40,372 bases of DNA from a virus (IMGVR_UViG_3300021368_002115:1-40372); one strand, 5' to 3'. Counted from the first letter of the stretch, positions 1 through 40,372 are shown. Numbers and translations: made by a program. Notes: a model not told the origin generated them from the sequence alone.

Positions 1-993
1 AGTAGTACGAATCAATACAAAGATATTACAGGTCAAGTAACAAATAACATAAATAGTTCCGCTATAACATTTTCTTTAGGTAATACATCTGAGTGGAGAT
101 TTGTTGATACTTATCAAACAAGTATATTTACATACCAATATGTGGAAATGGGAAGTATGGTTGTAGCAAATCAAGCATCTGTTCAAAGTCCTGGTAATGG
201 AAGTTATACAGTAAGAGTTTATCCTGTTTCAAATAATACTGGTACCTCAAACAAAACTAATACTTTAACTTTTACTGCCGGTAGTGATAGTGATACTACA
301 ACATTAACTCAATTGTTCCAAACTGTTTGGACAGCATCTCCATCTTCACTTTCATTTGTACAAGGCGGTGGAACAGAAAATATTACACTTAACACATCAT
401 TTAGTTGGACAGCATCGGTAAGTGGTACTGGATTCAGTTTAAGTGTAACAAGTGGTACTGCAGGAACTCATACAATTGGAGTAACTGCTCTATCAAATAG
501 TGGTGGAGCAAGGACAGGTACAGTTACAATATCAGCATCAGGTCAAACTGACCACACAATTTCATTATCACAAGCAGGAGCAGATTCTAATTTAGATGTA
601 AGTTGGAATAATGGATTTACTTATGAGGAAGGTGGTGATACAAGTACACTAACATTATCAAATAACTCATCACAATATAGAGAATATAATATTTACGCTA
701 GACAAGATTATGGTTCAACTGTAACTTGGTCAATTAATTATGGTACTTCAAATGCAGTATGGAATACTGGTGGTAGTACAAGTACATCAGACCAAACTGC
801 TACAGTTGGAACAACTGCAGTTTATAAAACTTTACGAGTACTTGCAAATTCAAGTTCAGGTAATGTAACATTCCAAGTAGAAGTAACCTCAACTACTTCA
901 ACAGATACATATATAAGAACTTATACACATACTGGTACTGGTTCTGGTCCTGGTGGTGGTGGTGATGGACCACCAGAAGAACCTCAGCTATAA
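1..993 (+). CDS. Ser/Thr-rich beta-sandwich (BACON-like) repeat protein, 5'-partial; probable virion tail/adhesin component
   Basis: Frame 1 is open from base 1, so the gene starts upstream of the window. The segment ASPSSLSF..GGTENITLNTSFSWTAS..SVTSG..IGVTALSN..ARTGTVTI..TISLSQAG has the BACON pattern. Ends in a Gly/Pro tail. Confidence 0.7.
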   Translation, partial: SSTNQYKDITGQVTNNINSSAITFSLGNTSEWRFVDTYQTSIFTYQYVEMGSMVVANQASVQSPGNGSYTVRVYPVSNNTGTSNKTNTLTFTAGSDSDTTTLTQLFQTVWTASPSSLSFVQGGGTENITLNTSFSWTASVSGTGFSLSVTSGTAGTHTIGVTALSNSGGARTGTVTISASGQTDHTISLSQAGADSNLDVSWNNGFTYEEGGDTSTLTLSNNSSQYREYNIYARQDYGSTVTWSINYGTSNAVWNTGGSTSTSDQTATVGTTAVYKTLRVLANSSSGNVTFQVEVTSTTSTDTYIRTYTHTGTGSGPGGGGDGPPEEPQL

Positions 994-1009
994 AAAAATA
1001 TTACTTTAT

Positions 1010-1018
1010 ATATTTATA
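1010..1018 (+). promoter_or_regulatory. ATATTTATA motif, candidate late promoter
   Basis: The same 9-mer recurs in eight intergenic gaps. This copy is 12 nt before the ATG at 1031. Confidence 0.6.
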
Positions 1019-1030
1019 TAAAAGGTTACG

Positions 1031-2095
1031 ATGAAGAAGAAAAAGATACCACCATGGATATTATTAGTTTGTACCGGAGCAGGTAACAACATACAAGGTG
1101 GAGCTGATATTTGGGTAAACAACTTCTTAAAAGAAGTTTGGCCATCGTTACCTAATAAAAAAAGGTTTAGATTACTTATTGATTCTAAAAGACCTTCTAA
1201 TTTCAAAGAAACTTCTTTACCAATTGGTTTGAAATACCATTTTCATTTTGATGACCCATCTTTAACTGAACAATGGGGTAAAGAATCCAAATGGATTCAT
1301 TTTTTACATCCACATTATCATATGAGACCACATCTTTGGGAATTTGAAGATAAATTTGGTGTTTGTTTCGTTCATGCATATCCTAAAGATATGTTACAAG
1401 TTAAAGTTGAACTACCTGAATTAGATAGAGTACAGCTAGGAACAAAAGTTGATGAAAAGTTTTATAGTGAATTCTTGTTAACTTGTAAACGAAGAATATG
1501 GATTGGATTAAATAAATCAAGGTTACTATCAGATTTCCCAAATTACACTTATTATCTTCCTAACTATTATGAGTTCCAAGGGCCAGGTTCATTAACAACT
1601 AATGTTGAAAATGGAATTGTTGCATTTGCAGCAAGAGCAGAATCAAGAAAATGTTTACATTGGATGAATGGTATAGATAAAGGATATGCATTAACATCTC
1701 AATGGGATGTTAAAAACTTAAAAGATGTTACAAGATTTCAGTTACCAACAGTAGATATTTACCAATGGGAACCAGGTATAAAACACGCTTTCTTTACCAA
1801 AGATTGGGGAATATTCCATGGAGCATATTTCAGAGAACCATTTGGATATTCAATATTTGAAGCAGTAGATTATGGAAAGTTACCAATCATAAATAAAGAT
1901 TGGGCACCTGATATTGAATACAAATATAGAGTAAGTACAAAAAATGAATTTGATAAATGCCTCAAACAAATAAAGAAAGATTCTCATGAAACTCGTGTAG
2001 AAGAAAGAAATAAGTTAATAAAATTTATGAAACGTTTTGATAATAAAAATGAGTGGGTAGACCAAGTAAGAAGTCAAGTTCTATCTTTTTATTAA
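1031..2095 (+). CDS. GT-B fold (GT4-like) glycosyltransferase
   Basis: N-terminal GGAD loop; C-terminal EPFGYSIFEA (E-x7-E) motif followed by GKLPII. Confidence 0.75.
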   Translation: MKKKKIPPWILLVCTGAGNNIQGGADIWVNNFLKEVWPSLPNKKRFRLLIDSKRPSNFKETSLPIGLKYHFHFDDPSLTEQWGKESKWIHFLHPHYHMRPHLWEFEDKFGVCFVHAYPKDMLQVKVELPELDRVQLGTKVDEKFYSEFLLTCKRRIWIGLNKSRLLSDFPNYTYYLPNYYEFQGPGSLTTNVENGIVAFAARAESRKCLHWMNGIDKGYALTSQWDVKNLKDVTRFQLPTVDIYQWEPGIKHAFFTKDWGIFHGAYFREPFGYSIFEAVDYGKLPIINKDWAPDIEYKYRVSTKNEFDKCLKQIKKDSHETRVEERNKLIKFMKRFDNKNEWVDQVRSQVLSFY

Positions 2096-2123
2096 AATTA
2101 TTTTTCGTTTAATATATTTTTAT

Positions 2124-2132
2124 ATATTTATA
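2124..2132 (+). promoter_or_regulatory. ATATTTATA motif, candidate late promoter for the long modification operon
   Basis: The extended context TATTTTTATATATTTATATACAA is shared with the site at 24364. Confidence 0.6.
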
Positions 2133-2169
2133 TACAAAGGGGGAAAGGGGGTTAGTAGCAGCACTAAAA

Positions 2170-2952
2170 ATGAGTATATTAAATAGACATTTTATAAAAG
2201 ACTTTATAACCAATAACTTAAGCACTAAGAGAGATTCTAATGATAGAGAATATACTGAATCTACTCCTATTAGTTATAGGTGGACTCATGGTGCAACCGA
2301 TGAAACAATGGGAGATGGTTTATTGGTTTATAGTGCAATTCACTACCTTCGTGCTAAAGTATGTGTGTGTTTGGGAAGTGGTGGTGGATTCATTCCAAGA
2401 ATCATGACTCAATCAAGGATAGATTTATATGATGCTGGAATATTTGAAGGGGATAGAGATTATAATTGGGGAGATATTGGAGTTACATTTTTAGTAGATG
2501 CATCAAATGGAGTTGGTGGTAATGTGGATTGGTTAGATGAAAACTCATATTTAAGAAAAAACTTTTTCCCAAGGATTATAAATGATACTACTGAAAACGC
2601 TTATTACAACTTTTTTATAAAAGAAGATATAAAGATTGATTATCTTCATATAGATGCAGGTCATACATACGAGGATGTAAAACTTGATTTTGATTTGTAT
2701 TCTAAATTACTTTCACCACAAGGAATAATATCAATACATGATACTGATGATTCATTTGAAAAAGAATATATCGTAACAAAAGATATATCAGACCAAAATC
2801 ATCACGATGAATTTGTTGATGGCCCATCTAAATTAATTAAAGAATTGAAACATAACTCCGATTGGGAAGTTTTCAACTTTTTTAATAATGGTATATTTAA
2901 GAGTAAGCCGGCATCAACTGGATTAACATTCGTACAACGATGCAAAAAATAA
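2170..2952 (+). CDS. Class I SAM-dependent methyltransferase (Methyltransf_24-like)
   Basis: VCLGSGGG motif I; IDYLHIDAGHTYEDV and GIISIHDT motifs. Confidence 0.8.
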   Translation: MSILNRHFIKDFITNNLSTKRDSNDREYTESTPISYRWTHGATDETMGDGLLVYSAIHYLRAKVCVCLGSGGGFIPRIMTQSRIDLYDAGIFEGDRDYNWGDIGVTFLVDASNGVGGNVDWLDENSYLRKNFFPRIINDTTENAYYNFFIKEDIKIDYLHIDAGHTYEDVKLDFDLYSKLLSPQGIISIHDTDDSFEKEYIVTKDISDQNHHDEFVDGPSKLIKELKHNSDWEVFNFFNNGIFKSKPASTGLTFVQRCKK

Positions 2953-3782
2953 ATTTGGTTACTGTTGTAGGTCATAATACAACACTTCTTCCACACATGC
3001 TTAATCACTATAAGAATATCGTTGATGATATCTATGTTGTGGTTTATAGACAACACGAATTAGATGGAATAGTTGAAGAAGTACGAAATCTAGGCATAAA
3101 ACCATACAAAGTTGTTACAGAACCCAAATTCAATTGGGAAAGAGTAACTGAACTATATAATGAAGTAAAACAAACCAAACCCGATGAATGGTGGGTGGTT
3201 TCGGATGATGATGAACTTCATGTTTACCCAAAATCTTTAACAGAACTTATTACAGAGTGTGAAGATAGTGGGTTTGAATTCATCACAGGAGGATTCCTCG
3301 ATAGGATAGGAGAGGATGGAGAGTTTCCTTTAATAACAAAAGAAACTAATATTTGGAAATCGTTTCCACTTGCAGGATTTTTTAGATATCCTATGAGTGG
3401 AGCGATGCCGAATAAATGTTGTGTTATGAAAGGAAATATAAATGTTACACCAGGTCAACACTTTGCTGTTATTGGTGATACTGATACATGGAGGGAACGA
3501 GGTTGGAATCATCCTAAAAGATATCCAGTAGAAAATGGTCTAATTCAGGTACATCATTTCAAATGGGATTCTTCAGTTCTTGAAAGATTAAAAGAAGTAT
3601 CAGAAACAAAAACAAATTACTCTTATTGGAAAGAGTATAAAAAAATGTATCGTAATATTCAGATTAACGATTGGAAAATTGATATAAATAATTCTGAATT
3701 TATGATTCAAGAAATGAAAGATAATTCTTACCTTGATTATACGAGGTGGAAAGAACTATCAGATGTTATAGTAAAAATATGA
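2940..3782 (+). CDS. GT-A fold glycosyltransferase (GT2 / Glyco_tranf_2_4-like)
   Basis: LLPHMLNHY N-terminus, WWVVSDDDEL (DxD), and PGQH and VHHFKW motifs. Confidence 0.7.
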   Translation: MQKINLVTVVGHNTTLLPHMLNHYKNIVDDIYVVVYRQHELDGIVEEVRNLGIKPYKVVTEPKFNWERVTELYNEVKQTKPDEWWVVSDDDELHVYPKSLTELITECEDSGFEFITGGFLDRIGEDGEFPLITKETNIWKSFPLAGFFRYPMSGAMPNKCCVMKGNINVTPGQHFAVIGDTDTWRERGWNHPKRYPVENGLIQVHHFKWDSSVLERLKEVSETKTNYSYWKEYKKMYRNIQINDWKIDINNSEFMIQEMKDNSYLDYTRWKELSDVIVKI

Positions 3783-5242
3783 AAGATAAGTTAGCAATAA
3801 TTGTTCCATTCCGAGATAGGCAACAACATTTGGATATATTTGTTCCTCACATGCATTCTTTTCTTGAGGATAAAGGAATAGATTACACTATTTTTATTGC
3901 AGAACAAGCAGATGATAGACCATTTAATTATGGAAAATTATGTAATGTAGTTGCAAAGGAAATTGGTAAAGAATATACTTACTTTGTATTTCATGATATC
4001 GATATGTTGCCGGTAGATGATGAATGTGACTACTCATATTCCGATGTTCCTATACATTTAGCCTCACAAGTTCAAGTTCATAATTATAAACTACCATATG
4101 TACAGTACTTTGGTGGAGCTGTATTAATTAGCCGAGAAGATTTTGAAAATGCTAATGGATACTCAAATGAATATTGGGGATATGGGTTTGAGGATTTGGA
4201 TTTACTTTTTAGGTTAAAAGAAAGTGGTGCTTATTTGGAAAAGTTTTATGACTTAAATAAAACATACTCTAGTTACAATACTTTAGATATTTTACCATAT
4301 AGAATAGAGGATGTTAAATTAAGCATCAACGAAAAAACACAGAAGATACAGTATAATACTTTTGATTCTAATTCATATATCTATGGAGTAATGAATAAGT
4401 TTACTACAAAATCAACAAAAGATAGTTTTTGTATTTCATTTTGGTTTAATGATGATTCGGATATAACTGATATTAAAAATCTCATATCTTTTGAGGGTTC
4501 TAATACTGGTGTATTTTTATCAAATGGAAATCAACTAATAGGTCAAATTTGGGATGACTCAGATAATCATAAGGAAATAGTAACAACATACTCTAGAAAT
4601 AGATGGAATCATTGTGTTTTCTCTTTTGATAAGATAGAAAATCAAATAAAACTTTATATAAACAACATAGAGATAACACAAAAACTAGATGAAGGATTTA
4701 ACATATACGACTATACGAATCATTGTATATTAATATCAGATGATAACTCATCTATAAAACTTTCTAATATTTTAATTTATGAAAAAGAAGCTTCTGCTGA
4801 TTTTGTAAATGAAATGTATTATAATGGAGAATCTTATTTAGATTTAATTGAAAATAAATATGGATATTATCCAACAAATTATTTCACATACAATAAAGTA
4901 TATAGAAATGATATTTTACTAGATGATGGTATATCTAAGAATCATATAAAAATTTATGGAAACTTAAATCCATCACTAGAAACAATTCATCTTACAGATG
5001 AGTTGTATTTACCTGTTAGATTGGAAGGAAAGTATAATTCATTAACTCACGATAACGATGAGGATATTGTTAGTTTATATTATGAATATAATCCTGATAT
5101 AACAGAAAATGCAGATATCTTTTTTGAAGATATACTTACTGGCCAAGTTAATTGGAAAGAAATTGGTATAAACTCTTTAGATTATGATATCGTAAAAGAA
5201 GATAAAGAACCTAATTACAAACACTATAAAATAATTACTTGA
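3779..5242 (+). CDS. GT7 (beta-1,4-galactosyltransferase-like) glycosyltransferase with inserted LamG-like domain
   Basis: IIVPFRDR, FNYGKLCN, FHDIDM, YFGG, NGYSNEYWGYGFEDLD motifs; LamG-like WNHCVFSFD..LYINN; C-terminal GINSLDY. Start moved to ATG 3779 (ATGA overlap). Confidence 0.85.
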   Translation: MKDKLAIIVPFRDRQQHLDIFVPHMHSFLEDKGIDYTIFIAEQADDRPFNYGKLCNVVAKEIGKEYTYFVFHDIDMLPVDDECDYSYSDVPIHLASQVQVHNYKLPYVQYFGGAVLISREDFENANGYSNEYWGYGFEDLDLLFRLKESGAYLEKFYDLNKTYSSYNTLDILPYRIEDVKLSINEKTQKIQYNTFDSNSYIYGVMNKFTTKSTKDSFCISFWFNDDSDITDIKNLISFEGSNTGVFLSNGNQLIGQIWDDSDNHKEIVTTYSRNRWNHCVFSFDKIENQIKLYINNIEITQKLDEGFNIYDYTNHCILISDDNSSIKLSNILIYEKEASADFVNEMYYNGESYLDLIENKYGYYPTNYFTYNKVYRNDILLDDGISKNHIKIYGNLNPSLETIHLTDELYLPVRLEGKYNSLTHDNDEDIVSLYYEYNPDITENADIFFEDILTGQVNWKEIGINSLDYDIVKEDKEPNYKHYKIIT

Positions 5243-5243
5243 T

Positions 5244-5501
5244 ATGACAGAAGAACAAGCAAAAGAAATTATTGGTTTACTAAAAGATATATTAGAATCT
5301 ACACAAAATGTAGAAGATTCTCTTTTGGATGCTAATTTTCAAGAACATAATAAAAAAGTAGAATGGAACTTGTGGGAAATACACAATATTGCTAAATTTT
5401 TAGTTAAAGGTAGAAGTGGAACATTAAATTCATTACCAGAAAATAGACCATCAAGAGATGCCGAAAGAAAACAGAATATCTCGGAAGAAGATAACTCATA
5501 A
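5244..5501 (+). CDS. Small helical hypothetical protein (85 aa)
   Basis: Fills the gap between two GT7 genes, with ATG just after the upstream stop. Contains KKVEWNLWEIHN. Confidence 0.65.
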   Translation: MTEEQAKEIIGLLKDILESTQNVEDSLLDANFQEHNKKVEWNLWEIHNIAKFLVKGRSGTLNSLPENRPSRDAERKQNISEEDNS

Positions 5502-6924
5502 ACTTGGTATAATCGTTCCATATAGAGATAGAGAACAACAACTCAAAAGGTTCTTATCTCATATGAAAGAATACATCAAGGATATTGATTACGAAATCTT
5601 CATCATTGAACAATCAGATGATAAACCTTTTAACAGAGGTAAACTTCTGAATGCAGGATATAAGCATGCCGTTGATAAAGGATGTGATTATTTTGTATTC
5701 CATGATGTTGATATGTTACCTGAAGATGTAGATTATTCTTATTCAGATAAACCTCTACATTTAGCAACCCATTTACAAGAACACGATTACGAAACAACAT
5801 TCTTTGATTACTTCGGTGGGGTAACAATGTTTACCAAAGAAGATTTTGAATCTATAAATGGATTCTCTAATGAATATTGGGGCTGGGGATTTGAAGATGA
5901 TGATTTACTAATAAGGTGTGTTGAAAAAAATCTTAATTTAGATTTTGATGTAAGTGGTTTAAGTGAAATAACTACAATAGAAACTTTCAAATTTGATGGA
6001 GGTAGTTCTTCTATCCATCTAGAAGGAAAGGATACTTTTCTATTAGAAGATGATTTCACAATATCAGTATTTGTAAAGCCAGAAAAAATAAAAGTTAGTG
6101 AAAACAAAAATTATGATGAATACCCAATACTATCTATACCAGGCTACAACATTGGATTATTTTACAATTCCTTTCGTAGATTTGTTTGTCAGGTATATGA
6201 TTTAGATAAGAAACCATACTCAATAACAACCGATATATTAGGAGAACGATGGGTTAACCTAACTATGGTTTACAAAAAACCATCTATGATGGGAGGTAGT
6301 AATAAAAATACCTTATCTTTGTATTTGGATGGAAACTTATGTGAAACAATAGAAATGGAAAATGAAATATTAGATTTATCATCTAATCAAATATTCATAG
6401 GAGTTCCAAATAGTAAAAAAACAAACAAAGATTTTTTCTTTGGTCAAATATCAAGTGTTGAGATATACGATATAGGATTACAAGAGGATGAAATAATTGA
6501 AATATATAAAAATTCAAAAAAACCAAAGATAAAAAACTTTGGGAAATACAAATCAAGTAATTTTTTATATACACAAATATTACCTGAAATATCTAATGAT
6601 AAAAAAGCAGTAGATTTGGCTGGAACATATAATGTTAAATTAAATAATATATATTTATATAAAGATACTCAATCATTAAAATCTTTCTTACCAAAACCAC
6701 ATAGAAGAAATAGTAGATTTGTATCACTAGAACATAAATCCAATTCCTCAATAGGAAATAGATGGATTCACAATGAGACACGAAAAAATCAAATAAAATA
6801 CTATAACGAAGTTAGACAAGATATCTCAGATTTTAGAATTGATGGTATAAACACTTTGAGATATAAACTAGTAGAAGAATCATATTTAGATAAGAAGGTA
6901 AATAAAATATCAATACAGTTATGA
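5458..6924 (+). CDS. GT7 glycosyltransferase with inserted LamG-like domain
   Basis: IIVPYRDR, FNRGKLLN, FHDVDM, NGFSNEYWGWGFEDDD motifs; LamG-like WVNLTMVY..LYLDG..FFGQISSVEIY; C-terminal DGINTLRY. Confidence 0.85.
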   Translation: MPKENRISRKKITHKLGIIVPYRDREQQLKRFLSHMKEYIKDIDYEIFIIEQSDDKPFNRGKLLNAGYKHAVDKGCDYFVFHDVDMLPEDVDYSYSDKPLHLATHLQEHDYETTFFDYFGGVTMFTKEDFESINGFSNEYWGWGFEDDDLLIRCVEKNLNLDFDVSGLSEITTIETFKFDGGSSSIHLEGKDTFLLEDDFTISVFVKPEKIKVSENKNYDEYPILSIPGYNIGLFYNSFRRFVCQVYDLDKKPYSITTDILGERWVNLTMVYKKPSMMGGSNKNTLSLYLDGNLCETIEMENEILDLSSNQIFIGVPNSKKTNKDFFFGQISSVEIYDIGLQEDEIIEIYKNSKKPKIKNFGKYKSSNFLYTQILPEISNDKKAVDLAGTYNVKLNNIYLYKDTQSLKSFLPKPHRRNSRFVSLEHKSNSSIGNRWIHNETRKNQIKYYNEVRQDISDFRIDGINTLRYKLVEESYLDKKVNKISIQL

Positions 6925-7331
6925 AAGAAACACCAGAAATAGGAATTATATGCGGTAACTTTGATGTTCTACATCCTGGTTATCTTGAAATGTTTATTGA
7001 GATGGAAAAGAATTGTAAAAAACTTTTTATTTTACTACATGATGACCCTACCATTGAAAGACCTGAAAAGAAAAAACCAATTCTTTCAGTAGAGGAAAGA
7101 AAACAAATGTTATATAAGTTTACAGATGCTCATACAATACTCAGTTATAACACAGAAGAAGAACTTTTATTCTTAATAAAAAGTATAAATCCTGATGTAA
7201 GATTTTTAGGAGATGATTATATTGATAAAGATTACACAGGAAAAGAAATTGGTACTCTTATTCATTGGATAGACCGTTCTCATGGGTGGAGTACAACAAA
7301 ATTCAAACAAAAAATTGCAGATTCAATATGA
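6921..7331 (+). CDS. Cytidylyltransferase (glycerol-3-phosphate cytidylyltransferase/TagD-like)
   Basis: GNFDVLHPGY (HxGH-type with Tyr), GDDY and RSHGWSTT signatures. Confidence 0.8.
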   Translation: MKETPEIGIICGNFDVLHPGYLEMFIEMEKNCKKLFILLHDDPTIERPEKKKPILSVEERKQMLYKFTDAHTILSYNTEEELLFLIKSINPDVRFLGDDYIDKDYTGKEIGTLIHWIDRSHGWSTTKFKQKIADSI

Positions 7332-8782
7332 AACTAGGAGTTTGTGTACCATATAGAAACAGAGAAGCTCACTTAGAAGAGTTTGTACCAAGAGTTGGTG
7401 AATATCTTGAATCTAAAGGTATAGATTATTGTATGTATTTTGGTCATCAAACCGATGATAAATTATTTAATAGAGGTGCAATGAAAAATATTGCAGCAAA
7501 ACATGCTTTTGAAGATGGATGTGATTATATAGTTTGGCATGATATAGATATGATACCTGAATTAGGTGGTGGTGCTGATTATTCTTTTCCAAAAGATAAT
7601 CCAATTCATATTGCAACTCAAATATCACAAATGAACTATCAACTAAAGTATGAAGAATATTTTGGTGGAGCGGTTTTATTTTCAAAAGAACAAGTTGAAA
7701 AAACAAATGGATATTCAAACGACTATTGGGATTGGGGAATGGAAGATGATGATTTATTTTGGAGGTGTGTATTAGAAGGATATGCTGAAACGAAAAAACT
7801 ACCATACTCAGATAAAGAAGAATCTTATATATCTTTTAATGGAATTTCATCTCATGTACAAATACCATCTAGTAGAAGTTTAAGAAATGTTACATCTAGG
7901 TCACATACTATATCAATAGTAGTGAGAGCACAACAACAAGAAGATAAAGTTCCTATATGGTTGGTGGGTGATGAAAATAGGCAGTTTATAGAATTTCCTA
8001 TATTAAGAAGGCCAGGATATGATTATGGGTTAAGTTACAATAATTCTAGAGCTTATACAGCTCAACTTTGGAACAATCAGAAAGAACACTTATATCAATG
8101 GATAAAACGATATGAAAACCAATGGACAGTTATAACTCTAGTTGTTGATACTGATAACTCTAACATTCACTTCTATATGAATGGAAAAGAATCAGATGCA
8201 AGATGGGGAACTGGTACACATTCACCTCTAAAATATCAAGGTAACTTAAAAAGATATGGTAGTGTCCCTTTTTATTTAGGAACAACCACTTCTGTTCCTA
8301 TTGATAATATACAAAGATGGTTTAAGGGAGATATTGCAGACCTTAAAATATACAAAGGAGTATTATCAGATGAGGAAGTAAAGGAAATACCAAAAACAAT
8401 AGCTGATGATAGGTTAGTACTTCATTATGATTTTAGTGATGGAACTGCAACAGATAAATCTGGTAGAGAAAATCATGGAGAAGTTATAAATTGTGATTTT
8501 GAAAAAGGAAATATAGATATTCCACATACTTCTGTACCTCATAGAAGATTAGGTAGATTATTTTGTTTACCACATAAAGATGAAGGATTGGTTGAATCCA
8601 ATGGAGGGGTAATGAAATGGGCAAAAGGAGAAACAACAGCCAGAAACGAAAGAAGATTTGTTCATCAGATGCAGGGAGGAACTTGGGATTATAAAAACGA
8701 TGGTATGAATACCTTAGAGTATAATCTAGTAAGTATTGAAGATATATCTGATAAAGCAAAAATGATAAATGTTACTTTATGA
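7328..8782 (+). CDS. GT7 glycosyltransferase with inserted LamG-like domain
   Basis: VCVPYRNR, FNRGAMKN, WHDIDM, NGYSNDYWDWGMEDDD motifs; LamG-like FYMNG..FKGDIADLKIY..LHYDF..DKSGRENHG; C-terminal DGMNTLEY. Start ATG 7328 (ATGA overlap). Confidence 0.85.
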   Translation: MKLGVCVPYRNREAHLEEFVPRVGEYLESKGIDYCMYFGHQTDDKLFNRGAMKNIAAKHAFEDGCDYIVWHDIDMIPELGGGADYSFPKDNPIHIATQISQMNYQLKYEEYFGGAVLFSKEQVEKTNGYSNDYWDWGMEDDDLFWRCVLEGYAETKKLPYSDKEESYISFNGISSHVQIPSSRSLRNVTSRSHTISIVVRAQQQEDKVPIWLVGDENRQFIEFPILRRPGYDYGLSYNNSRAYTAQLWNNQKEHLYQWIKRYENQWTVITLVVDTDNSNIHFYMNGKESDARWGTGTHSPLKYQGNLKRYGSVPFYLGTTTSVPIDNIQRWFKGDIADLKIYKGVLSDEEVKEIPKTIADDRLVLHYDFSDGTATDKSGRENHGEVINCDFEKGNIDIPHTSVPHRRLGRLFCLPHKDEGLVESNGGVMKWAKGETTARNERRFVHQMQGGTWDYKNDGMNTLEYNLVSIEDISDKAKMINVTL

Positions 8783-10185
8783 ACCATTTACAAGATGTAA
8801 ATAACAAACTAAATGAAGTTGGTTGTGGATTCTGTTTAGCAAAATGGACTCAAGTAACTATGCACCTTAGTACAGGTATGACTCATTCATGCCACCACCC
8901 ATCACCACATAAAATACCACTAAGAGAAATAGAAAGAAATCCATCTGCATTACACAATACAAGACATAAGAAAGATAAGAGAAGAGAAATGTTATCAGGA
9001 AAAAGACCTGACGAGTGTAACTATTGTTGGAACGTAGAAGATAATTCAAAATCATATTCTGATAGAACCTTCAAATCTTCAGAACAATGGTCATGGCCAG
9101 AATATGATAAAATTAAAAATTCAAATTGGAGAGATAACTTTAATCCAAAATATGTTGAGGTTTCGTTTTCAAACACTTGTAATTTTAAGTGTGCATATTG
9201 TGGACCACAGTATTCTTCAAAGTGGGTAGAAGAAATAGAGAAACATGGTCCGTATAACACCTCTACAAATTATAATCAAATAGATACTCTTAGGAAAAGA
9301 GGAGAGATGCCCTATAAAAAGAGTGAAAAAAACCCCTATATTGATGCATTTTGGGAATGGTGGCCTGATTTATATAAAGATTTACATACATTTAGAATTA
9401 CAGGTGGAGAACCTTTACTTTCTAAAGATACATTTAAGGTATTAGAATATATTAGGGATAATTGGGAAGATAATCCAAACTTATCTTTGGCAATAAATAC
9501 AAATATGAATGTACCCAAAGGTTTAATGAATCGTTTTATAGAATTATGTGAAGATTTATCTAATAACAATAAAGTTAGAGAACTTATAATATTTACATCA
9601 GTTGAAGGAACAGATAAACAGGCAGAATATACTAGATATGGGTTACACTATGAAACCTTTTGGAAAAATGTTGATACTTTTTTAACTAAACTACCAAAAG
9701 TTACTGTAAATATTATGGCAACCTTCAATGCACTTTCTGTTTTTACTTATGGTGATTTGATTGATAGAGTTTTTCATATGAAGAAGAAACATCAAAATGG
9801 AAAAAGATATTGGGTATCTGCCATTCAACTAGATACATCATATTTAAGATGGCCTTCTCATTTATCTGTTAGAATTTTAGATGATGAAGATAAAAAGTTA
9901 ATATTAGAATCTGCTAAAAAAGCTTTGTATTATGGTATTAAAGAATTTACACACGATAACTATGGGTTTTCTAATGTTGAGATACAAAAGATAAAAAGAA
10001 TCTATGATTACTCGATAGGTCATAATGTAATATATGATATAGAAAAAAATAGAAAAGATTTTATAAAATTTGTAGATGAATTAGATAAAAGAAGAGGAAC
10101 GAATTTTGTAGATACATTTCCACAACTAAAAGAGTTTTATGTTAGAAATAAGAAAGGGGAATCCATGGATATTTTGGCCAAGTAG
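8779..10185 (+). CDS. Radical SAM protein with N-terminal twitch domain (#1)
   Basis: FCLAKW..SCHHP..ECNYCW auxiliary Cys set; CNFKCAYC; TGGEP. Confidence 0.9.
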   Translation: MNHLQDVNNKLNEVGCGFCLAKWTQVTMHLSTGMTHSCHHPSPHKIPLREIERNPSALHNTRHKKDKRREMLSGKRPDECNYCWNVEDNSKSYSDRTFKSSEQWSWPEYDKIKNSNWRDNFNPKYVEVSFSNTCNFKCAYCGPQYSSKWVEEIEKHGPYNTSTNYNQIDTLRKRGEMPYKKSEKNPYIDAFWEWWPDLYKDLHTFRITGGEPLLSKDTFKVLEYIRDNWEDNPNLSLAINTNMNVPKGLMNRFIELCEDLSNNNKVRELIIFTSVEGTDKQAEYTRYGLHYETFWKNVDTFLTKLPKVTVNIMATFNALSVFTYGDLIDRVFHMKKKHQNGKRYWVSAIQLDTSYLRWPSHLSVRILDDEDKKLILESAKKALYYGIKEFTHDNYGFSNVEIQKIKRIYDYSIGHNVIYDIEKNRKDFIKFVDELDKRRGTNFVDTFPQLKEFYVRNKKGESMDILAK

Positions 10186-10720
10186 TATTTGTGATAGCTT
10201 ACCAGAAAATCCAGCGGATAAATTACTTAATGGAAAACATTCTTATAAAATAGAATTATCTTTTACATTGTTAGATACTTCATCTGATAAAAAAACCTTA
10301 TTTTGTATTCTACCAAAATATTCAGGTATTGATATAGAAAAAGAAAAATTACTTTTATTAGTAGGTAAAAAAGATAAAACTGAGTTTTACAACTTAGACT
10401 ATGAAATTTATCCTCATAAAAAAACACATATATTGTATGAGTATATTTATAGTGAGAAGCTATGTATTACTGTAAACGATAAACTAATAAAAGAAATTAA
10501 TTTAACAGAACCGCTTGGGTTTGATGAAAATCCACACATAATATTCGGGTCAGGAAACTTTCCTAAAAACGGTTTTAACTTAAATTATACAGATGTAAAT
10601 TTCCACGAGTTTAAGTTTTATTCAAATGGAGAGTTATTATCTAATCATGATTTTGAAGAATTTATTTTCGATAAATCTGTTGATAAAACAACAAATTGCA
10701 ATTTTATACATAAACTTTAG
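10139..10720 (+). CDS. Stand-alone degenerate LamG/concanavalin-like protein
   Basis: Motif order THILYEY..LCITVND..IIFGSG..FHEFKFY..HDF..DKTTNCN parallels the LamG inserts of the GT7 proteins. Confidence 0.5.
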   Translation: MLEIRKGNPWIFWPSSICDSLPENPADKLLNGKHSYKIELSFTLLDTSSDKKTLFCILPKYSGIDIEKEKLLLLVGKKDKTEFYNLDYEIYPHKKTHILYEYIYSEKLCITVNDKLIKEINLTEPLGFDENPHIIFGSGNFPKNGFNLNYTDVNFHEFKFYSNGELLSNHDFEEFIFDKSVDKTTNCNFIHKL

Positions 10721-10726
10721 AGTTAT

Positions 10727-12358
10727 ATGAAAAGTATATTCGGTAAAAGAGAAAACGAAACATTTCAACAATATAGAGAACGCTCTATAAATTCCATCTC
10801 AAAATCATTTTGTGGTGCTAAGTGGTACAACGCAACTATATGGTTGGGAAATGGAACAACTGCAAGTTGTCATCACCCACCTGCACATAAAATACCTTTA
10901 GATGAAGTTGCTAAATCTTATAAAGCTCTTCACAATACAACATACAAGAAAGCAATTCGAAAAGAAATGTTAGAAGGTATTAGACCGAAGGAATGTGAAT
11001 ATTGTTGGAAGATTGAAGATTTAGGAGATGATAAAGTTTCCGATAGAGTTTATAAATCTGTAATATACTCAGACCAAGAGTTAAAAGATGCAAAAGAAGT
11101 TATGGGTTATACCGAAGATGTTGACCTTAAAACATTAGAGATTGCATTTGATGCAAATTGTAACTTTGGATGTTCATATTGTAATGCATCCTTTTCTACT
11201 ACATGGCAAAAAGATGTAAAACAATTTGGACCATATCAAAACCTAGTATCAGATGGTGCAGGAGCATTTCAACATGATGGAGGTCATGCAATGCCTTATG
11301 GAAGAAAGAATGAAGGTAATCCTTATGTAGAGGCGTTTTGGAAGTGGTGGGAAGCTGAATTACAATATAGTTTAAGAGAATTAAGAGTGACTGGTGGAGA
11401 ACCATCAATGTCACCAGACTTTTGGAAACTAATGGATTGGTGGAAAGCAAATCCTGAATGTGAAGTTCCTTTTGCAGTTAATTCTAACTTAGGACAAAAG
11501 AAAAAATTATTAGATGCTTTGATTGAATCATCTAAAAGTTTCAAAGATTTTAGTATCTATACATCAAATGAAGCAACAGGTATTCAAGCTGAATATATTA
11601 GATATGGTTTGGATTGGGATGTTTGGCTAAATAATATGCATAGAGTAAACTCCGAAGGAAACATCAAATCAGTAAACGTAATGATGACAATAAATGCACT
11701 TTGTTTATTTTCTATTACTGAATTTATGGATGAGATGTTAAAATTAAAAGAAAAGTATAGTCAACAAGCAGCTGTAATGTCTTTCAACATACTACGTTTT
11801 CCTTCGTTTCAATCAATAGTTACTTTACCTGAAGAAATAAGATTAGAAAGAGCAGACCATATTGAAAAATGGTTAGAAAAAAATTGGAAAGGTGGTAGAG
11901 AAGGATTATTAGATATGGAACGAGATGGAATACTTCGTATGATTGATTACATAAGAAGAATTGAATCAGGACATAGACATACTTCATCCAAAGAAAGTAG
12001 AGAAAGAGATTGGAAATCATTTTACTCTCAATATGATAAAAGAAGAAAGAAAAACTTTTTAGAGGCTTTTCCTATGTTGAAAGAGTGGTGGGATAGTATA
12101 CCTGAAACAAATATAGAACAACTTAAAACTGTTATCGATGGAGATGATGCTAAATCAAATAGATATGTTGATGAAGTATTACAAAAAGCCAAAGATGAAG
12201 GTTGGGTTCTTAATCCACAATGGGCAAATCCAGGTGCACAAGATTACATTGAACCAGATGACCAACAACAAGATGATATGATTGATTTAGTTGAACAACT
12301 AAACGCAAACTCAGATGATAAGCATGTTGGTGGTATAGCAGGAAAGAAATTATTATGA
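10727..12358 (+). CDS. Radical SAM protein with N-terminal twitch domain (#2), acidic C-terminal extension
   Basis: FCGAKW..SCHHP..ECEYCW; CNFGCSYC; TGGEP. Confidence 0.9.
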   Translation: MKSIFGKRENETFQQYRERSINSISKSFCGAKWYNATIWLGNGTTASCHHPPAHKIPLDEVAKSYKALHNTTYKKAIRKEMLEGIRPKECEYCWKIEDLGDDKVSDRVYKSVIYSDQELKDAKEVMGYTEDVDLKTLEIAFDANCNFGCSYCNASFSTTWQKDVKQFGPYQNLVSDGAGAFQHDGGHAMPYGRKNEGNPYVEAFWKWWEAELQYSLRELRVTGGEPSMSPDFWKLMDWWKANPECEVPFAVNSNLGQKKKLLDALIESSKSFKDFSIYTSNEATGIQAEYIRYGLDWDVWLNNMHRVNSEGNIKSVNVMMTINALCLFSITEFMDEMLKLKEKYSQQAAVMSFNILRFPSFQSIVTLPEEIRLERADHIEKWLEKNWKGGREGLLDMERDGILRMIDYIRRIESGHRHTSSKESRERDWKSFYSQYDKRRKKNFLEAFPMLKEWWDSIPETNIEQLKTVIDGDDAKSNRYVDEVLQKAKDEGWVLNPQWANPGAQDYIEPDDQQQDDMIDLVEQLNANSDDKHVGGIAGKKLL

Positions 12359-13728
12359 AAATAAAACCATCAGAAGGAAATAAAACGTTTTGTATGGCTC
12401 CTTGGTCACACACTTACCTTTCACCACAAAGTGAGAGAAGATTATGTTGTGCTTCTAGAGAAAAAGCCGATTGGGCAACACAGTACATAGATGGAGATTC
12501 TGCAGATGAAGGTTCAACATATAATCCTGGTACATTAAAAGACCATTGGAATTCTGATTACATGAAGGGAATTCGTAGAGATTTAATGGCAGGTAAAGAA
12601 ATACCACAATGTGCTGTTTGTAACGATAAACTACTAAACATTTCAATTTATAGAGATTATTTTACAAAAACTCTATTCCCAAATAAAATTGATGAAGCTT
12701 TTGAAAAGACACGAGATGATGGTTATACCGATATGGTGCCAATTTCATTCGATTACAGAGTAAGAAATCTTTGTAACTTCAAATGTAGAATGTGTGGTGA
12801 CCAACTATCTTCATCTTGGGAGGCTGAACGAAGAGCAATGGGTGATTATGAACAAGAAGGTAATACTGATTTTTGGGCTCTTAAAGAAAATAAACCTGCT
12901 ATAGAAAACTTTCAAAAAGATGTTGCTGAAGCTGAACTATGGGAGGCAGTAAAAAGTGGAGTTATAGAAGAAATATATTGGGTAGGTGGAGAACCTTTAA
13001 TGTGGGAGATACATTGGGAAATCATGGAATATTTGGTTGAAAATGATTTGGCAAAAAATGTATGGATACGATACAACTCAAACTTTAGTAGAACTACTTA
13101 CAAACATTGGGATTTACGAGAAATGTTACCACATTTCAAAATGGTTCAGATTTGTGCATCAATTGATGGTGTAGGTGAAAATGTAGAATATGTTAGACAT
13201 GGTATAAAATGGGATAGTTGGATTAAAAACTTCAAAGATTTTACTTTCCTAAATAAAAAATATGGTGATTATGGAATTGCGTTTGATTTAACAATAACAA
13301 CACCAGGTTTATTCTGTCTAAAAGAGTTATTAGATTTAGCATTAGAATTGGATGTACATACATTAATTAAAACTACATTTGCTTTTGATAGTTCTATTAT
13401 GATGTGTCCTCAAGTTTTACCTAGAGAACTATTTGATGAAATATTAGATGATTTGATTGAGTATGCAACTCCAAAGGTAATTAATACAAAATATTCTTAT
13501 TGGATTGATTGTTTAACTGACCTTAAAAACAGACAAGTTTTCTCTGAACAATATGATGATTGGCAAGATGGGTTAAAAAGAGGTAAAAAAAGATTAGAGA
13601 GAGTAGATAAGTGGAGAAGAAATGAAGGAGTTATTGAAACTATATACGAACAAAACCCAAAAGTATTAGAATGGTGGAATTCTATTGACTTATCAGATGA
13701 ACCTGATATACCAACAAATATAATATGA
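12355..13728 (+). CDS. Radical SAM protein with N-terminal twitch domain (#3)
   Basis: FCMAPW..RLCC..QCAVC; CNFKCRMC; VGGEP. Confidence 0.9.
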   Translation: MKIKPSEGNKTFCMAPWSHTYLSPQSERRLCCASREKADWATQYIDGDSADEGSTYNPGTLKDHWNSDYMKGIRRDLMAGKEIPQCAVCNDKLLNISIYRDYFTKTLFPNKIDEAFEKTRDDGYTDMVPISFDYRVRNLCNFKCRMCGDQLSSSWEAERRAMGDYEQEGNTDFWALKENKPAIENFQKDVAEAELWEAVKSGVIEEIYWVGGEPLMWEIHWEIMEYLVENDLAKNVWIRYNSNFSRTTYKHWDLREMLPHFKMVQICASIDGVGENVEYVRHGIKWDSWIKNFKDFTFLNKKYGDYGIAFDLTITTPGLFCLKELLDLALELDVHTLIKTTFAFDSSIMMCPQVLPRELFDEILDDLIEYATPKVINTKYSYWIDCLTDLKNRQVFSEQYDDWQDGLKRGKKRLERVDKWRRNEGVIETIYEQNPKVLEWWNSIDLSDEPDIPTNII

Positions 13729-14951
13729 TAGCTGCTGGAGAAGAATATAGAAAAAAGTCATTTTGTGTATTACCATTTACACATTTGGCAACACACCCAA
13801 TTGGTACAGTAACACCTTGTTGTATAACCGATATGACAGATGGTGTATCTACTGCTTCCGATAAAGATGGCCATCATTTGTTTTTATCTAAAGATAGTTT
13901 GGATGATATATCTAATTCTGATAAGTTTAATGAAATAAGAAAACAAATGGTTAATGGTGAATTTCCATCTGTTTGTCAAAAGTGTTACAAATATGATTTT
14001 AATGGAGTTCATTCTAAACGAATGGAATCTAACTTAAAGTTTGCTCATTTAATTGATGAATGCTTTAAGAATGTTAATCCAGATGGTTCACTAAAAACAG
14101 TAAACTACAAATATGTTGAATTAAGATTAGGTACTGTTTGTAATTTGAAATGTACAACTTGTAATCCATTTTCATCTAATAGATGGCATCAAGATTTGAG
14201 TGCATTTAAGGGAACTGAATTTGAAAGAGATTATTTTAGGAATGATATAAAAACAGAATGGTATAGAGATTATGATTTCTATGATGAGTTGTACACTAGA
14301 TGTGATGGGTTAGAAGAAGTTTGGATAAATGGAGGAGAACCAACATTAATACGAGAACATGGATATTTCTTAAATAAGTTTGTAGAAGATGGTAGAAGTA
14401 AGAATGTAGATTTACACTATAGCTTAAATTGTACTCAATTTCCTGACCACTTTATTGAACTATGGAAAAATTTTAGAAAGGTAAGAATACATTTATCAAT
14501 AGATGATATAGAAGATAGAAATTATTATGTAAGATTCCCTTCAGATTGGAATCAAATATATACATCATTTCAAAAAATAATAAAATATAAAGATGTGTTT
14601 GATTTAGAAGTTTGTCAAACAGTATCTGCATTAAATGTACATAAAATAAATGATTTCAAAGATTGGGTAGATAGTTACGGTTTGATAATTGCTCATAACT
14701 ATGTTCATTGGCCAAATCATATGCACGTTTCATTGATACCCGATAAAATGAAAGAAGAAATAAAAAAGAATATTAGTTCTTTGGCTCCACATGAGAAAGA
14801 TAGGTTGATTTTGGAGTTAGATAAACCAAAGGACTTGGATAGTGAGAGAAGATTTTATAGTTTTATTAATTTACTAGATAAAAAAAGAAAAGTATATATA
14901 GGTGATTACTTAGAAGAGTGGGATAAATACTTTAAGGAAAGAAAAATATGA
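13725..14951 (+). CDS. Radical SAM protein with N-terminal twitch domain (#4)
   Basis: FCVLPF..TPCC..VCQKCY; CNLKCTTC; NGGEP. Confidence 0.9.
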   Translation: MIAAGEEYRKKSFCVLPFTHLATHPIGTVTPCCITDMTDGVSTASDKDGHHLFLSKDSLDDISNSDKFNEIRKQMVNGEFPSVCQKCYKYDFNGVHSKRMESNLKFAHLIDECFKNVNPDGSLKTVNYKYVELRLGTVCNLKCTTCNPFSSNRWHQDLSAFKGTEFERDYFRNDIKTEWYRDYDFYDELYTRCDGLEEVWINGGEPTLIREHGYFLNKFVEDGRSKNVDLHYSLNCTQFPDHFIELWKNFRKVRIHLSIDDIEDRNYYVRFPSDWNQIYTSFQKIIKYKDVFDLEVCQTVSALNVHKINDFKDWVDSYGLIIAHNYVHWPNHMHVSLIPDKMKEEIKKNISSLAPHEKDRLILELDKPKDLDSERRFYSFINLLDKKRKVYIGDYLEEWDKYFKERKI

Positions 14952-16189
14952 AATATATGTGTACAGTACCATGGGTAGGATTCTCAAATGACCCTGATGG
15001 TAGAATTAGAGCTTGTTGTATATCAAAAGACCATGTTACTAAGGAAGATGGTTCATATTTTTATACCCAAAAGGATAATATCAAAGATATATTTCATAGT
15101 AAGTATATGAATGATTTACGACAAGAGTTTAAGGATGGTAAAATGCCCTCAAACTGTTCAACTTGTTGGAAAGATGAGGCAAATGGATACACTTCTAAGA
15201 GACAACACTATAATCAGATTATAAAAGAGTATTTAGGTGAACATGCTATACCAGAAGTTATAACATCACAACCAGTTTCAGAATATCCATTTGATTTTCA
15301 AGTAATATTAACCAATGCTTGTAATCTTAAATGTAGAAGTTGTGGTAGTTCACATAGTACAGAGTGGTATAAAGAACTAAAAACAATGTCATCTGAAACT
15401 GTTGGTGAAATTGGTAATTATTTATACCCACTTCCACATGGACAGGCTGGTGATAAGAAAGGTGAGTTCATTTCATCAATGGAAGATTGGTTACCATTTG
15501 TAAAACGAATAGAAATAGTAGGTGGTGAGCCTTTCTATACTAAAAATTGGGAAAATGCTTGGAACTTTATGATTGAAAAGGGTAAATCTCAAGATATCAT
15601 ATTAAATATGTCAACCAACGCAACAATTATTAATGAACCTTTGGTTCGTAGAATAGCAGAAAACTTTAAGAGGGTTGGTATTGGGTTGAGTATTGATGGT
15701 ATGGGTAAAACTTTTGAATATTTAAGAAAAAATGCTAAATGGGATGAGGTTACCAAGAACTTAATTAAGTTCAATGAGATAAATCTAGATTATCAAGCAC
15801 ATAATAAAACTTTTTTTAATTATACATACACAACTTCTTGGATTAATGCATATGAACTACCTGAGTTTCATGATTGGATACGAGAATATACACCAAGTTT
15901 TAATATTTGGATGAACATAATACATTCACCAGAACATATGTGTTTATATATGTTACCAAAAATATCAAAAGATAGAATCAAGAAAAAATGGCAAGGATAT
16001 GATTGGGGTAAATTCCAAAAAGATATAGATGGTATGATTTCTTATATGTACTCGAAACAACCATCTAAGAGTGAGATAAAAAAATTGTATAGAAGATATA
16101 CAATATTAGATAAATACAGAAAAGAAAGTACATTTGATGTAGTTAAAGATAACTTTCCTGAATTAGAAGAATTTTTTGAAAATGAGTAG
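14948..16189 (+). CDS. Radical SAM protein with N-terminal twitch domain (#5)
   Basis: MCTVPW..RACC..NCSTCW; CNLKCRSC; VGGEP. Confidence 0.9.
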   Translation: MKYMCTVPWVGFSNDPDGRIRACCISKDHVTKEDGSYFYTQKDNIKDIFHSKYMNDLRQEFKDGKMPSNCSTCWKDEANGYTSKRQHYNQIIKEYLGEHAIPEVITSQPVSEYPFDFQVILTNACNLKCRSCGSSHSTEWYKELKTMSSETVGEIGNYLYPLPHGQAGDKKGEFISSMEDWLPFVKRIEIVGGEPFYTKNWENAWNFMIEKGKSQDIILNMSTNATIINEPLVRRIAENFKRVGIGLSIDGMGKTFEYLRKNAKWDEVTKNLIKFNEINLDYQAHNKTFFNYTYTTSWINAYELPEFHDWIREYTPSFNIWMNIIHSPEHMCLYMLPKISKDRIKKKWQGYDWGKFQKDIDGMISYMYSKQPSKSEIKKLYRRYTILDKYRKESTFDVVKDNFPELEEFFENE

Positions 16190-17423
16190 AGAACTGGCAT
16201 TAAAATCAAAAACATTTTGTTCTGCCCTTTGGAGTGGCATATATCAGGCTCCAAATGGGAATGTTTCTCCATGTTGTGTTTGGAGAAAACCACTAGGAAA
16301 TGTAAATGATTTTAGTATTAGTGAAATATACAAATCAGATAGAGTTCGTAATCTTAAGGAAAAAATGTTAAAGGGAGAATATCTTACTGAATGTAATTAT
16401 TGTAATAAAATAGAAAAAGATACAGGTGATGTATCTAGTAGAGAATTTTTTAATAAACATTTTTTTAATTCTATTGATTTTGAATCATCAACTGAAAAGT
16501 TTGTTTATTGGGATTTAAGAATATCTAACTTATGTAATTTTAAGTGTAGAATGTGTAGTCATGGACTTAGTTCTGAGTGGTATGATGATTGGCAAAAAAT
16601 AAAGGGTACACACAATCCCAAAGTAGTTAAGATTGATGATAAATCAAAATTTTGGGATGAATTAGTACCTCATTATGATTTCGTAGAAAGTATTTATTTT
16701 GCAGGTGGAGAGCCTTTCTTAAATGAACATCATTACAGAATACTACAAGATTTAATTGATAGAGAATTATATGATACTAGAATTATTGTAAATACGAATG
16801 CCTCGATAACACATTGGAAAAAGAAAAAAATACTTGATTATTACAAAAAGTTTAATTATGTAGTTTTTGGATTTAGTATAGATGGTAGTTATGAAGTTGG
16901 TGAGTATATTAGAAAAGGATTGGATTATAAAAAATGGAAAGAAACTATTAGAGAGTATGTTGATTATATAGTAGAACGAAATACTGAAGATATAACATAT
17001 GTTTTTCAACATGCTTATGGAGTTACCAATTTTCATAACATTTATGATTATATAGTAGATTTATTCAAAAGTGGATTAGTAACAAATTATACACATTTTC
17101 AATTTCAACCAATAATGACTCCATTGGAACAATCTGTTATATCATTACCACCTAGTGTATTTGATAAATTTAAGGAAGATATAAAAAATTTACCAAGTAT
17201 TGTTTCACAGTACGATTTAGATGAAGATATTTTAGATAGAATACAAGTACAACTTAATGGGATTATAAAATATGTAGAAAGTAATCCATTTGAAAAAATG
17301 CATTTGTATGATTTTTACGAAAAACAAGAAGAACTAGATAAATTAAGAAATGAAAGTATATATGATGTAATGCCTGATTATAGGAAACATTCAATAAATA
17401 GAGATGGGAAAAAACTTATATAA
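16182..17423 (+). CDS. Radical SAM protein with N-terminal twitch domain (#6)
   Basis: FCSALW..SPCC..ECNYCN; CNFKCRMC; AGGEP. ATG 16182 preferred over TTG 16176. Confidence 0.9.
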   Translation: MSRELALKSKTFCSALWSGIYQAPNGNVSPCCVWRKPLGNVNDFSISEIYKSDRVRNLKEKMLKGEYLTECNYCNKIEKDTGDVSSREFFNKHFFNSIDFESSTEKFVYWDLRISNLCNFKCRMCSHGLSSEWYDDWQKIKGTHNPKVVKIDDKSKFWDELVPHYDFVESIYFAGGEPFLNEHHYRILQDLIDRELYDTRIIVNTNASITHWKKKKILDYYKKFNYVVFGFSIDGSYEVGEYIRKGLDYKKWKETIREYVDYIVERNTEDITYVFQHAYGVTNFHNIYDYIVDLFKSGLVTNYTHFQFQPIMTPLEQSVISLPPSVFDKFKEDIKNLPSIVSQYDLDEDILDRIQVQLNGIIKYVESNPFEKMHLYDFYEKQEELDKLRNESIYDVMPDYRKHSINRDGKKLI

Positions 17424-18720
17424 TATAGAAAAATTAAAAGATTCAAAATCTTTTTGTATAGCTCCTTGGATAACTGCACACACTTATCCAAGTGGAGATA
17501 TATTTCCATGTTGTTTATATAACACAGACCCAGCTGATTATAAAGATACTGACCCTCTAAAACCACCATTTGGTAATGTTAATAGAGATGAATTGAAAAC
17601 TGCTTGGAATTCCGATAAATATAAAGAGATGAGACTACAGATGTTAGATGGAAAAAAACCTGTGGGTTGTTCTCGTTGTTATCACTTAGAAAAAAATGAT
17701 GGAGATTCATATAGAAAAAAATTCAGAAGAGATTTTGAACATAAATATGAAATAGTTAATCAAACTAAAGAAGATGGCACACTACAAGATATGAAACTGT
17801 ATATGTGGGATTTTAGAATATCAAATTTCTGTAATCTTAAATGTAGAAGTTGTGGTCCTGACTTATCTTCAGCATGGTTTCAAGATTATATGAAACTTTT
17901 TCCTGAAGATACTGAAAGAAGAGCATTAATTAATATAAATGATAAAGCATCTTTCATGGATATGATTGAATCTCAATATGAATATGTAGAAGAGATATAT
18001 TTTGCAGGAGGCGAACCTCTTGTAATGCCAGAACATTGGTATATGTTAGAGAAACTTATTCAGATGGATAAAACAGATACTTTGATAAGATATTCAACTA
18101 ACTTTTCTAAATTAAAATTTGCTAAAAAACATATATTTGATTATTGGAAAAAATTTGATAACTTAGACTTATATCTAAGTGTAGATGGAGTTGATGAAAT
18201 AGGTGAGTATGTTAGGAAAGGATTTGTTAGTGATGAGTTTATTCAAAATGTTAAAGATTTCTTAAATTCTGATGTTGGATATAGGCAATTTGGTTATATG
18301 GTAACATATGGTTCTCTAAATTTCTTACACTTATTTGATATTGTACTAAAGTTTTTTAATGAAGGTATTCTTGATAAAGAAAGACATGAAAAACAAATAA
18401 CAATGGCATTTAGTCCTATAACACAACCTAATTATTACAATTGTCAGCACTTACCTAATTGGGTAAAAAACAAATTCAAACTTAGGTTATCAGGATTCAG
18501 AAATGAAATGGAAAACGTAGATGTTAGTAGCGAAGTATGTGATATGATAATGAGAGATTTACAAAATGCTTACGATAGAGCAATTGAAACTCCATTTAAC
18601 TTAGAACAAATGAAAGTATTAAAATCATCTACTGAAAAATTAGATATAATTAGAAAAGAAAAATTTGAAGATATATTCTACTACTATGATGGTATAGATT
18701 CTCTACTTAGAAATAATTAA
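17404..18720 (+). CDS. Radical SAM protein with N-terminal twitch domain (#7)
   Basis: FCIAPW..FPCC..GCSRCY; CNLKCRSC; AGGEP. Confidence 0.9.
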   Translation: MGKNLYNIEKLKDSKSFCIAPWITAHTYPSGDIFPCCLYNTDPADYKDTDPLKPPFGNVNRDELKTAWNSDKYKEMRLQMLDGKKPVGCSRCYHLEKNDGDSYRKKFRRDFEHKYEIVNQTKEDGTLQDMKLYMWDFRISNFCNLKCRSCGPDLSSAWFQDYMKLFPEDTERRALININDKASFMDMIESQYEYVEEIYFAGGEPLVMPEHWYMLEKLIQMDKTDTLIRYSTNFSKLKFAKKHIFDYWKKFDNLDLYLSVDGVDEIGEYVRKGFVSDEFIQNVKDFLNSDVGYRQFGYMVTYGSLNFLHLFDIVLKFFNEGILDKERHEKQITMAFSPITQPNYYNCQHLPNWVKNKFKLRLSGFRNEMENVDVSSEVCDMIMRDLQNAYDRAIETPFNLEQMKVLKSSTEKLDIIRKEKFEDIFYYYDGIDSLLRNN

Positions 18721-19829
18721 TGAAAACAAAAACTAATCTTAAAGATTTTGTATGTTGGTTTCCTTTTGGATTTACCGAGATAACACATGATAGGCAAACT
18801 TTGTGTTGTTCTGGTTGGTTAACTAAAGATATTGGTTCAAATAAAAATCTAAAAGAGAATTGGGATAGTGATATTGCAAATGATATTAGAGAATCAGTAT
18901 TAGATGGTTCTTTTAAGTATTGTAAAAAAGATACTTGTCCATTTTTAAGTACAGTTATCAATTCAGGAATAGAAACAGGTCCAATTCTAAAGAAAAGTAA
19001 AATAGGATTAAGTGGAGTTGATACATTAGAAGAATACAAACCAAAACATCCATTAAAAGGAGCAGAAGAAACGTTTGGATATCCTAGTACTCCCACACAA
19101 TTCAAAGTAGTTTGGGATAACACTTGTAATTTAGCATGCCCTTCATGTAGACCTAACTTTATAACAAACACAGATGGTAATACATTGAATACAGAAGAAA
19201 TATTTAACGATATTATAACTCATTATGGTAGTGGTGTTCATACAATGATGATGAGTGGATATGGAGACCCCTTTTATAGTACAGGTTTGTTTAAGTTTTT
19301 ACAAACAATAGATTCAAAAGATTGGCCTAATCTAGTAAACATACATTTACATACAAACGCTATGTTATGGAACGAGAGAAATTGGAATATTATAAAAAAC
19401 TCTCATAGATGGATTAATTCTGCAGAAATATCTATTGATGCGGCCAATAAAGAAACATATCAAAAAGTTCGTAGGGGAGGAAAGTGGGATTTATTACTTA
19501 AAAATTTAGAGTTTATAAGTACTCTTGGATTACGAGAGATAACATTCTCATTTGTAGTACAAAAAGATAACTATACAGAGATGTTAGATTTTTACTTATT
19601 GATAAAAGATATATTTAAGGATAGTGATATAAACATTTTGTTTTATTATTACAAAATCTTAGATTGGGGTGTGATGAGTAAGGAAGAATATGAAGAAGCA
19701 GCTGTTTGGAAAGAATCACATAAAGAATATAAGTTATTTACAAAAGAAGTGACCGATTTTATCAAACAACATGATGAATCGGTATCACATAGTTTATGGG
19801 AATATGAAGAAAAGAACAGTTTACTATAA
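18720..19829 (+). CDS. Radical SAM protein with N-terminal twitch-like domain (#8, divergent subfamily)
   Basis: VCWFPF..TLCC..YCKKDTCP; CNLACPSC; SGYGDP in place of GGEP; ISIDAA..YQKVRRGG. Confidence 0.85.
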   Translation: MKTKTNLKDFVCWFPFGFTEITHDRQTLCCSGWLTKDIGSNKNLKENWDSDIANDIRESVLDGSFKYCKKDTCPFLSTVINSGIETGPILKKSKIGLSGVDTLEEYKPKHPLKGAEETFGYPSTPTQFKVVWDNTCNLACPSCRPNFITNTDGNTLNTEEIFNDIITHYGSGVHTMMMSGYGDPFYSTGLFKFLQTIDSKDWPNLVNIHLHTNAMLWNERNWNIIKNSHRWINSAEISIDAANKETYQKVRRGGKWDLLLKNLEFISTLGLREITFSFVVQKDNYTEMLDFYLLIKDIFKDSDINILFYYYKILDWGVMSKEEYEEAAVWKESHKEYKLFTKEVTDFIKQHDESVSHSLWEYEEKNSLL

Positions 19830-20331
19830 GGATAGACCATTAGATGATTATCATTTCTATGATGGTAAGGTACTTCCTAAAGTAAAGGTAGTACAATATC
19901 CTACTTTCTTTGAAGGAGGTTCATCTATAACTTTTACATATGATATGATGAATCACGATAGGTTAATTCCAGCTACAGAAAGAACTGATAATATTATTTT
20001 CAGAAAAGATTTGAAGATTTCTATTAAAAGAGGGATACGAGATGGTGTATTCTTTGATAGTTGTTATAACTTTATAACTTGTTTGAAAGGATATGTATTT
20101 TTAAGTGTAACAAACTTAATGAAAGGAACTGATACTTATAATTTTAGTGAATCGTTTATATTAAGTACTGAAAATCCAATACAAGTGTTGATTCCACCAT
20201 TTTATGGGTTTGCATATCAATCTCTAGAGGATTCTATATTACTAGATAAGATGGCATACAAGTCTGAACAATCACTTATACAAGAAAAGATAGATATTAA
20301 CAAATTAAATATAGAGTGGCCATGGGAATAA
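19804..20331 (+). CDS. RmlC-like cupin (dTDP-4-dehydrorhamnose 3,5-epimerase fold), catalytic residues apparently lost
   Basis: ITCLKGYVF..TYN..FILSTENPIQVLIPPFYG..LNIEWP matches the RmlC layout, but RGLH and AHGF are absent. Start ATG 19804 chosen to minimise overlap. Confidence 0.7.
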   Translation: MKKRTVYYKDRPLDDYHFYDGKVLPKVKVVQYPTFFEGGSSITFTYDMMNHDRLIPATERTDNIIFRKDLKISIKRGIRDGVFFDSCYNFITCLKGYVFLSVTNLMKGTDTYNFSESFILSTENPIQVLIPPFYGFAYQSLEDSILLDKMAYKSEQSLIQEKIDINKLNIEWPWE

Positions 20332-20438
20332 TAAAATTTATAAAAGATTTCTTGAAAAAGAGAAAACAGGACAAAATTTACAAGAAAAGATTAGAAGAAC
20401 TTCGTAAACGAGACCCATTTACTTACAAAAATCACTAA
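20322..20438 (+). CDS. Small basic protein (38 aa), below the ORF-track cutoff
   Basis: MGIIKFIKDFLKKRKQDKIYKKRLEELRKRDPFTYKNH; fills the gap up to the next promoter motif. Confidence 0.6.
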   Translation: MGIIKFIKDFLKKRKQDKIYKKRLEELRKRDPFTYKNH

Positions 20439-20452
20439 ACTTAACAATTTCA

Positions 20453-20461
20453 ATATTTATA
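20453..20461 (+). promoter_or_regulatory. ATATTTATA motif, candidate late promoter
   Basis: 21 nt upstream of ATG 20483. Confidence 0.6.
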
Positions 20462-20482
20462 TACTGATAAGGTGTACCGAAT

Positions 20483-23400
20483 ATGAACAAACTTTCCAAA
20501 TTTCTCGTAGAGAGTATAATGGAGGATGCGAATCCTATTAAAAAAACCGTAGTTATCTATGTGGGTAGATTTCAACCTATGCACAAAGGTCATGCTGGTA
20601 CTTACCAACACCTTATCAAAAAGTTCGGTAAGGATAATGTATTCGTTGGTACATCTGATAAGGTTGAAAGACCAAAATCACCTTTTAACTTCAAAGAAAA
20701 GGTGAAAATTATGACCACTATGTTTGGAATTCCAAAATCCAAAATACATAAGGTCAAAAATCCATACAAACCCACAGAAATTCTTAAAAAGTTTGATGAA
20801 GAAACAACCGCATTTGTAACTGTTGTGGGTGAAAAGGATAAAAACCGATTAGGTGGTAAATACTTTACACCATATAAAGGTGAACCATCTGAGGGATACT
20901 TAGATAGAGGTTATGTTTATGCTGCACCATCAAGTGGTGGAGGAATAAGTGGTACAGAAACTCGTAATGGTTTATCAGTTGGTTCTGATGACCAGAAAAA
21001 AGATTTCTTTAAGAAACGAGCGTATGGAAAGTTTAATGCAACGATTTTCAAGATGATAACGGATAAACTTAATGAGGGAGTAATTGAAATTCCTAAAGAA
21101 AGAATTGAAGAATGGCTCATCAATGAAAGTTCGAAGATTACATCAGGCCAAGTGGATGATGGGCCAAACTTCTTTTTCCCCAATTATGATGTGTTCTCTC
21201 GTATTAACGTAAAGAGAGCGGCAAACATTGGATATGAGGTGGTAAATATGATTACTTCTAAAGAAATTGAAGATTATTACGACCATCCAATTTATCCCGA
21301 TGGACCAGTAAAGGCTGTTACACCATTCCCAGCTGGTATCTTGGGTACACAAACAGCAACTAACCAAGTTGATATCTATTCAAGTGATGCTTATTCTAAA
21401 TGGTTTACTCATGTAACACGACAAGCGGCAATGGTAGGGTATGAATTAGTAAAAGGATTAGATACTACCAAAGATACTAAAGATGCTGCGTTGGATTCTC
21501 AAAAAGGTGATAAAAAAGCACAAGAAGAGTATGAGGCTTCCTTGAATGAAGTAATTAAGTTACCTGTAAAGGTTGGTGATACTATTTTAACTGGTAGATT
21601 TAAGAACAAAAAGACAGTTGTTAAAACTATTGGTAAAGATGAACATGGAATGCCAACAATCAATGGTAGAAAGGTAGTAAATTTCAGATTAGTAAAAGAA
21701 GGATTTATTGCTGAACTAGGTGGAACTGCTGTAAAGTGTGAAAAGTGTAATCATTCTTGGGATATAGAATCTGAAGATAATGAAAAATACCTTTGTCATT
21801 CATGTGGATGGGATTCTCAAAAACAAGAATACGATTTCGATGCATTTGATTCATGGCAAGAGAAGATGGGATTGAATGAAGAGTTAGATGAGAGAAGTAA
21901 AGGAAAACTAAGACCAGCTGATTTACTTAGAAGGAAGGCAGCGATGGCTGGTAAACGAGCTCAAATAGCAAGAAGAAGAAAGAGAACAATGATGAGGAGA
22001 AAACCTCTTTCTAAACTTAAAAAGATTGCATACAAAAAAGCATACCTACAAGTTTATGATGAATTCAGACAAGAGTTGTTTCCTGGTATTGCTAAAAAAG
22101 ATTTATCAATCCAACAGGCAAAGATAGTTCATAAAAATGTACTAAGAAAAAAGAAAAGAGTTCTTAAAAGAGCAAGATTTAGATTCTTACCTCAACTTAG
22201 AGATGCAGAAGCACAGAAATTCGGTCAGAAAAATGAATTGATGATTGGATATGCAGGACCTGAAGATATGAAAAGGTTTGATAAGAGAAATAAAGAATAT
22301 AGAAAAGATTCTGAATCAAATCAAGAATATCAATACGAACCGATTAAAGAAGGATTAAAAGAATTAGGAATTACAGATTTCAAATCACTATTCAGAAAGA
22401 TGCCTTCTGATTTACAAAAGAGAGTTTACAATCTTAAGAACTTTGGACAGAGAGTAGATAAGCATCCTGAAGGAAATGTACTAAAACACACAATTGTAGT
22501 TGTAAATCGTTCAATCAAAGAAGATGATATTGATATTGCAATCGCAGCAATGTTCCACGATATAGGAAAAGATGAAACTGCTGGTATTCATCCAAAGAAA
22601 GGACACATTACACACTTTGGACATGAGAAAGTATCTGCAGGATTAGTAAAGAAGTACAAAAAGTGGATTGAATCAGTTGGTGGTAACACTGCAAATGTAT
22701 TTTATATTGTTAAAAACCACATGAAGTACAAACAACTATCTGTAATGACACCAAAAAAGGTAAATAAAGTTAAATCATTCAGAGCTTTTGATAAATTAGG
22801 TAAATTCTCTAAACACGATAGAAGTGGATTAGATGAACAATGTAAAAGATTACCAAATGAATCAGAACAAGATTATAGAAATAGGTGTTTTGGTTATGAC
22901 CCACTAACTCCACCACCTGCAGGATTACAAAGGTTAGGTGAAGATTCTAATCCTAATGCACACCCACAAGGTAAAAACAAACTTACTAATCGTACAACTG
23001 TGATGGATATGTTAGATGTAATCTCTCATAAGGAATTTAGAGGTAAGGATTATGAAAAATTATCAGATTCAGAAAAAAGAAAAGTATTAAAGATTGCTAA
23101 ACAACAGAAATTCATCAAAGAAAGTAAAGAGGTGATAACTGAAGGTGGTGCATATGGACATATGTCTCACCCATTCGATACTGATATCAATTTAACCTTT
23201 GGACAACTGAAAGATATCGTAAATAGAGCACTCGAAGGTACACTTGAGTTCACAAGAGAGAAAACTGATGGTCAAGCATTGGCAATTTCATGGAGAGATG
23301 GTAGATTAGTAGCAGCGAGGAACAAAGGACACCTCAAAAACAGAGGTGAGAACGCTTTAGATATCAAAGGTGTATCAGATAAGTTCCAAGGTAGAGGTGG

Positions 23401-24340
23401 GTTGAGTGATGCATACAATTATGCAATGAAAGACCTCTCAAATGCAATCAAATCACTTAACGATAAACAAAGAGATAAGATATTCAAACAAGGTGCGTGT
23501 TTTATGAACCTTGAAGTGATATATCCAACATCAGTAAACGTTATTCCTTACGGCCAGGCGTTACTTGTGTTCCATGGCACGATGGAATATAACGATGAAG
23601 GTGTTGCAATTGGTGAAAACGGTGAAGCAGCAAGAATATTAGCTGGTATGATTAAACAAGTTAACAAAGATGTACAAGATAACTACACCATTCAAGGTCC
23701 TCCTATTGTAAAACTACCAAAATCACAAAACCTATCTAAAAAACGTAGTAAATACTCATCACAAATATCAAAACTACAAAAAGAGTTTGGATTAAAGGAT
23801 ACAGATGGTGTTGCAAACTATCATCAATCATGGTGGGAACAATGGGTTGATAAAAACTCACCATCAACACTTGATAATAAAACCAAAATGGGGTTAGTTA
23901 AGAGATGGGCGTTCATGGATAAGAAGTTTAGATTAGATAAATCTAATATATCTGATGAAAAAACATTAGAATGGGCTAAGAAAACAGATAAAGATAATCA
24001 TAAGAAGATATCAAAAGATAATTTGATGAAATTTGAGAAAATATTCTTAGGATTGGGTGCAGAAGTATTAGAATTCACTTCATCTGCCCTTACTGTTAAT
24101 CCTGATAAGGCAGTTCGTGATATAAAGAAACGAATTGATAAAACAATTAAAGATGTTAAGAAATCAGGTGACCCTAAAAAGATAGAAAAGTTAAAATTAG
24201 AATTAGGAAGATTAAATTCTATTGGTGGGCAAAAGAAAATTGTACCAAACGAGGGTATTGTATTCCTATATAAAGGTAATACCTTCAAACTTACAGGTAC
24301 ATTTGCATCCGTAAATCAAATACTAGGTATTTTCTTCTAA
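20483..24340 (+). CDS. 1285-aa multi-module protein: HxGH nucleotidyltransferase, KOW-like, Zn ribbon, Arg/Lys-rich, HD phosphohydrolase, RNA-ligase-like KxDG domain
   Basis: GRFQPMHKGH..ISGTETR; VKVGDTILTGRFKNK; CEKC..CHSC; HPEGNVLKHT..MFHDIGK..GHEKVS..NHMK; EKTDGQ..NLEVIY..EGIVF..FKLTG. Confidence 0.75.
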   Translation: MNKLSKFLVESIMEDANPIKKTVVIYVGRFQPMHKGHAGTYQHLIKKFGKDNVFVGTSDKVERPKSPFNFKEKVKIMTTMFGIPKSKIHKVKNPYKPTEILKKFDEETTAFVTVVGEKDKNRLGGKYFTPYKGEPSEGYLDRGYVYAAPSSGGGISGTETRNGLSVGSDDQKKDFFKKRAYGKFNATIFKMITDKLNEGVIEIPKERIEEWLINESSKITSGQVDDGPNFFFPNYDVFSRINVKRAANIGYEVVNMITSKEIEDYYDHPIYPDGPVKAVTPFPAGILGTQTATNQVDIYSSDAYSKWFTHVTRQAAMVGYELVKGLDTTKDTKDAALDSQKGDKKAQEEYEASLNEVIKLPVKVGDTILTGRFKNKKTVVKTIGKDEHGMPTINGRKVVNFRLVKEGFIAELGGTAVKCEKCNHSWDIESEDNEKYLCHSCGWDSQKQEYDFDAFDSWQEKMGLNEELDERSKGKLRPADLLRRKAAMAGKRAQIARRRKRTMMRRKPLSKLKKIAYKKAYLQVYDEFRQELFPGIAKKDLSIQQAKIVHKNVLRKKKRVLKRARFRFLPQLRDAEAQKFGQKNELMIGYAGPEDMKRFDKRNKEYRKDSESNQEYQYEPIKEGLKELGITDFKSLFRKMPSDLQKRVYNLKNFGQRVDKHPEGNVLKHTIVVVNRSIKEDDIDIAIAAMFHDIGKDETAGIHPKKGHITHFGHEKVSAGLVKKYKKWIESVGGNTANVFYIVKNHMKYKQLSVMTPKKVNKVKSFRAFDKLGKFSKHDRSGLDEQCKRLPNESEQDYRNRCFGYDPLTPPPAGLQRLGEDSNPNAHPQGKNKLTNRTTVMDMLDVISHKEFRGKDYEKLSDSEKRKVLKIAKQQKFIKESKEVITEGGAYGHMSHPFDTDINLTFGQLKDIVNRALEGTLEFTREKTDGQALAISWRDGRLVAARNKGHLKNRGENALDIKGVSDKFQGRGGLSDAYNYAMKDLSNAIKSLNDKQRDKIFKQGACFMNLEVIYPTSVNVIPYGQALLVFHGTMEYNDEGVAIGENGEAARILAGMIKQVNKDVQDNYTIQGPPIVKLPKSQNLSKKRSKYSSQISKLQKEFGLKDTDGVANYHQSWWEQWVDKNSPSTLDNKTKMGLVKRWAFMDKKFRLDKSNISDEKTLEWAKKTDKDNHKKISKDNLMKFEKIFLGLGAEVLEFTSSALTVNPDKAVRDIKKRIDKTIKDVKKSGDPKKIEKLKLELGRLNSIGGQKKIVPNEGIVFLYKGNTFKLTGTFASVNQILGIFF

Positions 24341-24363
24341 ATTTACGGTTTCTTTATTTTTAT

Positions 24364-24372
24364 ATATTTATA
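24364..24372 (+). promoter_or_regulatory. ATATTTATA motif, candidate late promoter
   Basis: In the intergenic gap before ATG 24400. Confidence 0.6.
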
Positions 24373-24399
24373 TACAACAATATAACCTAATGTGTAATA

Positions 24400-25053
24400 A
24401 TGGGTAAAGAATTTAAGAAAAAATATATGCACCCAACTCGTAGAAAGTTGGTAGATATGATTCAAACTGGTGAGTATGATAAGAATACTACCATTGGGTA
24501 TGATAAAAAAGAAATATCTCGTAAAGTTGGTGATAAATGGGAAGATGAACATCACAAGTATGAGAAAAAAGATGGTTTTATAGTAAAAACTGGTAAAAAC
24601 CACGAACAGATACAAGAAATTAGAAAATATTTAGAAGAAAAATCTAAGTGTAAAAAATATCCAAATAAAAACTATACAGCTAAAGATAAAAAACTAATTG
24701 AAAAAACAGGTTATTGTTTAGATGCTTTGGTTGAGATTGAACATGAGATAAAAATGGCTGGTATTTGGCAAGAATATCAAGATTATAAGGTTTGGACAAA
24801 AATGATTGTTTTTGGAAAGGCCAAATTAGAAAGTTATAATCAATCTATATCCGAACTAAAGGAAGAATACGACATGATTGGTTCAGATGGGAAAGTTACT
24901 GAAACTTGGAAATTACCAAAACCCATCGAAGAGGTGAAAAACGAAATTCAAGAACTAATTGATTACGGTAAAGCTGAAATCGAAGAGTTAGAAGAAAAAA
25001 GAAGAGTAGCCTTTGATAAAATTAAGGAAAAAAACTATGAACATTATATTTAA
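24400..25053 (+). CDS. Hypothetical protein (217 aa)
   Basis: Long ORF in the operon upstream of terminase; no catalytic motif recognised. Confidence 0.7.
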   Translation: MGKEFKKKYMHPTRRKLVDMIQTGEYDKNTTIGYDKKEISRKVGDKWEDEHHKYEKKDGFIVKTGKNHEQIQEIRKYLEEKSKCKKYPNKNYTAKDKKLIEKTGYCLDALVEIEHEIKMAGIWQEYQDYKVWTKMIVFGKAKLESYNQSISELKEEYDMIGSDGKVTETWKLPKPIEEVKNEIQELIDYGKAEIEELEEKRRVAFDKIKEKNYEHYI

Positions 25054-25726
25054 TTTAATTGCAAAAAGGTGGAAAGAATTATTAATTCTACTTTTACTTT
25101 CAATAATCTTTTTCATGAGAGGATGTGATTCTGATTATGGTGATAAAGAAATTATTAACATAGATGGTGAAGATTTTGAGTTATTAGAACAAAAAACCGA
25201 TACTGTTTATGTAGAAAAAGAAGTTAAAGTAACTAAATATGTACCAAAGTACATTACAAAAGAAGTAATTAAAGAGGTGGAGATACCAGTTGATGTAGAT
25301 TCACTTGCAATTATAAAAGATTACTTTTCAAAGATAACAGTTAAAGATACATTAAACCTTACATATGATTTTCCAGATGTTGTTACCGATTCAGTAGGTA
25401 ATAAACCAAGTGGAGATTTAGGATTTGGGATTCTTACAGATGTTATCTCACAAAACAGAATCGAATCAAGAGAAATTGATTGGTTCTTCAAGATTCCAAC
25501 AGTTTACAATACTACAATTGTAAAAGAATTACCTAAAACTGAGTTCTATTATGGTTTTGGAGTAGGAGTTGACCAAACAAATGGTTTTGGTAACTTAAGT
25601 TTGAATGGATTGGTAAAAACTAAGAAACAACAAATATATGGACTTAACTTAGGATTATCAAATCAAGCAGGACAATACAAACCATTCATTGGTACATCCT
25701 TTTATTGGAAAATAGGAAAAAAATAA
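25037..25726 (+). CDS. Membrane-anchored protein with C-terminal amphipathic beta strands (possible spanin-like envelope protein)
   Basis: N-terminal hydrophobic run LLILLLLSIIFF followed by MRGC; C-terminus FYYGFGVGVD..YGLNLG..FIGTSFYWKI. Start ATG 25037. Confidence 0.5.
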   Translation: MNIIFNLIAKRWKELLILLLLSIIFFMRGCDSDYGDKEIINIDGEDFELLEQKTDTVYVEKEVKVTKYVPKYITKEVIKEVEIPVDVDSLAIIKDYFSKITVKDTLNLTYDFPDVVTDSVGNKPSGDLGFGILTDVISQNRIESREIDWFFKIPTVYNTTIVKELPKTEFYYGFGVGVDQTNGFGNLSLNGLVKTKKQQIYGLNLGLSNQAGQYKPFIGTSFYWKIGKK

Positions 25727-25727
25727 A

Positions 25728-27320
25728 ATGGCTAAACAGAGTCTAAAGGAAATAATAAAAATTGAGTACCAAAAATGTGCTCAGGACCCAATCTACTTTA
25801 TGAAAAAGTATTGTATGATTCAACATCCTGTGCGTGGTAAGATTCCTTTTCACTTATATCCATTTCAAGAAAAAACTTTAGACCAATTTGCAGAACATCG
25901 TTATAACATCATCCTTAAATCTCGACAAACAGGTATCTCAACCTTAACTGCAGGATTTGCATTATGGAAAATGTTGTTCAATCAAGATTTTAATGTACTT
26001 GTAATTGCAACTAAACAAGAAGTTGCAAAAAACTTGGTAACAAAAGTTCGAGTAATGAACCAATACTTACCAAGTTGGTTAAAACAAACAACAGTAGAGG
26101 ATAACAAACTATCTCTACGATATTCCAATGGTTCACAAATCAAAGCAACTTCAGCTGCTGGTGATGCTGGTCGTTCTGAAGCACTATCCCTTTTAGTATT
26201 TGATGAGGCGGCATTCATTGATAAGATTGAAGATATATGGGTATCAGCACAATCAACACTATCGACTGGTGGTAATGCTATTATCCTTTCTACTCCAAAT
26301 GGTGTCGGAAATTTCTTTCACAAAACTTGGGTAGGTGCAGAAGAAGAAACAAATGGATTTAATTTTATTAAACTACATTGGAGTGTTCATCCTGAAAGAA
26401 ATCAAAGTTGGAGAGATGAACAAGAAATACTATTAGGACCAAAAGGAGCAGCACAAGAATGTGATTGTGATTTTGTTTCTTCTGGTGATACTGTGATTGA
26501 CCCACAATTGCTTATGTTCTACAAAGAATCATTTGTACAAGAACCAGTAGAAAAGACAGGATTTGATGGAAACCTTTGGAAGTGGGAATATCCAAACTAT
26601 ACAAAATCATATATGGTGGTTGCGGATGTTGCTCGTGGAGATTCAGCGGATTATTCAGCTTGTCATGTTATTGATATAGAAGAATCATCACAAGTTGCAG
26701 AATATAAAGGTAAATTAGATACAAAAGATTTTGGAAACTTCCTTGTATCACTTGCAACTGATTACAATCAAGCACTACTTGTAGTTGAGAATGCAAATAT
26801 AGGATGGGCAGTAATTCAACAAATAATTGATAGGGGTTATGGAAACTTATTCTATATGAGTAAAGATTTGAAGTATGTAGATGTTGAGAATCAATTAACT
26901 AATAGATATAGAGCACAAGATAGAGGATTAACTGCAGGATTTAGTACAACTTCCAAAACACGACCTTTGATTATATCAAAGTTGGAACAATATGTTAGAG
27001 AAAAATCAGTAACCATTCGTTCTACACGAACTATTGATGAGTTATTTACATTTATATGGAATGGTAATAGAGCAGAAGCAATGAGAGGATATAATGATGA
27101 TTTAACGATGTCATTGGCAATTTCATTGTGGGTTAGAGATACTGCACTTAGGTTAAGACAAGAAGGAATTGATTTAACTAAACAAGCATTGGGTGGAATT
27201 GGAGCTCATCAATTAGATGTTGCAGGAATGGGATTCGGTGGAAACTCATCTCTTGAAGATAATCCTTGGAAAATGAGAGTTGGGGATAATAATGAGGATT
27301 TGACTTGGTTAATTAAATAA
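25728..27320 (+). CDS. terL: Terminase large subunit (T4 gp17-like)
   Basis: KSRQTGIST Walker A, LLVFDEAAF Walker B, LSTPNG, nuclease motifs VADVARG and NDDLTMS. Confidence 0.95.
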   Translation: MAKQSLKEIIKIEYQKCAQDPIYFMKKYCMIQHPVRGKIPFHLYPFQEKTLDQFAEHRYNIILKSRQTGISTLTAGFALWKMLFNQDFNVLVIATKQEVAKNLVTKVRVMNQYLPSWLKQTTVEDNKLSLRYSNGSQIKATSAAGDAGRSEALSLLVFDEAAFIDKIEDIWVSAQSTLSTGGNAIILSTPNGVGNFFHKTWVGAEEETNGFNFIKLHWSVHPERNQSWRDEQEILLGPKGAAQECDCDFVSSGDTVIDPQLLMFYKESFVQEPVEKTGFDGNLWKWEYPNYTKSYMVVADVARGDSADYSACHVIDIEESSQVAEYKGKLDTKDFGNFLVSLATDYNQALLVVENANIGWAVIQQIIDRGYGNLFYMSKDLKYVDVENQLTNRYRAQDRGLTAGFSTTSKTRPLIISKLEQYVREKSVTIRSTRTIDELFTFIWNGNRAEAMRGYNDDLTMSLAISLWVRDTALRLRQEGIDLTKQALGGIGAHQLDVAGMGFGGNSSLEDNPWKMRVGDNNEDLTWLIK

Positions 27321-27324
27321 TTAT

Positions 27325-27333
27325 ATATTTATA
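27325..27333 (+). promoter_or_regulatory. ATATTTATA motif, candidate late promoter
   Basis: Followed by a GAGGAG Shine-Dalgarno and ATG 27352. Confidence 0.6.
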
Positions 27334-27351
27334 AGTTGAGGAGATAATAAT

Positions 27352-27732
27352 ATGATTTCAATGAAAAAACTATTAAATGAAGATAAAAAGTACTGTGAAG
27401 AGTACTTTGTTGAAAACTATCACGATATAAAAGAATTCTGTGAATTCATTGAATCGTATAAATCTGATATTAACGAAGCCGAATACCAAGGTAGAAAAGT
27501 AAAACTTGGTAAACCCATGAGAGGTGATGTTAAGAAATTCAAAGTATATGTTAAAAATCCCCAAGGTAATGTAGTAAAAGTAAACTTTGGTCACAAAGGT
27601 AAAGGTGGAGAGAAAACAATGAAAATTAAAAAATCTAATCCTGAAAGAAGAAAATCTTTTAGGGCTAGACATAACTGTGATTCTCCAGGACCAAGACACA
27701 AAGCTAGATACTGGTCATGTAGAGCGTGGTAA
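27352..27732 (+). CDS. Basic phage protein with RKSFRARHNC..ARYWSC..W domain behind an acidic leader
   Basis: Good SD; leader MISMKKLLNE; the basic Cys/His domain begins after DINE. Confidence 0.75.
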   Translation: MISMKKLLNEDKKYCEEYFVENYHDIKEFCEFIESYKSDINEAEYQGRKVKLGKPMRGDVKKFKVYVKNPQGNVVKVNFGHKGKGGEKTMKIKKSNPERRKSFRARHNCDSPGPRHKARYWSCRAW

Positions 27733-27768
27733 AAACAAATTAAGGTTATAAATTAAAATAGGAACAAA

Positions 27769-29493
27769 ATGGCAGATACTTCATTTTTCGGCAGACTTAC
27801 AAAACTCTTTCGTTCTCAAGCGGTAGTTACTATCGATAAGGACGGAAAGAGAAAAGTATTTGATGGTGATGAAAGACAACAAACAAACTTATCATCATTA
27901 AGAGACCGATATACTAAATTACAGAAATCCTTTTTTGAACAAGCAGGTGGTGCTCAATCAATGGCATACCAACAAGTTCGTAGAGAGGTATTTAGAGATT
28001 ATGATGCAATGGACAATGACCCAATATTAGCATCAGCACTAGATATATACGCAGATGAATGTACATTAAAGAATGAATTCGGTGATGTACTACTTATTCA
28101 ATCAGAAAATCAAAAAGTACAAGAAATATTACAGAACTTATTCTACGATGTATTAAACGTAGAATTTAATCTTTGGCCTTGGACAAGAAACTTGGTAAAG
28201 TATGGAGACTTCTTCTTAGGTTTAGAAGTTGCAGAAGGTAAGGGTGTTGTAAATGCAACACCTCATTCAGTTTACAATACAGAAAGATTAGAAAGAACAG
28301 ACCCATCAAATCCAAATTCAGTAAAGTTTAAGATTACTGAGGACCCGAATGGAAAAGAAGAATATGAAAACTTTGAAATTGCTCACTTTAGGTTGTTAGC
28401 AGATACTAACTGGTTACCATATGGTAAATCTATGATTGAGAATGGTAGAAGATTGTGGAAACAATTATCTCTAATGGAAGATGCTATGTTAATCCATAGA
28501 ATCATGAGAGCACCTGAAAAGAGAGTTTTCAAAATTGATATTGGTAATATCCCACCAACAGAAGTGGATAACTATATGCAGAGAATCATCAACAAGATGA
28601 AGAAAGTTCCTTTCATCGATAGAAATACTGGTGATTATAACTTGAAGTACAATATGCAAAATCTAACTGAAGATTTTTACTTACCAGTTAGAGGTGGAGA
28701 TAGTGGAACACAAATCGATAACCTTGCAGGTTTAGAATACGCTACTATTGAAGATATTGATTACTTAAAAAATAAAATGTTTGCGGCGTTAAAGATTCCA
28801 AAAGCATATTTAGGATACGAAGAAAACATCAATGGTAAAGCTACATTAGCGGCCGAGGATGTTAGATTTGCAAGAACTATCGAGAGAATCCAAAGAACAC
28901 TTATTTCAGAATTATCTAAAATTGCCATTGTACATTTATATGCTCAAGGGATTCAAGATTCAGAAATGGTTAACTTTGAATTACAACTGGTCAACCCTTC
29001 TACAATTTACGAACAAGAAAAAGTAAACTTGTGGAGTGAAAAAATCAGATTGGCTCAAGATATTCAAGGATTAAATATGTTATCTAAAGACTGGGTATAT
29101 GAAAATATCTTTAAGTTAAGTGGTGGTGAACAAAATGATGAAAGAACCAAGATGCTTAATGACTTGAAAGATAGATTCAGATTCCGTTCTATTGAAGATG
29201 AAGGAAATGACCCTGCGATGGAAGATGAACCAGATGATATTGAAGAATCATTGGAACAACTTAAGCAGGAAATCAAAGATAAAGGTGGTAGACCGAGGGA
29301 AGGTGGAACTTATGGAAAAGATAAACACCCACTTGGTAGAGACCCCCTTGGTGATAAGGAAAGAACCAAAAAAAGAAGTAGAACTTCCGAAGAAAAGGCA
29401 ATAAAAATGATTAATGGAATTGCCTCTAAACGTAAATATTTACATGAAGTCAAAGGTATGTTAGATGAATCTAACTTACTTGACAGTGAGTAA
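27769..29493 (+). CDS. Portal protein (T4 gp20-like)
   Basis: LMEDAMLIHRIMRAPEKRVFKIDIGN, EDFYLPVRGG and ALKIP motifs. Confidence 0.95.
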   Translation: MADTSFFGRLTKLFRSQAVVTIDKDGKRKVFDGDERQQTNLSSLRDRYTKLQKSFFEQAGGAQSMAYQQVRREVFRDYDAMDNDPILASALDIYADECTLKNEFGDVLLIQSENQKVQEILQNLFYDVLNVEFNLWPWTRNLVKYGDFFLGLEVAEGKGVVNATPHSVYNTERLERTDPSNPNSVKFKITEDPNGKEEYENFEIAHFRLLADTNWLPYGKSMIENGRRLWKQLSLMEDAMLIHRIMRAPEKRVFKIDIGNIPPTEVDNYMQRIINKMKKVPFIDRNTGDYNLKYNMQNLTEDFYLPVRGGDSGTQIDNLAGLEYATIEDIDYLKNKMFAALKIPKAYLGYEENINGKATLAAEDVRFARTIERIQRTLISELSKIAIVHLYAQGIQDSEMVNFELQLVNPSTIYEQEKVNLWSEKIRLAQDIQGLNMLSKDWVYENIFKLSGGEQNDERTKMLNDLKDRFRFRSIEDEGNDPAMEDEPDDIEESLEQLKQEIKDKGGRPREGGTYGKDKHPLGRDPLGDKERTKKRSRTSEEKAIKMINGIASKRKYLHEVKGMLDESNLLDSE

Positions 29494-29517
29494 AAATGAT
29501 TAATCTTTTATAAATTT

Positions 29518-29526
29518 ATATTTATA
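29518..29526 (+). promoter_or_regulatory. ATATTTATA motif, candidate late promoter
   Basis: In the gap after the portal gene. Confidence 0.55.
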
Positions 29527-29566
29527 ATAGAGTAATTTTATATATTTGTAATTGGAAATTGTAAAA

Positions 29567-30436
29567 ATGAAAAAAATAAGACATTCAAAATTTAAGAATA
29601 CGGGTTTTCTATTCGAAATACTAACTCGTCAAATTACAGTCGAAGTCTTAAATGGTAGTGAGGAGAAAGCAAAAGAAATCGTAAGAGAATTCTTTGGTGG
29701 AAAAACTGAATTATCAAAAGAACTTAGACTGTTTAATTTATTAATAAACGAAAAATATAATACAGAATCAAAAGCTGAAAAGTTTATTGATGCTATATTA
29801 GAAGCACATACTAAAATTGATTACTCAAAACTGAAAAGAGAGAAATACAACCTTGTAAAGTCAATCAAAGAAACTTTTGAAATTGGAAACCTCTTATCTT
29901 CTCCAGTTACCAATTACAAAATTTTGGCTTCTATACATAAATTATTCGAAGGAAAGAAAAACGATATTCTTCAAGTAAAAGATGTCTTTGACTCTAAAAT
30001 TACTATCATTGAGCATATTTCCAACTCAACTCCAACTCTTAAGAAAAAAGAGGAAAAGCTTGTTGAAGATTACAAAAAACAAGAAAAAGATTTAAGATTA
30101 CTTACTTATAAAATTCTTGTAGAAACATTTAACAAGAAATATACTAACTTAGATGCCTCTCAAAAGGGTTTATTAAGAGAGTATATTAATAACATAACTA
30201 ATACATCTAAATTTGGTACTTACTTTGAAAAAGAACTTATAAGTACAATTACTGAATTACATAGTTTGTATAAGAATATGGATGATAAGATTACAAAAAT
30301 TAAATTGCGTGAAACTATTAACGTTTTGAAAAAACAAAAAATCGGTAAGAAAATTAACGATGACCAAGTTTCAGCTTTAATGATGTCTTATGAGTTGATT
30401 AAGGAGATAAAAAATGTCAATGGAAAAAAATCTTAA
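29567..30436 (+). CDS. Helical hypothetical protein in the head module
   Basis: Long ORF directly after portal; ATG 29567 (MKKIRHSKFKNTG) preferred to TTG 29552. Confidence 0.75.
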   Translation: MKKIRHSKFKNTGFLFEILTRQITVEVLNGSEEKAKEIVREFFGGKTELSKELRLFNLLINEKYNTESKAEKFIDAILEAHTKIDYSKLKREKYNLVKSIKETFEIGNLLSSPVTNYKILASIHKLFEGKKNDILQVKDVFDSKITIIEHISNSTPTLKKKEEKLVEDYKKQEKDLRLLTYKILVETFNKKYTNLDASQKGLLREYINNITNTSKFGTYFEKELISTITELHSLYKNMDDKITKIKLRETINVLKKQKIGKKINDDQVSALMMSYELIKEIKNVNGKKS

Positions 30437-31112
30437 TAATTTTATTGATGAACTAATTCAAGAAATTGAAAAAGAATTAGATGAAGCAACAACTACCGCT
30501 AATGTGGCAGGTTATAATGTACCTGGTGCTTTTTCTGATGGTGGTAGAAAAGATAAGAAAAGAAAGAAAAAGATTGCAACTCAATTCGGATATAAGATTG
30601 TTGGTAAAATGGATGAAGCCTCTGATTCAGAAATTAAAAAATCTATAAAGAAAAATTCAAAAGGTGGCCCATATTCTGTTGTAGTTCAGAAGGGAAACAT
30701 GAGTAAACATATTTCTCATTCCCAAGATGTTGGTAATGATGTTGATAAAACAATAAAAGTATATAATCAATTTAAGAAAAAACATAGAGCAGGTGTCCAA
30801 ATCATTGATGGATATGGTAAAACTGTATTTTTTGAATCGATAAATGAAGCAAAAGTAAAAAGACCAGTTAATCGTTGGTTAGAATTAAAAAACGATGAAA
30901 CAATGCATCCTCATAAGAAGATGGCAATGGGATTAAAAGAATTAAAATACCAGCTAAGAGAAACTGAAAAGTTTTTCAATTGGTACAATAAAATAAAAAC
31001 TATGAATGAGTTAGATTCTGATAACTATTGGAAAAGAACAAATAGACATATTTATAGTATAAAAGAGAAACTTATCAATATAGCCAAGACAATACAGGAG
31101 ATTGAAAAATGA
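30414..31112 (+). CDS. Modular putative prohead core/internal protein
   Basis: AAGGAG SD; modules split by ELDE, KMDE and ESINE. Confidence 0.7.
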   Translation: MSMEKNLNNFIDELIQEIEKELDEATTTANVAGYNVPGAFSDGGRKDKKRKKKIATQFGYKIVGKMDEASDSEIKKSIKKNSKGGPYSVVVQKGNMSKHISHSQDVGNDVDKTIKVYNQFKKKHRAGVQIIDGYGKTVFFESINEAKVKRPVNRWLELKNDETMHPHKKMAMGLKELKYQLRETEKFFNWYNKIKTMNELDSDNYWKRTNRHIYSIKEKLINIAKTIQEIEK

Positions 31113-31579
31113 AAATAAAAAGAGAACACTTAAAAAATATAGTTAGAGAAACTATGATTGAAGAAAGTGAATACCAAGAATTCTTCAAAAAGGCTTTAGA
31201 AAAAGCTGGTAAATCTATTCCATCAATGTCTGATGAAGAAAAAAAGGAATTCTTTAACAAGATTGAAAAAACTTGGAAGGGTAGAGGAGAAAAAAAGAAT
31301 GAAGGTAATGCGTTTGGAGCTGCTGTTGCAAAAGCTAAAAAAGATGGTGATGATTCATTTGAGGTAGATGGTAAGGAATATAAGGTAGAATCGGTAAACG
31401 AAGGTAAGTTCAGAAAAGAAGAAAGAATGCTGAAAACCCTTGCAAGTGTAGTCAAAATTGATTTTTCTGAAGCACTTGAAGTATTAGAAGAAGATGGTGT
31501 TCTTGAAGCAATGGACCATTTAGAACATGCTATTGAAAGAATCAAGGATGTTCATAAAATATTAAAAAGAAAATCATAA
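31109..31579 (+). CDS. Modular putative prohead core/internal protein
   Basis: AGGAG SD; modules EYQEFFKKAL.., NE-GNAFGAAVAKAK..FEVDGKEYKV, ESVNE-GKFR. Confidence 0.7.
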   Translation: MKIKREHLKNIVRETMIEESEYQEFFKKALEKAGKSIPSMSDEEKKEFFNKIEKTWKGRGEKKNEGNAFGAAVAKAKKDGDDSFEVDGKEYKVESVNEGKFRKEERMLKTLASVVKIDFSEALEVLEEDGVLEAMDHLEHAIERIKDVHKILKRKS

Positions 31580-31756
31580 ATGACTAAAAGAGAATTATAT
31601 GATATCATTAATGAAGAAATCCAAAATGTAAAATTGGATAGAATCACAGAAGAAATCACGAATGAAGATGAAAAACTTATTCGTGAATTAATTCGTCAAG
31701 AGGTATCTGCAATTTTCTTTGATTTATTTAAGAAACGTAAAATGTGGGGAGCATAA
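31580..31756 (+). CDS. Small protein (58 aa), below the ORF-track cutoff
   Basis: MTKRELYDIINEEIQ..FDLFKKRKMWGA; abuts the upstream stop and overlaps the protease start as TAATG. Confidence 0.7.
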   Translation: MTKRELYDIINEEIQNVKLDRITEEITNEDEKLIRELIRQEVSAIFFDLFKKRKMWGA

Positions 31757-32349
31757 TGAGCCAATTATTAATAGAAACAAACTTGTTTGAAGGAGCAGTT
31801 AACGAAGATTCTAGTGGAAGAACTATCGTTAAAGGTATCTTACAAAGAGCAGGTGCGGAAAATCAAAATGGGAGAATATATCCAAAAGAAATTTTGATGA
31901 GAGAAGCTAAAAAGTACGAAACTCTTATTAAAGAAAGAAGAGCATTAGGTGAGTTAGACCATCCTGATTCTTCTGTAATCAACCTAAAGAATGTTTGTCA
32001 TAATGTGAGAGAGATTCATTGGGATGGTGATGATTTGATAGGAACAGTTGAGATTTTACCAACTCCATCAGGTAATATCTTAAAAGAACTACTTAAGGCT
32101 GGTATTTTATTAGGTATATCATCAAGAGGTATGGGTTCAGTAGAACCTTTATCAGGTGGTAAAGTACAAGTTGGTGAAGATTTTGAATTGATTGGTTGGG
32201 ATTTTGTATCTAACCCATCAACTCATGGAGCATTTATGACTCCAATGAATGAATCTGTGAATAGACAACTTATTCAACAAACTGAAGTTTGTAATGAATG
32301 GTGTAAAGCACAGAACATGATGAGAGAAATTATAACAGAATTAAATTAA
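31756..32349 (+). CDS. Prohead core protease (T4 gp21-like)
   Basis: NQNGRIYP, GELDHP, GISSRGMGS and WDFVSNPS motifs; start ATG 31756. Confidence 0.95.
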   Translation: MSQLLIETNLFEGAVNEDSSGRTIVKGILQRAGAENQNGRIYPKEILMREAKKYETLIKERRALGELDHPDSSVINLKNVCHNVREIHWDGDDLIGTVEILPTPSGNILKELLKAGILLGISSRGMGSVEPLSGGKVQVGEDFELIGWDFVSNPSTHGAFMTPMNESVNRQLIQQTEVCNEWCKAQNMMREIITELN

Positions 32350-32353
32350 GGTT

Positions 32354-32539
32354 ATGGGATTTAGTATTCAAGACTATATGTCTAAAAATAAGATTAAACT
32401 AGGTGAGGTTGAACGAGAAATTGGTTCTAACCCTGCTAAAAGTTATAACGATATTCGTAAAACTAACTATGAAGTCAAAATTAATGATGATGGGAAGTTA
32501 GACCTTTACACACATACAAAAGAAATTAAAAAATTATAA
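32354..32539 (+). CDS. Small hypothetical protein (61 aa)
   Basis: Fits the operon packing; TAAGGT upstream. Confidence 0.6.
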   Translation: MGFSIQDYMSKNKIKLGEVEREIGSNPAKSYNDIRKTNYEVKINDDGKLDLYTHTKEIKKL

Positions 32540-32552
32540 TAGGAGAAACATT

Positions 32553-32702
32553 ATGCCACTAGGAGATTTAACACCACAGAAAGAAACTCAACCAGTTGAA
32601 AACAAATCAATTGTAATTGGTGGAGTTCCACAAACAAAAACAAAAATTTACAATACTGGCCAAGAAAATATTGGTGGTGTTGGTGAAGTAAACAAGGGAT
32701 AA
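32553..32702 (+). CDS. Small protein (49 aa), below the ORF-track cutoff
   Basis: AGGAGA SD, then MPLGDLTPQKETQPVENK..GEVNKG; fills the gap exactly. Confidence 0.65.
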   Translation: MPLGDLTPQKETQPVENKSIVIGGVPQTKTKIYNTGQENIGGVGEVNKG

Positions 32703-32706
32703 TAAA

Positions 32707-33825
32707 ATGATTAAACTAGGTAACCTTATCAAAGAAGCAGATGTATTTACTGCTACAAGTAAAGAAACTGGTACAACTTCTGTATTCAAATCTAAAGATG
32801 CAAGAGATGCCGCAATCAAAGCTGGAACTCACGAAAAAAGAAAAGATGATAAGGATGGTGCAGTTAAAGACCCAACAGATAAACCTAAAGTAAACATATT
32901 CAACAAAGATAAAGAAGAACCTAAAAAGGATGAACCTAAAGATGATGGTAGACCAAAAGATTCAACTGGTGGTAGAGTAGGTAATCCTGAAGTAAACAAA
33001 GCAGTTCGTAAGAAAGCACAAAGTTTAGGAATCACTCCACAAAAATTAGGTAAAGAAGAATACGAAAGTAGAATGAAAAAAGCAGCAATTGAAGCTTTAA
33101 CTGATTCAAACTTCCATTCTGAAGCAAGAAAACTGATTTCAGTATTAGAAGATAAACCAGAATGGGCAAAAGACCCAAATCAAGACCCTAACAAACCAGA
33201 TATCTCTTCACCTGAATATGAAAAGTGGCAAAAGACAAGTGTATATTCTTCTGAATTATATGATTCAGCAGAAGGTACTGATGAAATTGCACATGAGGCA
33301 AGTAACCAAGCTGGATGGGATGGTGTATCTGCATTAGATGCAATCGCATTTGATTTGAAAATGAATGGAAGTAAAGATTTAGCACTTAAAATACAAAGTA
33401 TTATTGATGATACAAACGAATCTACAAAATTAAGTAGATTAGTACCAGAATCAATAATCAACGAAGGAACTCGTTCACAAGTTGGTATCATTGATAGAAG
33501 TGGTAAAATTGCATCAGCATATGTTCACTATGATGGATATCCATCTAATATGAAACCAGGCATTAAAAAACACATGAAGAACGAAAAAGATGTTCTTACT
33601 TTAATTAAAAGAGGTGGAGCACGAGGAATTTTCAATGATAAAGATATTGAATATTTCGATAGAAAAGAAAAACCAAGTAAAGGTAATCTTAAAGATTTTC
33701 GTAAGTATGTAGATAATGTTGATAGAAACGGTGGAGCTGAATTTGTATATTTATACAATATGAAAGATAAGAAGTGGTACTTCGCTGATGTATATGGTGA
33801 TAAAGAATTAAAAAAATTATATTAA
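32707..33825 (+). CDS. Modular putative internal head protein with C-terminal GTRS..YVHYDGYP domain
   Basis: Leader MIKLGNLIKE; linker TNE-STKLSRLVPE-SIINE before the last domain. Confidence 0.7.
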   Translation: MIKLGNLIKEADVFTATSKETGTTSVFKSKDARDAAIKAGTHEKRKDDKDGAVKDPTDKPKVNIFNKDKEEPKKDEPKDDGRPKDSTGGRVGNPEVNKAVRKKAQSLGITPQKLGKEEYESRMKKAAIEALTDSNFHSEARKLISVLEDKPEWAKDPNQDPNKPDISSPEYEKWQKTSVYSSELYDSAEGTDEIAHEASNQAGWDGVSALDAIAFDLKMNGSKDLALKIQSIIDDTNESTKLSRLVPESIINEGTRSQVGIIDRSGKIASAYVHYDGYPSNMKPGIKKHMKNEKDVLTLIKRGGARGIFNDKDIEYFDRKEKPSKGNLKDFRKYVDNVDRNGGAEFVYLYNMKDKKWYFADVYGDKELKKLY

Positions 33826-33835
33826 GGAGAGAACA

Positions 33836-34570
33836 ATGAAACTAACCCAACTATTAAAAGAAAACGAAGAAAGACCTCTATCAACAGAGGTTAAAAAACA
33901 TTTTCTTGAAATTGTTTCTACTTACAACAAGTATCAAGAATCAATGGATAGAAAATCAGATATTATTAAAGTAGCTGAAACCCTTGGTGGTATAACAGAA
34001 GCCGCTAGAACACTTGCTATCAAAGAAGCAGGTGATTGGTTCGATAAACACACAGTTAAGAGAAACATGAGTGAATTGGATAAGTTGGGTAAACAATTCG
34101 ATAAAGTTGCTCTTGAGGCTCGTGCACTTGACCAAAGAATGGGTGGATTATACGAAGATATGGGACACATCCTTTCAAGATACTATAAATTCGGTGAGAT
34201 TACTGAAGATGAAATGAGAAACAGATTAGGTATCAAAGAATCATCTGAACCATGTGGTTGTGGTGGTGAATGTGGATGTAGTGAATCAGTAAACGAACAA
34301 GCAGTAGTTGTTTCTAAGAGAACTGAAAACGGAAATATTGTTTCAGTTGTAAAAGAAGAAAAAGATTTGAACGAACAAGAAACTGCTTTGTATGAGTTCG
34401 GTAAAAAATTTGAAACCCTAATGGAAAAAAATTGTCCAACCGATGCATCTAAGTGGTCTTACTACAAATCACAAGCTAAAAAGAAATTTGATGTTTATCC
34501 TTCGGCATATGCTAATGGATGGGCAGCTAAACAATATAAAGGTGCTGGAGGAAGTTGGAAAAAATGTTAA
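33836..34570 (+). CDS. Modular putative internal head protein
   Basis: AAGGAG SD; leader MKLTQLLKE; coiled-coil, CGCGGECGC, ESVNE linker, terminal KFDVYPSAYANGW..YKGAGGSW module. Confidence 0.7.
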   Translation: MKLTQLLKENEERPLSTEVKKHFLEIVSTYNKYQESMDRKSDIIKVAETLGGITEAARTLAIKEAGDWFDKHTVKRNMSELDKLGKQFDKVALEARALDQRMGGLYEDMGHILSRYYKFGEITEDEMRNRLGIKESSEPCGCGGECGCSESVNEQAVVVSKRTENGNIVSVVKEEKDLNEQETALYEFGKKFETLMEKNCPTDASKWSYYKSQAKKKFDVYPSAYANGWAAKQYKGAGGSWKKC

Positions 34571-35967
34571 TTCAAGAAAGATTTAAGTCACCTGATAAGG
34601 TATTTGAGAAAGTATATGGTATCTTTGATAAAAGAGACTATTTCAATACCCTAGGTTTAGCAAAAGTACAAATTCGTAACTTTGAAAATTTCTTGAAAAA
34701 AGGTGATAAGAATGCACAAGCACTATTAGATAAGTTCAAAGGTGATAATAAAAAAGCCCATGAATACATCATTCAAGTAATCCACGATAGACAGAAAGAA
34801 CAAGCATTCGAAGATTTCAAAGCATTCAAATCAGCAGTAAATAAATTAGAATTAGTTTCTAAGGGTAAATCTAAAGAAGCTTATGGAGCTGCAGATTTAG
34901 TTAAGAGTAGAGCTCATAACAATTCACAAAAATATACAATGGCTCTTTACAGTGCAATTCGTAAACAAAAGTTTAACAACTACAAAGATATTCATAAAGA
35001 TGTGGATGATTTACTTGCTAAGAATGAAGGATTCTCATCAGATGCTCAAAGAAAAGCAGCATTTGCAAATGGATACGAAGAAAAAGGTAAGAAGAAAAAC
35101 GAATCAGTAAACGAAGCAATTAAATATAATAAGGATGGATTTGTTACCAAACTGGAAAATGAGGCTGGAAAAGTTGTAAAAGATATTCAGATAGATGGCG
35201 AGAAATTTGTACTAAAGGGAAATAAATATGTTTCCAAAAAAGGTGGTAAAGATTTACATAAATCTCATTTTGGTATTAAAGAATCTGTAAACGAAAATAG
35301 ATTTTTGGATGCTTTGAAAGATTTTTTCAGAAAGGAAGAACCTACATTTGGCCAAATGGCGAAAAGATATAAAAAGAAATCCGATTTTATCAAATGGTTT
35401 GTTAAATCACAAGCAAAGCAAGGTGTAGTATTCAAAAAGGATGGTTATGGTGCCTACATGATGAATAGAATGGGTAGAATTTGGGATAGAGTACATGGTA
35501 AACCAGAAGATAAAAAGTATGTAGGTGAATCAGTAAACGAAGCAATGAGACCATCACAAGTTCGTTCAGCAATCTCAAAGGTTAAAAAAGGACTAATGAG
35601 AAAGTGGAAACAAAAAGGTGGATACGAAAACTTCGGACAAAAAGAACTTTCTCAAATGAAAGATAAGTTTGATTACAATCCATATGGTTCATCTGATGAA
35701 AGACAGATTTCAAAGATGTTAGACGGATTTGATGATTGGGCAATGAACTACGATGGTAATATGAGAGAAGGTAAGAAAAGATTCAAAAGACAAGATGGTA
35801 TTGGTAAAGCAAAATACACTATCTCTTACCATGATGGAAAAAAGAAACACAAAGATGGTAGTGATTTCTTTGATATCAAAATCTTCAAAAACAAAAAAGA
35901 TTTAAGTGATTTTGTTGGTTCACTTGTAAAACAAGGATATAAACTAACAAATGAATCAGTAAACGAA
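34283..35967 (+). repeat. Dispersed 15-bp repeat GAATCAGTAAACGAA encoding ESVNE
   Basis: Exact copies at 34283, 35101, 35527 and 35953; one-mismatch copies at 35281 and 31388; weaker copy (ESINE) at 30834. The 35101 and 35527 copies share 20 bp. Confidence 0.85.
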
Positions 35968-36384
35968 TCAGCAAGTAAGGAAGCAATGGGTATTGCAGCA
36001 TTAACTGGTACTCGTGGTTCTGCAGTTCAAGATTTCATTGATAAGAATAGAATCAACTCAAGAAAACTATTCAACGCTTTGAAGAAAGCAAACCTACAAG
36101 GTAGAATCAACTTCGCATCTGCATTGGCTGGTAAACCTAATAATCCAAATGCAAGACTTACCAAAAAATTATTTGGTGAGGATAAAAAAGAAATTGTTGC
36201 TTTAAGAAAGAAAGCAAAATCTGAAAAGGCATTCTATGATGTACTTGATAAGATTGAAAAGAAGTATGGTAGAAGAGGATTTGAAAAATGGTTAGATAAA
36301 TCTCTAAAAGATTTGAAAATCAATCCTTCTAAATTAAAAACATCAGCTGATAAACAAGAAGCATTATTTCAGGCAAAATTATAA
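34564..36384 (+). CDS. Basic cassette polyprotein (about 8 small modules, four ESVNE linkers)
   Basis: GGAGG upstream of ATG 34564; unrelated short basic modules separated by Glu-ended linkers. Confidence 0.75.
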   Translation: MLIQERFKSPDKVFEKVYGIFDKRDYFNTLGLAKVQIRNFENFLKKGDKNAQALLDKFKGDNKKAHEYIIQVIHDRQKEQAFEDFKAFKSAVNKLELVSKGKSKEAYGAADLVKSRAHNNSQKYTMALYSAIRKQKFNNYKDIHKDVDDLLAKNEGFSSDAQRKAAFANGYEEKGKKKNESVNEAIKYNKDGFVTKLENEAGKVVKDIQIDGEKFVLKGNKYVSKKGGKDLHKSHFGIKESVNENRFLDALKDFFRKEEPTFGQMAKRYKKKSDFIKWFVKSQAKQGVVFKKDGYGAYMMNRMGRIWDRVHGKPEDKKYVGESVNEAMRPSQVRSAISKVKKGLMRKWKQKGGYENFGQKELSQMKDKFDYNPYGSSDERQISKMLDGFDDWAMNYDGNMREGKKRFKRQDGIGKAKYTISYHDGKKKHKDGSDFFDIKIFKNKKDLSDFVGSLVKQGYKLTNESVNESASKEAMGIAALTGTRGSAVQDFIDKNRINSRKLFNALKKANLQGRINFASALAGKPNNPNARLTKKLFGEDKKEIVALRKKAKSEKAFYDVLDKIEKKYGRRGFEKWLDKSLKDLKINPSKLKTSADKQEALFQAKL

Positions 36385-36385
36385 T

Positions 36386-36595
36386 ATGAAACTAAAAGAT
36401 TTATTACCAGAAGGATTTGTAGTAATGTACAAAATAAGAAAAGACCTAAAGAATATGAATATAGGTCCAGCTCAGGCATGGTATAAAGATAAATCCGATG
36501 CAGAAAAGTTTTTGAAATCGGTTGAGAAAGATGGTGGTAAGGGAATGATTGTAAAAGATAAAGCACCAAAATCAAAAATCGATAGAGGAATATAA
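36386..36595 (+). CDS. Small basic protein with MKLKDLLPE leader
   Basis: Operon packing and the shared N-terminal leader. Confidence 0.65.
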   Translation: MKLKDLLPEGFVVMYKIRKDLKNMNIGPAQAWYKDKSDAEKFLKSVEKDGGKGMIVKDKAPKSKIDRGI

Positions 36596-36939
36596 TGAAA
36601 CTCCAAGATATCATAGATGAAATATTCGAAGAAACCACAAATGAAGATTTGAAAAATTGGTTCAAACAAAAGTGGGTGAATATTGGCAAGAAAGATAAGA
36701 GTGGTAAACACCCACCTTGTGGAACAAGTGGTGATAAGAAAGGATATGCGAAATGTGTACCTGCTTCTAAAGCCAAATCTATGACTAAGAAAGAAAAAGA
36801 ATCTGCAACTCGTAGAAAAAGAGCGGCTCAAAACAAAGCAAATAGAGGTGGTAAGGCAAGTAGAGGACAAGGTAAAAAACCAATAAATGTTTCTACCCAT
36901 ACTGGTGGAAGAAAAAGTGGAACTGGTAAAGGTTCTTAA
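36595..36939 (+). CDS. Basic protein with LKNWFKQKWV..CG..YAKCVP domain (possibly DUF5872-like)
   Basis: Leader MKLQDIIDE..TTNE, then a basic Trp/Cys domain. Family name is from memory and unverified. Confidence 0.65.
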   Translation: MKLQDIIDEIFEETTNEDLKNWFKQKWVNIGKKDKSGKHPPCGTSGDKKGYAKCVPASKAKSMTKKEKESATRRKRAAQNKANRGGKASRGQGKKPINVSTHTGGRKSGTGKGS

Positions 36940-36953
36940 AAATTAAAATATAT

Positions 36954-36962
36954 ATATTTATA
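36954..36962 (+). promoter_or_regulatory. ATATTTATA motif, candidate late promoter for bS21
   Basis: 23 nt upstream of ATG 36986. Confidence 0.6.
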
Positions 36963-36985
36963 ATTGTTACACTAAATAAAGGAGA

Positions 36986-37306
36986 ATGAGTAAAAGAAAA
37001 TCGATTGTTTCTGTTAAAGTTATCAAAGGAGATGTTAACAGAGCACTTAAAAAGTATAAAAGATTAGTAAATGATTCAGGTCATTTATTGGAACTGAGAG
37101 AAAGAAGATACTACACAAAACCCAAAACAGTTCGTAGAAAGGCAAAACTTCAAGCAATTAGAGAACAACAAAAGGAAACTATACTTGGTAAAATAGCCGA
37201 TGGTAACACAAAACTTAGATTTTATACTAAAAAAAAGAAGAAAAAGGTAGATAAAAGAAAACCTCAACAAAAAAAATCCATAGAAAATAGTAGTTTTAAG
37301 TTATAA
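36986..37306 (+). CDS. rpsU: Phage-encoded ribosomal protein bS21 with Lys-rich C-terminal extension
   Basis: VKVIKGDVNRALKKYKR..G.LLELRERRYYTKPKTVRR matches the bS21 signature. Confidence 0.9.
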   Translation: MSKRKSIVSVKVIKGDVNRALKKYKRLVNDSGHLLELRERRYYTKPKTVRRKAKLQAIREQQKETILGKIADGNTKLRFYTKKKKKKVDKRKPQQKKSIENSSFKL

Positions 37307-37310
37307 AACT

Positions 37311-37319
37311 ATATTTATA
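37311..37319 (+). promoter_or_regulatory. ATATTTATA motif, candidate late promoter for scaffold and capsid genes
   Basis: Lies at the start of the longest intergenic region in the window. Confidence 0.6.
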
Positions 37320-37327
37320 TACAAAAT

Positions 37328-37445
37328 AACCCACCACTATGTGGGTTCAATTAGTTGGTTTATGAATATCCACGAACTATATGTAGGATGAACACGACGA
37401 CCGACCTTATTATAATCTAATATTGAAAATCCCTTAATATTTTCA
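37328..37445 (+). other. Candidate structured RNA leader upstream of the scaffold gene
   Basis: Stems AACCCAC/GTGGGTT, GTTGGTT/GACCGAC enclosing TATCC/GGATG, and TGAAAAT/ATTTTCA. Confidence 0.45.
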
Positions 37446-37471
37446 CAGACAATTAACGAAAGGTAAAAACA

Positions 37472-38713
37472 ATGTCAAATTCAAAATTATTGAAAGAGGC
37501 TATTGCTGATGCTAAAGCTGTTAGAGAAACTGCAATCGCTAATGCTAAAATCGCTCTAGAAGAAGCTTTTACTCCGAGATTACAATCTCTACTTTCTCAG
37601 AAACTTCAACAAGAAATTGAAGAAGGTGAAGAAGAAGAAGTAGAAGAAACTGTTGAAGAATCAACAGAAGAAGTAAACGAAGAAGAAGTAACTGAAGAGT
37701 ACGATAAGGATGATGCTCCTGATGGAGATGCATCTGATATCGGTGATGGAGACAATAAAGCACCTGCAGATGATGCTAACTCATCATCAGACATAGCTGA
37801 ATCAGAAGATAAAGAAGAAGTTGAGGAATCAACTGAAACTGTATCTGAAGAAGAAGTATCTGAAGAAACTGAAGTTGTTGCTGAAGAAGAATCAGAAGAA
37901 GAAGAAGCTCAAGAAGAGGGCTACGGACATTCTGAAGAAGCTGAAGAACAAGAAGAAGAAGTTTCTGAAGAGGAAGAAGAATCAGACGAGGACGAACTTG
38001 ATTTAGAATCAATTATCAAAGAACTTGAATCAGAACTAACTTCGGAAGAAGAAGAAGCTGACCACCAAGAAGAACTTGATGCTGAGGAAAAAGAAGAAGT
38101 TGAAGATATCGCTGATGACGCTGTTGATTCTCACGAAGAGGAAAAACACGAAGAAGAAGTTTCTGAAGATTCTCACGAAGGTGAAGAAGAAGAAGGTTCT
38201 GAAGAAGAAGATTTAGATGAAGAAATCGACCTTAACGAAATCTTGAAAGAGATGGGTTATGGTGATGATGAAGTATCTGAAGAAGTTTCTGAAGAAGAAG
38301 AAGAAGTTGTAGAAGAAACTAACGAACTTGAAGAAGTAAAATCAGAGCTTACAGAAGCAATGAGTACTATCAAGGAACTTAAATCTACAATTAACGAAGT
38401 AAACTTGCTTAACGCAAAACTTCTTTACACAAACAAACTGTTTAGAGCTTATGATTTAACAAACGACCAAAAAATGAAAGTTGTTGAAACATTAGACAGA
38501 ACAGGTAACGTAAGAGAAGTAAAACTTGTATTCTCAACATTAGCTGAGTCATTCAAGTTTACTGGAACTACGAAAAAAGTTAAGAAACAAGCTAAAATTA
38601 CTGAATCATTCGCATCTAAACCAGTTGCAAGTACTGCTCCATCTAAGGAAGTAATTACTGAATCAACTAATACGATTGCTGAAAGATTTAAGAAATTGGC
38701 AAACATTAAATAA
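37472..38713 (+). CDS. Prohead scaffolding/core protein (T4 gp22-like role)
   Basis: Extremely Glu-rich centre with helical ends; immediately upstream of the capsid gene. Confidence 0.8.
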   Translation: MSNSKLLKEAIADAKAVRETAIANAKIALEEAFTPRLQSLLSQKLQQEIEEGEEEEVEETVEESTEEVNEEEVTEEYDKDDAPDGDASDIGDGDNKAPADDANSSSDIAESEDKEEVEESTETVSEEEVSEETEVVAEEESEEEEAQEEGYGHSEEAEEQEEEVSEEEEESDEDELDLESIIKELESELTSEEEEADHQEELDAEEKEEVEDIADDAVDSHEEEKHEEEVSEDSHEGEEEEGSEEEDLDEEIDLNEILKEMGYGDDEVSEEVSEEEEEVVEETNELEEVKSELTEAMSTIKELKSTINEVNLLNAKLLYTNKLFRAYDLTNDQKMKVVETLDRTGNVREVKLVFSTLAESFKFTGTTKKVKKQAKITESFASKPVASTAPSKEVITESTNTIAERFKKLANIK

Positions 38714-38745
38714 TTAGTTTAACAAAATTTTAAGGAGATAATAAA

Positions 38746-40362
38746 ATGGCAAATTTTGATTTATCTAAACTTACAGAAGGAAAGAACCCACAAGCAGTTA
38801 TGCTTGCTGAAACAAGAGAGCTTAAAAGCAAATGGGAACAAACTGGACTTCTTGAAGGTTTAGGAGAAAGAGAACAGTCTCAAATTTCTGTTCTTTTAGA
38901 AAACCAAGCAAAACAATTGCTTGATGAAGCTACACAGACTGGTACATCAGCTGGTAGTGAAGAGTGGTCGGGTGTTGCCCTTCCATTAGTAAGAAGAATT
39001 TTCGGTGAAATCGCATCGAAAGAATTCGTTAGTGTACAACCAATGAACCTTCCTTCAGGTCTAATCTTTTATTTAGACTTTAAGTATGGTACAGCTCAAC
39101 CAGGAAATCCTGGATTTAGCGGAAAATCACTTTTCGGTGGTACTGGTTCGGACTTAGGTTCAACTGATTCTGCTGTAAATGGTTTATACGGTGAAGGTAG
39201 ATTCGGATACACAGTAAATGATGTAACTGATGAAGCTACAACTGGTGAACAAACATTCGCAACTGCTTCATGGGCTGAAGTAGGATTTGATGCTTCTTTA
39301 TCAGCTTCAATCGCAGCTGGTGAAATTGCAAAAATTTCTGTTGCAACAAATGTATTAACAAGACCTGATTTAGATGCTGTAAGAAGTTACTACATTTCTT
39401 CATCTGATTTCGCAGGTGCTGATACATTCTACCCTGCTCACTCTAAAGTGAACGGTTCAAACTTTGAATTCTTCGCTAAAGTATCTGATATTACTGCAGG
39501 TGCTGGTGATGGACTTCAAATTAAATTTTCACAACAGCCTGTTGCTGAAAACAGAGGTGACTACGAAGATGGAAACGCTGCTGGTGTTTCTTCAGTAGGT
39601 GATGATTTAGGTATTCCAGAAGTAGACCTAGAGTTGAAGTCTGAAGCAATCGTTGCTAAGACAAGAAAACTTAAGGCTGTATGGACACCTGAGTTAGCTC
39701 AAGACCTTAATGCTTACCACAGTATTGATGCTGAAGCTGAATTAACTTCAATGTTATCTGAGTACATCTCACTAGAGATTGACCTAGAAATCCTTGATAT
39801 GTTAAAAGCTAACGCTTTAACTACTGAATACTGGTCAGTATCATTAGGTGAAGAGTACAACTCTGCAACTGGTGCATGGGTAGCTGGTTCTAACTCTGCT
39901 GCTTACACTAAGAATTCTTGGTTCCAGACTTTAGGTGCTAAACTTAATAAAGTTTCGAACAAGATTCACCAATTAACACTTAGAGGTGGAGCAAACTTCG
40001 TTGTTGCTTCTCCAGATGTTTGTACTATTTTAGAATCAATCCCAGGATTTACTGTATCTGCTGATAAAGATGCTTCATCTTTCGCAGCTGGTGTAACTAC
40101 TGTTGGTTCTATCGCAAACAGATATACTGTGTACAAAAACCCTTATATGACTTCTAACGAAATCTTATTAGGATTCAAAGGTTCAAACTTCCTAGAAACA
40201 GGAGCTGTATATGCACCTTATGTACCGTTAATCATGACACCTCTAGTATATGACCCAACTAACTTTACACCAAGAAGAGGTGTAATGACTAGATACGCTA
40301 AGAAAATGGTAAGACCAGAATTCTATGGTAAAATCTATGTTAAAGATTTAGCTAACGTATAA
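38746..40362 (+). CDS. Major capsid protein (T4 gp23-like)
   Basis: LPLVRR, VQPMNLPSGLIF, AKTRKLKAVWTPELAQDLNAYH, YAPYVPL and GVMTRY motifs; TAAGGAG SD. Confidence 0.97.
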   Translation: MANFDLSKLTEGKNPQAVMLAETRELKSKWEQTGLLEGLGEREQSQISVLLENQAKQLLDEATQTGTSAGSEEWSGVALPLVRRIFGEIASKEFVSVQPMNLPSGLIFYLDFKYGTAQPGNPGFSGKSLFGGTGSDLGSTDSAVNGLYGEGRFGYTVNDVTDEATTGEQTFATASWAEVGFDASLSASIAAGEIAKISVATNVLTRPDLDAVRSYYISSSDFAGADTFYPAHSKVNGSNFEFFAKVSDITAGAGDGLQIKFSQQPVAENRGDYEDGNAAGVSSVGDDLGIPEVDLELKSEAIVAKTRKLKAVWTPELAQDLNAYHSIDAEAELTSMLSEYISLEIDLEILDMLKANALTTEYWSVSLGEEYNSATGAWVAGSNSAAYTKNSWFQTLGAKLNKVSNKIHQLTLRGGANFVVASPDVCTILESIPGFTVSADKDASSFAAGVTTVGSIANRYTVYKNPYMTSNEILLGFKGSNFLETGAVYAPYVPLIMTPLVYDPTNFTPRRGVMTRYAKKMVRPEFYGKIYVKDLANV

Positions 40363-40372
40363 TCGTTAAATA

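What the first reader, a model, noticed from the sequence alone, without database searches (positions are those of the whole stretch)
30834..36384. ESVNE-delimited cassette polyproteins with a conserved 15-bp DNA linker: possible recombination-shuffled payload array
Seen: GAATCAGTAAACGAA exactly at 34283, 35101, 35527 and 35953, with near copies at 35281, 31388 and 30834, spread over four genes. In the 34564 gene it separates unrelated basic modules (e.g. AIKYNKDG.., NRFLDALK.., AMRPSQVR.., SASKEAMG..), with further Glu junctions (KNE-G, MRE-G, FGE-D). Inference: the linker is both a prohead-protease site and a microhomology that allows in-frame gain, loss and exchange of small effector domains, giving an integron-like variable payload injected at infection. 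Codon bias explains part of the DNA identity.
Basis: partly seen in the sequence, partly recalled or inferred. Interest (0 to 1): 0.82.

Follow-up and report, generated by a model that had tools for sequence, protein, structure and literature searches.

The report
Shuffled phage head-cargo cassette polyproteins
A marine T4-like phage strings small, unrelated basic protein units into its head-assembly genes with one 15-base linker at which related phages gain, lose, reorder and move these units, and the same linker likely spells the cut site of the phage's head protease, so each virus would carry and inject its own mix of small proteins whose jobs are unknown.

Summary
Observation confirmed: GAATCAGTAAACGAA (ESVNE) is exact at four places and near at three, in four genes between the portal and capsid genes of a T4-like, bS21-encoding phage. 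Shuffling is shown. In relatives, 91-98% identical DNA blocks begin and end at the linker. Modules change order, move between genes, and reach a second locus over 100 kb away. Codon bias does not explain the DNA: 148 of 234 ESVNE are exact, against 4% to about 25% expected. Cleavage is inferred, not measured. The linker fits T4 gp21's L/I-X-E rule, such sites are depleted inside modules, and one module exists elsewhere as a free gene whose Met sits at the predicted cut. That module also occurs in a second polyprotein system with another linker (xGG) and a polyvalent-protein domain. No integrase or attC-like site was found, so 'integron-like' is only an analogy; general recombination is likelier, and some crossovers fall inside modules. 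No module has a known function, so anti-defence is a guess. I found no paper describing this. This scan has reported the same system on other genomes. Verdict: new variant of T4-type internal-protein cargo.

The parts
27769..29493 (+). T4 gp20-type portal (upstream anchor of the cargo region)
   Evidence: Pfam PF07230 E 2e-66
29567..30436 (+). Conserved 289-aa gene rich in [ILV]xE sites; likely a degradable prohead core protein
   Evidence: Fixed length across loci; 4.9 sites per 100 aa, 172 vs 88 shuffled; function inferred
30414..31112 (+). Cassette host gene 1: fixed N and C parts with one inserted module (about 30618-30848) ending in ESINE
   Evidence: Most orthologues run from about 149 aa (no insert) to 887 aa
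30834..30848 (+). Linker, near copy (ESINE, 3 mismatches)
31109..31579 (+). Cassette host gene 2: fixed N part, then modules GNAF.. and GKFR.. joined by ESVNE
   Evidence: Orthologues 63-488 aa; GKFR module in 8 of 47 complete regions, in 4 settings including free genes
31388..31402 (+). Linker, 1 mismatch (ESVNE)
31756..32349 (+). T4 gp21-type prohead protease (S77), the likely processing enzyme; own LLIE|T near the start and MNE|SVN near the end
   Evidence: PF03420 E 4e-27; PDB 5jbl E 1.6e-16
32707..33825 (+). Cassette host gene 3: leader MIKLGNLIKE, variable middle, GTRS.. module after ESIINE (33466-33822)
   Evidence: Orthologues 133-951 aa; GTRS module in 24 of 47 regions, 5 as free genes; phrog_1987, unknown function
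33836..34570 (+). Cassette host gene 4: leader MKLTQLLKE, fixed N domain, Cys-rich linker, ESVNE, DUF5872-like tail
34283..34297 (+). Linker, exact
34564..36384 (+). 606-aa polyprotein: leader MLIQE, then eight modules (34579-35028, 35029-35100, 35116-35280, 35296-35526, 35542-35769, 35770-35952, 35968-36180, 36181-36381)
35101..35115 (+). Linker, exact
35281..35295 (+). Linker, 1 mismatch in the window, exact in contigs of 6 runs
35527..35541 (+). Linker, exact
35770..35952 (+). GKKRF module: 62-aa three-strand-plus-helix domain; found as a free gene, with a short leader, as a cassette, and in xGG-linked polyproteins
35953..35967 (+). Linker, exact
36386..36595 (+). Single module with leader MKLKDLLPE; the same family sits inside polyproteins of relatives
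   Evidence: 12 of 47 regions, 9 inside polyproteins and 3 free
36595..36939 (+). DUF5872-like module with leader MKLQDIIDE; fused to the polyprotein in some relatives
   Evidence: 22 free and 4 fused
36986..37306 (+). Phage ribosomal protein bS21
   Evidence: PF01165 E 3e-12; TIGR00030
37472..38713 (+). Acidic scaffold-like protein, 7 [ILV]xE sites per 100 aa; role inferred from position and make-up
38746..40362 (+). Major capsid protein gp23 with LLDE61|A62, the likely maturation cut
   Evidence: PF07068 E 1e-76; motif present in all full-length N-termini printed

Best explanation
The late genes between portal and capsid of this T4-like phage are chains of small basic modules that related phages gain, lose, reorder and move at a 15-base in-frame linker, and the chains are likely packed into the prohead and cut at the linker's glutamates by the neighbouring head protease into separate small proteins that would enter the host with the DNA. 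Step 1 (shown): each gene has a fixed start or a short leader ending in [LI]xE, then 0 to about 8 modules of about 77 aa, pI about 9.5. Step 2 (shown as outcome): modules are exchanged with the linker at both ends, within genes, between genes and between two distant loci. Step 3 (inferred): the exchange is done by the phage's general RecA/UvsX-type recombination acting on the 15-16 base direct repeat, between co-infecting genomes or through excised circles; use keeps the repeat uniform at silent sites, and because the repeat is also the cut site, a swap at it yields a correctly released product. Step 4 (inferred from T4): the leader targets the chain to the prohead core and the gp21-type protease cuts after Glu, often twice (hydrophobic-x-E|SVNE|A/G). 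Step 5 (weakest): the released proteins act in the first minutes of infection against host defences or on host functions, as T4 IPI does; I put this at about 0.45.
For: Position among portal, S77 protease, scaffold and gp23. Orthologous genes vary by whole modules: about 149-887, 63-488 and 133-951 aa. Homology breakpoints among 411 proteins from 81 loci: right ends near ES[VIL]NE 95 of 481 (random 22+-5), peak exactly on the last Glu; left ends 90 of 456 (22+-5), peak on the first Glu, so shared blocks carry the linker at both ends. DNA blocks of 94-98% identity run linker to linker (L046 35524-35967, 98%; L049; L291 with modules in the opposite order). Exact 15-mer in 88 of 122 and 148 of 234 ESVNE against 4.4% from codon use; Val GTA 86 of 87, 102 of 109, 14 of 15, 13 of 13 while silent sites in the protease fall from 0.64 to 0.45, the saturation level. 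166 of 166 distinct exact copies are in frame 0; 362 copies on the coding strand and 0 on the other. Second locus in two complete relatives with several cassettes 89-95% identical to head-locus cassettes of other phages. T4 gp21 cuts after L/I-X-E, first seen at a Glu-Ala bond (PMC9026906, passages); here the residue after the linker is Ala or Gly in 179 of 297 and the capsid has LLDE61|A. [ILV][not N]E is depleted in module cores (47 vs 69.8+-7.7, ratio 0.67; enzymes 1.33; Asp control 1.12). The GKKRF module starts right after Glu in 151 of 156 internal copies and SASK in 152 of 166; 36 short GKKRF homologues have no leader and begin there. RecA-family gene in 2 of 2 complete relatives.
Against: No cleavage, packaging, ejection or expression was measured; no cultured phage carries the 606-aa gene. 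Val at P3 departs from the L/I of T4's rule. 47 candidate sites remain inside cores, and the depletion vanishes for sites followed by A/G (8 vs 9.0). Most breakpoints are not at ES[VIL]NE: 95 of 481; the looser [VILM]xE holds 291 of 481 against 136 at random. A common crossover lies inside the GKKRF module at 35904. Many junctions (KNE|G, MRE|G, IDE|G) share only 3-4 bases, too few for homology-driven exchange as they stand. The exact 15-mer decays with distance: 73 of 87, 61 of 109, 6 of 15, 0 of 13. Context-matched codon controls raise the null to about 0.2-0.25 (my arithmetic: 47 of 103 and 79 of 117; these controls include decayed linkers). Only contigs were available: repeat-linked joints (35542-35970, 35116-35790) have sides under 30 bases and may come from other strains. 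No module has a known function.
Confidence: 0.74

Rival explanations
1. Same chains and same cutting, but the released pieces are basic filler: they neutralise or condense DNA or help shape the core (like T4 IPII, IPIII, gp67, gp68). Shuffling is a near-neutral by-product of the repeat and strong phage recombination.
For: 89% of 105 piece clusters are net basic, median pI 9.5. No enzyme or defence-related domain found. T4 IPII and IPIII have no known target, and IPIII loss affects head assembly (PMC9026906, passages).
Against: Modules are unrelated, and at least one is a well-folded domain with a conserved H-D-G-x-K-K-H-K-D-G-S-D-F-F patch (pLDDT 86.6). It also exists as a leaderless free gene and in another polyprotein system beside a polyvalent-protein domain. 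Filler would not need over 100 different sequences.
Confidence: 0.3
2. ESVNE is a flexible spacer of an uncut multidomain protein; the repeat matters only as DNA.
For: No cleavage measured; Val instead of Leu/Ile at P3; Ser/Asn/Glu are common in spacers.
Against: Glu is fixed at the last position even where the DNA repeat is gone (151 of 156, 152 of 166). Ala/Gly follows in 179 of 297. The same kind of motif marks the capsid, scaffold, protease and leaders. Sites are depleted inside modules. Free homologues start at the predicted cut.
Confidence: 0.1
3. A site-specific recombinase recognises the 15-mer, as an integron integrase recognises attC.
For: Strong silent-site conservation (Val GTA about 96%, Ser TCA 80%); one orientation only; modules move over 100 kb.
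Against: No PF00589 or PF00239 match in 2 of 2 complete relatives. The 15-mer is no palindrome and no inverted repeats flank the cassettes. Crossovers also occur inside modules and at 3-4 base junctions. A host or unknown recombinase is not excluded.
Confidence: 0.07
4. Codon bias plus misassembly: the repeat is only the favourite codons of a short peptide, and changed orders are assembler errors at repeats.
For: A+T-rich genome; many contigs end in this region; context bias favours GTA before AA.
Against: 63-72% exact against 4% to about 25% expected. A 15-base repeat is shorter than assembly words (general knowledge), and contigs of several studies bridge the window's junctions. Rearranged genes stay open and the repeat is in frame in 166 of 166.
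Confidence: 0.02

Closest known systems
Phage T4 internal proteins IPI, IPII, IPIII and Alt (capsid targeting sequence, gp21 processing)
   Same: T4-type portal, gp21 protease, scaffold and gp23 next door; short N-terminal leaders ending in [LI]xE; small basic mature proteins; a variable set between related phages (PMC9026906, PMC9958956, PMC3012670; passages).
   Different: T4 uses one gene per protein and removes only an N-terminal propeptide. Here one leader carries up to 8 or more unrelated modules with internal sites, and the site doubles as a DNA repeat. No module showed similarity to the T4 proteins in Pfam or PHROGs.
Polyvalent proteins of phages and conjugative elements (Iyer et al. 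2017, PMC5512222)
   Same: Many unrelated domains in one chain, variable architecture, predicted head packaging and proteolytic release (passages). The GKKRF module shares a chain with LPD11 in P0070.
   Different: Those carry recognisable enzymes (ART, RNase, ParB, SF2) and an embedded metallopeptidase. Here modules are 40-150 aa with no known domain, the protease is a separate head gene, and there is a fixed linker; the word 'linker' does not occur in that paper's main text.
PeSL cassettes of RB49/phi1 (Arbiol et al. 2010, PMC2839356)
   Same: Short conserved direct repeats flank ORFan cassettes in T4-type phages. Recombination between them makes mini-circles and shuffles cassettes with no dedicated recombinase found (passages).
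   Different: PeSLs are intergenic promoter/stem-loop elements and move whole genes. Here the repeat is 15-16 bases, protein-coding, in frame, inside late genes, without a hairpin.
bS21-encoding phages (Chen et al. 2022, PMC9723584)
   Same: bS21 among terminase, portal, protease and capsid genes with variable hypothetical genes (passages).
   Different: There bS21 is on the opposite strand and the phages are freshwater; here it is on the same strand. The word 'cleav' does not occur in the main text; supplements not read.
Integrons
   Same: Arrays of small mobile cassettes of unknown function in one orientation.
   Different: No integrase, no attC-like hairpin; cassettes are parts of a protein, not genes. 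Integron features are from my own knowledge.

Membership tests
T4-type internal head proteins (CTS plus gp21 processing) | T4-type gp21 prohead protease in the same phage | tested here: met
   PF03420 E 4e-27; PDB 5jbl E 1.6e-16
T4-type internal head proteins (CTS plus gp21 processing) | Short N-terminal propeptide ending in L/I-X-E | tested here: met
   [ILV]xE in the first 14 aa: 126 of 132, 91 of 102, 79 of 115, 67 of 108, 32 of 35 in five cargo families, against 2 of 114 portals and 0 of 73 of the 289-aa gene; only 17 of 68 in the 606-aa family and 27 of 113 terminases. Motif only; likeness to the T4 CTS sequence was not aligned
T4-type internal head proteins (CTS plus gp21 processing) | Small basic mature proteins | tested here: met
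   105 clusters, median 77 aa, median pI 9.5, 80% above pI 9; mature ends are predicted
T4-type internal head proteins (CTS plus gp21 processing) | Cut by the protease, present in the head, ejected into the cell | not testable with these tools
   No cultured carrier; no proteomics
T4-type internal head proteins (CTS plus gp21 processing) | One protein per gene, N-terminal cut only | tested here: not met
   Up to 8 modules in the window gene and more in relatives; hence a variant, not a plain member
Polyvalent proteins (Iyer 2017) | Several unrelated domains in varying order, in a late or packaging gene context | tested here: met
Polyvalent proteins (Iyer 2017) | Known conflict domains (ART, ParB, PBECR, LPD series) or an embedded metallopeptidase | tested here: not met
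   None in 109 modules or 53 long cargo proteins; LPD11 only in an xGG-linked protein that shares one module. Remote likeness not excluded
PeSL-type shuffling | Direct repeats at cassette borders | tested here: met
PeSL-type shuffling | Repeat is an intergenic promoter plus stem-loop | tested here: not met
   166 of 166 exact copies lie in frame inside ORFs; no hairpin at the repeat
PeSL-type shuffling | Excised mini-circles | tested here: inconclusive
   Only assembled contigs; joints with sides under 30 bases
Integron | Tyrosine integrase linked to the array | tested here: not met
   0 of 2 complete relatives, control rang in 14 of 14; none among the window's ORFs scanned; the window is only about 19% of its genome
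Integron | attC-like imperfect inverted repeats at cassette ends | tested here: not met
   (25 longest of 54 inverted pairs shown; none brackets a cassette end)

The most novel reading that the evidence does not exclude
A self-formatting diversity generator: one 15-base word is at once the recombination handle and the code for the head-protease site, so any small gene captured between two copies is packed, cut free and injected. Marine and freshwater jumbo phages thereby trade a pool of hundreds of uncharacterised day-zero anti-defence proteins, across genes, across loci and even with phages whose polyproteins use a different linker (xGG).
Probability: 0.4. Interest if true: 0.88.

Novelty: new variant of a known kind. 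Interest (0 to 1): 0.74.

Why it matters
If the chains are cut and injected, the linker is a ready-made tag for finding virion-delivered proteins in uncultured phages. It marks over 100 module clusters in about 310 fetched loci (overlapping). One module alone has at least 1,206 longer carrier proteins. These are direct candidates for new anti-defence or host-takeover proteins that act before phage genes are expressed. It would also show a way to evolve payloads in which the DNA crossover point and the protein cut point are the same five codons, and it offers a natural design for loading several proteins into one capsid.

Tried and rejected
Function search gave nothing. 0 of 109 modules reached a Pfam cut-off (10 weak sub-cut-off hits). 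PHROGs hit 5 of 109: four unknown-function families and one weak integrase hit, E 1e-4 with no passing stretch, rejected. PADLOC 0 of 15; NCBIfam only bS21. 53 long cargo proteins gave DUF3008 twice and one weak RNase_J_C hit. ESM Atlas gave no score above 0.76 for two modules. The weak Pfam hit of the 606-aa gene to the anthrax lethal factor middle domain (21.4 bits, under the cut-off of 25, no passing stretch) spans a Lys-rich junction and was dismissed. Single-sequence fold of the whole 606-aa chain failed (pLDDT 47). The GKKRF model was good (86.6), but Foldseek found nothing at E 0.001 in PDB or BFVD and VIA-align's best Z was 6.0 to PH-domain halves, a common arrangement; PDB sequence search gave nothing under E 0.1. 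A 388-aa gene of cultured Mel-JY01 in the same slot looked ADP-ribosyltransferase-like by eye; Pfam and PDB did not support it. Repeat-to-repeat deletions in reads could not be tested: all 8 runs laid were contigs. My homology-based splitting over-cut some modules (417 families), so I quote the stricter 105 clusters, which include composites and a few fixed domains. In one search one query (g244C) was out of frame and is dropped, and another began two codons late. The 47 regions include the window and are biased toward GKKRF carriers, because 74 loci were fetched with that module. Gene labels are best-hit labels and sometimes name the wrong host gene; one search uses anchors. L005 and L078 genomes were not held. 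No complex was predicted. Literature searches found no description of this system. One search listed 20 of 173 papers, all 20 matching only 'esine' in unrelated senses. Most subscription papers are outside the library, and no supplements were read.


Full report
Observation. The 15-mer GAATCAGTAAACGAA is exact at 34283, 35101, 35527 and 35953, one base off at 31388 and 35281, and three off at 30834. There are 14 matches within three mismatches against 2.48+-1.57 in shuffles. The seven named copies are in frame in four genes and read ESVNE six times and ESINE once. Contigs from public marine runs bridge all junctions of the 606-aa gene with 0-1 differences, so the window's order is real. In six of the runs base 35286 makes 35281 a fifth exact copy.

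Setting. The region is the head module of a T4-like phage: terminase, gp20 portal, S77/gp21 protease, bS21, acidic scaffold and gp23 capsid. The record is about 19% of a genome; two complete relatives are 276 and 287 kb. Five marine or seawater runs of four studies hold 0.84-0.94 of its words; one may be the source. The nearest cultured phages by protease are Microcystis phage Mel-JY01 (63.6%) and Flavobacterium phage immuto (52%). They keep the gene order, and I saw no ESVNE in their printed genes; the 606-aa gene has no match among 50,697 phage records. The host is not established; PMC9723584 (passages) predicts Bacteroidetes for freshwater bS21 phages.

Shuffling is shown. I fetched viral loci with the protease, the capsid, the 244-aa gene and one module. 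Core genes keep their length while the genes between them vary by whole modules: mostly about 149-887 aa for the 30414 gene, 63-488 for 31109 and 133-951 for 32707. In an all-against-all comparison of 411 proteins from 81 loci, right ends of shared blocks lie near ES[VIL]NE in 95 of 481 cases (random 22+-5) with a peak on the last Glu. Left ends do so in 90 of 456 (22+-5) with a peak on the first Glu. Shared blocks therefore carry the linker at both ends, the mark of exchange at a direct repeat. At DNA level, L046 matches 35524-35967 at 98% and L049 35526-35967 at 98%, and L291 holds three of the window's modules in the opposite order. Among 47 complete, non-identical regions (window included; biased toward GKKRF carriers) the window's modules occur in 1 to 26. 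SASK.. sits in three host genes, and GKFR.., GTRS.. and the 69-aa gene occur both free and fused. GKKRF has roughly 28 different left neighbours in 44 copies (rough clustering). Two complete relatives have a second locus over 100 kb away with the same 15-mer and several cassettes 89-95% identical to head-locus cassettes of other phages. Against a tidy picture: most breakpoints are not at the full linker (291 of 481 lie near any [VILM]xE, against 136 at random), many junctions keep only the Glu codon and one more base, and a frequent crossover lies inside a module at 35904.

The DNA is conserved beyond codon bias. In the window, 4 of 6 ESVNE are exact where codon use gives 3.5-6.2% each (P about 2e-4 or less). 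Across loci 88 of 122 and 148 of 234 are exact, against 4.4%. A generous null from neighbouring-codon controls, which include decayed linkers, is about 0.2-0.25 (my arithmetic). The Val codon stays GTA in 86 of 87, 102 of 109, 14 of 15 and 13 of 13 linkers while four-fold sites in the protease fall to the saturation value of 0.45. The full 15-mer, however, fades from 73 of 87 to 0 of 13 in the most distant phages. All 166 distinct exact copies are in frame 0, and none of 362 lies on the other strand. I read this as a repeat kept uniform by exchange within a gene-sharing group.

Which recombination. Two complete relatives have a RecA-family gene and no tyrosine or serine recombinase; the repeat is not palindromic and cassettes lack inverted ends. 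'Integron-like' is thus an analogy. The closest tested precedent is PeSL shuffling in RB49/phi1, where short direct repeats give mini-circles with no dedicated recombinase found (PMC2839356, passages). Ongoing exchange could not be shown: only contigs were served, and the joints at repeats have sides under 30 bases.

Cleavage is inferred. T4 gp21 cuts after L/I-X-E, degrades core proteins and trims short capsid-targeting propeptides from internal proteins (PMC9026906 and PMC9958956, passages). Here five cargo families begin with a leader holding [ILV]xE in 62-95% of members, against 2 of 114 portals; the 606-aa family does so in only 17 of 68. The capsid has LLDE61|A, near T4's 65-residue propeptide. 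[ILV][not N]E is depleted in module cores (47 vs 69.8+-7.7) but enriched in the window's enzymes (ratio 1.33), and the Asp control is flat; 47 sites remain. The best natural experiment is the GKKRF module. It starts right after Glu in 151 of 156 internal copies. 36 short homologues have no leader and begin at that point. 19 have a 6-20 aa leader, 11 of them ending in Glu exactly there; a few short hits are probably fragments. It folds as a compact three-strand, one-helix domain (pLDDT 86.6). It also occurs in three proteins joined by a different linker, [FYM][AS]xGG, one of which holds the polyvalent-protein domain LPD11.

Function is open. The 105 clusters of linker-bounded pieces have median length 77 aa and median pI 9.5. 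None of 109 modules reaches a Pfam cut-off; PHROGs, PADLOC, NCBIfam, the ESM Atlas and fold searches name nothing. By analogy with T4 IPI, which blocks GmrSD, and the diverse internal proteins of T-even phages (PMC3012670, passages), early counter-defence is my first guess, about 0.45; basic filler is the main rival.

Known and new. It works like T4 internal proteins in delivery, like polyvalent proteins in layout (PMC5512222, passages) and like PeSL cassettes in mobility. It fails a defining test of each: one protein per gene; known conflict domains or embedded peptidase; intergenic promoter repeat. Nine searches found no paper on it. I read passages only, of the papers cited plus PMC9503650 and PMC5694885, saw PMC4122927 and PMC10052503 only as listings, and read no supplements, which may list these genes. 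This scan has reported the same ESVNE system and related ones on other genomes; those notes are unchecked and are not counted as support. A sequence look-up found no look-alike window.

Verdict. A real feature. Shuffling is shown, processing is likely, effector function is untested. New variant of a known kind; interest 0.74.

Noticed in passing
L309 (G002 about 230-235 kb) and L310 (G003 about 84-90 kb): A second cassette locus over 100 kb from the head genes carries the same exact 15-mer and several modules 89-95% identical to head-locus cassettes of other phages.
   Followed up: partly
P0070, P0075, P0153 (database proteins): A different polyprotein system joined by [FYM][AS]xGG (10, 2 and 6 copies, no ESVNE) carries the GKKRF module; P0070 also has LPD11 and DUF6496.
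   Followed up: partly
window 1011, 2125, 20454, 24365, 27326, 29519, 36955, 37312 and 5 more: TATTTATA occurs 13 times on the coding strand and once on the other; eight copies lie just upstream of gene starts. Possibly a late promoter; it is the reverse complement of the T4 late promoter as I recall it.
   Followed up: no
window 8779-19829: Eight radical SAM genes in a row (four with SPASM hits), followed by a dTDP-sugar epimerase-like gene.
   Followed up: no
window 3746-8782: Three glycosyltransferase family 7 genes, each fused to a laminin G-like domain, with a cytidylyltransferase-like gene between them; likely virion or host surface sugar modification.
   Followed up: no
window 20483-24340: 1285-aa protein with cytidylyltransferase-like and HD domains just upstream of the terminase region; Mel-JY01 has a cytidylyltransferase-like gene in the same place.
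   Followed up: no
window 36986-37306: bS21 lies on the same strand as the head genes, unlike the reverse-strand bS21 of the clades in PMC9723584, and has a long Lys-rich tail.
   Followed up: no
window 35904: Many relatives switch sequence at this base inside the GKKRF module, giving chimeric module ends.
   Followed up: partly
L304-L306: The GKKRF module also occurs in contigs of 422-676 kb, i.e. megaphages.
   Followed up: no
window 32553-32702: A 49-aa Gly-rich ORF with variable counterparts in some relatives sits between the 61-aa gene and the 372-aa gene.
   Followed up: no
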